A stretch of 64,000 nt of DNA from an uncultured Gaiellaceae bacterium (lineage in GTDB: Bacteria; Actinomycetota; Thermoleophilia; Gaiellales; Gaiellaceae): NCBI GenBank assembly GCA_963820695.1, contig CAWGAP010000001.1:147087-211086 (forward strand), in the 5' to 3' direction. Within the stretch, counting starts at the first letter, position 1. Every line of letters starts with the position of its first letter. Under the pieces are notes generated by a model. It was not told the DNA's origin. It saw only the letters and a program-made list of their open reading frames with translations, and searched no databases. A program made the position numbers and the translations under genes. Shown here piece by piece: positions 1 through 64,000 of this stretch.

Positions 1-331
1 CGACGAACTGCCCCGCGAGCTTTCGTCCCGGCGCTAGCACGCGGAAGTCGTCGATCGCGCCGACGACCGTCGCAACCGCGGCGCCGAGCAGGACGCCGCG
101 CGTCTCGCGGCCAAGCTCGAGGAACGCGAGCGCGGGGACGAAGATGCCGAAGAAGATCGCGATCCCGCCGAGCCGCGGCACCGGGTTCCGGTTCAGCCGC
201 CGCGCTTCGGGGCGGTCGACGACGCCGAGCAGCCGCGCCATCCCGCCCACGGCCGGCGTGAGCAGGATCACGATCACGAACGCGGCGATCGCGCCGTAGA
301 GAACCTGCGGATGGTCGCGCAACGCGTCCAT
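1..331 (-). CDS. MraY/WecA-family polyprenyl-phosphate N-acetylhexosamine-1-phosphate transferase (glycosyltransferase family 4). Only the N-terminal ~110 codons are present; the rest lies outside the window.
   Basis: Not in the ORF track because it is truncated. The reverse complement of 331..1 reads MDALRDHPQVLYGAIAAFVIVILLTPAVGGMARLLGVVDRPEARRLNRNPVPRLGGIAIFFGIFVPALAFLELGRETRGVLLGAAVATVVGAIDDFRVLAPGRKLAGQFV. This shows TM1, the D-x-P-x-x-R-[RK]-x-x-x-P-x-P-x-x-GG loop and the DD(F) motif of WecA/TagO-type enzymes. It starts 11 nt downstream of upp, where rfe/wecA sits in actinobacterial rpmE-prfA loci. Confidence 0.7.
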   Translation of the reverse strand, partial: MDALRDHPQVLYGAIAAFVIVILLTPAVGGMARLLGVVDRPEARRLNRNPVPRLGGIAIFFGIFVPALAFLELGRETRGVLLGAAVATVVGAIDDFRVLAPGRKLAGQFV

Positions 332-342
332 CAGTCCTGCCT

Positions 343-975
343 TCACTTCGTCCCGTAGAGCCGGTCGCCTGCGTCTCCCAGGCCCGGCACGATGAACCCC
401 TTCTCGTTCAGCTCGCGGTCGATCGCCGCGCAGACGATGTGCACGTCCGGGTGCTGCTCGTGCACGCGCTCGATCCCGACGGGCGCGGCGACGAGGCAGA
501 CGAGCGTGACCGAGCGCGCGCCGGCCGCCTTGACCGCGTCGACCGCCGCCGCGCTCGAGTTCCCGGTCGCGAGCATCGGGTCGAGGATGATCGCGTCCCG
601 CTCCGAGAGGTCCTCGGGCAGCTTCACGTAGTACTCGACCGGCTGCAGCGTCTCCTCGTCGCGGTACAGGCCGATGAAGCCGACGCGCGCGCTCGAGATC
701 AGCGAGAGCACGCCCTCGAGCATCCCGAGGCCGGCGCGCAGCACCGGGTTGACGGCGACCTTCTTCCCCGAGATCCGCTGCGCCTGCATCGTCTCGAGCG
801 GCGTCTCGATCTCGACCGGCTCGGTCGGCAGGTCCTTCGTCGCCTCGTAGGTGAGCAGCAGCGTCAGCTCGTTGACGAGCTTGCGGAAGTGGACGGTCGG
901 CGTCTCCTTGTCGCGCAGGTAGGAGAGCTTGTGCTGGACGAGCGGATGCGTGACCTCGGTGACGCGACCGCTCAT
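343..975 (-). CDS. upp: Uracil phosphoribosyltransferase
   Basis: 210 aa, taken from the internal Met of ORF 343..1638. Sequence runs MSGRVTEVTHPLVQHKLSYLRD...ILDPMLATGNS (PRPP loop)...GFIVPGLGDAGDRLYGTK. The ATG at 973-975 overlaps the glyA stop codon (ATGA). Confidence 0.93.
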   Translation of the reverse strand: MSGRVTEVTHPLVQHKLSYLRDKETPTVHFRKLVNELTLLLTYEATKDLPTEPVEIETPLETMQAQRISGKKVAVNPVLRAGLGMLEGVLSLISSARVGFIGLYRDEETLQPVEYYVKLPEDLSERDAIILDPMLATGNSSAAAVDAVKAAGARSVTLVCLVAAPVGIERVHEQHPDVHIVCAAIDRELNEKGFIVPGLGDAGDRLYGTK

Positions 976-2258
976 GCGTAGGTCGTGTAGCCGCGGAAGC
1001 CCGGGTAGAGCGGCCGCTTCGCGCACAGCGCCTCGGCACGGTCGCACAGCGGGCCGAGCTCGCCGTCCCCGAGCGCGCCGGCGATGATCTTGCCGACCTC
1101 GCGGAAGTCCGCCTCGTCGAAGCCGCGCATCGTCGCCGCGGGCGTGCCGATGCGGACGCCGGAGGCAATCGTCGGCGGCCGCTCGTCGAACGGAACGGTG
1201 TTCCGGTTGACGGTCAGCTTCACCTCGTCGAGCCGCTCCTCCGCGTCCTTCCCGGTCCAGTCGGTCTTGCGCAGGTCGAGCTGGAGCAGGTGGGTGTCCG
1301 TGCCGCCGGTGACGACGTCGAGGCCGTTCGAGATCAGCTCGTCGGCGAGCGCGTCGGCGTTCGCGCGCACCTGCTCCTGGTAGGAGCGGAACGCGTCCGA
1401 GCCGGCGATCCGGAAGCACGCCGCCTTGGCCGCGATCACGTGCACGAGCGGGCCGCCCTGCATCCCGGGGAAGACGGCGCGGTCGACCGCCTGTGCGTGC
1501 TCCTGCCTGCAGAGGACGAACCCCGCCCTCGGGCCGGCGAGCGTCTTGTGCGTCGTCGAGGTGACGATGTCGCAGTGCTCGACCGGGTTCGGGTGCAGTC
1601 CGGCGGCGACGAGGCCGGAGAAGTGGGCCATGTCGCACATCAGCAGCGCGTCGACCTCGTCCGCGATCTTGCGGAACTCGGCCGTGTCGACGGCCCGCGG
1701 GTAGGCGGAGCCGCCGCAGACGATCAGCTGCGGCCGGTGCTCCTTCGCCAGCGCGAGGATCTCGTCGTAGTCGACCATCTCGGTCCGGCGGGAGACGCCG
1801 TAGTGGACGATCGTGTACAGCCGACCCGAGAAGTTGACCTTGAGGCCGTGCGTCAGGTGGCCGCCGTGGTCGAGGCGGAGCGAGAGGATCGTGTCGCCGG
1901 GCTGGAGCAAGGCGAAGTACGCGGCCATGTTCGCCTGCGCGCCCGCGTGCGGCTGCACGTTCGCGTGCTCGGCGCCGAAGAGCTCCTTGGCGCGGTCGAT
2001 CGCGAGCTGCTCGATCTCGTCGACCACCTCGCAGCCGCCGTAGTAGCGCTTGCCGGGGTAGCCCTCGGCGTACTTGTTCGTGGGGACGGAGCCGACGGCC
2101 TCGAACACGCTCGGCCAGGTGAAGTTCTCGGATGCGATCAGCTCGATCTGGCCGCGCTGGCGCTCGAGCTCACGGCCGAGCAGCCGGGCGATGTCCGGGT
2201 CGATCTCCTCCAGGCCCGCGGTGCGGAGCCGGTCGAGCGTTTCCTGGGCGACGGCCAT
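972..2258 (-). CDS. glyA: Serine hydroxymethyltransferase
   Basis: 428 aa, full length and uninterrupted. It has ELIASENF, YAEGYPGKRYYGG and VTSTTHKTLAGPRAG (PLP lysine). A GGAGGA Shine-Dalgarno lies upstream (tcctcc at about 2267-2272 on the + strand). Confidence 0.95.
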   Translation of the reverse strand: MAVAQETLDRLRTAGLEEIDPDIARLLGRELERQRGQIELIASENFTWPSVFEAVGSVPTNKYAEGYPGKRYYGGCEVVDEIEQLAIDRAKELFGAEHANVQPHAGAQANMAAYFALLQPGDTILSLRLDHGGHLTHGLKVNFSGRLYTIVHYGVSRRTEMVDYDEILALAKEHRPQLIVCGGSAYPRAVDTAEFRKIADEVDALLMCDMAHFSGLVAAGLHPNPVEHCDIVTSTTHKTLAGPRAGFVLCRQEHAQAVDRAVFPGMQGGPLVHVIAAKAACFRIAGSDAFRSYQEQVRANADALADELISNGLDVVTGGTDTHLLQLDLRKTDWTGKDAEERLDEVKLTVNRNTVPFDERPPTIASGVRIGTPAATMRGFDEADFREVGKIIAGALGDGELGPLCDRAEALCAKRPLYPGFRGYTTYA

Positions 2259-2293
2259 TGCCGTTCCTCCTTAGCCGGGGCGACGATCCGATG

Positions 2294-2896
2294 CTAGAGC
2301 AACGAGGCGACGACCCGGAGCGCCTCGCCGGCGGGAACGGCCCCTTCGCGAAGGACGACGGGCTCGGAGCCGGTGAGATCGATCACGGTCGACGGCGTGC
2401 CCGGGAGCTCACCGCCGTCGACGAGCGCCGCGGCGGCTGCACGCAGCTGCTCGGGCACGTCGTCCAGCGTCCGCGGGTCGGGCCCGCCGGGAAGGTTCGC
2501 GCTGGTGGCGACCAGCGCACCGACCTGGCGTAGCAGGTCGCGCGCCGGTCCGGCGAGCGCCGGGATGCGGACGCCGATCGCCTCCGGACGCGAGCCGGCG
2601 AGCCAGGGAAAGCGCCGGGCGGGGTTCGGCACGATCAGCGTGTACGGCCCCGGCATGAGCGCCCGCACGACCCGTTCCTCCGCGCCGTGCAGTTCCGGCA
2701 GGCACTCGAGCAACAGCTCGAGATCGCGAACGACGAGGGCTGTCGGCTGCTGTTCGACCCGACCCTTGGCGGCGTAGAGCCCGCGGACGGCGGCCTCGGC
2801 GTGCGGCGTGGTCGCGAGGCCGTAGACGGTGTCGGTCGGGACGATCGCCAGCCTGCCGTCCCGAATTGCCGCGACCGCGTCGTCGACGTCAGTCAC
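2294..2896 (-). CDS. tsaC: L-threonylcarbamoyladenylate synthase (YrdC/TsaC/Sua5 family, single domain)
   Basis: 200 aa with VPTDTVYGLA and TSANLPGG motifs. It occupies the conserved position after prmC and overlaps prmC by 8 nt. Confidence 0.85.
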   Translation of the reverse strand: MTDVDDAVAAIRDGRLAIVPTDTVYGLATTPHAEAAVRGLYAAKGRVEQQPTALVVRDLELLLECLPELHGAEERVVRALMPGPYTLIVPNPARRFPWLAGSRPEAIGVRIPALAGPARDLLRQVGALVATSANLPGGPDPRTLDDVPEQLRAAAAALVDGGELPGTPSTVIDLTGSEPVVLREGAVPAGEALRVVASLL

Positions 2897-3728
2897 GTCG
2901 GCCTTCGACGACGCGATCGCGGCCGGCCAGGTCCGGCGTCGTCACGACGTCGACGTAGCCGAGCCCGGCGAGGGTCGCGGCCGTCCCGAGCGCCTGTCCG
3001 TCTCCGATCTCGAGCACGAGATGCCCGCCTGGACGGAGCACGTCGAGCGCGGCGCGGGCGACGGTCTCGGGCATGTGATCACCCACGAGCGCGATGTGCG
3101 GCTCGTAGTCGCGCACGTCCGGCATCAGCCTCTCCAGGTCCGTGGGCTCGACGTAGGGCGGGTTCGAGACGACGAGGTCGTACGGCCCGCCGGGGAGGCC
3201 GGCGGCGGCGTCGTGCTCCAGCAGCTCGATCGCGAGACCCGTGCGCTCGACGTTCTCGCGGGCGAGCGCCAGCGCCTCGGCCGAGACGTCGATCGCGGTC
3301 ACGCTCGCGCCGGGCTGCTCGTCGGCGATCGCGAGCGCGATCGCTCCGGTGCCCGTGCCGACGTCGAGCACCGCCGGGGCGTCGAGGCCGCGCAGGTGCG
3401 AGAGCCCGCGCTCGACGACGATCTCCGTTTCGGGGCGCGGGATCAGCGCGCGCCGGTCGACGCTGAGGGTGAGGCGGCGAAAGCCCCACTCGCCGAGGAT
3501 GTAGGCGACCGGCTCGTGACGAGCACGGCGTGCCACCGCCTCGCGGTACGCATCGAGCTCCTGCGAGCTCAGCGGCCGGTCGAAGTCGGTGTAGAGCTCG
3601 ATCCGCTCGCGCCCGAGCGTGTGCGCGAGCAGGAGCTCGGCGTCGAGCCGGCCGGTCTCGGAGGTCTTGCCGAGATGCTCCGACGCGCGTCGGAGCACGT
3701 CGCCCAGGCTCAGCGCGGCCGTGCTCAC
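2889..3728 (-). CDS. prmC: Release-factor glutamine N5-methyltransferase
   Basis: 279 aa with the SAM motif VLDVGTGTGAIAL and the catalytic NPPY (VVSNPPYV). It overlaps prfA by 4 nt. Confidence 0.92.
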   Translation of the reverse strand: MSTAALSLGDVLRRASEHLGKTSETGRLDAELLLAHTLGRERIELYTDFDRPLSSQELDAYREAVARRARHEPVAYILGEWGFRRLTLSVDRRALIPRPETEIVVERGLSHLRGLDAPAVLDVGTGTGAIALAIADEQPGASVTAIDVSAEALALARENVERTGLAIELLEHDAAAGLPGGPYDLVVSNPPYVEPTDLERLMPDVRDYEPHIALVGDHMPETVARAALDVLRPGGHLVLEIGDGQALGTAATLAGLGYVDVVTTPDLAGRDRVVEGRRD

Positions 3729-4765
3729 CCTTCGAGCCCGCGGCGCCGGTCCTCTTCCTGCAGCGCCGTGGTGAAGTCGGCGAGCCCGCCCTGGAGCACC
3801 TTCTCCAGGTTCAGCGTCACCTTGACGCGGTGGTCGGTGGCGCGGCTGTCCGGGTAGTTGTAGGTGCGGATCTTCTCGGCCCGCTCACCGGAGCCGATCT
3901 GCGACCTGCGTGTCTCGGAGAGCTCGGCCTGCTGGCGCTCGCGCTCGGCCTCGTAGATGCGCGCGCGCAGCACCCGCATCGCCTTCGCCTTGTTCTGGAG
4001 CTGCGACTTCTCGTCCTGCATCGCGACGACGATTCCGGTCGGCAGGTGCGTGATCCGGACGGCCGAGTCGGTCGTGTTGACGCTCTGGCCGCCGGGACCG
4101 GTCGAGCGGTAGACGTCGATCTTGAGATCGTTCTCGTCCACGTCGACCTCGATCTCCTCGACCTCGGGCATGACGGCCGCGGTCGCGGTCGACGTGTGGA
4201 TCCGGCCCTGGGACTCGGTCGCGGGAACACGCTGGACGCGGTGGGTGCCGCCCTCGTACTTGAACACGGAGTAGGCACCGCCGCCCTTGACCGCGAAGAC
4301 GACCTCCTTGAAGCCGCCGCTCTCGCTCTCGTTCGCCGAGAGCAGCTCGGTCTTGAAGCCGCGGCTCTCGGCGTAGCGCGTGAGCATCCGCAGCACGTCG
4401 CCGGCCCAGATCGCCGCCTCGTCGCCGCCGACGCCCTGCCGGATCTCGACGATCACGTCCTTGTCGTCGGCGGGATCCTTCTCGACGAGGGCGAGCTTCA
4501 GCTCCTCCTCGAGCTCGGCCAGGCGCTGCTCCGACTCGGCGACGAGCTCCTTGAGCTCGGGGTCGGCGTTGGACGCGTCGACGTCCTCCCGCATCGCCCG
4601 CCACTCCTGGGCGAGCTTGTACGCAGGCTCCAGCTCCTTCAGGCGGCGGCCGATCTCGGCGGCCTCCCGCTGGTCGTTGTAGACCGAAGGGTCGGCCATG
4701 CGCTCCTGCAGCTCGCTGTAGTTGCGCTCGAGATCGTCGATCAGCTTCTCGATCGGTGTCGCCAT
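3725..4765 (-). CDS. prfA: Peptide chain release factor 1
   Basis: 346 aa with the GGQ motif (GPGGQSVN) and the RF1-type P-A-T anticodon tripeptide (RVPATESQGRIHTS). Confidence 0.95.
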   Translation of the reverse strand: MATPIEKLIDDLERNYSELQERMADPSVYNDQREAAEIGRRLKELEPAYKLAQEWRAMREDVDASNADPELKELVAESEQRLAELEEELKLALVEKDPADDKDVIVEIRQGVGGDEAAIWAGDVLRMLTRYAESRGFKTELLSANESESGGFKEVVFAVKGGGAYSVFKYEGGTHRVQRVPATESQGRIHTSTATAAVMPEVEEIEVDVDENDLKIDVYRSTGPGGQSVNTTDSAVRITHLPTGIVVAMQDEKSQLQNKAKAMRVLRARIYEAERERQQAELSETRRSQIGSGERAEKIRTYNYPDSRATDHRVKVTLNLEKVLQGGLADFTTALQEEDRRRGLEG

Positions 4766-4774
4766 GATTGGACG

Positions 4775-5230
4775 ATGCTAGCCACGCCCATCCGCATCCG
4801 GCGCGCGGCCGCCGCGGATTCCGTGCCGGCCGCGGCCGTCGTCCGGGCGGTCTACGAGGAGTACGGCTTCACCTGGGACGAACGCGGCTACCACGCCGAC
4901 CTGCGTGACGTCGAGACGGCGTATGCGGCGTTCTTCGTCGCCGAGCTCGACGGCCGGATCGTCGGCACTGCCGGGCTCTCCGAGCGCGGTTCGCTCGAGC
5001 GCCTCTACGTTCTGCCCGATGCGCGGGGAGCGGGCGCCGGCTCGGCGCTCCTCGCGGCCGTCGCCGAGGAAGCGCGCCGCCGCGGCCATGACCGGCTCGA
5101 GATCTGGTCGGACAAGCGCTTCGAGGATGCACACCGGCTCTACCGGCGCGAGGGCGCGCGGGTCGTCGGCGAGCGCGTCCACGACGATCCCGACTCGAGC
5201 CACGAGTGGGGACTGGTGCTCGACCTTTAG
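4775..5230 (+). CDS. GNAT family N-acetyltransferase
   Basis: 151 aa, starting at the ATG at 4775 inside ORF 3530..5230. Upstream of that ATG the ORF is antisense to prfA. The acetyl-CoA loop is LYVLPDARGAGAGSALL. The start is only 9 nt from the divergent prfA start, so the exact start is uncertain. Confidence 0.75.
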   Translation: MLATPIRIRRAAAADSVPAAAVVRAVYEEYGFTWDERGYHADLRDVETAYAAFFVAELDGRIVGTAGLSERGSLERLYVLPDARGAGAGSALLAAVAEEARRRGHDRLEIWSDKRFEDAHRLYRREGARVVGERVHDDPDSSHEWGLVLDL

Positions 5231-5664
5231 GAGTCGAGCTGGGCGTCGAGCGTGATCTCGGGCACGCCTGCCAGCGCTTGCGAGACCGGACAGTTCTTCT
5301 TCGCTCCCTCAGCTGCCTCTCGAAACGCGTCGGCGTCCAGGCCGGGCACCGACCCGAGAACCGTGAGCGCGATCTTCGTGATCCCGGTGCCGGGGACGAA
5401 GGTGACCGTCGCGGAGGTTCGCAGCCGCTCCGGGGGGTTGCCCGCCTTCGCCAGACCGCCCGAGAGCGCCATCGAGAAGCACGATGCGTGAGCAGCTGCG
5501 ATCAGCTCCTCCGGGCTCGTCTTGCCGCCCGACGCCTCCTCCGACCGCGCCGCCCAGCTGACGTCGAGCGGGCCGAACGCGCCCGAGCCGACCTCGTCGA
5601 TCGTTCCCGACCCGCCCATCAGGTCGCCGTTCCACGTCACCGAAGCGCGCCGCTCTGCAGCCAT
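5227..5664 (-). CDS. OsmC family peroxiredoxin (copy 1)
   Basis: 145 aa with TSPEELIAAAHASCFSMAL and KNCPVSQAL, the two conserved OsmC cysteines. Confidence 0.88.
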   Translation of the reverse strand: MAAERRASVTWNGDLMGGSGTIDEVGSGAFGPLDVSWAARSEEASGGKTSPEELIAAAHASCFSMALSGGLAKAGNPPERLRTSATVTFVPGTGITKIALTVLGSVPGLDADAFREAAEGAKKNCPVSQALAGVPEITLDAQLDS

Positions 5665-5675
5665 CTCGTCCTCCT

Positions 5676-6122
5676 CTAGCTCGCGAGTTCGGTGCGGACG
5701 CTAACGGAAGCGCTCGCTCGGATCAGGGCCGAGAGCGTGCAGCCCTCGTCGGCCTTCCGCGCCACCTGCTCGAGTCCGGCCTCGTCGATCCCGTCGGCCT
5801 GCGCGCGCACGTCGAGCTCGGAGGAGACGATCAGGTGTCCCTTCCCCTCGACCTCGTCGAGCGTGACCGTGCAGGTGACCTCGAGCCGATCGACGGTGCC
5901 GCCTGCGCGGGCGATCTCGCCCGCGAGCGACGTCGAGTAGCAGCCCGCGTGGGCGGCCGCGAGCAGCTCCTCGGGGCTCGTCTTCCCGGGCTTGTCCGAG
6001 ATCCGCGACGGGAGGTCGATCGGGAGCTCGAACGTCCCCGACGACGTCGCGGTCGCCACGCCCGTGCCACGTGAGAGCGATCCTTCCCAGGCGACGTGCG
6101 CCTGCCGGACGACTCGGGGCAT
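5676..6122 (-). CDS. OsmC family protein (copy 2, tandem paralog)
   Basis: 148 aa with TSPEELLAAAHAGCYSTSL and DEGCTLSALI. It has the same architecture as the neighbouring gene and lies 11 nt from it. Confidence 0.85.
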   Translation of the reverse strand: MPRVVRQAHVAWEGSLSRGTGVATATSSGTFELPIDLPSRISDKPGKTSPEELLAAAHAGCYSTSLAGEIARAGGTVDRLEVTCTVTLDEVEGKGHLIVSSELDVRAQADGIDEAGLEQVARKADEGCTLSALIRASASVSVRTELAS

Positions 6123-7039
6123 CAGGCCATGACCTCGACCTTGCGCTCCTCGGCGGTGATACCGCCCTCACGGCGGAGCACCTCCTGGAGCGCGCGGATC
6201 GAGACCTCGATCTGGTCGAGCGTCGGCGGCCGGGTCGTCAGCCGCTGCAGCCAGAGCCCGGGTGCGAGCAGCGCCATCAGCACGGGGTTGTCCTGGTGCT
6301 TGCCGGCGAAGCGGATCAGCTCGTAGGCGATTCCGGCGATCACCGGCAGGAGCAGGATCCGGCTCGTGATCAGCCAGTACCACGCCGGCTGGCCGACGAA
6401 GGCGAAGACGAAGATGCCGATCACCATCACCCAGAGCAAAAACGCTGTTCCGCAACGCGGGTGGATCAAGCTGAACTTTTGCACCTTCTCGGGCGTGAGC
6501 TCCTCGCCCGCCTCGTAGGCGTTGATCGCCTTGTGCTCGGCGGCGTGGTACTGGAACACACGGCGCAGGTCGGGCAGGAGCGAGATCAGGAGCAGGTAGA
6601 GCAGGAAGATGGCCACGCGGATCACGCCCTCGATCACGACGAACGAGCCCGTGGTATCGATCGGCAGCCAGTTCGTGATCAGTGCCGGCGTCACCTTGAA
6701 GAGCATCAGCGCGAAGCCGATGGCGATCGCGAACGAGAAGAGGATCTGGCCGCGGGAGATCTCGGTCTGCACCTCGCCGTCCTTGGCCTCGGGGTCCTGC
6801 GCCGCGTAGTTGGCCGAGATCGCGAGCGCGCGGAACCCGATCGCCAACGACTCGCCGAGCGCGATCACGCCGCGAACGACCGGCAGCCGGTAGATCCGTC
6901 GCCGAGCCATCGGCGAGCTGATCTCCTTGACGACCTCGGCGATCTCGCCGTCGGGCTTGCGCACTGCGACAGCCCACATCGAAGGGCTGCGCATCATCAC
7001 GCCCTCAAGGACTGCCTGGCCCCCGATGTTGTTGGCCAC
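6122..7039 (-). CDS. DUF1385 family membrane protein
   Basis: 305 aa with GGQAVLEGVMMRSP, YHAAEHKAINAYE and several TM segments. This family commonly neighbours rpmE, prfA and prmC. Confidence 0.85.
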   Translation of the reverse strand: MANNIGGQAVLEGVMMRSPSMWAVAVRKPDGEIAEVVKEISSPMARRRIYRLPVVRGVIALGESLAIGFRALAISANYAAQDPEAKDGEVQTEISRGQILFSFAIAIGFALMLFKVTPALITNWLPIDTTGSFVVIEGVIRVAIFLLYLLLISLLPDLRRVFQYHAAEHKAINAYEAGEELTPEKVQKFSLIHPRCGTAFLLWVMVIGIFVFAFVGQPAWYWLITSRILLLPVIAGIAYELIRFAGKHQDNPVLMALLAPGLWLQRLTTRPPTLDQIEVSIRALQEVLRREGGITAEERKVEVMA

Positions 7040-7042
7040 GAG

Positions 7043-7261
7043 CTAGGAGCGGCGTGCGCCGCCGGCCTTTTCGAGCCGGCGCTGGAAGCGCTCGACCCGG
7101 CCGCCGGAGTCCATCAGCTTCTGCTTGCCCGTATAGAACGGGTGGCACGCGGAGCACACGTCAACGTGGATCTCCGCCTGCGTCGAGCGGGTCTCGAACT
7201 CGTTGCCGCACGAGCAGCGGACATGCGTGCTGACGTATTCGGGATGGATTCCAGACTTCAT
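7043..7261 (-). CDS. rpmE: 50S ribosomal protein L31 (Zn-ribbon type)
   Basis: 72 aa, MKSGIHPEY...CSCGN...[13 protein letters not shown]. Confidence 0.95.
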
Positions 7262-8184
7262 CGCCGGGCCAGGATAGCAGAGGCGGTTTGGGTGGCCACG
7301 TTTCCTCCTGAGACAACAGCGGCCGTCGCACGATCCCCCACTTTCCCCGCCAGAATCGCCGCGACAGCGACCGCCCCAGCCGGCTCGCAGGCGAGTTTGG
7401 CCCGCTCGTAGAGGAAGCGAAATGCCGCCTCGATCTCCTCCTCCGAGACGAGCACGCTCTCGACGCCGTTGGCCTGGATCACCGCCAGCGCGTGCTCACC
7501 CGCGAACGGCCCGGAGAGCCCGTCGGCAATCGACACCGGCGTCACCGGGACGGGGCGGCCGGCGGCGAGCGCGTCGTGCACCGCGGTCGACCCCTCGGGC
7601 TCGACCGCGATCACGCGCCGGTCGGGCGCGGCCGCCGCAACTCCGGCAACGAGCCCGCCGCCGCCCGTCGGTACCAGGATCGTCTCGACCTCGGGCGCGT
7701 CCTCGAGCAGCTCGAGCGCCAGCGTTCCCTGGCCGGCGATCACGAGCGGGTCGTCGAACGGGTGCACGAGCGTCCGGCCCGTCTGGCGGATGTGCTCGTC
7801 GAGGCGCTCGAACGCCTCGACGGCATCCGCAGCCTCGAGGTCGACCGACGCTCCGTAGCCACGCGTCGCAGCCACCTTGGCCGGGCTGGCGCTCGCGTAC
7901 ATGACGACGAGGCAGTCGATCTTCTCCAGCGCCGCGCCCCAGGCGAGCGCCTGCGCGTGGTTCCCGGCCGAGATCCCGATCACGCCGCGCTCCTTCTCCT
8001 CGGCCGTCAGCGACGAGAGCTTGTTGAGCACGCCACGGGCCTTGAACGAGCCCGTCTTCTGAAACAGCTCCGCCTTCAGGTAGGTCTGCGCGCCGAGCGT
8101 CCTCGAGCTGAAGGTGGGCGTGCGGTGCACGCGGCCCCGGATCCGCTCCGCCGCCTGCAGCACGTCGTCGCGGGCCACTGCCAT
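7258..8184 (-). CDS. PLP-dependent threonine/serine ammonia-lyase family enzyme
   Basis: 308 aa with the PLP-lysine motif [21 protein letters not shown] and a G-rich phosphate loop PTGGGGL. There is no C-terminal ACT regulatory domain, so this is the catabolic or racemase-like type. Confidence 0.85.
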
Positions 8185-8210
8185 CCCGCGCGCATCGTAG
8201 ACTCCGGCGC

Positions 8211-9548
8211 GTGTCCGACCACCCCGTCCAGCTCGCTGTCGGCGACGACCTCCACCGCTCGCGCCTGACCGTCTTCTTCCGGCTCCTGCTCGCGATCCCG
8301 CACATCATCTGGCTCGCGCTCTGGTCGATCGGCGTCTTCTTCGCCGCGATCATCGCCTGGTTCGCCGTCCTGTTCACCGGACGCCTGCCGCAAGGGCTGC
8401 ACGACTTCTTCGGCATGTACGTCCGCTATGCGACCCACCTCGGCGCCTATCTCGGGCTCGCCGCGAACCCGTACCCGGGCTTCACCGGCCAGCCGGGCTA
8501 CCCGGTCGATGTCTCGATCCCGGAGCGGCAGCGCCAGTCGCGCTGGAAGGCGGCATTCCGCTTGTTCCTCGCGATCCCGGCACTGATGCTCGCAGCGGTG
8601 CTCGGCTCGGGCTTCGGCGGCGGTGGCGGCGGCTACTCGCGGGCCGAATCGGATGCGGCCTCGGCGGCCGAGTGGTTCGGCTCGACGGGCGTCGGCGGCG
8701 TCGCAGCCGTCTGCGCCTTTCTGGGCTGGTTCGCTGTGCTCGCCACCGGCCGGATGCCGCTCGGGCTCCGCAACCTCGGCGCGTTCGGGCTCGGCTACAC
8801 GGCGCAGGCCTACGCCTACGTCCTGCTGCTCACCGATCGCTATCCGAACTCCGACCCCGAGGCCATCGGCCCCGAGTGGGCGCTGCCGCCCCACCACGTG
8901 CGGCTCGAGCTGGCCGACGACGGCCGCCGCTCGCGCTTGACCGTCTTCTTCCGGCTCCTCCTGGCCATCCCCCATTTCGTCTGGCTCACGCTCTGGACCG
9001 TGGCGGCGCTCCTCGCCGCAATCGCGAACTGGCTCGTCGCGCTCTTCAGCGGCCGTTCGGCAACTGCGCTGCACCGCTTCCTCGCCGCCTACGTGCGCTA
9101 CTCCGCACACGTGACGGCGTTCGTCACCCTCGTCGCGAACCCGTTCCCCGGCTTCGTCGGTGCGCCGGGTTACCCCGTCGACATCGAGATCGGGCCGCCG
9201 GAGCGCCAGAACCGCTGGATCACGTTCTTCCGTGGCTTGCTCGCGATCCCGAGCTTCTTCCTCTCCGGCGCGCTCAGTGCGGTGCTCGTCGTGATCAGCC
9301 TCCTCGGCTGGTTCGCCGCACTCGTCACCGGCCGGATGCCGACCGGGCTGCGCAACCTCGGTGCGTACGCCGTGCGCTATCTCGCGCAGACGAACGCGTA
9401 CTGGTTCGTCGTCACCGACGCCTACCCGCACGCGAGCCCGGCGCTGCGCCCGCCGCCCGAGCCCGAGCCCGCGCCTCACTCGTATTACCAGCCTCAGCCG
9501 GCGCCGGAGCAGCGGCCGCAGACGTTCGACGAGCCGGAGACGGTCTGA
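8211..9548 (+). CDS. Membrane protein built from four DUF4389-type units (A-B-A'-B') with a Pro-rich tail
   Basis: 445 aa with a GTG start. The units begin RSRLTVFFRLLLAIPHIIW, QSRWKAAFRLFLAIPALML, RSRLTVFFRLLLAIPHFVW and QNRWITFFRGLLAIPSFFL. Each is followed by W(F/L)A.L.TGR.P.GL and a (T)D.YP or ANP(Y/F)PGF ending. Confidence 0.8.
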   Translation: MSDHPVQLAVGDDLHRSRLTVFFRLLLAIPHIIWLALWSIGVFFAAIIAWFAVLFTGRLPQGLHDFFGMYVRYATHLGAYLGLAANPYPGFTGQPGYPVDVSIPERQRQSRWKAAFRLFLAIPALMLAAVLGSGFGGGGGGYSRAESDAASAAEWFGSTGVGGVAAVCAFLGWFAVLATGRMPLGLRNLGAFGLGYTAQAYAYVLLLTDRYPNSDPEAIGPEWALPPHHVRLELADDGRRSRLTVFFRLLLAIPHFVWLTLWTVAALLAAIANWLVALFSGRSATALHRFLAAYVRYSAHVTAFVTLVANPFPGFVGAPGYPVDIEIGPPERQNRWITFFRGLLAIPSFFLSGALSAVLVVISLLGWFAALVTGRMPTGLRNLGAYAVRYLAQTNAYWFVVTDAYPHASPALRPPPEPEPAPHSYYQPQPAPEQRPQTFDEPETV

Positions 9549-9565
9549 CGAACCGGCGCGCGGCG

Positions 9566-10757
9566 GTGCGAGCGGTCGTGCTGCTCGCGCTCGCCGGTCT
9601 CTGGGCAGCAGCCGCGTGGTCGCTCTGGCAGAGCGTCGTCCCCGGCGACCTCGAGCTCGCAGACGGCTCGCTGGCCGGAATCCCGCCGGCCACCCTCGAG
9701 CGAGCCGACCGCTACGAGCTCTTCTTCCGGGTCGAGTTCGTCGTCTCGGAGCTCGTCCTGCTCGGCGTGCTCGTGGTCGTACGCCAAGTACGGGATCCGC
9801 TTCGCGAAGGAGTCGGCGGCCGGCCGGATCGGCACCGGGATGCTGCTCGGGATGATCGGGTTGGCGCTCGTCTGGATCTCCCAGGTGCCCTTCCGGCTGG
9901 CCGAGGTCTGGTGGGACCGGCGCTACGACCAGACCGACAGCGGCTACGTCGAGACGCTCTTCGCGAACTGGTTCGAGCTCGGGGCGGAGTTCCTGTTCAT
10001 CTGCTTCGCGCTGGTCGTCGTGATGGCGCTCGCCGGACGGTTCCCGCGCCGCTGGTGGCTCGGCGCCGCCCCGTTCTTCGTCGGTCTCGCGTTCCTCTTC
10101 GGCTTCATCTACCCCTACCTGACGCCGACGGAGAGGCTCGCGCGGGCCGACCTGCAGACGGCCGGCCGCGAATACGCGGCGAAGCAGGGGATCGACCCGG
10201 TGCCGCTCCGCGTCGAGGACGTCACCGACTTCACGAGCGCCCCGAACGCGTATGCGGTCGGCTTCGGCCCGAGCAAGCGGATCGTCTTCTGGAACACGCT
10301 CCTCGACGGCAGCTTCACGGACGACGAGGTGAAGACCGTGCTCGCGCACGAGCTCGGGCACCACTCGAGCAACCACCTCTTCGAGGGCGTCGCCTGGTAC
10401 GCACTCTTCGCGCTTCCCGGCGCCTGGCTGATCGCGCGCGTCACCCGCCGCCGCGGCGGCATGGGCAACCCGGCGGCGGTGCCGCTCTCGCTGCTCGTGA
10501 TCGTCGTGCTCGACCTGCTCTCGCTGCCCGTCTACAACCTGATCTCCCGCCACATGGAGCAGGAGGCCGACTGGAAGGCGCTCGAGACGACGCACAAGCC
10601 GGAGCCGGCGAAGAGCCTCTTCAGGGAGTTCACGATCCAGTCGCTGAACGACCCGGATCCGCCGAGGTGGTCGTACCTCCTCTTCGACAGCCATCCCTCC
10701 GTCGAGCAGCGGATCGCGATGGCCGACGCCTGGGCCCAGCGCCGCGCTCGTCCTTGA
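9566..10757 (+). CDS. M48 family zinc metalloprotease (Ste24/HtpX-like), interrupted by one frameshift as assembled
   Basis: The HExxH motif (LAHELGHHSS) and C-terminal half are in ORF 9840..10757. The N-terminal TM region (RAVVLLALAGLWAAAAWSLW...ADRYELFFRVEFVVSELVLLGVLVVV) lies in another frame (the frame of ORF 8672..11047). It joins YAKYGIRFAKESAAGRIGTGMLLGM at about 9775-9785. The start is uncertain: GTG 9566, or CTG 9545 overlapping the upstream stop codon. Confidence 0.75.
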
Positions 10758-10771
10758 ACCGGGCGCGCAGC

Positions 10772-10824
10772 GCCCCTTTAGGGGTTTTCGCGCGACGCGT
10801 GATCCGCTTTCGCGGATCGCGCGT
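10772..10824. terminator. Candidate bidirectional terminator between the convergent M48 and ETF-QO genes
   Basis: A small CCCC-ttta-GGGG hairpin plus TTTT lies at 10773-10788. It is followed by a 13-bp stem, acgcgtgatccgc / gcggatcgcgcgt (one G-T pair), with loop tttc at 10795-10824. Confidence 0.4.
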
Positions 10825-10832
10825 CCTGCGCA

Positions 10833-12545
10833 TTAGGTCAACGTGTACTCGGGGCCGGAGCCGCCCTCGGGTGGCGTCAGCCGGCCGCCCTTGGCCGAGA
10901 TCGCGCCGCACTGGACGCAGTTGGACGGGTTCACGTCGACGTGCACGAGCCCGTCACCCGCCTCCGCGCCGACCTCGTAGACGTGCGCCGGGCACATGTG
11001 TACCCATGCATCGGCGAGGTCTTTCGGGACCGTTCGCTGGATCCTGATGTGATCCGGCTGGTCGTCGCGCGTCCGGTTGCCGGAGAGAAAGACGGAGGAG
11101 AGCTTGTCGAATGTGAGCTTGCCGTCCGGCTTGGGGTACCGCGATGCGCGGCCGGTCCGGATCAGCGAGTGCGCGGCGTTCGCCTCGCTGTGGAGGTCCC
11201 AGGGCGGCAGCTTCCCCTTCGTCAGCGTCATCACGGTCGCACGGGCGCCGCCGACGAAGAAGCCCTTGTCGAACGCCTGGCGCATGTTCCGCACCGCGTG
11301 CAGATCCGTCACGACGTAGCTCGACCGCAGCTCCTCGTCGTAGGACTCGAACACGCCGTGTCGCGTCGGCGACTCGCCGCGCTGGAGCGAGCGGAAGGCG
11401 GCTTCGGCCGCCATGATCCCCGACTCGATCGCGTAATGGATCCCCTTCAGCGTCGGCACGTTCACGAGCCCAGCGCCTTCGCCGGCGAGCAGAAGGCCCG
11501 GTGCGTGGAAGCGTCTCGGCAGCGCGTGGTAGCCGCCCTCGCTGATCGTCTTCGCGCCCCAGGCGACCCGCTCGCCGCCGGCGAGGATCTTGCTCACGAG
11601 CTTGTGCGTCTTCAGCTCCTGGAGCACGTCGTGCACCGAGAACTCGACGTCCCGTGACTCGAGCCCGGCGACGAAGCCGAGCGAGACCATGTCGTCGCCC
11701 ATCGGGTAGATGAAGGAGCCGCCGAACTCGCCGTACTTGGCGCGCTTGCGCAGCGGCCAGCCCATCGTGTGGACGATGTGGCCGAGCGGCTTCGGCACCT
11801 TCCAGACCTCCTTGACGCCGAGCGCCCAGATCTGCGGCTGCGCGCCGGCGAGCCCGAAACGGTCGATCGCGGCCCCGGTCAGATGCCCCTGGGTGCCTTC
11901 GGCGAGGATCGTCACCTTCGCGGCGATGTCCGATCCGGGCTCGTACGCGCCGAGCGGCCTGCCGTCGCGGCCGAGCCCCTTGTCGCCCGTGCGGACGCCG
12001 TGCACGCGTCCGTCGGCGACGAGGAGCTTCTGGGCGTCCGTCTCCGGCAGCACCGCCGCTCCGACGGCCTCGGCCTGCTCCGCGAGGAAGCGGCCGAGCT
12101 GCGAGACCGAGACGACCCAGTTGCCGTGGTTCTTCATCGTCGGCGGCGGCGGGATCCTCATCGACCTGCCGCCCTTCGAAAGGAGGTAGACCGCCTCGCC
12201 GTGCACCTCGCCGTAGGTCGGCATGTCCTCCATCGTCAGGCGGTCGCGGAAGAGGCGGCGCAGTGCGCGCGGGTGAACGACCGCGCCGGACAGGAGATGC
12301 GAGCCGGGGGCCTTTCCCTTCTCGACGACAGCGACGGGCACCTCGCCCAGCCGCTCGGCCGTCTCGGGCGACTCCTCGAGCAACTGCCCGAGCCGGATCG
12401 CACAGGCCAGCCCGGCCGGACCGGCGCCGACGATCAGGACGCCGACCTCGATCCGCTCGGCTGCCGGATCGGTCGGCGGAGCGATCACCTCGGACGGCGA
12501 GAACGGCGGCGGGTAGTCCGCCGGGCGGACGCCGCTCTCGCTCAT
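10833..12545 (-). CDS. Electron-transfer flavoprotein:quinone oxidoreductase (ETF-QO)
   Basis: 570 aa with the FAD motif VLIVGAGPAGLACA and a C-terminal 4Fe-4S segment CPAHVYEV...NCVQCGAISAKGGRLTPPEGGSGPEY. It overlaps etfA by 4 nt. Confidence 0.9.
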   Translation of the reverse strand: MSESGVRPADYPPPFSPSEVIAPPTDPAAERIEVGVLIVGAGPAGLACAIRLGQLLEESPETAERLGEVPVAVVEKGKAPGSHLLSGAVVHPRALRRLFRDRLTMEDMPTYGEVHGEAVYLLSKGGRSMRIPPPPTMKNHGNWVVSVSQLGRFLAEQAEAVGAAVLPETDAQKLLVADGRVHGVRTGDKGLGRDGRPLGAYEPGSDIAAKVTILAEGTQGHLTGAAIDRFGLAGAQPQIWALGVKEVWKVPKPLGHIVHTMGWPLRKRAKYGEFGGSFIYPMGDDMVSLGFVAGLESRDVEFSVHDVLQELKTHKLVSKILAGGERVAWGAKTISEGGYHALPRRFHAPGLLLAGEGAGLVNVPTLKGIHYAIESGIMAAEAAFRSLQRGESPTRHGVFESYDEELRSSYVVTDLHAVRNMRQAFDKGFFVGGARATVMTLTKGKLPPWDLHSEANAAHSLIRTGRASRYPKPDGKLTFDKLSSVFLSGNRTRDDQPDHIRIQRTVPKDLADAWVHMCPAHVYEVGAEAGDGLVHVDVNPSNCVQCGAISAKGGRLTPPEGGSGPEYTLT

Positions 12546-13512
12546 CCTCTGCGGGCCCGGACGAGCTCGGTCAGCTTCGGCACGATCGCGTGCAGGTCGC
12601 CGACGACGCCGAGATCCGCGAACTCGAAGATCGGCGCGTTCGGATCCTTGTTGATCGCGACGATCGTCTTCGAGCTCTGCATCCCGACCTTGTGCTGGAT
12701 CGCGCCGGAGATGCCGCAGGCGATGTAGAGCGTCGGCGAGACCGACTTGCCGGTCTGGCCCACCTGGGCCGAGTAGGGGTACCAGCCCGCGTCGACGACC
12801 GCGCGCGTCGCGGCGACGGCGCCGCCGAGCGCCTTCGCGAGCTCCTCGACGAGCGCGAACTTCTCCGGCTCGCCGAGCCCGCGCCCGCCGGCGACGATCA
12901 CGTTCGCGTCTTCGATCGAGGGGCCGCTCTCCTCGGCGTGCGCCTGCTCGACCATCTCGGCCGCGAGCGAGTGCTCCTGCAGCTCGGGCGAGAAGGTCTC
13001 GACTGCCCCTGCCGCGGCCTGCTCGGTCGGGTCGAGCGCACCGGCGCGGAAGAGCCCGATCCGCGGCGTCGTCTTCCAGCCGACGTCGACGACGACCGAG
13101 TCGCCGAGCGCGGACTGCTTGCCGACGAGGTCGCCGCCGTCGGCGGCGATATCGGTCAGCTGCCAGTTGAGGCCCGCCTCGAGCCGCGCCGCAAGTCCCG
13201 CGGCGATGTCGGCGGCGAGAATCGACTGCGCGAAGAGCACCGTCTCGAAGCCCTTGTCGGCGACGAGCTGCGCGATCGCGTCGACGCGTGGCTGCGGCAA
13301 CGGCGCCTCGAGCTTCGGGTCGTCCGCGACATAGACGGTCGCGGCGCCGTGCCTGCCCGCCTGCTCGGCGAGCCCTTCGAGGCCGGAGCCGACGATCACG
13401 CCGGCGACGTCGCCGCCAAGGCTTGCCGCCTTCGAGAGGACTGCGAGGGAGCCCTTCTGGAGCTCACCGCCGACTCAGAGCGATGATGTTCGAGAAAGAC
13501 GAGGATGCTCAC
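12542..13512 (-). CDS. etfA: Electron transfer flavoprotein alpha subunit, one frameshift near the 5' end as assembled
   Basis: ORF 12542..13399 covers most of the protein (TLYIACGISGAIQHKVGMQSSKTIVAINKDPNAPIF). The true N-terminus, VSILVFLEHH, starts at GTG 13510-13512. It shifts frame at about 13460-13470 into GELQKGSLAVLSKAASLGGDVAGVIVGSGLEG. Confidence 0.88.
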
Positions 13513-14291
13513 TAGATCAGCCGCTTCTCGGCGAGGAACGCCACGATCTGCTCGGCCGCGCTGCCATCGTCCTCGATCTTGCGCGTGTCGCCGCGGGGCG
13601 GCGGATCGGAAAGGGCGCGCACCTCGGTGTGCGACCCTTGCTCGCCGGCACTGCCCGCATCGACCCCGAGGTCGGCGAGCGAGAGGGTCTCCTGCGGCTT
13701 CGACTTCGCGCCCATGATCCCCTTCAACGACGGGTAGCGCGGCTCGTTGATCGAGTCGGCGACGGCGACGACGGCGGGAAGGGGCGCGCGGATGACGTCG
13801 TAGCCGAACTCGGTCTGGCGCTTTCCGGTCAGGGAGCTCCCCTCGAGCGTCAGCTCGGCGACCTGCGAGATCACGGGGCGCTTGAGCCGCTCGGCGACCG
13901 CGGCCCAGAGCACGGCGCCGTCGGAATCCGAGGACTGCTGCCCGAAGAGGACGAGATCCGGCTGCTCGCGCTCGAGCGCCTTCGCGAGCGTCAGGCTCGT
14001 GGCGACGAGGTCGGAGCCCGCGGCGCCCTCGTCCGCGACGAGCACCGCGCGATCGGCGCCCATTGCCAGCGCCTTGCGCAGCGAGTTGAGCGCCCGCTCC
14101 GGCCCCATCGAGACGACGACGACCTCGCCGTCGCCGGTGGCGTCCTTCAGCCGCAGCGCCTCCTCGACAGCATTCGCGTCGAAGGCGTTCAGGGCGCCCT
14201 CGCCGGAGCGGTCGAGACGCTTCGTGCCCGCGTCGATCCGCTTGTGGGCGGTCGCGTCCGGCACCTCTTTCACGCAGACGGCGATCTTCAT
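13512..14291 (-). CDS. etfB: Electron transfer flavoprotein beta subunit
   Basis: 259 aa from the internal Met, MKIAVCVKEVPD...PRYPSLKGIMGAKSK. The upstream part of ORF 13512..14672 is not coding-like. Confidence 0.92.
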   Translation of the reverse strand: MKIAVCVKEVPDATAHKRIDAGTKRLDRSGEGALNAFDANAVEEALRLKDATGDGEVVVVSMGPERALNSLRKALAMGADRAVLVADEGAAGSDLVATSLTLAKALEREQPDLVLFGQQSSDSDGAVLWAAVAERLKRPVISQVAELTLEGSSLTGKRQTEFGYDVIRAPLPAVVAVADSINEPRYPSLKGIMGAKSKPQETLSLADLGVDAGSAGEQGSHTEVRALSDPPPRGDTRKIEDDGSAAEQIVAFLAEKRLI

Positions 14292-14423
14292 CGCGCCGGA
14301 CTCTAACGATGCGCCGTCGGGATCCCTCGGCAGAGGCGTCTCCCGAGCTTTACCCCTTTCAGGGCCGGAATCCTCCGCCGGCTCTGCTAGTGTCCCGCAC
14401 TTCGCGCGCGACCCCGGTACTCG

Positions 14424-15317
14424 ATGACCCCCGTCCGGACGACAGCCCGAGGCTTGTTCCTCACCGTGAGCGCCTTCCTGCTCGCAGCGGGGACGGCGGC
14501 AGCGTCCCCGTCGGGACAGGTGCCACGACTCGTCTTCCCGATCCTCGGAGCCGCGAGCTACACGGACGACTTCGGTGACCCGCGGGGCCAGGGAGCCCAC
14601 GAGGGGAACGACATCGTGGCGCCGCGACGCGCGCTCGTCCTCGCAGCCGAGGCGGGGACGGTCAAGTTCCACTCGACCTCAGCGCGGGCGGGCTGCATGC
14701 TCTACCTGGACGGCAAGAGCGGCACCGAGTACCTCTACGTCCACCTCAACAACGACCTCACGGACGGGAACGACAATCAGGGCAGGTGTGTCGCCGGTGT
14801 CTCGTACGCGAAGGGGCTGAAGGACGGCGCGAAGGTGGCGGCCGGCGAGGTGATCGCGTACAACGGCGACTCCGGGGACGCGGACGGGATCCACCCACAT
14901 CTCCACTTCGAGGTGCACCCGAACGGCGGCGGTGCGGTCAGTCCGTTCTCGCACCTGAACAAGGCGCGGCGGCTGCTCTTCTCCGCCCGCGAGGGAACGA
15001 CGTTCACGCTCGCACTCACGGGCAAGGTGGCGAACGCCGCCGGCGAGGACCTCCAGGTCACGGTCGACCAGGTACGCCAGTGGCCCGGCGGCCGCAAGGT
15101 CAAGCAGTCCGGCCAGAAGGTCGCCGTCACGGTGCCCGAGACGGCGTCGATCGAAGGGCTCGGTACCGCCGCCGTGGGGTCGGCCTACCCGGCGCTCGAG
15201 CTGCTGACGGTCGGACTGCCTGTCACGGTGTGGACGTCGCCGGCGAAGGTCACGCCGGCCGCGCTCTTCGGCGCCAAGGGAGCGCTCGCCGCCTCCCGCG
15301 TCGTCGTCCGGCCGTAA
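14424..15317 (+). CDS. Secreted M23 family metallopeptidase
   Basis: 297 aa with a signal peptide (LFLTVSAFLLAAGTAAA). The M23 motifs are HEGNDIVAP and GIHPHLHFEVHPNGG. Confidence 0.85.
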   Translation: MTPVRTTARGLFLTVSAFLLAAGTAAASPSGQVPRLVFPILGAASYTDDFGDPRGQGAHEGNDIVAPRRALVLAAEAGTVKFHSTSARAGCMLYLDGKSGTEYLYVHLNNDLTDGNDNQGRCVAGVSYAKGLKDGAKVAAGEVIAYNGDSGDADGIHPHLHFEVHPNGGGAVSPFSHLNKARRLLFSAREGTTFTLALTGKVANAAGEDLQVTVDQVRQWPGGRKVKQSGQKVAVTVPETASIEGLGTAAVGSAYPALELLTVGLPVTVWTSPAKVTPAALFGAKGALAASRVVVRP

Positions 15318-15713
15318 TCAGACCGGGATTTTCGCGGTCAGGAAGTCGACGATCTCGCTCGTCGGCGCCCCCGGGGTGAAGACCGCTGCGACGCCCTTGC
15401 CCTTGAGCTCCTCGGCGTCCTCGTTCGGGATCGTCCCGCCGACGAGAACGAGCACGTCGTCGACGCCGTTCTCCTTCAGCCCTGCGAGGATCCGCGGCAC
15501 GAGCGTCATGTGCGCGCCGGAGAGGATCGAGATGCCGACGGCGTCCGCGTCCTCCTGGATCGCCGTCTCGACGATCTGCTCCGGCGTCTGGTGCAGGCCG
15601 GTGTAGATCACCTCCATTCCCGCGTCGCGGAGGGCCCTCGCGATGATCTTCGCGCCCCGGTCATGGCCGTCGAGGCCGGGCTTCGCGATCACCACTCTGA
15701 TCTTCCTGGCCAT
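15318..15713 (-). CDS. Methylmalonyl-CoA mutase small subunit (cobalamin-binding domain)
   Basis: 131 aa, [23 protein letters not shown] (DxHxxG B12 motif)...GISILSGAH...VLVGGTIP. Confidence 0.9.
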
Positions 15714-15728
15714 GCCGTCGGCAAGTAT

Positions 15729-16451
15729 ATGGAGGTGCGCCTGAAAGTCATCGGCTCGTCACCCGCCTGGCCGAACCCCGGCGGGGCCTGCTCGGGCTAT
15801 CTCATCGAGGGCCGTTTGCTGCTCGACTGCGGCCCCGGCGTGCTCGCGAAGCTCCGCGAGCAGGAGCGCTGGCCGACGGTCGAGGCGATCGCGATCACGC
15901 ACCTCCACCTCGACCACTGGGGCGACCTCATCCCGTGGGTCTGGGGCAGCCTCTTCGGCCCCGGCGAGTCGCTGCCGAAGCCGAAGCTCTGGTTGCCACC
16001 GGGGAGCGTCGAGGAGCTGCGGCCCGTGCTCGCGCTGCTCGGGAGCGAGGACATGCTCGAGCGCGCGTTCGAGGTCGAGGAGTACGAGTCGCGGGTTCCG
16101 TTCGCGGCGGCGGCCGGGCTCGAGGTGACGGCGATCCCGGTCGACCACTACGACGTGCTCGCGTTCGGCTTCCGAGTCAAGGGGGACCGCGTCCTCGCCT
16201 ATTCGGGCGACAGCGGCCCGTCCGACGCGCTCGCCGAGCTGGCTCGCGACGCCGATCTGCTCCTCTCCGAGGCGACGCTCGAGAACGGCGGCTACGACGG
16301 GCCCGATCGCGGCCACCTCTCGCCGGAGGAGGCGACGGAGGCGGCCGCCGATGCGCGCGCGCTCCGGGTCGTGCTCACGCACCGCCCGGTCGAGCGCGAG
16401 GCGCCGCCCGGCATCGAGCTCGCCTACGACGGGCTCGAGCTCGAGTTCTAG
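15729..16451 (+). CDS. MBL-fold metallo-hydrolase
   Basis: 240 aa from ATG 15729, with [12 protein letters not shown] (HxHxDH). The start is 15 nt from the divergent mutase small-subunit start. Confidence 0.8.
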
Positions 16452-17296
16452 GTGCGCCGCGAGGCGTCGTACGCCTTCTGTGCGCGGCGCCAGCGAACGC
16501 GCTCGACCACGAACAGCACCGCCGGGACGAGCAACGCGAGTGCGATCAGCGCCGCCGGGACGAGCAGCCAGATCGCGCCGAGGCTGGTCGACGCGCTCGG
16601 CGGCGGAGCCAGGTCGACCCGAAACGGCGAGCCCTCGGCGCGGCTCGGCCGCGAGCCGCCGCCTCCTCCTCCGCGCGGCGACCAGGAGTCGACGAGCCAG
16701 CGCCGCTTCGCGCCGGCACCGACCGAGCGGAGCGACAGGTTGAAGACCGCCGGCCGGACCGCTGCGCCCGCCCGCGGGAACACCGCGACCTGGAGTCCGA
16801 TCTCGTTCGCGTACGAGTAGTCGAACTTCCAGCGCGCGTCGTCGACCGGGTAGGGCACGACCGGGATGTCGCCGTCGCGCCACTCGTCCCGGGTGGTGGT
16901 GCCACGCAGGTTCGGCCCCACGAGCTCGTACGCCCGTTCGGCGTGCTCGCGCCGCACCGCCGTGTCGACGAACAGGGCTGCGGTCGCGATCACGGCGCGG
17001 CGTTCGGCCGGGGCCATCTCGATGGGGATCGGGGGCACGTAGATGTCCGCCTTCCCGTGCAACGGCGTCTCGACGATCGTCGCCGTGTTCCAGAAGAAGA
17101 TGCTCACGAGCGCCGCCGCGACGACCACGGCGAACAGGAGGCAGACCTTGATCGCACGCCGCCGGAAGCGCGGCGACGACAGCCGGCCGGCCAGGAACTC
17201 GGGTGAGTCGAGCCGGGCCGCCGCAGGCGGCCCCTTCAGGGATCTTCGCGCGATCGGCATCCGCGTCCGCGGATGCCGATCCTGCGCCGGCAACAT
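16448..17296 (-). CDS. Hypothetical bitopic membrane protein (paralog B, with an extra G-rich linker and a C-terminal TM)
   Basis: Two starts are possible. ATG 17294-17296 overlaps the upstream stop codon (TGATG); ATG 17258-17260 gives MPIARRSL. The protein has an N-terminal TM (IKVCLLFAVVVAAALVSIFFW) and a ~130-aa domain that aligns with the upstream gene (YELVGPNLR...TRDEWRDGDIPVVPYP...WLVDSWSPR). It also has a GGGGGG linker and a second TM. Confidence 0.6.
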   Translation of the reverse strand: MLPAQDRHPRTRMPIARRSLKGPPAAARLDSPEFLAGRLSSPRFRRRAIKVCLLFAVVVAAALVSIFFWNTATIVETPLHGKADIYVPPIPIEMAPAERRAVIATAALFVDTAVRREHAERAYELVGPNLRGTTTRDEWRDGDIPVVPYPVDDARWKFDYSYANEIGLQVAVFPRAGAAVRPAVFNLSLRSVGAGAKRRWLVDSWSPRGGGGGGSRPSRAEGSPFRVDLAPPPSASTSLGAIWLLVPAALIALALLVPAVLFVVERVRWRRAQKAYDASRRT

Positions 17297-17823
17297 CAGT
17301 CGCGGGCGCTTGGCACCGCCGGAGCTGCGCGCGGGACCCAGTAGTTCACGCGCCACCGGCTCCCGGCCTTCTTCAGCCCGATGAAGAAGATCTGCGGCTT
17401 CACCTTCGCGGACTCCTTCGGCAGCAGCGCCACCTCGAGGATCGCCTCGTCCGGGTACGACTCGTCGACCTTGAAGGTCGCGGTCTCGATCGCCTTGGCC
17501 GGGTAGTAGACGACCGGGATGTTCCCCGTCAGCCACTCCTGTTTCGTCATCCCCTGCCGGAGCTCCGGGTGCACGAGGTCGTACGACTCGCCGAGGTTCT
17601 CGCGCGCGACCGCAGTGAGGATGAACCTGCCCGCGACCCGGCGGGCCTCCTGGTCGAGCGGAACCTGCTTGCGCGGTGTGAACACCTGCGCCGGCGTGTT
17701 CGAGAGCGGCGCCTCCTGGGAGCTGCCGGTGTCGCCGAAGTACGCGACCGTGAAGGCGACGACACCGGCCGTGAGGACGAGGCCGGCCAGAAGCGAGACC
17801 TGTCGCTGCGTACGCGCGCTCAC
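17296..17823 (-). CDS. Hypothetical bitopic membrane protein (paralog A)
   Basis: 175 aa with a GTG start and an N-terminal TM (VSLLAGLVLTAGVVAFTVAYF). Its domain is YDLVHPELRQGMTKQEWLTGNIPVVYYP...WRVNYWVPR. Confidence 0.6.
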   Translation of the reverse strand: MSARTQRQVSLLAGLVLTAGVVAFTVAYFGDTGSSQEAPLSNTPAQVFTPRKQVPLDQEARRVAGRFILTAVARENLGESYDLVHPELRQGMTKQEWLTGNIPVVYYPAKAIETATFKVDESYPDEAILEVALLPKESAKVKPQIFFIGLKKAGSRWRVNYWVPRAAPAVPSARD

Positions 17824-17878
17824 GTCACGTACGACGCGTCGTGCCTTGTTCAGTTAGATGAAGGCTAGGTTAAGCAAG

Positions 17879-19546
17879 CTAAAACACAGGCGTTTCCCGC
17901 CAGGTCCCCCAGACCTCGCGCCAGGCGTCGCAGATCTCGCCCATCGTCACGTAGTCGCGGGCGGCGTCGAGGATCGTCGGCATCAGGTTGACGCCGTCCC
18001 GCGCCGAGGCCTGCTTCAGTGCCGCCAGGCGCTGCTCGACCTTCGCCGAGTCGCGCCGGCCCTTCAGCGCCGTCACCCGCTCGATCTGCTGCGCCTCGAG
18101 GGCGGCGTCGATCTTCAGGATCTCGAGCGGCGTCTCGTCCTCGAGCGTGTAGCGGTTGACGCCGACGACGACACGCTCGCCGCGTTCCACTTCCTCCTGA
18201 TAGCGAAATGCCGAATCTGCTATCTCTCGTTGCGGGAAATTCTGTTTGATCGCCTCGACCATGCCGCCCAGCTTTTCGATCCGCTCGAAGTACTCGTACG
18301 CCTGGGCCTCGATCCTGTTCGTCAGCTCCTCGACGTAGTAGGAGCCGCCGAGCGGGTCGATCGTGTTGACGACGCCCGTTTCGTGCGCGATCACCTGCTG
18401 GGTGCGGAGCGCGATCCGGACCGCGTCCTCGGTGGGCAGAGCCAGCGCCTCGTCGAAGGAGTTCGTGTGCAGGCTCTGAGTGCCGCCGAGCACCGCCGCG
18501 AGCGCCTCGATGGCCGTGCGGACGATGTTCACCTCCGGCTGCTGCGCCGTCAGCGAGACGCCGGCGGTCTGGGTGTGGAAGCGCATCAGCCAGGAGCGCG
18601 GGTTGCGCGCGCCGAAGCGGTCGCGCAGCTCGCGCGCCCAGATCCGGCGGGCGGCGCGGTACTTGGCGATCTCCTCGAAGAAGTCGAGGTGCGCGTTGAA
18701 GAAGAAGCTCAGGCGCGGAGCGAAGTCGTCGACGTCGAGCCCGCGCGCGACCGCCCACTCGACGTACGTGAAGCCGTCCTGGAGCGTGAACGCGAGCTCC
18801 TGCGCCGCGGTCGAGCCCGCCTCGCGGATGTGGTAGCCGGAGATCGAGATCGGATGCCACTTCGGCAGCTCGGCGGAGCAGTACTCGACCATGTCCGTCA
18901 CCAGCCGCATCGAGGGCTCGGGCGGGAAGATGTACTCCTTCTGCGCGATGTACTCCTTGAGGATGTCCGTCTGGATCGTGCCGCGCAGATGCTCCGCCGG
19001 GACGCCCTGCTCCTCGCCGACGGCGATGTAGAACGCGAGCAGGATCGCGGCCGGCGAGTTGATCGTCATCGACGTCGAGACCTCCCCGAGCGGGATCCCC
19101 CGGAACAGCGTCTCCATGTCCTCGAGCGAGTCGATCGCGACCCCCTCGCGACCGACCTCGCCCTCCGAGCGCGGGTGGTCGGAGTCGTACCCCATCAGCG
19201 TCGGCATGTCGAAGGCGGTCGAGAGCCCCGTCTGGCCATGGTCGAGCAGGTAGCGGAAGCGCTCGTTCGTCTCGGCGGCGGTGCCGAAGCCGGCGAACTG
19301 CCGCATCGTCCAGAGCTTGCCGCGGTACATCGACGGATAGACGCCGCGCGTGAACGGGAAGACCCCGGGGTAGCCGAGGTCGCGGTCGTAGTCGATCGTG
19401 ACCGAGTCGGGCGTGACGAGGGGATCGTTCGCGAGCCCGGAGATCGTGGAGAAGAGCTCCCCCTGCCGTTCGGGGGTGCGGCCGTACAACTCCTCACGCC
19501 AGGCCTGCGTCGCGTCGAGCGAGTCGCGATCCTCGGTCGTCGCCAT
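17879..19546 (-). CDS. Methylmalonyl-CoA mutase large (catalytic, TIM-barrel) subunit
   Basis: 555 aa, uninterrupted, with [32 protein letters not shown] and HTQTAG. There is no B12 domain, so it pairs with 15318..15713. Confidence 0.93.
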
Positions 19547-19974
19547 GCCGGCGATTGTATTTGCCGCGCGCGCATTGCCGGTGGGAAGGCTCCCGGCGAC
19601 AGCGCTGCCGGCCGTCCTCGTCGCACCAGCACGCTCGCTCGTTTCAGGGACTCGACCTCGACCTCAGCCTGATGCTTTACCGGCGCCGGCGTCGTGCGAA
19701 CCGACGCCGACTCCGAGCCCGACCGGCCGCTTCCGCGAGCTGTCCCTCACCCGTTCCGTCCGGCACCGGTGGACCAGCGGCGGGAACCGCATAACCATGC
19801 GGGGACGCGTCGGCTCGGCATGCGCCCGTCAGAGCTGACCCAGAAGGGTGATCTTCGGCCGCGATTGTCATTTGCAAGTCGCCTTTCTTCTCAAGTCCGA
19901 CCACCCTCGGGTCGATGCACCAGGTGCGCGCATACACCTCTCTTCCGCGCGCGAAGGAAATGCGGGTCAAACAC

Positions 19975-22368
19975 ATGGCGATCAACGAAGAACTGCGGCC
20001 TTCGAATCGCCCGGCGAGAGCCGGGGGACTGCGTGTGCACGTCCGCGCGGTGCTCGCCCTTGTCGCCCTTCTAGCCGTCTTCCTCGCAGGCGCAGCGCTG
20101 CGCCGCGAGGCGCCGCAGGTGGAGTTCCTGCAGGAGGCGCTCGGCGAGCCCGCAGCAACCGCCCCGCTGACACGCCGGCCCGACGAGCAGACCCGCGTCG
20201 AGCTCCACCCGGGCGGCTACACGCTCGAGCGCGGGCGCGTCTCGGTCGGGCTCCGCTCGACCGTTGCGGCCGACACCGATCTCAGCGCCTTCGCGAACGG
20301 CGCCTCGCGACGGACGCCGTACGGCTGGGAAGCCGTCACGGTCGGCCGCGCGAAGACGGAGCAGTTCCTCACGGTCGTCGAGCGCCAGGGCTCGAAGACG
20401 TGGCGCTGGGAGCTCGAAACCCTCGACTTGACCCCGAGGGTTGGCGACGACGGCGCGGTCGGTTTCATCCGCGGCGGACGACTGCTGTCGGACGTCGCGT
20501 TCATCGAGCCGGTCCGGATCCTGGACGGAGCGGGCGACGACGTCACCCCGACCGACGCGCGCTGGGCGGTCACGGAGACCGCCGGTCGCTGGTACCTCGA
20601 GCTCGCGCTCGACGACGCGAAGCTTCCCCTCCCCTACGTGATCGACCCCGCGATCTCCAACCGGTCGGTCGGCGTCTCGACACCGAACGCCGCGGCCGCG
20701 ACCGAGGTCGTTCCGGTCCCGGCCGGCGTCGTCGCCGGCGACGTCCTGATCGCGCAGCTGACGATGCGCAACAACACGACGATCACCGGCGTCACCGGCC
20801 AGCCCAGCGGCGGTGGAGCCTTCACGTCGATCGACCGCCGCGTGACGACGGGGACCGTGATGGCACAGGAGGTCTTCTACCGCGTCGCGACCGCTTCGGA
20901 GCCCACGACGTCGTACACGTTCGCCCTGAGTGCGAGCGTCAAGGCGTCGGCCGGCATCGCCGCGTACGTCGACGGCGCGAACCAGGCCAACCCGATCAAC
21001 GTCTCGAACGGGCAGGCGAACAACACCGCGAGCACGACGGTCGCCGCGCCGACGGTGACGACGACCGTCGCCAACACGCGTCTGCTCACGCTCGTCGGCG
21101 CAGCGACGGGCAACGCGACCACGACGAACTGGACGGGCCTCACGAACGAGCGCTGGGACACGTCGTCGACGTCGAACGGCGCAAACACGCGCACGTCCAC
21201 CGGTCTCGGCGACGAGGCCTTCGTCGGTCCCGGCGTCACCCCCGCTCGCTCGGGCACGAACGTCGCGTCGGCGGTCAGCGTCGGCCAGACCGTGGCGATC
21301 GCGCCGCTCGCCGCCGACGGCTCCGGCACGCTCACGACGCCGACCTCGAGCGTGGCCTCGCAGTCGACCGGGAACACGATCACGTTCACCTACACGGTCG
21401 CGACCGGCGGCATGCGCGCCGGCTCAGTGACCCTCGTCGCTCCTACGGGCTGGACGGCTCCTTCGACCACCGGCGCGAACGCCGGGTACACGACCGCATC
21501 GTCGGGCACGGTCGGAGTCGCGGGCCAGACGATCACCGTCTCGAACCTGACGCTCACCGCAGGATCGACCTTCACGATCACCTACGGCTCGACGGCGAGC
21601 GGCGGGCCCGGCGCGACCGCTGCAGGCCCGGCCGGCGCTCAGACCTGGCAGGCGCAGCAGCGCTCCTCGGCGACGAGCGGCGCTCTCGCCAACCTCGCCG
21701 CCTCGCCCTCGATCACGATCAACCCGGGAGCAGCCGCCCAGATCGCGCTCACCGGCTCGACCGCGAACCTGACCTCTGGCGCGACCCGCGTCCTCACCGC
21801 CACGATCCAGGACGCGTACGGGAACACCGTCACCTCCGACAACTCGACCGTCGTCACGTTCTCGAAGCAGTCGGGGGCGGGCACCGTGACCGGCACCGGC
21901 ACCGCGACGGCCGCCTCGGGAGTCGCGACGAAGACGATCACAGGTGCGCTCGTCGGCTCGGTGACGATGCAGGCGACGGCGGGCGGTCTGACGACCGGCA
22001 CGCTCGGCGCCTTCACCGTCGTCCACGGCGCCGCCACCCAGATCGCGCTCAGCGGCTCCACCGCCAACCTCACCTCCGGCGCCACGCGGCTCCTCACCGC
22101 CACGATCCAGGACGCCGCCGGCAACACCGTCACCTCCGACAACTCGACCGTCGTCGCGTTCGCCAAGCAGTCCGGCGCCGGCACCGTCAGCGGCACCGGC
22201 AACGCCACCGCTTCCGCAGGTGTCGCGACGAAGACGATCACCGGCGCGCTGGCCGGTTCCGTGACGATGGAAGCGACGTCGGCAGGTCTGACGACCGGCA
22301 CGCTCGGCGCCTTCACCGTCGTCCACGGCGCCGCGACCCAGATCGCGCTCACGCGGCTCGACCGCTGA
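19975..22368 (+). CDS. Giant surface protein, fragment 1 (N-terminal TM, unknown domain, 300-bp units 1-2)
   Basis: This is ORF 19915..22368. The TGA at 22366 arises because an extra g at about 22348 (ctcacGcggctcg, versus ctcaccggctcg in sister units) shifts the frame. Confidence 0.8.
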   Translation: MAINEELRPSNRPARAGGLRVHVRAVLALVALLAVFLAGAALRREAPQVEFLQEALGEPAATAPLTRRPDEQTRVELHPGGYTLERGRVSVGLRSTVAADTDLSAFANGASRRTPYGWEAVTVGRAKTEQFLTVVERQGSKTWRWELETLDLTPRVGDDGAVGFIRGGRLLSDVAFIEPVRILDGAGDDVTPTDARWAVTETAGRWYLELALDDAKLPLPYVIDPAISNRSVGVSTPNAAAATEVVPVPAGVVAGDVLIAQLTMRNNTTITGVTGQPSGGGAFTSIDRRVTTGTVMAQEVFYRVATASEPTTSYTFALSASVKASAGIAAYVDGANQANPINVSNGQANNTASTTVAAPTVTTTVANTRLLTLVGAATGNATTTNWTGLTNERWDTSSTSNGANTRTSTGLGDEAFVGPGVTPARSGTNVASAVSVGQTVAIAPLAADGSGTLTTPTSSVASQSTGNTITFTYTVATGGMRAGSVTLVAPTGWTAPSTTGANAGYTTASSGTVGVAGQTITVSNLTLTAGSTFTITYGSTASGGPGATAAGPAGAQTWQAQQRSSATSGALANLAASPSITINPGAAAQIALTGSTANLTSGATRVLTATIQDAYGNTVTSDNSTVVTFSKQSGAGTVTGTGTATAASGVATKTITGALVGSVTMQATAGGLTTGTLGAFTVVHGAATQIALSGSTANLTSGATRLLTATIQDAAGNTVTSDNSTVVAFAKQSGAGTVSGTGNATASAGVATKTITGALAGSVTMEATSAGLTTGTLGAFTVVHGAATQIALTRLDR

Positions 22369-25300
22369 CCTCACCTCAGGCGCCAACGCGGCTCCTCACC
22401 GCCACGATCCAGGACGCCGCGGGCAACACCGTCACCGCCGACAGCACCACCGTCGTGGCCTTCGCGAAGCAGTCGGGCGCCGGCACGGTCAGCGGCACCG
22501 GCAATGCAACCGCCGCCAGCGGCGTCGCCACGAAGACGGTCACCGGCGTGCTCGTCGGCTCCGTGACGATGGAGGCGACGGCCGGCGGGCTCACGACCGG
22601 CACCCTCGGCGCCTTCACCGTCGTCCACGGAGCAGCGGCCAGATCGCGCTGACCGGCTCGACCGGCGACCTGACCGCGGGCGCTACGCGGGTGCTGACTG
22701 CGACGCTTCAGGACGCGGCCGGCAACACGGTCACGTCGGACAACTCGACGGTGGTCGCGTTCGCGAAGGCATCCGGCGCGGGCACCGTCACCGGCACCGG
22801 CAACGCCACGGCGTCGAGCGGGATCGCATCGAAGACGATCACCGGCGCACTCGTCGGTTCCGTGACGATGGAAGCGACCTCTGCCGGGCTGACGACGGGC
22901 ACGCTCGGCGCCTTCACCGTCGTCCACGGCGCCGCCACGCAGATCCAGCTGACCGGCTCGACGGCCGACCTCACCTCAGGAGCGACCCGGGTGCTGACGG
23001 CGACGATCCAGGACGCCGCCGGCAATACGGTCACCTCCGACAACTCGACCGTCGTCGCCTTCGCCAAGGCCTCCGGCGCCGGCACCATCAGCGGCACCGG
23101 CAACGCGACCGCCTCCAGCGGCGTCGCCACCAAGACGATCACCGGTGTGCTCGCCGGCTCCGTCACGATGGAAGCGACCTCGGCCGGCCTGACGACCGGC
23201 ACGCTCGGCGCCTTCACCGTCGTCCACGGCGCCGCCACCCAGATCGCGCTCACCGGCGCGACGGCCAACCTCACCTCCGGCACGACGCGCCTGCTAACGG
23301 CCACGATCCAGGACGCCGCCGGCAACACCGTCACCGCCGACAACACCACCGTCGTCGCCTTCACCAAGCAGTCGGGCGCCGGCACCGTCAGCGGCACCGG
23401 CAACGCCACCGCCTCCAGCGGCATCGCCACCAAGACCATCACCGGCGTGCTCGCCGGCTCCGTCACGATGGAAGCGACGTCGGCCGGTCTGACGACAGGC
23501 ACGCTGGGTGCGTTCACCGTCGTCCACGGTTCGGCCGCGGACATCATCCTGACCGGCTCGACGGCCGACCTGACCTCCGGTGCGACCCGCGTCCTCACAG
23601 CCACGCTCAAGGACGCCGCCGGCAACACCGTCACCTCCGACAACACCACGGTCGTCGCCTTCGCCAAGGCCTCCGGCGCCGGCACCGCCACCGGGACCGG
23701 CAACGCGACCGCCTCGAGCGGCGTCGCCACGAAGACGATCACCGGCGCGCTCGTGGGCTCGGTCACCATGGAAGCCACAGCGGCCGGACTGACGACCGGC
23801 ACGCTCGGCGGCTTCACCGTCGTTCACGGCGCCGCCGCCCAGATCGCGCTCAGCGGCTCCACCGCCAACCTCACCTCCGGCACGACGCGGGTGCTGACGG
23901 CGACTCTCCAGGACGCTGCGGGCAACACCGTTACCTCCGACAGCTCGACCGTCGTCGCCTTCGCCAAGCAGTCGGGTGCCGGCACTGTCAGCGGGACGGG
24001 CAATGCCACCGCGTCGAGCGGCGTCGCCACCAAGACGGTCACCGGCGTTCTCGCCGGCTCGGTTACGCTGGAAGCGACGTCGGCCGGTCTGACGACTGGC
24101 ACGCTCGGCGCGTTCACCGTCGTCCACGGTCCGGCGGCGGACATCATCCTGACCGGCTCGACCGCCGATCTGACCTCCGGTGCGACCCGCGTCCTCACGG
24201 CCACGCTCAAGGACGCGGCCGGCAACACCGTCATCTCGGACAACTCGACCGTGGTCGCTTTCGCCAAGGCCTCGGGCGCCGGCACCGTCACCGGCGCCGG
24301 CAATGCCACGGCGTCGAGTGGGATCGCGACGAAGACGGTGACAGGCGCCCTCGTCGGCTCGGTGACGATGCAGGCGACCTCGGCCGGGCTCACGACCGGC
24401 ACGCTCGGCGCCTTCACCGTCGTCCACGGCGCCGCGACCCAGATCCAGCTCACGGGCTCGACGGCCGACCTCACCTCCGGCACGACCCGGGTGCTGACGG
24501 CGACGATCCAGGACGCCGCCGGCAACACCGTCACCGCCGACAGCTCCACCGTCGTCGCCTTCGCCAAGGCCTCCGGCGCCGGCACCGTCAGCGGCACCGG
24601 CAACGCGACCGCCTCCAGCGGCGTCGCCACGAAGACCATCGCCGGTGTGCTCGCCGGCTCCGTCACGATGGAAGCGACGTCGGCCGGTCTGACGACCGGC
24701 ACGCTCGGCGCCTTCACCGTCGTCCACGGCGCCGCCACGCAGATCCAGCTGACCGGCGCGACGGCCAACCTCACCTCCGGCTCGAATCGGGTGCTGACAG
24801 CGACGATCCAAGACGCCGCCGGCAACACCGTCACCTCCGACAACTCAACCATCGTCGCCTTCACCAAGCAGTCGGGCGCCGGCACCGTCAGCGGCACCGG
24901 CAACGCCACCGCCTCGAGCGGCGTCGCCACCAAGACGATCACCGGCGTGCTCGCCGGCTCCGTCACGATGGATGCGACCGCCGGCGGGCTCACCACCGGC
25001 ACGCTCGGCGCCTTCAACGTCGTCCACGGACCGGCCGCCGACATCGTCCTCACCGGCTCGACCGCCGACCTGACCTCCGGTGCGAGCCGCGTCCTCACGG
25101 CCACGCTCACGGACGCCGCCGGCAACACCGTTACCGCCGACAGCTCCACCGTCGTCGCCTTCGCCAAGGCCTCGGGCGCCGGCACCGTCACCGGAACCGG
25201 CAACGCCACCGCCTCCGCGGCGTCGCCACGAAGACGATCACCGGCGCACTCGTCGGCTCCGTGACGATCGAAGCGACCTCGGCAGGTCTGACGACCGGGA

Positions 25301-28300
25301 CACTCGGAGCCTTCACCGTCGTCCACGGCGCCGCCGCCCAGATCGCGCTCGCAGGCTCGACGGCCGACCTCACAGCAGGCGCGACGCGCCTGCTGACGGC
25401 GACTGTCCAGGACGCGGCCGGCAACACCGTCACCGCGGACAACTCGACAGTGGTCGCCTTCACCAAGGCCTCGGGCGCCGGCACGGTCGGCGGGACGGGC
25501 AATGCCACCGCCTCCAGCGGCGTCGCCACCAAGACCGTCACCGGCGTCCTCGCCGGCTCGGTGACAATGGAGGCGACCGCGGCTGGTCTGACGACCGGCA
25601 CGCTCGGCTCCTTCACCGTCGTCCACGGTCCGGCCGCCGAACGTCCTGACCGGCTCGACCGCCGACCTGACCTCCGGTGTGAGCCGCGTCCTCACGGCCA
25701 CGCTCACGGACGCCGCCGGCAACACCGTCACCACAGACAACTCCACCGTCGTCGCCTTCGCCAAGGCCTCCGGCGCCGGCACCGTCAGCAGGCACTGGCA
25801 ACGCCACCGCTTCCGCAGGTGTCGCGACGAAGACGATCACCGGTCAACTCATCGGCTCCGTGACGATCGAAGCGACCTCGGCAGGTCTGACGACCGGCAC
25901 GCTCGGAGCCTTCACCGTCGTCCACGGCGCCGCCGCCCAGATCGCGCTCGCAGGCTCGACGGCCGACCTCACCTCCGGCGCGACCCGCCTGCTGACGGCC
26001 ACGATCCAGGACGCCGCCGGCAACACCGTCACCGCCGACAGCTCCACCGTCGTCGCCTTCGCCAAGGCCTCGGGTGCAGGCACCGTCAGCGGAACGGGCA
26101 GCGCGACCGCCTCCAGCGGCGTCGCCACCAAGACCGTCACCGGCGTGCCTCGTCGGCTCGGTCACGATGGAGGCGACCGCCGGCGGACTCACCACCGGCA
26201 CCCTCGGCGCCTTCACCGTCGTCCACGGTGCCGCCACCCAGATCGCGCTTTCGGGCGCGACCGCCGACCTGACCTCGGGCGCTACGCGGGTGCTCACGGC
26301 GACGATCCAGGACGCCGCCGGCAACACGGTCACGTCGGACAACTCGACGGTGGTCGCGTTCGCGAAGGCATCCGGCGCGGGCACCGTCACCGGCACCGGC
26401 AACGCCACGGCGTCGAGCGGGATCGCATCGAAGACGATCACCGGCGCACTCGTCGGTTCCGTGACGATGGAGGCGACCTCTGCCGGGCTGACGACGGGCA
26501 CGCTCGGCGCCTTCACCGTCGTCCACGGCGCCGCCACGCAGATCCAGCTGACCGGCTCGACGGCCGACCTCACCTCCGGCACGACCCGGGTGCTGACGGC
26601 CACGATCCAGGACGCCGCCGGCAACACCGTCACCGCCGACAACTCCACCGTCGTCGCCTTCGCCAAGGCCTCCGGCGCCGGCACCGTCAGCGGCACCGGC
26701 AACGCGACCGCCTCCAGCGGCGTCGCCACCAAGACGATCACCGGTGTGCTCGCCGGCTCCGTCACGATGGAAGCGACGTCGGCCGGTCTGACGACCGGCA
26801 CGCTCGGCGCCTTCACCGTCGTCCACGGCGCCGCCACCCAGATCCAGCTGACCGGCTCGACGGCCAACCTCACCTCCGGCTCGAATCGGGTGCTGACAGC
26901 GACGATCCAGGACGCCGCCGGCAACACCGTCACCGCCGACAACTCAACCATCGTCGCCTTCACCAAGCAGTCGGGCGCCGGCACCGTCAGCGGCACCGGC
27001 AACGCCACCGCCGCCAGCGGCGTCGCCACCAAGACGATCACCGCCGTCCTCGCCGGCCCCGTCACGATGGAGGCTACGGCCGCCGGGCTCACCACCGGCA
27101 CCCTCGGCGCCTTCACCGTCGCCCACGGCCCCGGCGCGCAGATCGAGCTGACCCACTCCGGCTCAACGGCCTCGGGCGACAATCACACGCTCACAGCCAC
27201 GATCAAGGACGCCGCCGGCAACACGGCCACGGGCGACAGCGCGACCCTCGTTGCCTTCGCGAAGACCGGCGGCCCCGGCACGGTCACCGGGCTCGGGAAT
27301 GCCACCGCCTCGAGCGGCGTCGCGACCAAGGTCGTCGTCAACGCGGCGTCCGGCCAGATCGACCTCGACGCGCAGGCCGCCGGCCTCTCGACCGGAACCG
27401 CCAGCTACGTGATCGGCGCGGGCGCCGCCTCGACGGCGACCAGCACGATCAATGCCTCCCCCACCTCGATCGTCGCCAACGGCTCCAGCACGAGCGCGAT
27501 CACGGTCCAGCTCAAGGACGCGGCCGGCAACAACCTCACGGGCTCGGGCGGCACGGTCGCGCTCGGCCTGACCGGCACGGGCTCGCTCTCCGCCGTCACC
27601 GACAACGGCGACGGCACCTACTCGGCCACGCTCACCGCCCCGACCACGGTCGGCAGCGCGACCGTCACCGGCACGCTCAACGCCGCTGCGCTCGCCGCCA
27701 CGGCCGGCGTCACCTATACGCACGGCCCGGCGACCCAGATCACGCTGACCGAGAGCGGCTCGACCGTCGCGGGGAATGCCCATACGCTCACCGCAACGAT
27801 CAAGGACGCGAACGGGAACACGGTCACGAGCGACAACTCGACGGTCGTCGCGTTCGCGAAGACGGGCGGCGCCGGCACCGTCACCGGTCTCGGCAACGCA
27901 ACCGCGTCCAGCGGCGTCGCGACGAAGAACGTCAGCAACATGCTCGCGGGTCAGATCGACCTCGACGCACAGGCGGCGGGACTCACCGCCGGGACGGCGA
28001 CCTACACGATCGACCTCGGCCCGGTGAGCTCGGCCTCGTCCGATTCGACGGTCGGCGCCGCACCGGCGACGGTCTACGCGAACGGCACCGACTCGGCGAC
28101 GATCACCGTCACGCTCCGCGACGTGGGCGGCAACGGGATTCCAGGCAAGACCGTCTCCCTCGCCCAGGGCTCCGGTAGCTCGACGATCACGGGCGGCGGC
28201 AGCACGAACGCGGCCGGCGTCGTCACCTTCTCCGTCTCCGATGCGACCGTCGAGACCGTCACGTACACGGCGACCGACACGACCGACTCGATCACGCTCG

Positions 28301-31300
28301 CCGACGACGCCAGCGTCGACTTCACCTTCCAGGACACGACGCCGCCGACGAACACGATCACGCTCGGCAGCGCCACGGGCGCCTGGCTCAGCGGCACGAC
28401 GCTCTACTACAACGGCGCGGCAGGCGGCTCCTTCACGCTTTCGAGCGCGGTCGCGGACGGCGGCTCCGGTCCCGCGTCCGCCGCGTACCCGGCGGTGACG
28501 CAGTCCGGCTGGACGCACGGCGTCGAAACCGTCTCCACCCCGGCCGGCGGCCCCTACGTCTCGAGCGCGTTCTCGTTCAACGCCGGCTCGAGCGGCAACT
28601 TCACGCACGCCGTCACGGCGAGCGACGCCTGGACGCCGCCGAACACGAGCGTGACGACGCTGAACCTGACCGACGACTCGGCCGCGCCGGCGGCAAGCAT
28701 CCTCTGCAACGCCGCTGCCTGCTCCGCCGGCTGGTACCTGAGCTCGCCCGTCTCGGTCACTCTGGCCGCTCCCGACGCCGGCGCCGGCCTCGACCAGATC
28801 CGCTACACGATCGACGGCACCGACCCGACGATCCTCACCGGCAACGTCTACAGCGGCGCGTTCGCCGTCGCCGCCGAGGGCGTGACGACGGTCAAGTACC
28901 GCGCCTTCGACCGGATCGGGAACGACACCGGCGTGCTGACGCAGGCGGTCCGGATCGACACGATCGCACCGAACACGACGATCGACTCCGCGCCCGCGGC
29001 CGCCACGCAGGACACGACACCGACGTTCGTCTTCAGTTCGCCCGAAGCAGGCACGAGCTTCCAGGTGCGCGTCGACGGCGGCTCGTGGACGTCCGAGACG
29101 AGCCCGCTCTCGCTCGGCCCGCTCGCCGAGAGCACCTACACGTTCGAGGTGCGCGCAACCGACGTCGCCGGCAACGTCGACGCGACCCCGGCCTCGTTCA
29201 TCTTCACGGTCGACACGACGCCCGCGAACACGACGATCACGTCCTCCCCGCCGGCCGCGTCGAGCTCGACGGGCGCAAGCTTCTCGTTCACTGCCTCCGA
29301 TGCAGGCCCGGGCTTCGAATGCCGGCTCGACGGCGGCGCCTTCGCCGACTGCTCGAGCCCGAAGTCATACGTCGGTCTGACGGAGGCCCCGCACACCTTC
29401 GAGGTTCGCGCCGAGGACGCCGCCGGCAACCTCGACCCGACGCCCGCCACCCACGCCTGGACGGTCGACCTGACCGCGCCGGACACGTCGTTCCTCTCCA
29501 CCCCTGCGAATCCGAGCGCGAACGCGACGCCGACGTTCGGCCTCGGCGTCGACCGAGACGCCTTCGACGTTCGAGTGCGACCTCGACGGCGGCGGCTGGT
29601 CGCCCTGCTCGACGCCGTTCACGACGCCGTCCCTCGGCGACGGCTCGCACACCCTGAAGGCGCGCGCCACCGACGCCGCCGGGAACACGGATGCCTCCGA
29701 GGTCACGTTCCCCTGGCTCGTCGATGCGACCGCGCCGACCGGGTCGGTCACCTCGCCCGCGAACGGCGCCGACATCGGCGGCACGGTCGTGCTCGCGAGC
29801 AACTCGGCCGATACCGGCGGCTCCGGCGTCGCGACCGTCGTCTTCCAGCGCTCGCCCGCCGGCGTCGGCAGCTGGACGAGCCAGGCGGCGAGCTGGGACA
29901 CGACGGCACAGGCGGACGGCGACTACGACCTGCGCGTCGTGACCACCGACAACGCCGGCAACTCGTTCACCTCAGCGGTGATCACGGTCACCGTCGACAA
30001 CACGGATCCGTCCCTCTCGGTCGTCGCGCCGAACCCCGTCAATCTCGCGACCGCCGATCCGGCCACCGTCTCCGCGACCGCGACCGACGACGGCAGCGGC
30101 ATCGCCAACGTCCGCTTCGACCAGTGCGCCGAGGACTCCCCCGCGTGCGTCTCCGACTCGTGGGTGCTGCTCGGCGTCGACACGGGCGCGCCCTACCAGG
30201 CCTCGTGGCCGATTCCCTCCGACGGCCCGCGCCTCCTGCGGGTGCGCGCGACCGACAACGCCGGCAGGCAGAAGACCGAGCTCGTCCTGATCACGATCGA
30301 CCGGGTCCGGCCGACCGGCTCGCTGACCGCTCCGGCCGCCGGCGCGAACCTGCGCGGCGCTGCCGTCGCGCTCGCGGCCACGGCCTCCGACACCGCCCCG
30401 GGCGCCGTCAACACCGTCACCTTCCAGCGCTCGCCCGCCGGCGCCGGCACCTGGACGGACATCTCGATCGACGCGTCGGCGCCGTACACCGGCACGCTCG
30501 ACACGACCGGGCTCGCCGACGGCCTCTACGACCTGCGCGTCTTCACGACCGACGCGGCCGGCAACGCCGAGGCCGCACCCGCGACGACGCAGGTGCGCGT
30601 CGACAACACGCTCCCGACCGGCGCCGTCACCGCTCCGGCCGCAGGCGCGAACGTCCGCGGCACGATCGCGCTCAGCAGCAACTCCGCCGATGCCGGCTCC
30701 GGCGTCGCGACCGTCCAGTTCCAGCGCTCCCCCGCCGGCGCCGGCAGCTGGACGAACCAGGCCGCCAGCTTCGACACCACCGCAGTCGCCGACGGCCAGT
30801 ACGACCTCCGCGTCACCACCACCGACAACGCCGGCAACGCCTTCACCTCCACCGCGATCACGATCCGCGTCGACAACACGCTCCCGACCGGCGCCGTCAC
30901 CGCTCCGGCCGCAGGCGCGAACGTCCGCGGCACGATCGCGCTCAGCAGCAACTCCGCCGATGCCGGCTCCGGCGTCGCGACCGTCCAGTTCCAGCGCTCC
31001 CCCGCCGGCGCCGGCAGCTGGACGAACCAGGCCGCCAGCTTCGACACCACCGCCGTCGCCGACGGCCAATACGACCTCCGCGTCACCACCACCGACAACG
31101 CCGGCAACGCCTTCACCTCCACCGCGATCACGATCCGCGTCGACAACACGCTCCCGACCGGCTCGGTCACGGCGCCCGCGAACGGCACCGAGATCGGCGT
31201 GGCGCCGGTGGCGCTGACGAGCGACTCGGCCGACGCGGGCGGCTCGGGCGTCGCGACGATCGTCTTCGAGCGCAGCCCGGCCGGCGCAGGCACGTGGACG

Positions 31301-34300
31301 GCCACGGCCGCGAGCTGGAACACGGCGAGCGGTCCCGACGCCGTCACCGACGGCAGCTACGACCTGCGCGTCAAGACCACGGACAACGCGGGCAACGTCT
31401 TCACCTCGGCCGCGATCACCGTGCTCGTCGACCACACCGCGCCGACGACGTCGGCTTCGCTCGCACCGGGCACGCCGAGCAACGCGCCGGTCACCGTCAG
31501 CTTCTCCGCGAACGACGGCACCGGCTCGGGCGTCAGCGTCATCTCGTACCGCGTCGACGGCGGCAGCCTCCAGCTCGGCGCCGCGGTCGTCGTGCCCGCT
31601 CCGGGCGACCACTCGAACGACGGCTCGCACCTGGTCGAGTTCTTCGCGACCGACGAGGTCGGCAACGTCGAGGCGCTGAAGAACGTCACGGTCGTGATCG
31701 ACACGACGGCGCCGAACGGCTCCGGCGGCGACCCGGGCGACTACCTGCGCGGGATCGCGAACCTGAGCTACGCGACGGGCGCGACCGACGTCAGCTCGGT
31801 GCAGTTCCAGTTCTCGCCCGCGGGCGCCGGCGCGTGGTCGAACGTCGGCGGCGCCGACATCGCGCCGCCGTACGAGGCCGCGTGGAACACGACGCTCGTC
31901 GCCGACGGGCCGTACGACCTGCGCGCCGTCGTCACCGACACGACCGGCAACGTCGCCAACACGCTCCTCCCCGGCCTGCCGAAGACGGTCGACAACACCG
32001 CGCCCGCCGGCTCGGTGACGGCGCCTGCCGGCGGCGCCTACGTCTCCGGCTCGATCGCGGTCGACGCGAACGCGAGCGACGGCGCCGTTCCCCCTGCGTC
32101 GGGCGTCTCGGCCGTCCGCTTCGAGGTCAAGCCCGCCGGCGCCGGCGCGTACAGCGTCTTCGGCACGCAGACGGCGCCGGTCGTCGGCTCGACCTACCGG
32201 CAGACGCTGACGACGACGGCGCTCGCGGACGGTCTCGCCGAGCTGCGGGTCGTCGTCACGGACGTCGCCGGCAACGAGACGACCTCGGCCATGAGCACGA
32301 TCAACGTCGACAACGACGCGCCCGTCGTCACGCTCGACGATCCCGGTGCGGCCGTCGGCGCGAGCGTCAACCTGACCGCATCGTCGTCGGCCGATACGAC
32401 AGACGTCACCTTCCGCTACCGCCCGGTCGGCAACCTCGGCGCCGGCACGGCGATCGGCTCCGACTCGACGGCCCCGTTCGGTGTCACCTGGTCGACGCCT
32501 CCGGCCGCCGAGCAGCAGTGGGAGCTGATCGCGGTCGCGACCGACGGCGGCGGCAACGTCACCACGAGCGCACCGCGCGTCGTCCTCGTCGACCGCACGC
32601 AGCCGACCGGCAGCGTCACCGCTCCCGCGACCGGCGCGACCGTCGGCGGCCCGGCCGTCGCGCTCGGTGCGATCGCCGCGGACACCGCGCGGCTCGGGCG
32701 TGACGCTCGTCGAGTGGCAGGTCAAGGAGTTCGGGAGCGGCAGCTTCAACACCGTCGCGAGCGACACCACCGCTCCGTACGACGGGAGCTGGAACTCGAC
32801 CCCGGCACCCGACGGCGCCACCGAGATCCGCGCCGTGATCACCGATGCGGCCGGCAACGTCCGCACGACCGCCGTGATCCCGGTCACGGTCGACTCGACC
32901 GGCCCGAGCGTGACGCTGACCGACCCCGGCGCCGTGGTCTCGGGCACCGTCGTCGCTCGAGCGCGACGACGGGCGGCGGCGCAATCCGCGTCCAGTTCTC
33001 GGTCAGCCCGGCGAACGCCGGCACGTGGACGCAGATCGCCGAGGACACGACCGCACCCTTCGGAGCTCCGTTCGACACTGCTGCTCTCGCCGACGGCCTC
33101 TACGACCTGCGCGCGATCGGCTTCGACGGCCTCGGCAATCCGTCCACCCCCTCGATCCGCGAGGACGTCCGCCTCGACAACACCGCCCCGCAGCTCGTCT
33201 CGGCCGCGCCCGCCGACGGCTCGGTCTCCACCGTCCGCGAACCAGATCGTGCTGACTGCGTCCGAGCCGGTGACCGCTCCCGGCGCGCTGCTCGACGGAG
33301 CCGCCGCGCCCGCGCCCTCGATCTCCGGCAACCAGCTCACGTTCGCGACCGGCGCCCTCGCCGACGGGCTCCACGTCCTCTCGGGCGAGCTCGAGGACGC
33401 GAGCGGCACGCGCGTCCCCTTCCGGGTCGCCGTCACGATCGAGAGCACGCCGTCGTCCGACCCGCCGCCGGTCGAGCGGAGCATCACCTCGTCCGGCGAC
33501 TGGACGCTGACCGTCCCGGGCGGCCTCGTCACCGTGCGGATGCCGCAGAGCGCGTGGCCGACTCCCCCGACGCCGCAGGACTACATCCTCGTCCTCCGCG
33601 TCGACGCAGGCCCTGGCGGCGGCGGCTTCGCGCCGGGAACGCAGATCGTCGACGTGACCGCTCGGTGGGCGCTCGCCGGCACGTACGTGACCGAGTTCAA
33701 CGCCCCGATCGAGATCGTCTTCTCGAACCCGTCCGGGACCGCGACGGTCCCGGGCCACTCGCCCGACGCGTCGACGTGGCAGGCGATCCCGATGCTCACC
33801 GGGCCGCTCCCGGCGGCGCAGCGCGACGGCTTCACGCGCTCCGGCTCCGACGTCCACGTCTGGACGCGCCACCTGACCTACTTCGGCCTCATGCTCGACG
33901 ACGGCGCCCCGACCGCGCCGCGCGACCTCGCGGGCGTGCTCGCCGACGACGGCCTGACGCTGCGCTGGATCCCGGGCACGGACTCGAGCGGGCAGATCGG
34001 GAACGTGATGCTGTACGTCAACGGCGAGAGCTACCGCGAGTTCGGTCCGACCGAGTTCGAGGCCAAGCTGGGCGCGTTCGCCGCCGGCGACACGCGCAGC
34101 TTCACGCTTGCCCAGAAGGATGCCGCCGGCAACGTGAGTCCCCAGACCGCCCCGCTCCGCGCCGTCCCCGCGCTCGTCGGCATGTCCCTCGCCGAGGCGA
34201 GCGCAGCGCTCGGCGCCGCCGGCTTCACGGTCGGCACCGTCCGCGAAGCCGCTGTCGCGACCGTTCCGCCGGGCACCGTCGTCGAACCGGCCACCATCCA

Positions 34301-35027
34301 GTTCGCCCTGGCGTCGAGCCCGATCGACCTCGTCGTCTCCCGCGGCACGACCGCGCCGCAGACCCGGCTCGCCTTCTCGGTCGCCGGCTCGAAGCGGATC
34401 GAGCTCAAGAAGCAGACGACGATCGGCGTTCGGATCAAGGTGTCGAAGCCCGCGGACGTCACGGTCACGCTCAGGAACGCGAAGAACCGGCGTCTCCACA
34501 CATGGAAGCTGCGGGTCAAGGCCGGCGCGACCGTGGTCAAGCTGCGGCTGCCCGCGCAGATCCGCCGCCCGGGCGCGTACAAGCTGACGTGGGTCGCCAA
34601 CTCCGGCACCGAGACGGTCAGCCGCACGATCAGGCTCACGCTCGTCGCGCCGGCGTCCCAGGTGAGGCCGAAGCGGGACGAGACCGAGGTCGTGCTCGCC
34701 GGCGAGACGCCGCCGGGCGAAGCGCTCCGGCCCGGTCAGGACGGCATGCCGCGCCGCGTCAGCTCGGCAAACGGCACCGATCAGACCTTCGATCACATCG
34801 CCTCGACGCCCCACGAGGTCGGGGTCGTCGTCGTCGATGCAGATGCGTTCGGTACCCGCTTCGTCGCCGATCTTCGCACGGTCTTCCCGAAGGTGCGCGT
34901 GATCGCGATCTCGCGCGAGCCTGCGCGCCGCGTGCTGGCGGTCCGTGCCGGCGCGACGCTTGCGCTCCCGCGCAACACGACCGCCCGGCAGCTCGCGAAG
35001 GCGATCGCGCTCGTCGCGGGCCGCTAG
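19975..35027 (+). CDS. Giant (~5,000 codon) cell-surface Ig-like repeat protein (adhesin or S-layer-like), interrupted by at least 11 frameshifts as assembled
   Basis: One continuous coding signal hops between frames, with junctions near 22348, 22384, 22636, 25218, 25640, 25792, 26147, 29540, 32688, 32950 and 33237. Each junction falls inside a repeat unit whose sister units read straight through. Domain order: basic N-terminus plus TM (RVHVRAVLALVALLAVFLAGAAL); ~570-aa unknown domain; 18 x 100-aa Ig-like units; invasin/Big_1-like domains; a chitobiase-C/Fn3-associated-like segment (IRYTIDGTDPT); about 13 x 90-100-aa Ig-like units; FN3; PASTA; Ig-like; receiver-like tail. The start is ambiguous: ATG 19975, 19960 or 19915. 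Confidence 0.8.
21724..27129 (+). repeat. Tandem array of 18 x 300 bp (100-aa Ig-like units) inside the giant gene
   Basis: The unit is AAQIALTGSTA(N/D)LTSGATRVLTATIQDAAGNTVTSDNSTVVAFAK(A/Q)SGAGTVSGTGNATASSGVATKTITGVLAGSVTMEATSAGLTTGTLGAFTVVHG. The ttcaccgtcgtccacgg landmark recurs every 300 bp from about 22011 to about 27111. Confidence 0.95.
22637..25264 (+). CDS. Giant surface protein, fragment (300-bp units 4-12)
   Basis: This is the frame of ORF 22691..25264. It is entered through a missing c at about 22636 (gcggcc-agatc) and left through a missing a at about 25218 (gcctcc-gcggcgtc). Confidence 0.75.
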   Translation, partial: GQIALTGSTGDLTAGATRVLTATLQDAAGNTVTSDNSTVVAFAKASGAGTVTGTGNATASSGIASKTITGALVGSVTMEATSAGLTTGTLGAFTVVHGAATQIQLTGSTADLTSGATRVLTATIQDAAGNTVTSDNSTVVAFAKASGAGTISGTGNATASSGVATKTITGVLAGSVTMEATSAGLTTGTLGAFTVVHGAATQIALTGATANLTSGTTRLLTATIQDAAGNTVTADNTTVVAFTKQSGAGTVSGTGNATASSGIATKTITGVLAGSVTMEATSAGLTTGTLGAFTVVHGSAADIILTGSTADLTSGATRVLTATLKDAAGNTVTSDNTTVVAFAKASGAGTATGTGNATASSGVATKTITGALVGSVTMEATAAGLTTGTLGGFTVVHGAAAQIALSGSTANLTSGTTRVLTATLQDAAGNTVTSDSSTVVAFAKQSGAGTVSGTGNATASSGVATKTVTGVLAGSVTLEATSAGLTTGTLGAFTVVHGPAADIILTGSTADLTSGATRVLTATLKDAAGNTVISDNSTVVAFAKASGAGTVTGAGNATASSGIATKTVTGALVGSVTMQATSAGLTTGTLGAFTVVHGAATQIQLTGSTADLTSGTTRVLTATIQDAAGNTVTADSSTVVAFAKASGAGTVSGTGNATASSGVATKTIAGVLAGSVTMEATSAGLTTGTLGAFTVVHGAATQIQLTGATANLTSGSNRVLTATIQDAAGNTVTSDNSTIVAFTKQSGAGTVSGTGNATASSGVATKTITGVLAGSVTMDATAGGLTTGTLGAFNVVHGPAADIVLTGSTADLTSGASRVLTATLTDAAGNTVTADSSTVVAFAKASGAGTVTGTGNATASAASPRRRSPAHSSAP
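26148..29545 (+). CDS. Giant surface protein, fragment (units 16-18, Big_1-like domains, first Ig-like FECxLDGG domains)
   Basis: This is the first part of ORF 26074..32703. Beyond about 29545 that ORF stays open but reads as Arg-rich nonsense, and the real sequence continues in the frame of ORF 29789..35269. Confidence 0.75.
29545..32690 (+). CDS. Giant surface protein, fragment (about 11 Ig-like VDNT.PTG units)
   Basis: This is the frame of ORF 29789..35269, reading TETPSTFECDLDGGGWSPC...VDRTQPTGSVTAPATGATVGGPAVALGAIAAD. It is left through an extra c at about 32688. Confidence 0.75.
29715..33250 (+). repeat. Second array of about 13 diverged 270-300-bp Ig-like units
   Basis: Units open with (V/I)D.T.P(T/S)(G)..(T/V).P..GA...G and close with YDLR(V/A)..TD.AGN. 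Example: VDNTLPTGAVTAPAAGANVRGTIALSSNSADAGSGVATVQFQRSPAGAGSWTNQAASFDTTAVADGQYDLRVTTTDNAGNAFTSTAITIR. Confidence 0.85.
30601..31140 (+). repeat. Near-identical 2 x 270-bp tandem duplication within the second array
   Basis: Compared base by base, 30601-30870 and 30871-31140 differ at only about 2 positions (cgcagtcgcc...ggccagt versus cgccgtcgcc...ggccaat). Confidence 0.9.
33238..35027 (+). CDS. Giant surface protein, C-terminal fragment (FN3, PASTA, Ig-like, receiver-like tail)
   Basis: This is the frame of ORF 32667..35027. FN3: APTAPRDLAGVLADDGLTLRWIPGTDSSGQIGNVMLYVNG. PASTA: VPALVGMSLAEASAALGAAGFTVGTVREAAVATVPPGTVVEPATIQFALASSPIDLVVSRG. Confidence 0.75.
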
Positions 35028-35771
35028 ACCGCGGCCTGCACGGCGAACGTCGACGCCGACGACCACGAGCACGGCGCCGAGCGCCAGCCGCAGCACGTCT
35101 TCGTCGATCCGCCCGGTCGCTTTGGCCCCGAGCCAACCGCCCGGGATCGCGCCGGCCAGCCCCGCGAGCAGGAGCGGCCAGTCGACACCGAGCGCGCCCG
35201 CGTGAGCCGCGAAGCCCGCGACGCCGAGCAGGAAGCCGACGACGAGATTCGTGCCCGCGGCGCGCTTGACGTCCATTCCGACGCCGCGAACGAGCGCGGG
35301 CATCCGCAGCGTGCCGAGGATGACGCCGACGGCGCCGCCGAGCGCGCCGATGCCGAAGCCGGACGCGACCGCCGGCCAGAGCCGCAGGCGCTCCCGTGTG
35401 CGTGGCTGCACCGGCCGGAGCGCAAGGTCGATCCCGCTCCAGACGAGGACTGCGGCGATCCCTGCGTAGAGCAGCTGCTCCGAGACGTCGTCGGCCAGGA
35501 GCGCGCCGAGGATCGCCCCCGCAACCGACGGCGGCGCCATCCAGGCGACCACGCGCCAGTCGACGCGGCGCTCGCGCGCGTGGCGGATCGCTCCGGCACC
35601 GGCGGATGCGGCCGAGATCGCGATGTTCGTCCCGGCGGCGGCGAGCGGGCTGCCCGCCAGCGCCACGAGCAACGGCAGCCGCAGCGTTCCGAGCACGAGC
35701 CCGAGCATCGAGCCGACGTACCCGGCAACGAACGAGCCTGCGAGCGCTAGCGCGAGCTCCCAGGCTTCCAC
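35024..35771 (-). CDS. TSUP (TauE/SafE) family membrane transporter, probable frameshift in the last ~10 codons
   Basis: The GTG start gives [25 protein letters not shown]... with two TauE half-repeats (AAGTNIAISAASA and AAGTNLVVGFLLG). The main frame (ORF 33003..35771) has no stop codon and runs on antisense to the giant gene. Shifting frame at about 35055 gives ...VVVGVD(V)FAVQAAV with a stop at 35024-35026. Confidence 0.75.
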
Positions 35772-36325
35772 AAGCGGCTCCTCGCCGCCGGCGAGGCTTC
35801 GCCGCGCGGGCGAGGATGAAGAGCAGGTCGGAGAGCCGGTTCAGGTAGCGGAGCACGAGCGGGTTCAGGTCGACCTCCTGCGCGCCGAGCAGGACGTCAC
35901 GCTCGGCGCGACGGCAGATCGTGCGGGCGACGTGCAGCCGTGCGGACACCTCGGTGCCACCCGGGAGGACGAAGCTGCGCAGCTCCGGCAGGTCGGCGTT
36001 GAAGTCGTCGCAGAGCTGCTCGAGCGCGTCGATCATCGGCTGCTCCACCCGCAGCCGGTCGGTGACGCCCCACGGCACCGAGAGATCGGCGCCGACGTCG
36101 AAGAGCTCGTTCTGGATCCGGACGAGCGGCTCGCGCATCTGCCTCCGGTACGTCGCCGGCCAGCACGAGGCCGAGCGCCGAGTTGAGCTCGTCGACGGTG
36201 CCGAACGCGCCGATCCGGCAGTCGAGCTTCGACACGCGCGAGCCGTCGCCGAGCGAGGTCTCGCCCTGGTCGCCGCCGCGTGTGTAGATCCGCGTCAGGC
36301 GGACCGGCTCGTCACGGCTTCTCAT
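35747..36325 (-). CDS. PduO-type ATP:cob(I)alamin adenosyltransferase, 1-2 frameshifts as assembled
   Basis: The N-terminus [52 protein letters not shown] is in the frame of ORF 35897..37045. The protein continues after about 36145 as [19 protein letters not shown]...[23 protein letters not shown]...[15 protein letters not shown] in ORF 34759..36138. The likely end is ...RLWKPGSSR with TAG at 35747-35749, in a third frame. The ATG at 36325 overlaps the acd stop codon (ATGA). Confidence 0.75.
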
Positions 36326-37485
36326 GACGTCGGTGCGGGCTCGCGCTGGAGCTCCAGGATCCGGCGGGCGATCACCAGGCGCTGGATCTCGCTCGTCCCC
36401 TCGTAGATCTCGGTGATCTTCGCGTCGCGGTAGTAGCGCTCGACGGGAAACTCCTTCGTGTAGCCGTAGCCGCCGAGGACCTGGATCGCCTCCGCGGTCT
36501 GGCGGCGGGCCATCTCCGAGGCGAAGAGCTTCGCCTTCGCGCCCGCCTCCGTGTGCGGCTCGCCCTGCTCCTTCAGCCAGGCGGCCCGGTAGACGAGCAG
36601 GCGCGCGGCGTCGATCTCCGTCGACATGTCCGCGAGCTTGAACTGGATCGCCTGGTGCTCGGCGATCGCCTTGCCGAACGTCTTGCGCTCCTTCGCGTAC
36701 TCGCGTGCGACGTCGTAGGCGGCCTGCGCGATCCCGAGCGCCTGCGCGGCGATCCCGATCCGGCCGCCGTCGAGCGTCGACATCGCGATCGCGAAGCCGC
36801 GGCCCTCCTCGTGCAGCAGACGGTCGCGCCCGATCCGAGCGCCCTCGATCACGAGATCGGCCGTCGAGGACGAGTTGAGCCCGAGCTTCTCCTCCTCGCG
36901 GGTCACGCGCACGTGGCCGGCGTCGAGCAGGAACGCCGAGACTCCACGCGCTCCCTCGATCTCCGGCTCGCTGCGGGCGAAGGTCAGGAAGGTGCCTGCG
37001 TAGCTGCCGTTCGTGATCCATTGCTTCGCGCCCGTGATCGTCCACCCCTCGCCGTCAGCGTCGGCCCGGGTGCGGAGCGAGCCCGCATCGGAGCCGGCCT
37101 CCGGCTCGGTCAGCGCAAACGCCCCGATCGTCTCGCCGCGTGCGAGCGGCGGCACGAAGCGCTCGCGCTGCTCCTCGGTGCCGAAGGCGAGGATCGGCAG
37201 CGTGCAGGCGCTCGTGTGGACGGCGACGGTGACGCCCACGCCGGCGTCCGCGCGCGAGAGCTCCTCGAGCACGAGGATGTAGGAGAGGAAGTCGGCGCCC
37301 GCGCCGCCGTACTCGGCCGGCACGCACACTCCCATCAACCCCAGCTCGGCGAGCTTCTCGTACAGCTCGGTCGGGAAGCGGTGCTCGCGGTCCCAGGCGG
37401 CGGCGTTCGGCTCGATCTCGGCCTGCGCGACCTCCCGCGTGAGCGCCTGGATCTCCCGCTGATCGGCGGTCAGAGCGAAGTCCAT
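36322..37485 (-). CDS. Acyl-CoA dehydrogenase (short/butyryl-chain type)
   Basis: 387 aa, uninterrupted, with [22 protein letters not shown] and the C-terminal [14 protein letters not shown]. Confidence 0.92.
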
Positions 37486-37522
37486 CAGTGGCCGAGTCTA
37501 TCCCGCAGGGCGGCGAGCGAGA

Positions 37523-37545
37523 CTTTGTGTTCCTGTAACACAAGC
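37523..37545. repeat. 23-nt AT-rich palindromic element, copy 1 (ctttgtgttCCTGTaacacaagc)
   Basis: It has 7-9-bp arms, TTGTGTT / AACACAA, around a 5-nt core. It lies 38 nt upstream of the acd start, in the 121-bp acd / response-regulator intergenic region. Confidence 0.85.
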
Positions 37546-37578
37546 ACCGCTAGCCCGCACCGTTCCGTGGCTGGAGGA

Positions 37579-37601
37579 CTTTGTGTTACAGGAACACAAG
37601 C
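37579..37601. repeat. 23-nt palindromic element, copy 2 (ctttgtgttACAGGaacacaagc)
   Basis: The arms are identical to copy 1 but the 5-nt core is inverted. It lies 56 bp from copy 1 and starts 6 nt after the HD-GYP regulator stop codon. Confidence 0.85.
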
Positions 37602-37606
37602 CGTCT

Positions 37607-38674
37607 TTACGCGGCGGCGAGGAACTCGCGGCGGATCTCGTGCAGCACGTGCTCGCGGTCGCAGAACGCGTCCACCACCATCGGATCGAACTGCGTCCCC
37701 TTCTGCGCGACGATCTCGCGGCGGCAGTCGCGCCAGCTGCGCGCGGCCCGATACGGCCGGTGGTTCGTGATCGCGTCGACCGCGTCGGCGACGGCGAAGA
37801 TCCGGGCGCCGAGCGGGATCTCCTCGCCCGCGAGCCCGTCGGGGTAGCCCTCGCCGTCCCACCGCTCGTGGTGGGAGCGGACGACCTGGACGCCCGCGTC
37901 GTGCAGGAAGGCGACGCCGCCGATCATCTGGGCGCCGAGCACCGTGTGCGCCCTCATCACGCGCCACTCCGCCTCGTTCAGCTCGACCGGCTTGAGCAGG
38001 ATCTGGTCGGGGACACCGATCTTGCCGATGTCGTGGAGGAGGAAGCCGTACTCGAGCGCGGGGTCGTCGGCGAGCTCGGGGTCGATCGCGCGCGTGAGCT
38101 CGAGCGCGTAGCGCTGCACGCGCTGGGAGTGCTGGCGCGTCCCCGTGTCCTTGGTTCCGAGCGCAGTCGCGAGCGCCGAGACCGTCTCCTTGTAGGCGCT
38201 CTCGAGCAGCCCGCGCTGTGCGCGCTCGATCTCGACGAGGTGGCGGAGGTCGCGGGCGTAGAGGACGAGCTGCTCCTCGTCGGAGCGGCCGTTGACGCGG
38301 CGCATCGGCGCCCCCACGCCGGCTCCCGCAAGGCGCTCGACGACGCCGAGCAGCTCGAGTGGCCGGAACGGCTTCAACAGCAGCGCGTCCGCGCCGGCGG
38401 CGCCGGCCACATCCTCCACGTCTTCCATTCCGGTGAGCAGGACGACGGAGATCTCGCGCGTGTCCTCGCTCGCCTTCAGCTCGCGGCAGAACGCGAGCCC
38501 GTCCATGCCCGGCATGCCGACGTCGAGCACGATCACGTCCGGGCGCGACGCCGCGATGCGCGACTCTGCCTCGGCTGCGCTGCCGGCTTCGTCCACCTCG
38601 ACCTGGACGTCCTCGAAGGTCGTCCGCAACAGCTCGCGGAACCCAGCATCGTCGTCGACCAGCAGCAGGCGCAT
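37607..38674 (-). CDS. Response regulator with an HD-GYP domain (c-di-GMP phosphodiesterase type)
   Basis: 355 aa. REC: LLLVDDD...VIVLDVGMPGMDG...LLTGM...LLKPF. HD-GYP: HSQRV...LLHDIGKIGVP...HHERWDGEGYPDGL. Confidence 0.9.
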   Translation of the reverse strand: MRLLLVDDDAGFRELLRTTFEDVQVEVDEAGSAAEAESRIAASRPDVIVLDVGMPGMDGLAFCRELKASEDTREISVVLLTGMEDVEDVAGAAGADALLLKPFRPLELLGVVERLAGAGVGAPMRRVNGRSDEEQLVLYARDLRHLVEIERAQRGLLESAYKETVSALATALGTKDTGTRQHSQRVQRYALELTRAIDPELADDPALEYGFLLHDIGKIGVPDQILLKPVELNEAEWRVMRAHTVLGAQMIGGVAFLHDAGVQVVRSHHERWDGEGYPDGLAGEEIPLGARIFAVADAVDAITNHRPYRAARSWRDCRREIVAQKGTQFDPMVVDAFCDREHVLHEIRREFLAAA

Positions 38675-38783
38675 TCGTTTCCCCCCGGATCGAAAGCCTT
38701 GTCGACAGAAGGTATCGGCCGCTGGGACCAGACCTTTAGTCGAGACCTACCCCGTTCGGGGGACACCCGACTATGCTGCGCCG

Positions 38784-39638
38784 GTGCTCGGACGGCTCAA
38801 GCTCCAGGCACTCGCGCGGATGCAGCGCAGCGCCCTCCTCGCCGCAGCCGCCGCGCAGCACACGGGAACGCCTCCCGACCTCGTCGGCACAGTCGAGGTC
38901 GAGACCACCTTCGCGCGCCTGCTCCTGGACGAACGCGACGAGTGGATCACGCCCACGCTGACCGCCACGTCGGGCTGGGAGCCGGGCCAGACAGCCCTGC
39001 TGGGCGAGCGGATCAAACCGGGGATGACCGTCGTCGACGGCGGCGCCCACGTCGGCTACTTCACCTGCCAGGCGGCTCGACTCGCAGGACCGCGCGGACT
39101 CGTGCTCGCGTTCGAGCCGGCACCGCGCAACTTCGAGCTCCTCCAGGCCAACGTGTGGCGGAACGGCTTCACCAACGTCGTCTGCTTCCCGTGGGCGCTC
39201 GGCGCCGAGCCGGCTCTGGCCGAGCTGCAACTGTCGGCCACGAACACGGGTGACCACAGGCTCCACGGCGTCGATGACCGGTCCCGAACCTCGGAGACCG
39301 TTCGTGTCGCCGCGCTCGACGAGATCCTCGCAATCCGTCCGCCGGTCGACGTCGTCAAGCTCGACGTGCAGGGGAGCGAGGAGGCAGCGGTGCGCGGCAT
39401 GGAGCGATTGCTTGCCGCCTCGCCGGGCGTCCTGCTGACCGTCGAGCTCTCGCCCGCCGACGCTCGCGCGGCCGGAAGCGACCTGCACGCGCTGCTCGAC
39501 TACTACCGCTCCCTGGGCTTCACGCTCCGCGTGCAGCTTCCCGACGAGAAGGGCCTCGTCGAGCTCGCCGACGACGAGCTTCTCCGGCGGGCGGAGGAGC
39601 TCGAGCACGTCAACCTCGTGCTCGAGCGACCCGGCTAG
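38784..39638 (+). CDS. FkbM family methyltransferase
   Basis: The family motifs are [27 protein letters not shown] and [11 protein letters not shown]. The start is GTG 38784, or alternatively ATG 38820. The upstream part of ORF 38292..39638 is antisense to the regulator gene. Confidence 0.8.
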
Positions 39639-40468
39639 TCGTAGGAGTAGAAGCCCTGGCCCGACTTGCGCCCGAGCCGCCCCGCCTGGACGTACTGGCG
39701 CAGGAGCGGGCAGGGCGCGTACTTGGGATTGCCGAGGCCGTCGTGCAGCACCTCCATGATCGCGACGCACGTGTCCAGCCCGATCAGGTCGGCGAGCGCC
39801 AGCGGCCCCATCGGGTGTGCGAAGCCGAGCTTCGCGATCGTGTCGATCGCCTCCGGCTCGGCGACGCCCTCCATCAGCGCGTAGGCGGCCTCGTTGATGA
39901 ACGGCATCAGGATCCGGTTCGAGACGAAGCCGGGAAAGTCGTTCGCCTGCGCGGGCACCTTGCCGAGCTCCTCGGCGAGCGTCGTGATCGCGGCCGCGGT
40001 CTCGTCAGAGGTCTGGACGGCGCGGATCACCTCGACGAGCTTCAGCACCGGCACCGGGTTGAAGAAGTGCATGCCGATCACGCGGTCCGGCCGTCCCGTC
40101 ACCGCGGCGAGCGAGGTGATCGGGATCGAGGACGTGTTCGACGCGAGCACCGCGCCGTCCGGCAGCAGCTCGTCGGCGCGCCGGAAGAGATCCTCCTTCA
40201 CGGCCGCGTCCTCGATCACCGCCTCGATCAGGAGGTCGGCGGGCACGAGCTCGTCGACCGCGCTCACCCGCGCCAGCACTTCGTCGGGGTCGCCGCCGCC
40301 CTTCTCCGCCAGCTTCTCGAGGCTCCTCCGCATCGCCGCGAGACCGCGCTCGGTCGCGCCGGGCGCGGCGTCGTAGAGCGAGACGCGCCGTCCCGAGGCG
40401 GCGACGACCTGGGCGATTCCGGAGCCCATCTGGCCCGCGCCCGCGACAAGAACGTGCTCGAAGTTCAT
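39635..40468 (-). CDS. hbd: 3-hydroxybutyryl-CoA dehydrogenase
   Basis: 277 aa with [38 protein letters not shown] and a C-terminal GRKSGQGFY. Confidence 0.92.
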
Positions 40469-40501
40469 ACTTCGAGCCAGCCTATCCGGGGTACCTCACG
40501 T

Positions 40502-41659
40502 ATGAAGCGCCTGCTCACCGGACTGCTCCTCGCTGCCGCGCTCGTCGGCACGGCGACGGCGGCGCAGCCCGGCCGAGTGCTCGCAGTCGAGTGGCAGGCG
40601 GGCGGCGGCAAGCTCCGCTGGGTCTCGCCGACGACCCTGCGTCCCGTCGGGCCTGCGGTGCTGAACGTCGGCGGAGCACCGGCGGATATCGCGGCCGTCT
40701 CGCCGGGCGGCGCGGTGGCTGCGATCGGCGGCGGTGCCGAGGGACGGCTGCGCTTCGTCCGGCTCGGCACGCTCCGCCAGGAAGGGCTGCTGTGGCTCGG
40801 CGAGGGCTCGGTCTTCAAGGGCGTCTGGGTTGCACCCCGGCGACTCGTCGTCCTGCTCGGCGGCGCCCGCCCAGACGTCGTCGTGATCGACCCGACGACG
40901 CGGAAGGTACTCCGCCGCGAGGCGCTCGCCGGGACCGCAATGGGCGCGATCGCGGTCGACGGCAGGGTGTTGACGCTGCTCGCTCGACGCGACGGGATCG
41001 GGCCGGTGCAACTCGCCGTGATCGGCGGGGACGGCTCCGTCCGGACCGTGGCGATCCCGGGAATCACCGCGGGTGTGACGGCTCCGGCGACGCCCAGCGG
41101 CGTCGCGAGGTTCGCCTCGCCCGGGCTCGCCGCGCAGGGCTCTCGCGCCGTCGTGCTCGGCCGTGAGAGCCTCGTCGAGGTCGATCTCGAGACGTTGGTC
41201 GTGCGCGAGCAGCGGCTCGACACCCGGACGACCGCGCGGGCGACAAAGCTCGTCGAGGGCTGGGGTCGCAGTGCGGTCTGGCTGCAAGGAGGCACGATCG
41301 CGTACTCGGGCTGGTCCGCCGAGGCGGAGAAGCGAGCCACGATCGGCGTCCGGGTCGCCGATGTCGACACGGGCGCGACCGGCGTGCTCGACGCGAAGGC
41401 GAGCACGATGCAGCGCGCCGGCTCGACGCTCATCGTCCACGGCGACGGCCCGCTCCGAGGCTTCCGGCTCGACGGCACGCTCCGCTTCGAGCTGCTCGGC
41501 GGCACCGACACCGGCTACGTCCAGGTCGCCGGCGGTTACGCCTACGTCGGCAGCGGCAACAGCACGCGGTTCAGTGTCGTCGACGTGCAGGCCGGGAGAG
41601 TCGTGGGGGTCGCAGGGACGGCGAAGCCGACCGTCGTGCTCGCGCCGCCCTCGTGGTGA
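40502..41659 (+). CDS. Hypothetical secreted protein
   Basis: 385 aa from ATG 40502, with signal peptide MKRLLTGLLLAAALVGTATAAQP. The sequence is beta-rich and G/V/R-rich, and I recognise no family. Confidence 0.6.
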   Translation: MKRLLTGLLLAAALVGTATAAQPGRVLAVEWQAGGGKLRWVSPTTLRPVGPAVLNVGGAPADIAAVSPGGAVAAIGGGAEGRLRFVRLGTLRQEGLLWLGEGSVFKGVWVAPRRLVVLLGGARPDVVVIDPTTRKVLRREALAGTAMGAIAVDGRVLTLLARRDGIGPVQLAVIGGDGSVRTVAIPGITAGVTAPATPSGVARFASPGLAAQGSRAVVLGRESLVEVDLETLVVREQRLDTRTTARATKLVEGWGRSAVWLQGGTIAYSGWSAEAEKRATIGVRVADVDTGATGVLDAKASTMQRAGSTLIVHGDGPLRGFRLDGTLRFELLGGTDTGYVQVAGGYAYVGSGNSTRFSVVDVQAGRVVGVAGTAKPTVVLAPPSW

Positions 41660-42162
41660 CCGTGCGGCTGGCCGGCGCGGGCGACGCCGACGCGATCGGC
41701 CGGGTCCAGGTCGAGACCTGGCGCGCCGCCTATACCGGCCTGATGCCCGACGAGGCGGTCGCAGCCTTCGACGTCGAGTCGAGACAGCGGCAGTGGCGGG
41801 AATGGCTCGGCGCCACGCCACGCCCGGGCGGCGCGACGTTCGTCGTCGAGGACGGCGGCGAGGTCGTCGGCTTCGCGAGCGTCGGCGCCTCCTGGGACGA
41901 GGAGGCCGAGGCGGAGGCCGAGCTGTATTCGATCTACCTGCACCCGTCGTGCTGGGATCGCGGGATCGGGCGGGCGCTGCTGCAGCGGGCGGAGGAGTCG
42001 ATGCGGTCGTCGGGCTTTCGCCATGCGGTCCTCTGGGTGATGGACGGCAACGACCGCGCAATCCGGTTCTACGAGACCGCCGGCTGGGAGGCGGACGGCC
42101 GCAAGGACGAGGAGTTCCAGGGTGCCACGGTGACCGAGCTGCGCTACCGCAAGCGCCTGTAG
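41653..42162 (+). CDS. GNAT family N-acetyltransferase
   Basis: 169 aa with LYSIYLHPSCWDRGIGRALL (Q/RxxGxG/A loop) and RAIRFYETAGW. It overlaps the upstream gene by 7 nt. Confidence 0.85.
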   Translation: MVTVRLAGAGDADAIGRVQVETWRAAYTGLMPDEAVAAFDVESRQRQWREWLGATPRPGGATFVVEDGGEVVGFASVGASWDEEAEAEAELYSIYLHPSCWDRGIGRALLQRAEESMRSSGFRHAVLWVMDGNDRAIRFYETAGWEADGRKDEEFQGATVTELRYRKRL

Positions 42163-42626
42163 CTCCGCGCCTTCCGGACGAGGAAGAAGAGCCCGGCCCC
42201 GAGCACGAGCACGCCGACGACGATCCCGCCCCAGTTGAACGGCGGCAGCGAGTTGTCGTCGACGTTCGTCAGCGCCAGGAAGTCGGCCGGGTCGACCTGC
42301 GAGCAGAGGCTCGACCGCCAGACGGCTCCGTCGCGCGTCAGCAGCAGGCCGACCCGCTGGCCGACCGCGAGCTCGAGACCGCACGCCGGCCCGCCCGACG
42401 GTGACACCACCTCCGCGCGGTTCTCGATCTCGCCCTTGTACACCTGCTCGACGCGAAAGCGATACGTCGCCGTGTCGCCGCTGACCAGCCGCTCGAGCAC
42501 CGTCCCGATCATCGCGCCGTCCGCAGCGGGCAGGTCGCGCTCGAGGTCGACCGGCCTGCACGTGCAGGCGTAGGCCTCGGCGGCAGCGACGAGCGAGAGC
42601 AGGATCAGGGCGGCGAGCTTCCGCAT
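42144..42626 (-). CDS. Membrane-anchored extracytoplasmic TIMP-like (NTR/OB-fold) protein
   Basis: 160 aa from the internal Met of ORF 42144..42848. The signal peptide MRKLAALILLSLVAAAEAYA is followed directly by CTCRPV. The protein contains ATYRFRVEQVYKG, VVSPSGGPACG and WRSSLCSQV, and ends in a C-terminal TM plus a basic tail (IVVGVLVLGAGLFFLVRKARSYRRLR). It starts 10 nt after the upstream gene. Confidence 0.65.
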   Translation of the reverse strand: MRKLAALILLSLVAAAEAYACTCRPVDLERDLPAADGAMIGTVLERLVSGDTATYRFRVEQVYKGEIENRAEVVSPSGGPACGLELAVGQRVGLLLTRDGAVWRSSLCSQVDPADFLALTNVDDNSLPPFNWGGIVVGVLVLGAGLFFLVRKARSYRRLR

Positions 42627-42636
42627 CGCCGCCAGA

Positions 42637-43221
42637 CTAGTGGCGTCGGGCCTGGCGCCTTGCTGCCAAGAACAGGACGACGGCAGCTCCCAGCGCGCCC
42701 ACGGCGGCGTTCCAGCGCAGCTCGTACGCGTGGTGCTCTGCGCGCGGATCCGGGCTCGCCCGCTGCCAGTCCTCCAGGAACGGCCGCACCGGGCGCACGT
42801 TCGCAAGCGACACCGCGGAGCTGGCGATCGCGAGCGCGAGAAAGACACCAGCAGCCGCGGTGCCGAGCCGGTGCCGGCGAACGACGAGCACAGCGGCGGT
42901 CAGCGCCGCGAGCGCCGTCGGCAGCGCGAAGAGGAGCGCCGGCAGCCAGCTGTCGTAGCCGGCGTGGCGGACCTCGACGAAGACTTCGTGGTTGCCGAAC
43001 GTGCCGCCGGCGACGCCGACCAGGACGCCGATCGCGGCGAGGCGAGCGAGCCCGGGCGGCGAGAGCAGGATCACACGAACGCCCCCGAGTGCCCAGCGGA
43101 GGCTCTCGACGCCGCCGCGCGTCTGCTCGAGCTCGGCCAGGATCGCCTCGCCCCACTCGCGGCGGTCGCGGGGCAGCAGCAGGATCGCGGTGCGCAGCAG
43201 GATGCGCGCGAGCCGCTTCAT
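42637..43221 (-). CDS. Membrane protein partner of PadR (permease-prefix-like N-terminus)
   Basis: 194 aa from the internal Met, MKRLARILLRTAILLLPRDRREWGEAILAELEQ, followed by 4 TM segments. The ATG overlaps the PadR stop codon (ATGA). Confidence 0.7.
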   Translation of the reverse strand: MKRLARILLRTAILLLPRDRREWGEAILAELEQTRGGVESLRWALGGVRVILLSPPGLARLAAIGVLVGVAGGTFGNHEVFVEVRHAGYDSWLPALLFALPTALAALTAAVLVVRRHRLGTAAAGVFLALAIASSAVSLANVRPVRPFLEDWQRASPDPRAEHHAYELRWNAAVGALGAAVVLFLAARRQARRH

Positions 43222-43530
43222 GCCGGCGCCGCCGCCGCGGCTGCCGTCGACGGCCGCGCCGCCGCGAGCCGCGCCTCTGCGTATGTGACTCCTTCGCCCG
43301 TGAGGCGGTAGCTGCGCCGCCGGGGACCGCTCGCCGGCTCGTCCCAACGCGCCTCCAGCAGACCGCGACCGCTCAGCCGGATCAGGATCGGGTAGAGCGT
43401 CCCGGACGGAATCCCCGTCTCGCGGGAGAGGTCGTAGCCGTAGCGCCAGGCGCCGCCGACGAAGGCGCGGAAGACGGCGAGGGTCTGCGGCGAGGTGTCG
43501 GGCCGGCGTGCGATAGCCGAAAGTCTACAT
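43218..43530 (-). CDS. PadR family transcriptional regulator (missing from the ORF track)
   Basis: The reverse strand reads (M)RLSAIARRPDTSPQTLAVFRAFVGGAWRYGYDLSRETGIPSGTLYPILIRLSGRGLLEARWDEPASGPRRRSYRLTGEGVTYAEARL, a typical PadR winged helix. There is no in-frame start codon as assembled. ATG 43528-43530 becomes in frame if the single base at 43527 is an insertion. Confidence 0.75.
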
Positions 43531-43547
43531 AGATAGAGTTTGGCTGT

Positions 43548-44699
<1,152 letters not shown>

Positions 44700-44710
44700 G
44701 CTCTGAATCT

Positions 44711-45720
44711 ACCGGGCGTACGTCTCGTCCGGCCGCAATCGCGCCGCGAACGCGGTCAGCACCTCGAACGCAGGCCTCGAGGTCGCTCAGCTGGACGATC
44801 TCGATCGGCGAGTGCATGTTGCGGAGCGGGATCGAGACGAGCCCCGTCGGGATCCCCTCCCGGGAGGCGAAGGTCACGTCCGCGTCCGTGTAGGTCTTGG
44901 CGCCCGCCTCGATCGTGTGGTCGATCCCTTCCTCGCGCGCGGCCTCGACGAGGAGCTCGAAGACGCGCGGGTTGACCGCCGGCCCGCGGAAGATCGCGGC
45001 GCCGCCTCCGAGCGAGTGGTGACCGCCCGTGGCGGGGTCGTCGCCGGGAACGTCGGTCGCGTAGGTGACGTCGATCGCGATCGCGACGTCCGGGCGCAGG
45101 CCGTGCGCGGCCGCCATCGCGCCGTGAGCGCCAAGCTCCTCCTGCGCGGCGGCGACGACGGCGACGTTCGCCCCCTCCGCGCGCCGCAGCGTCTCGAGCG
45201 CGACGTAGACGCCGGCGCGGTTGTCGAGCGTCCGGGACGCCAGCCGTCCGTGGGCGAGCTCGACAGGCGGCGCGTCGAGCACCATCGGGTCGCCGGGCGC
45301 GACGAGCGAGCGCGCCTCGGCCCCGTCCTTCGCCCCGATGTCGACGTAGAGCTGGCCCCACTCGACTTTCTCGTTGTCCTTCACCTTCCGCGCGATCACA
45401 CCGGGGACGGCGCCGTCCTTCGTCCGGATCTCGACCCGCTGGCCGTACGCGACGTTCGCGCGCCAGTGGCCGAGCTGGTGTACGGCGATCAGCGCGTCGT
45501 CGGCGATGTGCGCGACGGCGGCGCCGATCACGTCCAGGTGCGCGAAGAGCGCGAGCAGTGGCCCGTCGCCGCGGCGGCGCGCGATCAGATTGCCGACGGA
45601 GTCGGACTCGACCTCGGCCACCTCACCGACCGAAGCGCGGACGACGTCGAAGGCGAGGTGCTCGTGCCCGGAGGGCCCGTGCGCACGCAACAGGCGGTCG
45701 AGGAGCTCCGGGACGGCCAT
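44711..45720 (-). CDS. M42 family (glutamyl/FrvX-type) aminopeptidase, frameshift near the 3' end
   Basis: The family motifs are FAHLDVIG, TLDNRAGV, AAQEELG and IPLRNMHSPIEIV. The main frame runs on without a stop codon into antisense thiolase (ORF 43525..45720). Shifting frame at about 44765 gives ...LEACV(R)VLTAFAARLRPDETYAR with TAG at 44711-44713. Confidence 0.8.
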
Positions 45721-45734
45721 CCTGCGGGCAGTCT

Positions 45735-46964
45735 ATGGCCGTGCGCATCCCCACAGACCTGCTGACACCGCTCGGCGCCTACCTCCGCCTCCGCGACGGC
45801 GCCGCGGCGAGCTTCCTCCTCGAGTCGGTCGAGCAGGGCAGGCTCGGGCGCCACTCCTTCATCGGCTCGGGAGCCCGGCTCGTCTCGTTCGAGGAGGCGG
45901 AAGCGCTCGATGGGCCCGTCGTCGGCTATCTCGCGTACGACCACGCCGCCAAGCTCGAGCCGACGGTGCAGCTCCCCGCCGAAGGCCCGGAGCTCCCGGA
46001 GAGCCGCTTCGTCGTCGCCGAGACGCTCGTCCGCTTCGACCACGGCAGCGGCACGGCGGAGGTGCTGGCGGGCGACCAGGACGCGATCGCAGCGCGGCTC
46101 GGGCGAGAGCTTGTGTTACAGGAACACAAACTCCCCTCGCAGCGCTCAACCATGCGGCGGACGCCCGACCAGGCCACGTACGAAAGAGGCGTGGAGCGGA
46201 TCCGCGAGCACATCCGCGCCGGGGACGTGTTCCAGGTCGTGCTCTCGCAGCGGGCCGAGCGGCAGACGTCGGCATCGGCGCTCGAGCTCTACCGGGCGCT
46301 GCGCCGGGTCAACCCGTCGCCGTACCTCTTCCTCCTCGAGCTGGGCGAGCTTGCGCTCGTCGGCTCGTCGCCGGAGACGCTCGTCAAATGCGAGGACGGC
46401 CGGGCCAGCCTGAACCCGATCGCGGGCACGACCCATCCCGGCGAGGGGGACGCCGAGCGGCTGCTCGCCTCGGAGAAGGACCGCGCCGAGCACGTGATGC
46501 TCGTCGACCTCGGCCGCAACGACCTCTCGCGCGTCTGCACGCCGGCGAGCGTCCGCGTCGCGCGCTTCCTCGAGCCCGAGCGCTTCTCGCACGTCACCCA
46601 TCTCGTCTCGGAGGTGACCGGCGAGCTGCGCGAGGGCGTGACGCCGTTCGACCTCCTCCGCGCCTGCTTTCCGGCCGGAACGGTCTCCGGCGCGCCGAAG
46701 GTGCGCGCGATGCAGATCGTCTCCGAGCTCGAGGGCTACCGCCGCGGCCCCTACGCCGGCGCCGTCGGCTACGTCCTCCCGGGCGGCTCGATGGACACGT
46801 GCATCGCGATCCGGACGATCGTCCTCCAGGACGGCGTCGCGCGGCTGCAGGCGGGTGCGGGGATCGTGGCAGACTCGGATCCGGAGGCCGAGCACCGCGA
46901 GTGCCTGTCGAACAAGCTCGCCGCGCTCGAAGCCGCGATCGACCTGCGCCGAGGAAGGCGCTGA
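45735..46964 (+). CDS. trpE: Anthranilate synthase component I
   Basis: 409 aa from ATG 45735, uninterrupted, with LLESVE, GDVFQVVLSQR, NPSPYLF, GTVSGAPKVRAM and GPYAGAVGY. It contains palindromic element copy 3 in its interdomain linker. Confidence 0.92.
   Translation: MAVRIPTDLLTPLGAYLRLRDGAAASFLLESVEQGRLGRHSFIGSGARLVSFEEAEALDGPVVGYLAYDHAAKLEPTVQLPAEGPELPESRFVVAETLVRFDHGSGTAEVLAGDQDAIAARLGRELVLQEHKLPSQRSTMRRTPDQATYERGVERIREHIRAGDVFQVVLSQRAERQTSASALELYRALRRVNPSPYLFLLELGELALVGSSPETLVKCEDGRASLNPIAGTTHPGEGDAERLLASEKDRAEHVMLVDLGRNDLSRVCTPASVRVARFLEPERFSHVTHLVSEVTGELREGVTPFDLLRACFPAGTVSGAPKVRAMQIVSELEGYRRGPYAGAVGYVLPGGSMDTCIAIRTIVLQDGVARLQAGAGIVADSDPEAEHRECLSNKLAALEAAIDLRRGRR
46109..46131. repeat. 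23-nt palindromic element, copy 3 (gcttgtgttACAGGaacacaaac), inside the trpE coding sequence
   Basis: It matches the reverse complement of copy 1 at 22 of 23 positions. It encodes ELVLQEHKL in the poorly conserved linker upstream of the chorismate-binding domain. Confidence 0.85.
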
Positions 46965-46971
46965 GAGAGCG

Positions 46972-47540
<569 letters not shown>

Positions 47541-47544
<4 letters not shown>

Positions 47545-48555
47545 TCCAGGAGGCGCTCGCCGACCTGCTCGAGGGCAAGCAGCTCGGCCGCCCCCGCTGC
47601 GCGCGAGGTGATGGGCGAGATCATGCGCGGCGACGCGACGCCGGCCCAGATCGGCGGCTTCCTCGTCGCGTTCCGACTGAAGGGCGAGACCGCCGACGAG
47701 ATCGCGGGCTGCGCGGAGGCGATGCGCGACCACGTCTTGCCCGTGCACGCCCGGCGCGACGACCTGGTCGACACCGCGGGCACCGGCGGCGACGGCGCCA
47801 GCACGATCAACATCTCCACCGCCGCCGCGATCGTCGCCGCCGCCGCGGGCGCGGGCGTCGCGAAGCACGGGAACCGCGCCGTCTCGTCCGCGTCCGGCTC
47901 GGCGGACGTCCTCGAGGCGCTCGGCTTCCGGCTCGAGCAGCCGCCGGAGCGGATCGCGCAGTCGATCGACGAGCTCGGCTTCGGCTTCATGTTCGCGCCC
48001 TCGCACCACCCGGCGATGCGGCACGCCGCACCCGTCCGGCGCGAGCTTGCGGCGCGTACCGTGTTCAACGTGCTCGGCCCGCTCACGAATCCCGCCGGCG
48101 CGCGTGCCCAGGTGATCGGCGTCTATGCCAAGCCGCTCGTGCGCACGATCGCGGACGTGCTGGCACAGCTCGGAGCGCGGCGCGCCTTCGTCGTCCACGG
48201 CGCCTTCGGGATCGACGAGCTCTCGCCGGCCGGGCCGAACGACGTCTGCGAGGTCGTCGACGGCGATGTGCGTGCGCGCGTGATCGATCCGCTCGAGCTC
48301 GGCGTCGACCGCTGCGACCCGGAGGAGCTGCGCGGCGGCTCCCCGGCCGAGAACGCGCAGGCGATCCGCGACGTCTTCGCGGGCGCGGACGGCGGCCGTC
48401 GCGACGCGATCCTGCTCAACGCGGCCGGCGCCATTGCGGCGGCCGGGCACGCCGAGGATCTCCGCGACGGGCTCGAGCTCGCCCGGACGGCCGTCGACTC
48501 GGGCGCCGCCGCCGCGCGGCTCGACGAGCTGGCGAGGTTCACGAATGCGATTTAG
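47541..48555 (+). CDS. trpD: Anthranilate phosphoribosyltransferase, one frameshift as assembled
   Basis: GTG 47541 (a GTGA overlap with trpG) gives [16 protein letters not shown]. The frame shifts at about 47595 into ORF 47608..48555, which has [18 protein letters not shown] and NVLGPLTNP. Confidence 0.88.
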
Positions 48556-49704
48556 GGACGCGCTCGCCGGCCCCGGCCTCGGTGCGATCGCCGAGATCAA
48601 GCGGCGCTCGCCCTCGCTCGGCGACATCCGCCCGGACGCCGACCCGGCACGGATCGCGCGCGAGTACGCGGCCGCCGGCGCCGCCGCGGTCTCCGTCCTC
48701 GTCGACGAGCGCTTCGGCGGCAGCTGGGACGACCTTCGCGCCGCGCGCGCGAGCACGGGCGTGCCGCTGCTCGCCAAGGGCTTCTTCTCCAGCGAGGAGC
48801 ACCTCCGCACGGCGAAGGAGGCCGGCGCCGACGCCGTCCTGCTGCTGCTCCGCGACCTCGACGACGAGCAGGTGCGCGGGCTGATGGCGGTGGCCGACGA
48901 CCTCGGCCTCGACACGCTCGTCGAGGCGCACGACGCCGACGAGCTCGAGCGGGCCGTGCTCGATCGGCGCGCGCGTGATCGGCGTCAACGCCCGCGATCT
49001 CGCCACCTTCGAGATCGACCGCGCCGCGCAGCTCGCGCTCGTCGCCCGGATCCCGGCCGACCGGATCGCGATCGCCGAGAGCGGGATCAGCACACGCGCG
49101 CAGGGCGCCGCGGCGGAGCTGGCGGGGGCCGACGCGATCCTCGTCGGCTCGACGCTGATGCAGGCGCCCGACCCGGCCGCCAAGCTGCGCGAGCTGCTGC
49201 GACGGCCGCTCGTCAAGGTCTGCGGCCTGACCCGCGAGGAGGACGTGGCCGTCGCAGCCGAGGCCGGCGCCGACCTGGCGGGCTTCGTCCTCGCTCCCGA
49301 GAGCCCGCGTGCCGCCGACCGACGTCCTTCCCGTCCCGGACGAGCTGCTCGCCGTCGCCGTCTGGGTCGGCGAGGCGGGCACGAGCGGCGCGCCGGTCGA
49401 CCAGGTCCACGAGCGCGAGGAGGGCCGCATTCGCGGCCGGAACGGCGTGCTGCTCCGTGAGGGCGAGCAGGTCGCACGCCTGCTCGACCTCCCCTGGCAG
49501 GAGGAGGATCCCGGCCACTGGGATCGCGCGGCCGCGGAGCCGGGACGCGTCGTGCTCGCCGGCAGGCTCGCCGCCGACAACGTCGCCGAGGCGATCCGCA
49601 GGGTCCAGCCGTGGGCGGTCGACGCCGCCTCGCGGCTGGAGTCGGCGCCGGGGATCAAGGATCCGGCGAAGGTTCGCGCCTACGTCGAGGCGGCCCGGTC
49701 GTGA
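48545..49704 (+). CDS. trpC: Fused indole-3-glycerol-phosphate synthase / phosphoribosylanthranilate isomerase, two frameshifts as assembled
   Basis: The TrpC part has [11 protein letters not shown] and LVEAHD, shifts frame at about 48965, then continues IGVNARDL and IAESGI. The TrpF part has VKVCGLT and FVLAPESPR, shifts frame at about 49300, then continues VVLAGRL and [18 protein letters not shown]. Confidence 0.85.
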
Positions 49705-50826
49705 CCGGAGCACGTACGGCGCCTACGGCGGCCGCTACGTCCCCGAGACGCTGATCCCGGCACTCGACGAGCTCACGGGCGCGTGGGAGGAGGCGCTCGC
49801 GGACGAGAGCTTCCGCGCCGAGCTGGACGAGCTGGCGCGGAACTACGCGGGCCGCCCGACGCCGCTGACGCGCGCGGAGCGCTTCGCACCCGACAAGCGC
49901 CTCTATCTCAAGCGCGAGGATCTGCTCCACACGGGCGCCCACAAGCTGAACAACGCGCTCGGGCAGGCGGTGCTCGCGCGCCGGCTCGGCAAGCGGCGGA
50001 TCGTCGCCGAGACGGGCGCCGGCCAGCACGGCGTCGCCACCGCGACCGTCTGCGCACGCTTCGGGCTCGACTGCGTCGTCTACATGGGCGCCGAGGACAT
50101 GCGCCGGCAGAAGCCGAACGTCGAGCGGATGGGCCTGCTCGGCGCCGAGGTGCGGCCCGGTCGAGTTCGGCACGAAGACGCTTGAAGGAGGCGACGAGCG
50201 AGGCGATCCGGGACTGGATCACGAACGTCGAGACGACGCACTACCTGATCGGCTCCTGCGTCGGCCCCGCGCCCTACCCGGCGATCGTGCGCGAGCTGCA
50301 GGCCGTGATCGGACGCGAGTCGCGCGCCCAGATGCTCGAGGCGGAGGGCCGGCTGCCCGGACGCCGTGATCGCATGCGTCGGCGGCGGCTCGAACGCGAT
50401 CGGGATGTTCGCCGGCTTCCTCGACGACGCCGCGGTCGAGATCGTCGGCGTCGAGGCCGCCGGCGCCGCGAGCCTCGGCACCGGACGCGCAGGCGTGCTC
50501 CACGGCTCACGCTCCTCCGTGCTCGCCGACGAGGACGGGCAGATCGCGGACGCGCACTCGATCTCGGCCGGTCTCGACTATCCCGGCGTCGGCCCCGAGC
50601 ACGCGCACCTGCGCGACACGGGCCGTGCCGCGCTACGTCGGCACGACCGACGACGAGGCGCTGGACGCGTTCCGCCGGCTGACCCGCACCGAGGGAATCA
50701 TCCCGGCGCTCGAGCCTTCGCACGCACTCGCCCGGGTCGACGACCTCGACGCCGAGCTGATCCTCGTCTGCCTCTCCGGCCGCGGCGACAAGGACCTCGC
50801 CGAGGTTCTGGCCCGCTGCCGAATGA
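49701..50826 (+). CDS. trpB: Tryptophan synthase beta chain, about 6 frameshifts as assembled
   Basis: The conserved blocks sit in alternating frames: [75 protein letters not shown] and [12 protein letters not shown]. Junctions are near 49712, 50159, 50183, 50358, 50622 and probably 50810. The expected stop is TGA 50824-50826, overlapping the trpA ATG. Confidence 0.85.
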
Positions 50827-51556
50827 GCAAGACGCTCGCGATCTACCTGATGTCCGGGCCGGACACGCCCGAGCTGGCGGAGGCGGCCGTCGAGGGCGGA
50901 GCCGACCTCGTCGAGCTCGGCTTCCCCTTCTCCGACCCGCTCGCCGACGGCCCGGTGATCCGGCGCGCCGCCGAGAAGGCGCTCGCGCAGGGGATGCGGA
51001 CGCAGGCGTGTCTCGCGTGCCTCGCCGCGGTCCGGCAGCGGGTCGAGGTGCCGCTCGTGCCGATGACCTACTCGTCACTGCTCGAGGCCTACGGCTGGGA
51101 CCGCTTCGCCGCGGACGCGCGATCGGCCGGCGCCACCAGCCTGATCGTCGCCGACCTCCCGGCCGGCGACCGACCCAGCCTCCGGCGCGTCCAGCTCGTG
51201 GCGCCGACCTCGACCGACGAGCGCCTGCGACTCGCGGCCGGAGCAGACGGACGGCTGGCTCTACCTCGTCACCGTGACCGGCACGACGGGCGCTCGCTCG
51301 GGCCTGTCTGCGTCGCTCGCGGGGCTCGCCGAGCGCGCACGGGCCGCCGCACCGGGCGTCGCGCTCTACGCCGGCTTCGGCATTTCGACGCCCGCGGACG
51401 CCCGTGCCGCCGCCGAGCTCACCGACGGCGTCGTCGTCGGCTCCCGCGCGCTCGAAGCCGCCGACGGACGGACCGGCCGCGCTGCGCGCCTACGTGCGCT
51501 CGCTCCGGGACGCGCTCGACGCGCCTAGGACGGCGGGCCTAACCCGAATCGGCTAG
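50823..51556 (+). CDS. trpA: Tryptophan synthase alpha chain, two frameshifts as assembled
   Basis: It has [18 protein letters not shown] and APTSTDERL, shifts frame at about 51240, then continues [15 protein letters not shown] and YAGFGIS, shifts frame at about 51470, and ends [15 protein letters not shown]. The end is uncertain; candidate stop codons end at 51528, 51542 and 51556. Confidence 0.8.
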
Positions 51557-51595
51557 TTGTGCCACGCCCCGCTGGGGACGGTCACAACGCTGTTT
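51556..51595 (+). terminator. Candidate trp operon terminator (interrupted hairpin)
   Basis: gttgtg...cccc-gct-gggg...cacaac, followed by gctgttt. The structure is weak, with an internal loop. Confidence 0.3.
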
Positions 51596-51641
51596 CGGGG
51601 ATTCAGTCGCGCTCAACTCTGGTGAAAACTAGCGAAGTCGT

Positions 51642-51663
51642 GCATGTGCAGGACTGCACATGC
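51642..51663. promoter_or_regulatory. Perfect 10-bp inverted repeat (gcatgtgcag-ga-ctgcacatgc), candidate operator of the repeat-peptide gene
   Basis: The arms are 51642-51651 and 51654-51663 with a 2-nt spacer. It ends 12 nt before the AAGGGGGA Shine-Dalgarno (51676-51683) and 25 nt before ATG 51689. Confidence 0.5.
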
Positions 51664-51688
51664 TCATCTCGCCGCAAGGGGGACAACC

Positions 51689-51997
51689 ATGGGGAAGATC
51701 GAGCCGCTGGCACCGTCCAAGCGTGTCCGGATCGTGCTCTGCTCGGCAGTGTTCGCGATCGCCGCGATCGTGCCTGGCGCAGGCTTCGCAGCCGACTGGT
51801 CGTCGGGCGTCAAGTCGCCGGTCGCCGACTGGTCGTCCGGAAAGACATCGCCGACGGCCGACTGGTCGTCGGGCAAGCGCGCACCGACGGCGGACTGGTC
51901 GTCCGGCAAGCGGACACCGAGCGCAGATTGGTCGTCGGCAAGGATCGCTCCGAAGGCCGACTGGAGCTCTCGCTATCGGGCGAGCGCGCTCCGCTAG
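51689..51997 (+). CDS. Small secreted basic protein made of six 11-aa ADWSSGK-type repeats
   Basis: 102 aa from ATG 51689, which has a strong Shine-Dalgarno 6 nt upstream. The signal peptide is MGKIEPLAPSKRVRIVLCSAVFAIAAIVPGAGFA. The mature part is ADWSSGVKSPV ADWSSGKTSPT ADWSSGKRAPT ADWSSGKRTPS ADWSSARIAPK ADWSSRYRASALR. Third codon positions are nearly all G/C. Confidence 0.65.
   Translation: MGKIEPLAPSKRVRIVLCSAVFAIAAIVPGAGFAADWSSGVKSPVADWSSGKTSPTADWSSGKRAPTADWSSGKRTPSADWSSARIAPKADWSSRYRASALR
51791..51976 (+). repeat. 33-bp tandem repeat, about 5.6 units (gccgactggtcgtcgggcaag...)
   Basis: Units start at 51791, 51824, 51857, 51890, 51923 and 51956. Confidence 0.9.
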
Positions 51998-52042
51998 AGG
52001 CGAAACCCGGATGGGGGAGCTCGACTCCCCGAATCGAAGTAT

Positions 52043-52080
52043 GCGGCGGTACCTCGATACGGGGTACCGCCGCCTCGTTC
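52043..52080 (+). terminator. Candidate terminator after the repeat-peptide gene
   Basis: A perfect 11-bp GC-rich stem, gcggcggtacc / ggtaccgccgc (52043-52053 and 52063-52073), has a 9-nt loop and is followed by ctcgttcc. A smaller hairpin, ggggag-ctcga-ctcccc, precedes it at 52014-52030. Confidence 0.45.
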
Positions 52081-52116
52081 CGCTGCCGATTGGCAGTAGG
52101 GGCCCGTGCGGCGCGA

Positions 52117-54385
52117 ATGGCCCGTTACCTTGACGAGGTGCGGCAGCAGATGAGCGTTCCAGCGGTGGCGGAGCAGGCAGGCTGGCAGTCCAGGCGGGTG
52201 CGCCGACTGCCGGCTTCTGCGTCCGCCTACGCGGCGGTGATCGAGGTGCTGGCGCTGGTCGCCGCCGCGGCAGCTCTGAGCGAAGGGAGTTCCAGTCGGG
52301 CTACGAGTGGTGGAGAGCGGCGCTGCTGCTGCCGCTCGCGGCCGTCGCGCCGATGTTCCGCGTCGCCGTCGGCCGCAACCACAGCCTGCACGCAGCGCCT
52401 GCGTTCGTCGTCGCCGGTGCGCTCGTGCTCCCGCCGGCGCTGCTCGTCCCGCTCGTGCTCGCGATGCGTCATCCCGCAGTGGATCCGCGACCGCTACGCG
52501 TGGTACATCGGGCTCTTCAACATCGGCAACTACATGCTGAGCATGCTGGCGGCGTGGCTCGCGGCCGACCTCGTTCGTACCGACAGCGACCTCGGCTTCG
52601 CCGCCGCCGGGCTCGCCGCGACCGTCGTGTTCGTCGGCGGTCAACCACGTGCTCCTGGCCGTGATGCTGCGGCTCGGGCGCGGACACAGCTTCCGTCAGA
52701 GCGGGCTCTTCTCGGCGACCGGTCTCACGATCGAGCTCGTCCTGGCAGGGCTCGGCATCGCGATCGGCGCGTTCACGCTCGTTCAACCCCTGGATCCTGC
52801 CGGTCCTGATCGCACCGCTCGCGCTCGCTCACCGTTCGCTCTCGACGGTGGCGCTGCTGCGCGAGAGCGAGGAGCGCTTCCGGACGATGTTCGCCGCGGC
52901 TCCGACGGCGATCATGCTCTTCGACCGGACGGGCGCATCCTCTCCGCCAACCGCTCGGCCGAGACGATGTTCGGCTACTCCGAGCAGGAGCTGATGGGCA
53001 GGCGGCCGACGCAGCTTCCGCCACCCGGACGACGTCGACGCCGGGGATCAGGCGTTCGCCGAGGTCCTGATCGCGGCGAGCGCGACTCCTACCGCCGCGA
53101 GGCGGTCGTTCGTGACCGGCATCGGGCTCGACGCGTCGTCGCGCATCTCGCGACGGCCCTCGTCCGCGACGCGGACGGGAAGCCCGGCTACCTGATCGGG
53201 ATGGCCGAGGACGTGACCGAGCAGCGCCAGCTCGAGGAGCAGCTGCGGCAGAGCCAGAAGCTCGAGGCGATCGGCCGCCTCGCCGGCGGCGTCGCCCACG
53301 ACTTCAACAACATGCTGACCGCGATCGGCGGCTACACGGCGCTGGCCCTCGAGCATGCCGAGACCGGCTCGACGCTGCGCGGCGACCTCGACGAGATCCG
53401 CAAGGCGACCGACCGGGCCGCGCTGCTGACGCGGCAGCTGCTCGCGTTCAGCCGCAAGCAGGTGCTGATGCCGGAGCTGCTGAATCTGAACGGCGTCGTG
53501 CTCGAGCTCGAGTCGATGCTCCGCCCGCTGATCGGCGAGGACGTCGCCCTGACGACGCAGCTCGATCCGGCACTCGGGCCGATCGAGGCCGACCCGGGCC
53601 AGCTGCACCAGGTCGTGATGAACCTCGTCGTCAACGCCCGCGACGCGATGCCGAGCGGCGGCGCGATCACGATCGAGACGGCGAACTCCGACGTGGAGGA
53701 GAACGACGACGCGATCGAGCCCGGCCGCTACGTCACGCTGACCGTTCGCGACACCGGCCAGGGGATCGACGAACCGACGCTCCGCCAGATCTTCGAGCCG
53801 TTCTTCACCACGAAGGACGCCGGCAAGGGCACGGGCCTCGGCCTCGCCACCGTCTACGGGATCGTGAAGCAGAGCGGCGGCTACGTGGCGGTCGACAGCG
53901 AGCTCGGCGTCGGCTCCGCCTTCACGATCTACCTGCGCCGCGCGGACGGCGTCGTGCAGCAGCCGGTCGAGCCGGATCCGCGCGCCCGTCGTCGAGGCAG
54001 CGCCGGCGCCCGTGCCGCGACGGCGTCGACGCGGGTGCTCGTCGTCGAGGACGAGGACGTGATCCGCGGCCTCGTCGACCAGGTCCTGCGGGGCGAGGGC
54101 TACGAAGTGCTGCTCGCGGCGGACGGCGACGAGGCGATCGAGCTGGCCGGCAGCAACCACGTCGACGTGCTGCTCACCGACCTGACGATGCCGGGGATCG
54201 GCGGCCACGAGCTGGCCGACAGGCTGCGCGCGAGCACGCCCGAGCTGAAGGTGATGTTCATGTCGGGCTTCGCCGAGGGCAACGACTTCTCGGCCAGCTC
54301 CCTGCCGCCGGCGACCGCGTTCCTGGAGAAGCCGTTCACGTTCACGATGCTGAGCGAGCGGATGCGTGAGCTGATCGCCACCTAG
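52117..54385 (+). CDS. Hybrid sensor histidine kinase (multi-TM sensor, PAS, HisKA, HATPase_c, REC). The sensor and PAS part carry at least 7 frameshifts.
   Basis: The intact core is in ORF 52649..54385. H-box: [16 protein letters not shown] boxes: [30 protein letters not shown]: VLVVEDEDV...[12 protein letters not shown]...MSGF...EKPF. The upstream TM and PAS segments are spread over three frames: [24 protein letters not shown] / [29 protein letters not shown] / [16 protein letters not shown] / [47 protein letters not shown] / [19 protein letters not shown] / [12 protein letters not shown]. The start, ATG 52117, is tentative. Confidence 0.8.
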
Positions 54386-54492
54386 CTCCTCTGCTCACGC
54401 TGTTTACTCTAACTAAACTTCTGTTCGATCGTCTTATGCCCTGAAGGGACACGGCCGCCGCCGGCGGCCCGCGACCGAAAGGGATACGTCCG

Positions 54493-56160
54493 ATGCAGAA
54501 GAAGCTTCTGCCCACGCTCGCCGCCACGGTCGGAACCCTGATCGGGGCAAGCCTGCTCGTCGGCTCTGCGTTCGCGAGCTCCGCCTCGAGCGCGGGCCCG
54601 GCCAAGGCCGGCGGCTCGGAGGCGAAGCGCGGCGGCACGCTGCGCATCAACCTCTCCACCACCGACTTCGAGTACCTCGACCCGGCGCTCGCCTACGAGG
54701 CGCCGCGGGCTGGCAGGTGCTCTACATGACGAACCTGATGCTGCTGAACTACCCGGACAAGCCGGCGCCGGAGGGCTCGCGGCTCGTGCCCGACGCGGCG
54801 GCCGGGTTCCCGCGCGTGTCGCGCGACGGGCGGACGTACACGTTCACGATCAAGTCGGGCCTGCGCTTCAGCGACGGCTCGGCGGTGACCGCGGCCGCGT
54901 TCAAGCGCGCGTTCGAGCGGGCGGCGAGCCAGCAGCAGGGCTCTCCGGCGATCGCGTTCATCCACGACGTGGTCGGCGCCGACGAGCGGAACGAGGGCAA
55001 GGCCGGCTCCGTCGCGGGCGTCACCGCGCAAGGGCCAGGTCCTGACGATCAGGCTGAAGCGGGCGAACCCGACCTTCCTCGCCGAGATCGCGATGCCGTT
55101 CTTCTCGGCCGTGAAGCCGAGCATGGCGATCGACAGCAAGGGGCTCAACGTCTATCCCTCCGCCGGCCCGTACCGGATCGCCAGCCGGGCGATCGGCAGC
55201 CAGGTCGTGCTCGAGCGGAACCGCTTCTACAAGGGCAACCGCCCCGCGAACGCCGACCGGATCGTGATCTCGACCAACACCGACGTGAACCAGAGCCTGC
55301 TCCAGGTGCGCGCCGGCCAGATCGACTACGACCAGTTCGGCCTGCCGCCGACGGCGCACGACGACCTCTCGCGCCAGTACGGCGTCAAGAAGGGCGGCAG
55401 CGGCCGCTACTTCGTCAACACCGGCATCAACACGACGTACCTGGCGCTGAACGCGTCGCGGCCCGCCTTCGGGAAGGTCAACCTGCGCAAGGCGGTCAAC
55501 CATGCGATCGACCGGCCGTCGATGCTCCGCGTCGCCGGCAAGTACGCCGGGAAGCGGACCGATCAGATCCTGCCGCCGAACATGCAGGGCTTCCGCGACG
55601 CGGCGCTCTATCCGATCAAGGGTGCGAATCCCGTCCGTGGCCGTGCGCTCGCGAACGGGGCGAAGGACGACATCACGCTCCTCTACACGACGAGCCCGAC
55701 CTCCGTCGCCCGCGCCCAGATCCTCAAGTACAACCTCGAGCAGATCGGGCTCAGCGTCACGTTGAAGCCGCAGCCGTTCGCCGTCGCGATCCGCACGGCC
55801 GGCACCCGCGGCTCCGACTTCGACATGTTCCTGATCGCCTGGTTCGCCGACTACCCCGACCCGTTCGACTTCATCAACGTGCTGCTCGACGGGCAGAACA
55901 TCCAGGACGCGAACAACTCGAACTACTCGTACCTGAACAGCCCCAAGTACAACAAGCTGATGACCGACGCGGCGAAGCTCTCGGGCGCAGCCCGCTACGA
56001 CGCGTACGGGCGGCTCGACGTCGACATGATGAAGAACGCCGCTCCGTGGGCGCCGCTCTCGAACGGCAACGTTCGCGAGTTCGTCTCGTCGCGCGTCACG
56101 AACTACCTGTTCCACCCGGTCTACGGCGGCGCGATCATGAACGCGCTCGCGATCAAGTAG
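54493..56160 (+). CDS. ABC transporter substrate-binding protein (family 5, peptide/nickel type), two frameshifts as assembled
   Basis: It opens with a signal peptide (MQKKLLPTLAATVGTLIGASLLVGSAFA) and GGTLRINLSTTDFEYLDPALAY. After a shift at about 54703 it continues WQVLYMTNLMLLNYPDK...YTFTIKSGLRFSDG. After a second shift at about 55028 it continues KGQVLTIRLKRANPTFLAEIAMPFFSAV into ORF 55093..56160. Confidence 0.82.
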
Positions 56161-56245
56161 CAGGACGCAGGAACGCCTCGAGCGGGGGCTGGCTCGCTGG
56201 CCCCCGCCCCCGCTCCGAGGGCGCCGCATCATCTACGGTTCGCCA

Positions 56246-56776
56246 ATGAGCGAGACGCTGCGCGGGCAGCTGCTGGTGGCGGCGCCGATCCTCATCGATC
56301 CGAACTTCCACCGCACGGTCGTGCTGATCGCGGAACACGGCGAGGAGGGCGCGATGGGCCTGGTCCTGAACCGCCCGACGGAGACGTCCGTCGGGGACGC
56401 GGTCCCGGAGCTGTCGCCGATCGCGGGCGAGGAGGAGCCGGTCTATGTCGGCGGCCCCGTCTCGACCGGCTCGGTGCTCGCCGTCGCGGAGCTCGACGAC
56501 CCCGACGACGCGTCCGAGATCCTCTTCGGCGCCGTCGGCTTCGTCCAGGAGCCGGACGTCCCCGTCCTGCGCGGTCGGGTCTTCGTCGGCTACGCGGGCT
56601 GGAGCGCGGGCCAGCTCGAGAGCGAGCTCGAGGAGGAGTCGTGGCTCGTCCTCCCCGCCGAGCCGGACGACCTCTTCAGCGACGACCCGGACGGGCTCTG
56701 GAGCGCGGTGCTGCGCCGCCAGGGCGGCCCGTATGCGCTCCTCTCGCTGATGCCCCCGGATCCCAGCCTGAACTGA
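56246..56776 (+). CDS. YqgE/AlgH family protein (UPF0301)
   Basis: 176 aa with LLVAAPILIDPNFHRTVVLIAEHGEEGAMGLVLNRP and GYAGWSAGQLESE. Confidence 0.88.
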   Translation: MSETLRGQLLVAAPILIDPNFHRTVVLIAEHGEEGAMGLVLNRPTETSVGDAVPELSPIAGEEEPVYVGGPVSTGSVLAVAELDDPDDASEILFGAVGFVQEPDVPVLRGRVFVGYAGWSAGQLESELEEESWLVLPAEPDDLFSDDPDGLWSAVLRRQGGPYALLSLMPPDPSLN

Positions 56777-56842
56777 GGCCTTGACGCGATCTTGACCGTG
56801 GCGTGATTGACTGCCGGTGGGCACCCGAGTGGAAGGAGGCCC

Positions 56843-57082
56843 ATGGAAGAGGCACGCACGACACGTCGTTTCCCCCTGCTCGTCGCGCTCGCGGGAGTGA
56901 TCCTGCTCGCGGCGATCTGGGCGACGATGGCGCTCGCGGGAGGCTCCTCACCGGCTGCGAAGCCGGCGGCGAAGGCTCCGGCAGCCAAGACCCAGGTCTC
57001 GAAGGCGCAGGGCGGATACGCCGGCAGGTCCGGCGGTCACGACTGCCCCAACAAGGACCAGGGAGCGTCGAACGACCTCTGA
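56843..57082 (+). CDS. Small hypothetical membrane-anchored protein
   Basis: 79 aa from ATG 56843, which is preceded by GGAAGGAGG. It has a TM segment (FPLLVALAGVILLAAIWATMALAG), then an Ala/Lys/Pro-rich tail ending HDCPNKDQGASNDL. Confidence 0.55.
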   Translation: MEEARTTRRFPLLVALAGVILLAAIWATMALAGGSSPAAKPAAKAPAAKTQVSKAQGGYAGRSGGHDCPNKDQGASNDL

Positions 57083-57090
57083 CCGGCGGG

Positions 57091-57120
57091 GCCCGGCTTT
57101 GGCCGGGCTCCGTTCTCTGT
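57091..57120 (+). terminator. Intrinsic terminator-like hairpin after the small membrane protein gene
   Basis: The stem is gcccggc-tttg-gccgggc (7 bp), followed by the T-rich stretch tccgttctctgt. Confidence 0.5.
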
Positions 57121-57129
57121 AGGCGTTTA

Positions 57130-57152
57130 GCTGTTGCCCGTCGGGCAACAGC
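57130..57152. promoter_or_regulatory. Perfect 10-bp inverted repeat (gctgttgccc-gtc-gggcaacagc) abutting the start of the cNMP-domain reductase gene
   Basis: It ends 6 nt before GTG 57159, occupying the position where a Shine-Dalgarno would be. Confidence 0.45.
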
Positions 57153-57158
57153 GCTCTT

Positions 57159-58784
57159 GTGAGCGTCGAGACCCCCGACCGCTCCGGCGCCTTTCCCCGC
57201 CTGAGCGACGAGCAGGTCGAACAGCTCGCACGGTACGGGAAGCGGCGGCCGACCTCGCCGGGGGACGTGCTCTTTCGCGAGAGCGACCGGCGCTACGACT
57301 TCTTCGTCGTCCTGGAGGGGCTCGTCGAGACGCTCGAGGTGGTCGCCGGCGAGGAGCGGACGATCGCCGTCCACGGGCGTCATCGCTTCCTCGGTGACCT
57401 CAATGTCCTCACCGGCGGCGGTCCGTTCTTCACGGCGGTGGTGCGGGAGCCCGGCGAGGTGCTCGCCGTCCAGCCCGAGCGCGTGCGCCAACTGCTCACC
57501 GAAGACGCGGCACTCGGCGACCTCGTGCTTCGCGCCTTGCTCCTCCGCCGCACGCTCTTCATCGAGCTCGGCGTCGGCAACAGGCTGATCGGGTCGAGCC
57601 ACTCGCCCGACACGCGGCGCCTGCGCGACTTCCTCGCCCGCAACCGCATCCCCCACTCCTGGATCGACCTCGAGCGCGACGCCGGCGCCGAGCGGCTGCT
57701 CCAGGCGCTCGAGATCCCAGCCGGCGAGACGCCGATCGTGATCGCTCGCGGCGAGATCGTGCTGCGGAATCCCTCGAATGCAGAGCTGGCAGCGGCGCTC
57801 GGGCTGCGTCCGCCGGAGCGGACGGAGGCAGTCGCCGACCTCCTCGTCGTCGGGGCCGGGCCGGCGGGTCTCGCGGCATCGGTGTATGGCGCCTCGGAAG
57901 GCCTCGCCACCGTGACGCTGGACGCGGTCGCCACCGGCGGGCAGGCGGCGGCGTCGTCCAGGATCGAGAACTACCTCGGCTTCCCCGCTGGGCTCTCGGG
58001 CGGGGAGCTCGCAGAGCGCGCCGCGATCCAGGCGCGCAAGTTCGGCGCGACGATCATCGTCCCGGGCGAGGCGGTCTCGATCTCGTTCGCCGAAGACCAC
58101 GACCTCACCGTCCGCTTCGGCGAAGGCGAACGGGTCCGGGCGCGGGCGATCGTCCTCGCGACGGGCGCGCGCTACCGGAAGGTCGACGTCCCTCGCCTCG
58201 AGGAGTTCGAGGGCAGCGGCGTCCACTACGCCGCCACGCCGGTGGAGGCCCCTGTCTGCGCGAACCGCCCTGTGGTCATCGTCGGCGGCGGCAACTCTGC
58301 GGGGCAGGCGACGGTCTTCCTCGCACGGCACGCGTCGAAGATCTGGCTCGTCGTCCGCGGCGACGAGCTCGGCGAGGACATGTCGCGCTACCTCGTCGAC
58401 CGGATCGAGCGGACACCGAACGTCGAGGTGCTGCTGCACACCGAGGTGCGAGAGCTGCTGGGCGACGACGCGCTCGAGGGGGTCGTGGTGGAGGACACGC
58501 ACACGCACGAGCGGCGGGCGCTGCTGACGGGTGCGCTCTTCGTCTTCATCGGCGCCGAGCCGTGCACGGCGTGGCTAGGGGACGCGATCGAGCTCGACGA
58601 GCACGGCTTCGTCGTTACGGGCGGCCGGACCGGCGACATGCGCACGTTTCTCCTCGAGACGAGCCATCCGGGAGTCTTCGCCGCCGGCGACGTCCGAGCC
58701 GGTTCGGTCAAGCGTGTCGCCTCGGCGGTCGGCGAGGGGTCGATGGCGGTGCACTTCGTCCACCGCTTCCTCGCGGGTTACTAG
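57159..58784 (+). CDS. FAD-dependent pyridine nucleotide-disulfide oxidoreductase (thioredoxin-reductase-like) with an N-terminal cyclic-nucleotide-binding domain
   Basis: 541 aa, uninterrupted. The cNMP-like N-terminus is GDVLFRESDRRYDFFVVLEGLVE...FLGDLNVLTG. The redox motifs are VVGAGPAGLAASVYGASEG, VVIVGGGNSAGQA and GVFAAGDVR. Confidence 0.85.
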   Translation: MSVETPDRSGAFPRLSDEQVEQLARYGKRRPTSPGDVLFRESDRRYDFFVVLEGLVETLEVVAGEERTIAVHGRHRFLGDLNVLTGGGPFFTAVVREPGEVLAVQPERVRQLLTEDAALGDLVLRALLLRRTLFIELGVGNRLIGSSHSPDTRRLRDFLARNRIPHSWIDLERDAGAERLLQALEIPAGETPIVIARGEIVLRNPSNAELAAALGLRPPERTEAVADLLVVGAGPAGLAASVYGASEGLATVTLDAVATGGQAAASSRIENYLGFPAGLSGGELAERAAIQARKFGATIIVPGEAVSISFAEDHDLTVRFGEGERVRARAIVLATGARYRKVDVPRLEEFEGSGVHYAATPVEAPVCANRPVVIVGGGNSAGQATVFLARHASKIWLVVRGDELGEDMSRYLVDRIERTPNVEVLLHTEVRELLGDDALEGVVVEDTHTHERRALLTGALFVFIGAEPCTAWLGDAIELDEHGFVVTGGRTGDMRTFLLETSHPGVFAAGDVRAGSVKRVASAVGEGSMAVHFVHRFLAGY

Positions 58785-59671
58785 ACGACTAGCTCCGCCT
58801 TGCGGACGCGGGAGAAGCCGGCCGCTCCGAGCGCGCCCGAGTCGAGCAGGCGGCAGAGCCAGCCGTGGCCGCTGTTGGGATCCGACTCGTCGTCCGTCGA
58901 ACCGACGGACGCGAAGACCTGGCCGTCGCGAAACTCCCATTCCTGGATCTCGTCGTGATCACCTTCGATGTCTGCCCGGAGTGCGTCCAGGTCATCGAGC
59001 AGCCGGGACGTGACGGTCTCGAGCCACGTGTCCTCGCGATCGGCGGAGGTGTTGACCCCGCATTGCTCGAGCAGGTCGTCCTCGATCGTCGCGAGCGAGA
59101 GCGCGCGGATGTAGCGAGCCGCCTCCTCCCAGTCCGGCGCCTCACCGGGATCGAGGGCGACGAGCTCGACCGCCAGGCCCTCCCGGTCAGCGCTCGCCAG
59201 TACCGCCTGTGCGGCCTCCGGCAGCTCGTCGCCCCGGGCCAGCGCATGCTCGAGCTCGTGGTCTGGGAGGTCGCCCTCGGCCTCGCCGTAGTCGCGCTGC
59301 GCGACGAGGTCGAGGAACGGCTCGCCGGCGTCGCCGTACGCCAGCCGCTCGTCGACCACCTCCCAGCTGATCGGCTCGCCCGCGAGCATCGTCGTGAAGC
59401 CGTGCCCGAGCCGAGGGCCGTCGGGCCTGTAGCGGCGGAAGCCGCCGATCTCCTCGCGACCGTCCGGGTGCACCAGCCGGAGCCGGTAGCGGGCGGGCTT
59501 GACGAGCGCGCGCGGGTGCTCACTCGAAGAGTCGAGCTCGTAGACGAGCCAGTCGCGACCACCGACGTGCACCACCGAACCCGGCTGCAGCTCCTCGTCG
59601 GCCATCCACGGGTAGCGGCGCTCGGAGCCGGCGCGGCCGGCCACGACGATTTCGTAGCTCTGCGCGCTCAC
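58781..59671 (-). CDS. Hypothetical acidic protein
   Basis: 296 aa with no recognisable motif. It overlaps the upstream gene by 4 nt and has coding-like G/C at third codon positions. Confidence 0.55.
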   Translation of the reverse strand: MSAQSYEIVVAGRAGSERRYPWMADEELQPGSVVHVGGRDWLVYELDSSSEHPRALVKPARYRLRLVHPDGREEIGGFRRYRPDGPRLGHGFTTMLAGEPISWEVVDERLAYGDAGEPFLDLVAQRDYGEAEGDLPDHELEHALARGDELPEAAQAVLASADREGLAVELVALDPGEAPDWEEAARYIRALSLATIEDDLLEQCGVNTSADREDTWLETVTSRLLDDLDALRADIEGDHDEIQEWEFRDGQVFASVGSTDDESDPNSGHGWLCRLLDSGALGAAGFSRVRKAELVV

Positions 59672-60276
59672 GCGAGTGCGCGGTGACCGCGCGGCGTCAG
59701 GTCGAAATGGACGTCGATCAGCCCGTCAGCGAGCAGCTCAGATGCGTGCTCCCACGGGGGCGAGGCGTCGGACGTCGCGAGGAAGTCCGCCAGTAGGCGC
59801 ATCCCCTCTTCGGACGCGGCGAAGATCTCCTCGAAGTCGTCGTCGTTCCAGCGGTAGCGGAGCCTGGGCTCGGCGACGGCGAAGTCCTTGTCGGCGTCGA
59901 CGCGGTCGGTGAGGACGCCGTCCGCCCAGATCTCGTGTGCGTCATGGGCGCGGCGAACGTCGATCACGGTGCCGCTGACCTCGCTCCGCCCGAGGAACAC
60001 CCGCGGGTCGATGACGCCCGGCTCCTCGGGCAGCGGCCCGTGATGGTCGAGATATGCGCGCCACTCGGCCCGCAGCTCCTCCTCGGGCACCCACTCCTCG
60101 AGCACGCGGTCGAAACGCTCGCGGACATCGAGGAGCTTCGCCTCGATGCGCCGCCGCACTGAGCTCTCCGGCGGGGCGTTCTGGTGCTCGACCTGCAGGT
60201 GGTGGTAATGCCGGGCGAGCGCGTCGAGCTCCTCACCCACAGGCACCTGTGCCGTCCGCTCGTACGCTCTGGCCAC
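59668..60276 (-). CDS. Hypothetical protein (helical N-terminal half)
   Basis: 202 aa with no recognisable motif. It is the first gene of a two-gene unit. Confidence 0.55.
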   Translation of the reverse strand: MARAYERTAQVPVGEELDALARHYHHLQVEHQNAPPESSVRRRIEAKLLDVRERFDRVLEEWVPEEELRAEWRAYLDHHGPLPEEPGVIDPRVFLGRSEVSGTVIDVRRAHDAHEIWADGVLTDRVDADKDFAVAEPRLRYRWNDDDFEEIFAASEEGMRLLADFLATSDASPPWEHASELLADGLIDVHFDLTPRGHRALA

Positions 60277-60311
60277 GTTCCTACCTCCTTCAGCGTGGGT
60301 ATGGTCGTCGC

Positions 60312-61040
60312 GTGTTCGACCACGTCACGATCCGCGCCTCAGATCGTTCTACCTCTGAACGTTTCTACCAAACCGTTCTCCAGCCGCTCGGAATCGAGCA
60401 GACCCACGACGGTGAAGAGTACGCCGAGTGGGACGACTTCTCCCTTGCCCAGGCGGAAGACGGGCACCCGCCGACGCGGCGCCTGCACATCGGCTTCGCC
60501 GCGCCGACGCGTCGCCACGTGGACGAGTTCTGGCAGGCGGGCACCGAGGCCGGCTACGAGAGCGACGGCGAGCCCGGGCCACGGCCGCAGTACAGCGACG
60601 ACTACTACGGCGCCTTCCTGCTCGATCCGGACGGCAACAGCGTCGAAGCCGTCCATCACGGCTCGCTTCGGAACGGCGGCAACGTCGACCACCTCTGGAT
60701 CCGCGTCTCCGACGTCGAGGCGGCGACGGCCTTCTACGAGACCGTCGGACCGGCGGCGGGCTTCCGGGTCGGCAGCGAGCTCGCCGACCGGACGCAGTTC
60801 GCGTGCGTCAGCGGCTCCTTCTCGGTCGTCGCGGGTGCCGAGCCGTCGGAGAACGTGCACCTCGCCTTCGCCGCGGCCGACGACGACACCGTCGAGCGCT
60901 TCCACCGCGACGCGACCGCGGCCGGGTACCGCGACAACGGCGCCCCGGGCGAGCGCGCGGTCTACCACGAGGGCTACTACGCGGCGTTCGTGCTCGACCC
61001 GGACGGCAACAACGTCGAGGTGGTGAACCACAACAGATGA
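60312..61040 (+). CDS. VOC (glyoxalase/bleomycin-resistance/dioxygenase) family protein with two tandem VOC modules
   Basis: 242 aa from GTG 60312. Module 1 is [10 protein letters not shown]...[17 protein letters not shown]. Module 2 is [10 protein letters not shown]...[17 protein letters not shown]. Confidence 0.82.
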
Positions 61041-61231
61041 GACCGCGCCTGACGCACGAGGGCGCGAAGCGCCGTGCCGAGCGCGAGCGCCAGACCGGGG
61101 TCGATCCCGACGACGCGGCTGCGCGCTGGCTCGAGGAGCAGGACCCGCCGCCGGCGCCGCCGCCCTCGAAGGCGAGGTTCAAGTCGAAGGAGCTGCATCG
61201 CTGGCGGGAGCAGCAGAAGCGCGGCGGCTGA
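61037..61231 (+). CDS. Small hypothetical basic protein
   Basis: 64 aa, [26 protein letters not shown]...[14 protein letters not shown]. Its ATG overlaps the VOC stop codon (ATGA). Its 3' end overlaps the convergent LLM gene by about 53 nt. Confidence 0.4.
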
Positions 61232-62192
61232 CCTCCTCGCGAACGATCGGCGCCACCTTCGTCCCGAACAGCTCGATTGCCTTCAGCGTCTTGTCGTGCG
61301 GGATCGAGCCGACCGTGAACTGGATCAGGAAGCGGTCGTGCCGGAAGAGCTCGTGCTGGTAGAGGATCTTCGCCGCCACCTCCTCGGGGTTGCCGACCAC
61401 GGTCGCTCCGCGGAGCGTCCTGCCCGCGTCGTAGTCCTGCCGCTCGAGCGGCCGCCAGCCGCGCTCGGCGCCGATCCGGTCCATCATCGTCTTGAGCGGG
61501 CAGGAAGTAGTCCTCGGCCGCCTGCTCCGAGCTCTCGCCGACGAATCCGTGTGCGTTGATGCTGAGCGGCGGCGGCTCGTGGCCGTGCTCGACCGCCGCG
61601 CGCCGGTGGATCTCCGCGAACGGGACGAACCGCTCGGGCAGGCCGCCGATGATCGCCAGCGCCATCGGCAGCCCGAGCGCGCCCGCCCGGTACGCGGACT
61701 CGGGCGTGCCGCCGACGGCGACCCAGACCGGCAGCGGCTCCTGCAGCGGCCGCGGGTAGACGCCCTGAACCTCCTCGCGTAGCTCGCAGGAGTTGCTCGA
61801 GCTTCTCCTCGAAGAGCCGGTCGTAGTCGGCGAGGTCGTAGCCGAAGAGCGGGAAGGACTCGATGAACGAGCCGCGGCCGACCATGATCTCGGCGCGGCC
61901 GCCCGAGAGCAGGTCGACGGTCGCGAACTGCTGGAAGATCCGGATCGGATCGTCCGAGCTGAGCACGTTGACGGCGCTCGTGAGCCGGATCCGGCGGGTC
62001 CGCAGCCGCTGCCGCCGCGAGCACGGTCGCAGGCGAGGAGACGACGAAGTCCGGACGGTGGTGCTCACCGACGCCGAAGACGTCGAGCCCGACCTCGTCG
62101 GCCAGCTCGATCTCCTCGATCAGGTTCCGCAGCCGTTGCTCGGGGCCGATCTCGGACGTCAGCTCCGCGAAGGTGTAGACACCGAGCTCCAC
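61179..62192 (-). CDS. LLM-class (luciferase-like) flavin-dependent oxidoreductase, three frameshifts as assembled
   Basis: The GTG start gives [12 protein letters not shown]...[19 protein letters not shown]. After a shift at about 61995 it continues [43 protein letters not shown]. After a shift at about 61778 it continues [25 protein letters not shown]...[19 protein letters not shown]. After a shift at about 61500 it continues LKTMMDRIG...[13 protein letters not shown]. Confidence 0.78.
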
Positions 62193-62248
62193 GGACGCAT
62201 CGTGGCAGTTCGAGTCGCCTGTCCGACGCAGGCGGCACCATCGACCCC

Positions 62249-62947
62249 ATGCGCCCCGCGATCCTCGACCAGCTCTCCGCAACGCAGAAGGCGAAGCTGT
62301 TCGACGAGCTGATCGAGTTCCTGGCGACGCCGTCGTTCGGCGCCTGGCCGAAGCGGGAGATCGAGGTGAGGGTCGTCGCCGCGCTCTACGAGCGGCAGCT
62401 TCGCGACGGCAGCCTCTCGGTCGCGCGGCTGGCCGAGGAGCTGACGGTGACGCGCGCCCGCGGCCGCAGCCTCGTGCTCGAGGCGCGGACGCGGCTGCTC
62501 TCGCGGCCGGAGGACCGCAAGAAGACCTTGGCGACCCTGCTCAAGCGCTGGCCCGAGCAGGCGCAGGTCGACGAGAGCGACGGCCGGCTGCGCCTCGTCG
62601 TCGAGGATCCGTTCGTGCGCGACCTACTGCGAAACCACGCCTACGCCTCCGGAATCCCGCTCGACACCTCGTTCGCGACCGAGATCGTCTCGCTGCGCTG
62701 GAGCGACTACGCCTCGCTGCTCGCCTCGGTGCTGCCGGCAGACGTGGCGGAGGAGGTCGCGAAGGACGTCGGCGCCGCGATCCGGCGCGACCTCGCCGCC
62801 GAGAAGGAGACGCTGGCGGAGTTCGAGCGGGCGCTGAAGAAGTGGGAGAAGCGCTCGCCGCAGGAGCGCGCCGAGCGGCTGCTGAAGTACGGCGTCGAGC
62901 ACGTCCCGGTCGGCACGGTCGTGAGCGCGCTGCTCTCGGCGCTCTAA
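62249..62947 (+). CDS. Hypothetical protein
   Basis: 232 aa from ATG 62249, inside ORF 61793..62947. It is helical and charged, and I recognise no family. Confidence 0.5.
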   Translation: MRPAILDQLSATQKAKLFDELIEFLATPSFGAWPKREIEVRVVAALYERQLRDGSLSVARLAEELTVTRARGRSLVLEARTRLLSRPEDRKKTLATLLKRWPEQAQVDESDGRLRLVVEDPFVRDLLRNHAYASGIPLDTSFATEIVSLRWSDYASLLASVLPADVAEEVAKDVGAAIRRDLAAEKETLAEFERALKKWEKRSPQERAERLLKYGVEHVPVGTVVSALLSAL

Positions 62948-62970
62948 GCTCTCTTCGCGTTCTCATGAGG

Positions 62971-63768
62971 CTAGACGATCAGCTTCCGCGTCATCGCGCG
63001 GATCGCGAGCCGCCACATCAGCAGCCCGAAGAGGACGAGGACGCCGACACTGGCGACGTCACTCCATCCCTCCCAGCCGAACGCCGCGTGCCGCACGAGC
63101 TCGACGCAGTGGTGAAGCGGGTTGAGGTTCGCGAGAAACTGCGCCCACCCCGGGAGGCCGTCGATCGGGAAGAAGGTGCCGGCGACGAGGAAGAGCGGCG
63201 TCAGGACGGCGCTGACGATGTAGCTGAAGTTGTCGATCGACTTGGCGAAACCGGCGACCGAGATCCCGAAGCACGCCCAGCCGAAACCGGAGAGCCAGCA
63301 GATGAACGGCACCGCCAGCATCCCCCACGAGGGGTCGAGCCCGAACGCGATCGCAACCAGGAGCGGCACGTTGCCGTAGACACCGGCGCGCGTGGCGATC
63401 CAGAGCGCCTCCGCCGTGACGAGCTCCTCCGTGTCGACAGGTGCGGCGAGAATCGCGTCGTACGTGCGCTGGAACTGGTACTTGACGAACGTGCCGAACA
63501 TCGCCGGGAACGCGCTCGAGAAGAGCACCGCCGTCGCAACGATCCCCGTCCCGATGAACTCGATGTAGTCGTAGCCCGAGACGGTGCTGACGAGCGAGCC
63601 GAACCCGAAGCCGAATGCGAGCAGGTAGATCGTCGGCTCGACCGTCGAGGAGAACGTGGCTGCGCGCCAGTAGGAGGAGTAGTTGACGACCTCGCGGACG
63701 AGCACGCCGGTGATCGCCGAGCGCTCGAGCCGGCCGAGACGGCGCTCGCGGGAGGTCGCGGTGGCCAT
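62971..63768 (-). CDS. ABC-2 type transporter permease
   Basis: 265 aa with 6 TM segments and an ABC-2/DrrB/NodJ-like pattern (REVVNYSSYWRA...). Its ATG overlaps the upstream ATPase stop codon (TGATG). Confidence 0.85.
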   Translation of the reverse strand: MATATSRERRLGRLERSAITGVLVREVVNYSSYWRAATFSSTVEPTIYLLAFGFGFGSLVSTVSGYDYIEFIGTGIVATAVLFSSAFPAMFGTFVKYQFQRTYDAILAAPVDTEELVTAEALWIATRAGVYGNVPLLVAIAFGLDPSWGMLAVPFICWLSGFGWACFGISVAGFAKSIDNFSYIVSAVLTPLFLVAGTFFPIDGLPGWAQFLANLNPLHHCVELVRHAAFGWEGWSDVASVGVLVLFGLLMWRLAIRAMTRKLIV

Positions 63769-64000
63769 CAGCCGATCTCCTCGCCGGTGAGGAGGACGAA
63801 GACGTCCTCGAGGTTCGCCGCCCGCCGCTCGCCGTCGATCCCGATCCCGTCGCCGTTCTCGATCCCGAGGATCGAGACGCTCGTGCCCGTGCGCCGCGTG
63901 CGCAGGCCCTTCGCCGCCGGCCTGCCGCCTCGACCTCGGCCAGCCGCGCGGGCGGGCCGTAGACCTCGAGCACCTCGTGCCGGCGTGCTCGCTGACGAGC
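63768..64000 (-). CDS. ABC transporter ATP-binding protein, C-terminal part only (5' part outside the window), one frameshift
   Basis: The reverse strand reads ...HEVLEVYGPPARLAEVEAAGR, shifts frame at about 63930, then reads AKGLRTRRTGTSVSILGIENGDGIGIDGERRAANLEDVFVLLTGEEIG and stops. The DVFVxLTG ending is typical of DrrA/NodI-like ATPases. Confidence 0.65.
   Translation of the reverse strand, partial: SSASTPARGARGLRPARAAGRGRGGRPAAKGLRTRRTGTSVSILGIENGDGIGIDGERRAANLEDVFVLLTGEEIG

Follow-up and report, generated by a model that had tools for sequence, protein, structure and literature searches.

A membrane-anchored bacterial protein related to the inhibitory domain of animal TIMPs, and its optional PadR module, in Gaiellaceae

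Three genes lie packed together on the minus strand of a 64,000-nucleotide stretch of DNA (the window) from an uncultured soil actinobacterium of the family Gaiellaceae. They encode a PadR-family regulator, a membrane protein, and a protein that a first-pass annotation judged to resemble the animal TIMPs. The same annotation proposed that the three genes form a PadR-controlled operon. Two questions arise from this locus. Does the resemblance to TIMPs reflect homology, such that the protein might act as a metalloprotease inhibitor? And are the PadR and membrane protein genes fixed partners of the TIMP-like gene, or a separate module that adjoins it in this genome?

Relationship of the ectodomain to animal TIMPs

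The TIMP-like gene (42144-42626, minus strand; 160 amino acids, ATG start) encodes a signal peptide, an ectodomain, a linker, a C-terminal transmembrane (TM) anchor, and a basic tail. Its product begins MRKLAALILLSLVAAAEAYA|CTCRPV..., where the bar marks the predicted cut. The signal peptide (amino acids 1-20; 42567-42626, minus strand) consists of MRK, a hydrophobic core, and AYA, and cleavage by signal peptidase I is predicted to occur before Cys21. The ectodomain (amino acids 21-120; 42267-42566, minus strand) begins C-T-C and is followed by a juxtamembrane linker (amino acids 121-131; 42234-42266, minus strand) carrying the motif V-x-D-N-x-L-P-P-x-N and then W-G-G. The linker is predicted to be disordered, with AlphaFold pLDDT below 50 at residues 122-127, and in this region V122, D124, N125, L127, P128, N131, G133, and G134 are invariant among 31 orthologues. 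A hydrophobic helix (amino acids 132-150) and the basic cytoplasmic tail RKARSYRRLR (amino acids 151-160) complete the protein (42147-42233, minus strand); in the AlphaFold model the helix spans residues 132-159. The gene product is a type I membrane protein, oriented N-out, with its ectodomain outside the cell. The AYA sequence directly before CTCRPV, the presence of exactly four cysteines (residues 21, 23, 82, and 108), and the terminal TM helix with its basic tail had all been pointed out in the first-pass annotation, and each is borne out. A reading of the protein as a sortase substrate was rejected: the LPXTG_anchor model (TIGR01167) gives 12.0 bits against a cutoff of 15.9 and covers the TM helix and tail only, and the motif present is LPPFNWGG, not LPXTG.

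Single-sequence searches with this protein (Pfam, NCBIfam, and phmmer against PDB sequences) returned nothing, including no match to the Pfam TIMP model PF00965 at E <= 10, and profiles were therefore needed. When a profile of 19 ectodomains was compared with all PDB sequences using HMMER, the only matches below E 0.01 were TIMP-2 (E 9.7e-5) and TIMP-3 (E 9e-4), both full length and starting from Cys1. A profile built from 38 diverse members reached TIMP-2 in PDB at E 1.3e-4. In the reverse search, PF00965 was the sole recurrent family, matching 8 of the 38 ectodomains at E <= 1 (best E 6.5e-5). All members tested against PF00965 fall under its gathering cutoff of 23.1 bits; full-length P0134, for example, scores 18.3 bits. 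In addition, hhalign against TIMP-2/3 gave a probability of 96.1% and an E value of 3.6e-9 over 107 columns with all four cysteines aligned. Specifically, Cys21, 23, 82, and 108 correspond to C1, C3, C72, and C101 of TIMP-2, which form the C1-C72 and C3-C101 disulfides (C1-C70 and C3-C99 in TIMP-1 numbering), and the segment around the third cysteine reads GGPACGLEL, compared to SSAVCGVSL in TIMP-2.

The predicted structure points in the same direction. AlphaFold modeled the protein with a pLDDT of 83.8 overall and 95.4 in the ectodomain, and the top Foldseek matches to the ectodomain model among PDB entries are N-TIMP-1 (TMq 0.79) and N-TIMP-3 (TMq 0.78), with a probability of 1.00 and an rmsd of 2.3-3.0 Å. 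All top-50 matches are NTR modules (TIMP, agrin NtA, PCOLCE, C3/C4/C5, and meteorin), so the likeness to the TIMP/NTR OB-fold that the earlier annotation had anticipated is found in the model. Three independent tests (the HMMER profile against PDB, hhalign, and Foldseek) thus agree with the proposed resemblance, which goes well past what chance would give. We conclude that the ectodomain, although distant in sequence, is truly homologous to the N-terminal inhibitory domain of animal TIMPs, sharing their OB/NTR fold and aligning with them at the profile level from residue 1.

Several features nevertheless distinguish the new proteins from animal TIMPs (TIMP-1 to -4; MEROPS I35, PF00965). They are bacterial (Actinomycetota) and score under the Pfam cutoff. 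With only four cysteines, the window protein lacks the third disulfide of the TIMP N-domain (C13-C124), and the position aligned to C13 is Pro, Ala, or Leu; the cysteines for two of the three N-domain disulfides are retained. The TIMP C-terminal domain (approximately 65 amino acids, three more disulfides) is also absent, and the 11-amino-acid linker, the TM helix, and the basic tail stand in its place. Other relatives are long forms, in which the TIMP-like domain is fused to a domain of approximately 300 amino acids without assigned function. A neighboring 384-amino-acid open reading frame (40505-41659) with a signal-peptide-like N terminus was considered as a match to the C-terminal domain of the long forms and rejected (9.3 bits, high compositional bias, not significant).

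We found 432 homologues of the window protein, the named ones from Gaiellaceae, and the family comprises at least 1,634 clusters at 50% identity. Cluster members are all called “hypothetical protein” or carry no protein name, no Pfam or NCBIfam model represents the family, and no description of it was found in the literature. The four cysteines are invariant among the 31 orthologues, and a hydropathy cutoff identifies a hydrophobic C-terminal tail in 46 of 71 short family members.

The mature N terminus and a possible inhibitory function

The start of the ectodomain is conserved among the 141 family representatives whose alignment begins at profile position 1. Cys1 is present in all 141 and C-x-C in 140, an outcome in line with the earlier expectation that homologues would keep this motif. 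Residue 2 is Ser in 129 representatives and Thr in 11. Upstream, Ala occupies position -3 in 134/141 and position -1 in 131/141, as in an A-x-A signal-peptidase site, and position -2 is variable (often bulky or charged) and position -4 is often Pro, Asp, or Glu. If cleavage follows these sequence rules, the mature proteins begin Cys1-Ser/Thr2-Cys3 directly after the signal peptide, as animal TIMPs do. In TIMPs a free amine on Cys1 is essential, and one added Ala abolishes inhibition (PMC2871463).

The explanation we prefer, and in which our confidence is evenly balanced, is that the window protein is a tethered TIMP-type metalloprotease inhibitor, with PadR and the membrane protein forming a separate signaling pair. 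Signal peptidase I would cut the precursor behind A-Y-A and leave Cys1-Thr2-Cys3 at the start of the mature protein. Two disulfides would form, Cys1-Cys62 and Cys3-Cys88 (mature numbering), equivalent to C1-C72 and C3-C101 of TIMP-2. As in a TIMP, the rigid N-terminal ridge would insert into the active-site cleft of a zinc metalloprotease outside the cytoplasm. There, Cys1 would chelate the protease zinc through its free alpha-amino and carbonyl groups, with the side chain of residue 2 (Ser or Thr) directed toward S1'. Anchored by its C-terminal helix, the inhibitor would stay at the membrane surface.

It is possible, though we consider it doubtful, that the ectodomain is instead a noninhibitory NTR-fold module with an envelope polymer or a partner protein as its ligand and with CxC conserved solely for two structural disulfides. 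Precedents for such a role are agrin NtA, a laminin-binding module, and the NTR domain of PCPE-1, which contributes to glycosaminoglycan-dependent BMP-1 stimulation. Noninhibitory modules of this kind (agrin NtA, PCOLCE, C3/C4/C5, and meteorin) are also strong Foldseek matches to the window ectodomain, and fusion of the long forms to a domain of approximately 300 amino acids would suit a role in recognition. A PCPE-1 NTR domain whose engineered N terminus was its first Cys did not inhibit the metzincins tested (PMC2871463), so inhibition takes more than an NTR fold that begins with Cys.

Two observations argue against a purely binding role. First, the sequence profiles choose TIMPs specifically and no other NTR protein. 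The other modules (agrin NtA, the PCOLCE NTR, complement C345C, the netrin/sFRP C-domains, and meteorin) share the fold and an extracellular location, but they are mostly internal or C-terminal domains whose first Cys is not normally a free mature N terminus, and they are generally not protease inhibitors. Second, the predicted cleavage site falls exactly before Cys1 in 141/141 representatives, with Ser or Thr as residue 2 in 140/141, an arrangement that is predicted by the TIMP mechanism and not by a purely structural disulfide.

The search for a partner protease bears on the same choice. Nine gene-context look-ups revealed no conserved protease neighbor of the TIMP-like gene, a result that favors a binding role, and a scan for the metzincin motif HExxHxxGxx[H/D] in plausible open reading frames found none in 578 kb that include the window. 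M42, M23, and M48 peptidases are encoded in the window, and none is linked to the TIMP-like family elsewhere. The M42 peptidase scored as a member of the aminopeptidase family, which is cytoplasmic. If the protein is an inhibitor, its target would be encoded elsewhere than next to its gene. Separately, one Acidimicrobiales relative of the TIMP-like gene adjoins a CorA-family gene.

Known bacterial systems differ from this arrangement. The Tim protein of Listeria monocytogenes is an envelope-linked lipoprotein (lipobox LTAC) with a predicted TIMP-like fold that is the partner of the metzincin Mtz; its gene invariably accompanies one for a metzincin, and Tim is cleaved by that enzyme approximately 50 residues in (PMC8235301). 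The authors of that study noted no literature record of bacterial TIMP-like proteins (PMC8235301), and the reviews consulted place TIMPs among metazoan protein families (PMC4860685, PMC9409782). Both Tim and the window protein are bacterial, membrane-associated, and predicted to adopt a TIMP-like fold. Judged by the published description of Tim, however, the new family is distinct in having sequence-level TIMP homology and an N-terminal CxC, and in lacking a lipobox and an adjacent metzincin. Potempin A of Tannerella forsythia is another membrane-anchored OB-fold protein from bacteria, and it inhibits an MMP-like metalloprotease (PMC9890683). In contrast to the window protein, it is an outer-membrane lipoprotein described as otherwise unrelated in structure to TIMPs, it acts by a “bilobal” mechanism rather than by N-terminal zinc chelation, and its gene lies immediately upstream of the target protease gene (PMC9890683).

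The PadR-membrane protein module

The PadR gene (43218-43514, minus strand) encodes a 98-amino-acid winged-HTH regulator matching PF03551 (43.3 bits against a cutoff of 27, E 3.8e-11); NCBIfam PadR-type models match it only under their cutoffs. The first-pass annotation extended this gene to 43530, but the ATG at that position is out of frame and is directly followed by TAG. From the thiolase stop codon (43550-43548) onward, the PadR frame is open but holds no in-frame ATG, GTG, or TTG. At the start position the window has ATC (43514-43512), compared to GTG in the related loci L019 and L050. An old pseudogene was rejected because dN/dS on the window branch is approximately 0.10, indicating purifying selection. 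The ATC might reflect a very recent loss of the start codon, its own use as a start, or a base-calling error.

The PadR stop codon (TGA, 43220-43218) overlaps the ATG of the membrane protein gene (42637-43221, minus strand; 194 amino acids) as ATGA, and a gap of exactly 10 nucleotides (42627-42636) separates the latter from the TIMP-like gene, so the tight packing reported earlier is confirmed. The membrane protein has an N-terminal helical segment, LPRDRREWGEAILAEL, predicted to be cytoplasmic, followed by approximately four TM helices. Upstream of PadR, an intergenic element (43515-43550, minus strand) is a candidate PadR promoter/operator. It contains TAGACA-17-TAGACT (43550-43522), the only sigma-70-like site within 41900-43800 (0.0 expected), and the PadR start codon lies 7 nucleotides past the -10 hexamer, a leaderless-like spacing. 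A 22-nucleotide core, AAACTCTATCTATGTAGACTTT, is invariant in the window, L019, and L050.

The pair may correspond to a repressor and a membrane sensor. PadR repressors of adjacent membrane-protein genes have been described (PMC6624303), as has the concept of a HAAS-PadR-like wHTH dyad (PMC11237479). As in such dyads, a standalone PadR gene immediately precedes the membrane protein homologue in 14/14 metagenome loci, and comparison of homologues shows a conserved N-terminal helical motif with variable TM parts. Unlike them, the membrane protein has no Pfam or NCBIfam match. Models tied to HAAS (DUF1700, DUF1129, and DUF1048) match neither the window protein nor four diverse homologues at E <= 5-10, and the neighborhood showed no PspC, Lia, or Toastrack genes.

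Given this layout, it might be reasonable to regard all three products as one dedicated functional unit, in which PadR controls the inhibitor and the membrane protein senses protease activity or envelope state. The ATGA overlap and the 10-nucleotide gap suit such a unit, as does the single conserved promoter-like element before PadR, with none predicted before the TIMP-like gene in the scan of 41900-43800; co-transcription of the three genes is plausible from their arrangement. The order thiolase-PadR-membrane protein-TIMP-like recurs in L019 and L050, and the short contigs L049 and L029 carry its PadR-membrane protein-TIMP-like part. Moreover, dS is similar in all four genes compared, flanking genes included. 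These values are compatible with vertical co-inheritance, which implies that the linkage is old within Gaiellaceae.

However, comparison across genomes makes a dedicated unit unlikely. The conserved neighbors of the TIMP-like gene are a thiolase gene upstream (43548-44699, minus strand; Pfam Thiolase_N and Thiolase_C) and a convergent GNAT acetyltransferase gene (41653-42162, plus strand; Pfam Acetyltransf_1, E 5.8e-23) that overlaps its 3′ end by 19 nucleotides. The thiolase gene is directly followed by the TIMP-like gene in 27 of 31 Gaiellaceae genome loci, with no PadR or membrane protein gene between them. The closest relatives also lack the module; P0001, a 93% identical relative, shows the same adjacency in all 7 places shown. 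L001 retains just a decayed remnant of the module. The TIMP-like gene is kept in all 31 loci, with the module or without it. Conversely, among the 14 PadR-membrane protein loci the TIMP-like gene is found only in two orthologous ones, and the 12 more distant pairs have no such gene within the DNA examined around them. Five distant members of the TIMP-like family occur in unrelated contexts, none with a PadR neighbor. The lack of a canonical start codon in the window PadR also counts against a dedicated unit.

Thus, of the proposed PadR-controlled operon, the layout stands in this window and the notion of a fixed unit does not; nor is the gene order conserved among relatives. PadR and the membrane protein are a separate two-gene module, optional to the TIMP-like gene and not its fixed partner. 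Recent horizontal insertion of the module is disfavored by dS values like those of the flanking genes, by its patchy distribution on the thiolase tree, and by the remnant in L001. In the explanation that combines a tethered inhibitor with a separate signaling pair, the pair, carrying its own conserved candidate promoter/operator, would have been situated between the thiolase and TIMP-like genes in ancestral Gaiellaceae and repeatedly lost. In the window, envelope signals could still act on the TIMP-like gene through this pair, which the gene would not require.

Other roles for the cysteines, and implications

It is very unlikely that the CxC motif, with or without Cys82 and Cys108, serves to bind metal (Cu or Zn) or to carry out thiol redox or disulfide shuttling. 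The four cysteines are invariant, sequence alone cannot separate disulfides from metal ligands, and the CorA-family gene beside the Acidimicrobiales relative would fit metal handling. However, these residues align one-to-one with disulfide-bonded cysteines of TIMP-2/3, and there is an even number of them, as would be expected of disulfide-bonded proteins that actinobacteria export. No recurring metal-handling neighbor was seen, and Foldseek found no thioredoxin-like or cupredoxin-like fold similarity. Least credible of all is a lipoprotein whose Cys21 is lipid-modified after signal peptidase II cleavage, which would block the N terminus and make the TIMP mechanism impossible: a Cys does directly follow the signal peptide and Listeria Tim, the only bacterial TIMP-like protein found described, is a lipoprotein (PMC8235301), but we reject this reading on motif grounds, as the site is E-A-Y-A|C, the family has Ala at -3 and a variable, often bulky or charged -2 residue, a strict lipobox ([LVI][ASTVI][GAS]C) occurs in 3/141 representatives, and the window protein already has a C-terminal TM anchor.

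The tight three-gene arrangement is therefore lineage specific and often lost, rather than a conserved system. What is new is a bacterial family of at least 1,634 clusters at 50% identity that keeps, by prediction, a free Cys1-Ser/Thr2-Cys3 on an NTR fold, the N terminus on which TIMP inhibition depends. We speculate, tentatively, that Actinomycetota possess a large and ancient family of true TIMP homologues, endogenous membrane-tethered inhibitors that chelate the zinc of bacterial extracytoplasmic metalloproteases via an N-terminal Cys, that came under the control of a PadR/membrane-sensor pair for envelope signaling in ancestral Gaiellaceae and that is sister to, or the source of, metazoan TIMPs. 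If this is true, the TIMP mechanism is older than animals, and the family would allow phylogeny to test the origin of TIMPs. Its small scaffolds, with two predicted disulfides, may be of use for inhibitor engineering. If inhibitory, these proteins point to an unrecognized layer of metalloprotease control at the actinobacterial cell surface.

TIMP homology of the third gene product

The minus-strand gene at 42144–42626 (gene 3) encodes a 160-aa protein that begins with MRKLAALILLSLVAAAEAYA and continues directly with CTCRPV. It contains exactly four cysteines, at positions 21, 23, 82, and 108, and ends in a hydrophobic helix followed by the tail RKARSYRRLR. The CTCRPV start, the count of four cysteines, and the terminal helix with its basic tail agree with the first-pass annotation. 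A type I membrane topology is predicted from the sequence. Searches of Pfam, NCBIfam, and PDB sequences with the single protein returned no match. Using a profile built from 19 ectodomains (the outer, TIMP N-domain-like part; residues 21–120 in gene 3), a search of all PDB sequences recovered TIMP-2 (E 9.7e-5) and TIMP-3 (E 9e-4) and nothing else below E 0.01, with full-length alignments that start at Cys1 in both partners. A profile from 38 diverse members gave the same outcome (E 1.3e-4). In the reverse search, 8 of these 38 members matched Pfam TIMP (best E 6.5e-5), which was the sole family matched repeatedly; the precomputed Pfam fields of family members are blank except for one DUF4131 entry. 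Alignment of the family with TIMP-2/3 by hhalign yielded a probability of 96.1% (E 3.6e-9) and equated family Cys1, Cys3, Cys62, and Cys88 with C1, C3, C72, and C101 of TIMP-2.

Structural modeling gave a similar picture. AlphaFold models are confident, the full-length protein reaching a pLDDT of 83.8 and the ectodomain one of 95.4 (pTM 0.86), and the best Foldseek matches in the PDB are N-TIMP-1 (TMq 0.79) and N-TIMP-3 (TMq 0.78), at an rmsd of 2.3–3.0 Å; all 50 of the top 50 matches are NTR modules. The proposed TIMP likeness of gene 3 has good support, and the gene product is very probably a homologue of the TIMP N-domain. It has the TIMP fold, carries the same N-terminal motif, and has two cysteine pairs with TIMP counterparts. 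It falls short of formal TIMP membership in three respects: it scores below the Pfam cutoff, lacks the third N-domain disulfide, and has no C-terminal domain.

Adjacent to the membrane anchor, residues 122–134 (42225–42263, minus strand) form a motif, V-x-D-N-x-L-P-P-x-N-W-G-G, that is invariant among the 31 Gaiellaceae orthologues, is disordered in the model, and is not kept in the wider family. The motif may serve for shedding, for sorting, or for interaction.

The wider family and its N-terminus

Gene 3 has 432 homologous matches, of which the named ones belong to metagenome-assembled Gaiellaceae genomes. An exhaustive profile search extends the family to 1,634 clusters (50% identity) at E ≤ 1e-3, or 358 at E ≤ 1e-10, with named members in Gaiellaceae and Acidimicrobiales; no Pfam or NCBIfam model covers it. 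Two architectures are present. Short forms are ~160–220 aa, with a hydrophobic C-terminal tail in 46 of 71, and long forms of ~420–580 aa join the same N-terminal domain to an uncharacterized domain of ~300 aa, for which neither Pfam nor NCBIfam gave a match, and in some cases include a TM anchor. The combination of CxC domain and ~300-aa domain is seen in the long-form proteins P0129, P0134, P0137, P0140, P0156, P0193, and P0242 (loci L032, L035, and L063), and some long-form relatives carry a Pro-rich linker as well as the TM anchor.

The decisive family-wide feature is the N-terminus. Among 141 representatives whose alignment begins at profile position 1, this position is Cys in every case, and the CxC motif emphasized in the first-pass annotation is kept in 140. 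Residue 2 is Ser (129) or Thr (11), as in TIMPs. Ala occupies position −1 in 131 and position −3 in 134 representatives, position −2 is varied and frequently bulky or charged, and a strict lipobox is found in only three. Because Cys1, the A-x-A site, and the near absence of a lipobox coincide, the predicted mature N-terminus is Cys1 throughout the family. Cys-Ser/Thr-Cys is thus seen to be conserved immediately behind an A-x-A site. Other NTR modules, in contrast, are not bound by this TIMP-type constraint of a free Cys1.

The locus and its optional PadR-membrane module

The three minus-strand genes are packed as the first-pass annotation reported. The TGA stop of the PadR frame (43220–43218) overlaps the ATG of the membrane protein gene (gene 2; 42637–43221, 194 aa) as ATGA, and 10 nt separate genes 2 and 3. 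The group is bounded by a thiolase gene (43548–44699, minus strand) and by a convergent GNAT gene (41653–42162, plus strand). The latter shares 19 nt with gene 3 at the 3′ ends (42144–42162), so there is no space for a terminator between them. The GNAT gene is adjoined across Gaiellaceae synteny by an ORF of 384 aa (40505–41659, plus strand) with a signal-peptide-like N-terminus, no Pfam match, and only weak, nonsignificant similarity to the long-form C-terminal domain.

This physical packing had been taken for a three-gene operon, but the PadR-membrane module that lies between the thiolase and TIMP-like genes in the window is absent from 27 of the 31 Gaiellaceae genome loci carrying a gene 3 orthologue. 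In those 27 loci the thiolase gene directly precedes the TIMP-like gene, and the PadR-membrane-CTC order is not conserved. The same adjacency, with an 8-nt gap, occurs in all seven places listed for P0001, a relative with 93% identity. Besides the window, L019 and L050 carry the module; L029 and L049 are short contigs whose end cuts it off. Carriers are scattered on the thiolase tree, and pairwise dS values are alike for thiolase, PadR, membrane, and TIMP-like genes. Repeated loss of the two-gene module from an ancestral set of four genes would explain this most simply. Physically present in the window, the three-gene arrangement is optional and often lost.

In L001, the closest genome relative, PadR is gone and the membrane gene is a decayed, internally deleted fragment (5612–5940) whose junction to the TIMP-like gene is the same. 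This is the module caught midway through loss.

PadR itself is recognized by Pfam (43.3 bits versus a cutoff of 27), and it lies directly upstream of the membrane-protein homologue in 14 of 14 metagenome loci, of which just two, both orthologous, include a TIMP-like gene. Neither Pfam nor NCBIfam gave a match for the membrane protein, whose N-terminal segment (LP.DRREWGEA.LAEL) is conserved and whose TM regions vary. The pair is similar in arrangement to HAAS-PadR dyads, proposed alternatives to two-component systems (PMC11237479), but none of the HAAS-linked Pfam models (DUF1700, DUF1129, DUF1048) matches the membrane protein.

The ATG at position 43530, the upstream limit given for the operon, is out of the PadR frame (it reads ATG TAG), and the window's PadR frame holds no in-frame ATG, GTG, or TTG. 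At 43512–43514 (minus strand), the place of the GTG start in L019 and L050, the window reads ATC. An old pseudogene is ruled out by a dN/dS of ~0.10 on the window branch, which indicates continuing purifying selection on the coding sequence. The ATC may be a start codon in use, a very recent start loss, or a sequence error.

The sole promoter-like site within 41900–43800 is TAGACA-17-TAGACT (43550..43522). It falls in an intergenic element (43515–43550, minus strand, in the window; 5010–5047 in L019; 1972–2008 in L050) whose 22-nt core, AAACTCTATCTATGTAGACTTT, is identical in all three and holds the −10-like TAGACT and an imperfect palindrome, TCTAnnTAnnTAGA. We consider this element a candidate PadR promoter and operator. 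Because the GTG start in L019 and L050 lies 7 nt past the −10 hexamer, the arrangement suggests a leaderless PadR mRNA.

Possible function and known systems

TIMP inhibition requires the free amine of Cys1, and a single added Ala abolishes it (PMC2871463). By analogy, the four cysteines of the gene 3 protein would form two disulfides that make the N-terminal ridge rigid, and Cys1 would chelate the zinc of an extracytoplasmic metalloprotease whose gene is not nearby. We judge the chances that the protein is a metalloprotease inhibitor to be evenly balanced. The main rival is that the ectodomain is an NTR binding module with no inhibitory role, as exemplified by the PCPE-1 NTR domain, which inhibited none of the metzincins tried when engineered to begin at its first Cys (PMC2871463). 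The dN/dS of the TIMP-like gene (~0.42–0.48, versus 0.10–0.15 for thiolase) fits a fairly fast-changing surface protein and is not diagnostic.

Pfam confirms the M23 (14424–15317, plus strand) and M48 (9840–10757, plus strand) peptidase genes noted earlier in the window and also identifies an M42 gene (44710–45720, minus strand). In other genomes these peptidase genes show no linkage to the TIMP-like family, barring Gaiellaceae-wide M42-thiolase synteny. No metzincin motif in a plausible ORF occurs in the 578 kb of DNA examined, window included, and no protease recurs beside distant TIMP-like genes in the contexts examined, where the neighbors are unrelated (TetR, CorA/GreA, pyrimidine genes, RecO, methylmalonyl-CoA mutase). 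Two distant members, one short (L039, 5704–6671) and one long (L063, 4040–5058), both have the gene of a UbiE-like methyltransferase and a ~75–81-aa ORF beside them, which may be coincidence.

Elsewhere in the window, a 445-aa protein (8211–9548, plus strand), encoded ~290 nt upstream of the M48 gene, contains four distinct segments that match DUF4389 (E 2.2e-52). Very long overlapping ORFs of up to 2,209 aa on both strands at ~20000–35300, with repetitive-looking translations (recurring motifs include VKAPSVPVV and VATPxEAVA), may encode giant surface proteins.

Only two bacterial analogues were found in the literature searched. Listeria Tim is a metzincin-paired lipoprotein that is TIMP-like in its predicted structure only (PMC8235301); potempin A has an OB fold and inhibits by another mechanism (PMC9890683). 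No bacterial family with sequence-level TIMP homology was found described in that literature. The interesting part of this locus is the TIMP-like gene 3.

Follow-up and report, generated by a model that had tools for sequence, protein, structure and literature searches.

Small genes for exported peptides that lie directly upstream of a histidine kinase with a multi-pass sensor are described in Firmicutes as the agrD-agrC, comC-comD and comX-comP cassettes; in ComX, a tryptophan residue is essential. A small Sec pre-peptide is also found in the Phr-type propeptides, which are sensed once Opp (SBP_bac_5 family) has taken them up, and the yeast MFalpha1-type precursors combine a signal peptide with tandem Trp-containing peptides, basic spacers and a variable copy number. 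Among the ORFs physically linked to tryptophan genes, trpL, rtpLP and tnaC are short and rich in Trp codons, and in the trpCXBA cluster of Streptomyces coelicolor the small ORF TrpM (SCO2038, trpX) has been shown to modulate tryptophan biosynthesis and development (PMC5036795). The YSIRK-G/S and KxYKxGKxW signal peptides, in turn, carry a strict motif at the n/h boundary ahead of a Ser-rich repetitive passenger.

Gaiellaceae are abundant soil actinobacteria that are almost uncultured and, to our knowledge, practically nothing is known about their signalling. Here we describe a Gaiellaceae gene, located in a stretch of 64,000 nucleotides that was analysed as a whole (the window), which shares features with each of these systems. 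Its product belongs to a previously undescribed small-protein family, found so far only in Gaiellaceae. The reading that we favour, although with less than even confidence, is that the Sec-exported repeat peptide acts on the adjacent kinase from outside the cytoplasm, as its ligand or partner, with an output that would be tied to trp-operon expression and tryptophan supply.

A repeat-peptide gene downstream of trpA

The preliminary description presented a small gene with a strong Shine-Dalgarno sequence, a signal peptide and six 11-aa repeats (Table 1), and the open reading frame, the repeat period and the repeat cores all agree with it. Tandem Repeats Finder gives a 33-nt period over 51791-51938 and a 66-nt period up to 51964, and at the protein level six [A]DWSS cores follow one another at an exact spacing of 11 aa, their D codons lying at 51794, 51827, 51860, 51893, 51926 and 51959. 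Each unit is made up of A-D-W-S-S and a 6-aa basic, Pro-containing linker, with the final unit ending in RYRASALR ahead of the stop codon. A six-frame translation of the other 64 kb of the window contains a single extra match to [DE]W[ST]S. Upstream, the sequence CAAGGGG(G)A is kept 5-10 nt 5' of the start codon in the aligned related loci.

Table 1. Features of the locus (window positions)
Feature	Position	Strand	Remarks
trpA	50823-51530	+	Last enzyme gene of the trpE-G-D-C/F-B-A operon; frameshifted in the window; end coordinate approximate owing to indels
Long imperfect hairpin (putative)	51543-51599	+	Conserved post-trpA blocks CCCGAATCGGC ... ACGCnGTTTCGGGGATTCAG; inverted repeats I2, I6
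5'-leader stem-loop ("palindrome")	51642-51651 / 51654-51663	+	Perfect 10+10 inverted repeat
Shine-Dalgarno sequence AAGGGGGA	51676-51683	+	Read directly; 5 nt 5' of ATG
Peptide gene ORF	51689-51997	+	ATG 51689, TAG 51995-51997; 102 codons
Signal peptide MGKIEPLAPSKRVRIVLCSAVFAIAAIVPGAGFA	51689-51790	+	Codons 1-34; invariant SKRVRIVLC motif
Mature repeat region	51791-51997	+	Six 33-nt / 11-aa units
3' hairpin H1	52013-52030	+	GGGGAG / CUCCCC; in nearly all loci
3' hairpin H2	52043-52073	+	13-14 bp, G+C-rich
Hybrid sensor kinase	52150-54385	+	tblastn with the L002 kinase matches three frames; frameshifted in the window
SBP_bac_5 (OppA-like peptide-binding protein), orphan	54493-56160	+	tblastn, 90% identity to the L002 protein

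The mature part contains Trp and Lys/Arg and is rich in Ser/Thr/Pro/Gly. Trp is present in every unit and invariant, its mean share among family members being 9.3%, and the linker before each core takes the form P-x, with no fixed dibasic site. In the AlphaFold2 model the mature part has a pLDDT below 50 and is predicted to be disordered, a helix at residues 11-27 being the sole confidently structured part of the peptide. A link to the tryptophan operon is absent from the preliminary description: the gene adjoins trpA, and Trp makes up 9% of the mature part. The A-D-W-S-S core, taken by itself, looks like one unit of a pentapeptide-repeat protein (A[D/N]LXX), whose contiguous five-residue units build a four-sided beta-helix; such an assignment was rejected on the lack of a Pfam match, the 11-residue spacing and the disordered model.

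About 100 homologues were found; each is annotated as "hypothetical" and comes from a metagenome genome of Gaiellaceae/Thermoleophilia. When 1.84 billion representatives were searched with a profile, only about 20 true members emerged, all small and with the same N-terminus; the larger matches of this search are unrelated low-complexity repeat proteins. Repeat number, which the preliminary description had singled out for comparison among related genomes, does vary, from 2 to 10 copies, and length changes in steps of whole repeat units (69/80/91/102 aa). The homologous ORFs span 50-124 codons and their mature parts 14-90 aa, that of the smallest members being the 14-aa ADWTSIVPSADWTS. The core consensus is A-(D/E)-W-(S/T)-S, the linkers are basic, proline-containing and 5-6 residues long, and the spacing between units is 11 residues in 82% of cases. 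In keeping with the earlier statement that no family could be recognised, scans of Pfam-A (best match Mucin-like, 12.8 bits against a cut-off of 28.7) and NCBIfam (best match 12.2 bits against a cut-off of 277) stayed below the cut-offs, and a full-text literature search for ADWSS, DWSSGK, AEWSS and ADWTS returned unrelated matches only. The family can thus be defined by SKRVRIVLC, the A-[DE]-W-[ST]-S core in 2-10 copies and two covarying RNA hairpins, a definition relevant to annotation pipelines, in which its members are currently called "hypothetical" or missed.

The peptide gene is a genuine protein-coding gene under purifying selection. In the nine codons of the SKRVRIVLC motif, compared over 21 loci, variation affects every third position but no second position, and the two changes at first positions are synonymous; the Ser residues of ADWSS are encoded by both TCN and AGC; and the sense frame is open in 21/21 related loci. 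These observations, together with the whole-unit length steps, account for our conclusion. The possibility, raised in the preliminary description, that the antisense PDDQSA ORF (51664-51909) is the expressed one was not borne out, as its frame is open in 14 of the 21 loci and selection acts on the sense frame.

The N-terminus is laid out as a basic KRVR segment (SKRVR), the hydrophobic stretch IVLCSAVFAIAAIV and P-G-A-G-F-A, followed by ADW. Position -1 is A, G or S and position -3 is G or A in 100 of 100 members, and position -6 is P in 97 of them, a pattern that fits the signal-peptidase I rule. Such pre-proteins carry a basic n-region, about 10-15 hydrophobic residues, a helix breaker and small residues at -3 and -1; judged by these sequence rules, the window peptide has the features of a predicted Sec/signal-peptidase I secretory pre-protein. 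Of the earlier claim that the product is secreted, the putative signal-peptidase I pattern stands, with 97-100% of the 100 members conforming to it, whereas export itself is a step that we infer. Two other routes were considered and rejected. A lipobox, [LVI][ASTVI][GAS]C, should close the h-region, but the invariant C18, which is the sole Cys and is preceded by I-V-L, lies where the hydrophobic stretch begins; a twin-arginine motif gave no fit when read from the homologue sequences.

The invariance of the SKRVRIVLC n-region is compatible just as well with a retained membrane anchor. In this regard, the peptide could be an uncleaved protein that spans the membrane once, N-terminus inside and repeats outside, and modulates the adjacent kinase in the style of MgrB-PhoQ or SafA-PhoQ. 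The motif is unchanged while every silent site varies, a degree of constraint that exceeds the needs of a generic signal peptide and is suggestive of a specific partner; moreover, the gene adjoins a polytopic membrane kinase and the helix at 11-27 is the only confident structure. We consider such an anchored modulator unlikely, however, given that the hydrophobic core before Pro-29 has only about 14 residues and that the -6/-3/-1 pattern (P, G, A/G/S), present in 97-100% of members, is the one expected of a cleaved signal. In addition, the repeat part is under selection too, so it also has a role.

Gene neighbourhood and the adjacent hybrid kinase

The window trpA shows 90-92% identity, in two frames, to the intact TrpA of a related locus (L002; tblastn). 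According to the Pfam domains of the intact L002 orthologue, the kinase consists of a multi-pass membrane sensor of about 230 aa, with some seven hydrophobic segments, followed by PAS, HisKA, HATPase_c and REC domains. Its N-terminal sensor has no Pfam match and its predicted external loops are short. The OppA-like gene follows the kinase in about 60% of loci and is absent in eight, and neither permease genes nor a Rap/RNPP-type cytoplasmic receptor were found beside it. Nor is the peptide gene flanked by genes for a processing protease, an exporter or a cognate response regulator.

The order trpB-trpA-peptide-hybrid kinase is kept in every locus long enough to show it. Conservation of the hybrid-kinase neighbour, another point that the preliminary description had left to comparison with related genomes, is thus seen wherever a locus extends far enough. 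The trpA-peptide-kinase trio is uninterrupted in every locus that spans it; genes are gained and lost, by contrast, downstream of the kinase and at the trpB|trpA junction. Within the neighbourhood, the sensor evolves fastest (59-88% identity, as against 91-96% for TrpB). The two most divergent sensor relatives that were followed (P0139, P0143) have the same gene order, many other matches of the sensor search are truncated products, and among the relatives followed the sensor domain was not found outside the trpA-peptide-kinase synteny. All carriers belong to one bacterial family, however, so that common descent, not function, may explain why the gene order is fixed.

Within this setting, an exported partner of the adjacent kinase would arise as follows. 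The signal peptide with its SKRVRIVLC motif would be removed after (G/A)-x-(A/G/S), releasing a disordered, cationic, Trp-rich chain of 2-10 A-(D/E)-W-(S/T)-S copies. The exported chain, or fragments of it, would then act extracytoplasmically on the downstream hybrid histidine kinase as a ligand or co-sensor, and the OppA-like binding protein might take part where it is present. The mRNA segment concerned would be bracketed by a conserved 5' stem-loop and by 3' stem-loops, and peptide output would depend on trp-operon transcription and tryptophan supply, an expectation that follows from the position of the gene directly after trpA and from one residue in eleven being Trp. Export and cleavage, the interaction with the kinase and the dependence on tryptophan are the steps of this scheme that we infer.

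A partnership with the kinase is consistent with selection at the protein level, with the export features and with a small, disordered mature part. It also agrees with the uninterrupted trio, with a polytopic, fast-evolving sensor that has no Pfam family, and with the OppA-like neighbour in about 60% of loci, as well as with a narrow, self-contained family that carries its own RNA elements. On the other hand, the ADWSS core does not vary between species, whereas pheromones typically diverge fast; the kinase loops are short, 40% of loci lack the binding protein, and the invariant n-region would suit a retained anchor equally. The lack of an adjacent protease, exporter or cognate response regulator, and a synteny known from one family, also argue against it. 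Among the three roles suggested in the preliminary description, that of a kinase ligand appears to be the best fit to the genomic context, a cell-wall-binding role of the repeat is still conceivable, and a streptide-like RiPP role finds no support, with no radical-SAM or other maturation enzyme seen within ±10 kb of six loci and an N-terminus of the Sec type instead of a RiPP leader.

The same composition (Trp and Lys/Arg, rich in Ser/Thr/Pro/Gly) and predicted disorder would also suit an envelope-associated or exported repeat protein, such as a cationic, Trp-anchored coat, spacer or protectant, that has no tie to the kinase or to tryptophan and whose gene order is inherited. A labile copy number is usual for many surface proteins, the restriction of all carriers to one family makes synteny weak evidence, and intergenic regions overall evolve about as fast as synonymous sites. 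Nevertheless, the mature part is very small for such a protein (14-90 aa), no LPXTG, usable lipobox or known wall-binding domain was found in it, and the trio was never rearranged though the junctions on both sides were. We regard an envelope protein as a real but doubtful possibility.

A further reading makes the peptide a multi-core RiPP precursor, modified by a Trp-Lys cross-link (as in streptide and darobactin) or by Trp prenylation (as in ComX) through tailoring enzymes encoded elsewhere. The short repeated core with an invariant Trp and Lys nearby, the conserved N-terminal segment and the variable number of cores, as in other multi-core precursors, are in line with it. It is nonetheless very improbable in our view: no radical-SAM, YcaO, lanthipeptide, P450 or prenyltransferase gene is among those called within ±10 kb of six loci in three genomes (L001-L006), and a Sec-type signal would carry the peptide out of the cytoplasm, where the tailoring enzymes act. 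Moreover, the linker Lys is not invariant (GVAKPT, IVPS, GVTSPT; none in AEWSSAEWSS). The specific case of a radical-SAM-modified Trp RiPP (streptide, darobactin, triceptides) does not fit: such precursors come with a radical-SAM/SPASM maturase gene, a cytoplasmic leader and a fixed Trp-Lys or aromatic-X-X cross-link motif, whereas here the maturase is absent from the genes called in these regions, the N-terminus is a Sec-type signal and Lys is missing from many linkers.

Flanking RNA elements

Perfect 10+10 inverted repeats occur 8 times in the window against 3.45 expected, so a single one is by itself unremarkable. The stem-loop at 51642-51663 is predicted in 22/22 loci by single-sequence folds, 94.1% of cells pair over 8 pairs, and 5 pairs show double (compensatory) changes. 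Its covariation score was matched by 0 of 500 shuffles, and 10 cells hold G·U or U·G pairs on the + strand. Both the covariation and the G·U tolerance argue for an RNA stem-loop of the 5' leader, and the palindrome is not best read as a protein-binding DNA operator. The preliminary description was right about a perfect 10+10 repeat, which is conserved with compensatory changes; an operator reading of this repeat gives way to a G·U-tolerant RNA stem-loop.

Downstream of the ORF, 95.6% of cells pair in H2, which contains many G·U pairs and a GC to CG change at position 3 in five genomes; here too, 0 of 500 shuffles matched the covariation score. From these patterns, the 5' stem-loop and H2 are both read as RNA elements. 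The tail of H2 is not U-rich and a terminator scan made no call there; a U-tract-poor terminator or a 3' stabiliser is a possible function. The upstream hairpin at 51556-51588 is 73% complementary and nested within a possible longer stem (51543-51599), which folds in most loci in single-sequence folds, with about 80% of cells pairing. Covariation over 51543-51599 was no better than in shuffles and RNAalifold found no consensus structure, so the stem was dropped as a selected hairpin. Of the hairpins said to flank the gene on both sides, those downstream (52014-52030 and 52043-52073) hold, with covariation in H2, whereas the one at 51556-51588 lacks covariation support. A monocistronic, separately regulated transcript, which those hairpins had been taken to suggest, finds no backing either: no sigma-70-type promoter was found for the peptide gene, which always directly follows trpA.

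Several other elements were considered. The motif CCCGAATCGG, which occurs before and after the ORF, was set aside for want of enrichment in the window (13 matches against 10.8 expected). Many loci are predicted to form CUGCCG/CGGCAG, a long-range stem that would cover the kinase start; it was rejected because it fails in L002 and L017, where the sequences differ, a verdict reached by inspection of the alignment and folds and without a formal count. The pairing CCCC...CGGCGAG / CUCGCCG...GGGG, which would sequester the Shine-Dalgarno sequence, appears in some folds, with a partial G-C to U-A co-change in L007, L013 and L015, and is inconsistent in the window, L010, L012 and L017. A mini-hairpin within each repeat (CCGAC-UGGUC-GUCGG, with the Trp codon in the loop) was discarded, its stem being broken in the AGC-Ser, GAG-Glu and ACG-Thr variants, although the amino acids are kept.

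These elements bear on whether the ORF acts in cis as a tryptophan sensor, in which translation of its 2-10 UGG codons, or a nascent chain that responds to free Trp in the manner of TnaC, would report Trp-tRNA or Trp supply and so control read-through or stability of the transcript and hence kinase or trp mRNA. The gene always lies directly after trpA, Trp is invariant in each unit at a mean of 9.3%, RNA hairpins are conserved on both sides, with a strong one between the ORF and the kinase, and in some loci there is little room for a leader 5' of trpE (54 nt after the neighbouring gene in L004). A codon-counting leader, however, would need neither conserved residues around Trp nor a full signal peptide, both of which are kept at the protein level. 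All hairpins predicted between the ORF and the kinase are independent of one another, and none were found that would exclude each other as terminator and antiterminator; the long-range stem proposed to cover the kinase start fails where sequences differ, H2 has no U-tract, and the mini-hairpin that would present UGG in each repeat is not maintained. In addition, a search of Rfam 15 over 51400-52300 on both strands gave 18.2 bits at best against a gathering score of 56.8, with no T-box. A sensor acting in cis is improbable on these grounds, and an attenuation leader peptide was rejected, the ORF lying 3' of the trp operon with no alternative pairing and no Rfam match.

Comparison with described systems

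TrpM resembles the Gaiellaceae peptide, by description, in being a lineage-specific small ORF of unknown family within an actinobacterial tryptophan cluster; it lies between trpC and trpB, whereas the peptide gene follows trpA, and neither a signal peptide nor repeats are mentioned for it (PMC5036795). Unlike trpL, rtpLP and tnaC, the ORF is located downstream of the operon, spans 50-124 codons, encodes a signal peptide and is conserved at the protein level. The likeness to the YSIRK-G/S and KxYKxGKxW signal peptides is an analogy only, as the motif is another one, accessory Sec genes are absent from the locus and the passenger is tiny. As for the Phr systems, about 60% of the Gaiellaceae loci have a gene for an OppA-family protein nearby, but this gene has no Rap/RNPP receptor or permease neighbours and is dispensable in 40% of genomes.

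With a predicted exported small peptide encoded next to a membrane sensor kinase, the Gaiellaceae locus would conform to the arrangement of a pheromone cassette. It differs from those of Firmicutes in its host, a deep-branching actinobacterium, and in a Sec-type signal with none of AgrB, ComAB or ComQ nearby, the routes that those cassettes use. Its core is tandemly repeated and invariant between species, its kinase is a PAS-containing hybrid of the HisKA family instead of an HPK10 kinase, and no response regulator or target operon is adjacent. If the peptide were the partner of the kinase, the few peptide-sensing systems of actinobacteria would be joined by one with a Sec-dependent tandem-copy signal, a function would be assigned to an orphan membrane sensor domain, and signalling would be linked to tryptophan biosynthesis.

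The yeast MFalpha1 system is eukaryotic, relies on Kex2/Ste13 processing and a GPCR receptor, and has no sequence similarity to the Gaiellaceae peptide. Its units are cut apart, whereas in the Gaiellaceae peptide no sign of such cutting is seen, and P-x instead of a fixed dibasic site precedes each core. It is quite unlikely, although worth stating, that the Gaiellaceae peptide is a Sec-exported tandem-copy precursor of Trp-containing pentapeptides and that its exported repeats signal a costly metabolic state, one of active trp transcription and spare Trp, to the producing cell or to others nearby by way of the lineage-specific membrane hybrid kinase next to it, a signalling logic that would be new for bacteria. 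Production in quantity would require trp transcription and spare Trp, the precursor gene forming the tail of the trp operon. Were this so, amino-acid biosynthesis would be directly coupled to extracellular peptide signalling, and the Gaiellaceae gene would represent the first prokaryotic counterpart of the tandem-copy precursors of the alpha-factor type.

Coding evidence for the repeat peptide gene

The ORF, signal-peptide features and repeats claimed in the preliminary description are all found between trpA and the hybrid kinase, and family data extend them. The product reads MGKIEPLAPSKRVRIVLCSAVFAIAAIVPGAGFA, then six units starting with A-D-W-S-S at an exact 11-residue spacing, the last carrying the tail RYRASALR, and Tandem Repeats Finder reports a 33-nt period. 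In six-frame translation, [DE]W[ST]S matches six times in the ORF and once in the remainder of the 64-kb window (71% G+C).

Coordinates of the peptide gene and neighbouring features in the window
Feature	Position	Strand	Remark
Peptide ORF	51689-51997	+	ATG 51689 to TAG 51997; 102 codons, between trpA end and hybrid histidine kinase
Shine-Dalgarno AAGGGGGA	51676-51683	+	precedes the ATG of the peptide ORF
SKRVRIVLC segment	51716-51742		codons 10-18
Hairpin after trpA	51543-51599
Inverted repeat	51642-51663		perfect, 10+10
Hairpin H2	52043-52073		downstream
Near-palindrome CCCGAATCGG	51543-51552
Near-palindrome GCGAAGTCG	51633-51640
Near-palindrome CCCGAATCGA	52028-52037
Region before kinase start	52079-52160
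trpC/F	48545-49704		frame-split
trpB	49709-50816		frame-split
trpA	50823-51465		frame-split
Hybrid kinase	52150-54376		frame-split
SBP_bac_5 gene	54493-56160

Neither Pfam nor NCBIfam matches the peptide, in agreement with the initial view that it belongs to no recognised family. Searching 5.8 billion proteins gave about 100 clusters of homologues, named only 'hypothetical' and with Thermoleophilia and Gaiellaceae as the only organism labels. With each species represented by one genome, 19 species representatives proved to carry the gene (17 labelled Gaiellaceae, 2 merely 'Actinomycetes' or 'Actinomycetota'). Only about 20 true members, all small and with the N-terminus in common, emerged when 1.84 billion cluster representatives were searched with a profile, the other matches being unrelated low-complexity repeats. 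Homologues of 69, 80, 91 and 102 aa differ in 11-residue steps, indicating that whole repeat units are gained or lost; each of 100 unbroken members carries 2-10 cores, spaced by 11 residues in 82% of cases and otherwise by 10 or 5. Frameshifted versions of the repeat region also occur among the database 'homologues' (proteins P0091, P0093, P0098 and P0101, and locus L023).

Judged from codon comparisons, the ORF is a real protein-coding gene. Across 21 loci, the SKRVRIVLC codons vary at all nine third positions and at no second position, while the two first-position changes are both synonymous. Additionally, the serines of ADWSS use TCN as well as AGC codons, a mixture to be expected only if selection acts on the residue itself. 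All 21 loci keep the sense frame open and 14 of them the antisense PDDQSA frame, so that comparative evidence upholds sense as the selected frame. In the window the ORF is unbroken amid neighbours (region 48545-54376) that are split over two or three frames relative to intact orthologues; these breaks look like long-read assembly indel errors and not pseudogenes, because an entire essential operon would otherwise be broken.

Structured elements around the gene

The perfect inverted repeat and flanking inverted repeats are present as first described. Such a repeat alone is not unusual (8 perfect 10+10 repeats observed in the window versus 3.45 expected). The element at 51642-51663 folds as a hairpin in 22/22 loci, with 94% of cells paired in an 8-pair structure and compensatory double changes at five pairs, a covariation reached by 0/500 shuffles. 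Ten cells are G·U or U·G on the + strand, and such pairs count as mismatches in DNA as well as on the other strand; we therefore interpret the element as an RNA stem-loop within the peptide transcript's 5' leader. A role as an operator is disfavoured by both the covariation and the G·U pairs.

As for the flanking hairpins, the strong downstream one, H2, is conserved as well, with 95.6% of cells paired, a GC to CG swap at one pair in five genomes and many G·U pairs; as it lacks a U-rich tail, it is only a putative terminator. The upstream hairpin, right after trpA, is able to pair but shows no covariation. Taken as a whole, both intergenic regions are on average about as divergent as trpA third codon positions, and constraint is limited to blocks and hairpins. 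Neither a sigma-70-type promoter nor an Rfam family was found in scans of the peptide locus.

Other conserved features were observed nearby. CGAA(T/G)TCG-like near-palindromes lie on both sides of the ORF, and the 10-mer is not enriched across the whole window. Conserved blocks, such as ACGCnGTTTCGGGGATTCAG and T..TC.A...T......GTC, occur 5' of the leader hairpin. Before the kinase start there are a conserved CCGATTGTCA, a variable hairpin (missing in loci L013 and L015) and TTACCTTGACGAGGTGCGGCAGCAGATG; in single-sequence folds, GCUGCCG pairs with CGGCAGC over the kinase ribosome-binding region, a pairing that fails in L002 and L017.

Export signal and predicted mature peptide

The N-terminus conforms to what signal peptidase I requires: in 97-100% of 100 members, -6 is P, -3 is G/A and -1 is A/G/S. 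We infer from this that the peptide would be exported and cut before A35. The mature part is cationic, rich in Ser, Thr, Pro, Gly and Ala, and on average 9.3% Trp (100 members). One sub-group ends in ...ADWSS-R[YF][RK]AS[AS]LR and another directly after the final core, ...ADW[ST]S, the shortest predicted mature products being the 14-residue ADWTSIVPSADWTS. AlphaFold2 with the family alignment predicts a single helix (residues 11-27) and pLDDT below 50 throughout beyond residue 30.

At the n/h boundary, SKRVRIVLC is strictly invariant as protein with all silent sites variable, whereas the hydrophobic region outside it varies freely. This invariance exceeds that of an ordinary signal peptide and may reflect a targeting route of its own or a segment that binds a partner. 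An uncleaved signal, making the product a single-pass membrane modulator of the kinase, would account for the invariant juxtamembrane motif, and we consider it unlikely.

The Sec signal also bears on two other alternatives. That the ORF serves as a cis-acting Trp sensor is quite improbable, given the signal peptide, the conservation of non-Trp residues at the protein level and the finding of no alternative RNA structures. A modified-peptide (RiPP) precursor, one of the roles initially suggested, fares worst and is very improbable: besides the Sec signal, Lys is not conserved, and no radical-SAM or other maturation or tailoring enzyme is found among called genes within ±10 kb of six loci.

Association with trp genes and the sensor kinase

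The order trpB, trpA, peptide gene and ~740-aa kinase recurs in every related locus of sufficient extent, bearing out the suggested conservation of the kinase neighbour. The trpA-peptide-kinase trio has zero interruptions among loci covering it, and a complete trpE-G-D-C/F-B-A operon lies upstream wherever ±10 kb was fetched. As all genomes come from one family, the fixed trio is suggestive, not conclusive. Between trpB and trpA, inserted genes differ among some genomes: a SAM-methyltransferase-like ORF in L013 (~4340-5140, +), and an oppositely oriented gene for a 211-aa membrane protein in L016 (4515-5150, -). Similar gaps of 600-800 nt separate trpB and trpA in L014, L018, L020, L022 and L023.

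The first ~230 aa of the kinase, with roughly seven hydrophobic stretches, match no Pfam family; PAS, HisKA, HATPase_c and receiver domains follow. No other protein segment of the neighbourhood evolves as fast as this membrane sensor (59-88% identity versus 91-96% for TrpB), and the two most divergent detectable sensor relatives examined retain the same gene order. One relative, P0132 (46% identity over 78% of the sensor), is fused to GGDEF and not to a kinase; therefore, the module may serve other outputs. In ~60% of loci (in L002, at 12712-14367), an orphan SBP_bac_5 gene for an OppA/DppA-like peptide-binding protein comes after the kinase, with no permease genes beside it; this gene is cleanly missing in eight others, where DUF179 directly adjoins the kinase. 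Its product might be a co-sensor.

Together, our findings delimit clearly a new small-protein family, confined to Gaiellaceae, with an intriguing candidate link to tryptophan biosynthesis and a lineage-specific sensor kinase. As the preferred reading, possible but short of probable, we tentatively propose that Sec exports a disordered tandem-repeat peptide, which would act extracellularly on the neighbouring membrane kinase, as a ligand or co-sensor, with an output coupled to trp-operon expression and Trp supply. Gene, export signal, repeats, synteny and RNA hairpins are established by the analysis; contact with the kinase and reliance on Trp are inferences. The further-reaching reading, in which the exported repeats would signal the cell's Trp state through the kinase, is decidedly unlikely. 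An envelope-associated repeat protein whose synteny is merely inherited is a rather doubtful alternative. Overall, the preliminary observations were confirmed and extended, and their interpretation is partly supported.

By analogy, the locus is filed as an exported small peptide with a sensor kinase, the pairing being putative. It resembles Firmicutes peptide-pheromone cassettes with polytopic kinases in architecture, although it lacks a dedicated exporter or processing enzyme and an adjacent regulator, and its kinase class differs. Fungal alpha-factor precursors likewise carry tandem copies behind a signal peptide. In Streptomyces, TrpM/trpX, a small ORF in the trp locus, modulates Trp biosynthesis (PMC5036795); the peptide gene is similarly located but at a different position in the operon. 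It belongs to no sequence family, and its likeness to these systems, in architecture, tandem copies or location, stops short of demonstrated membership.
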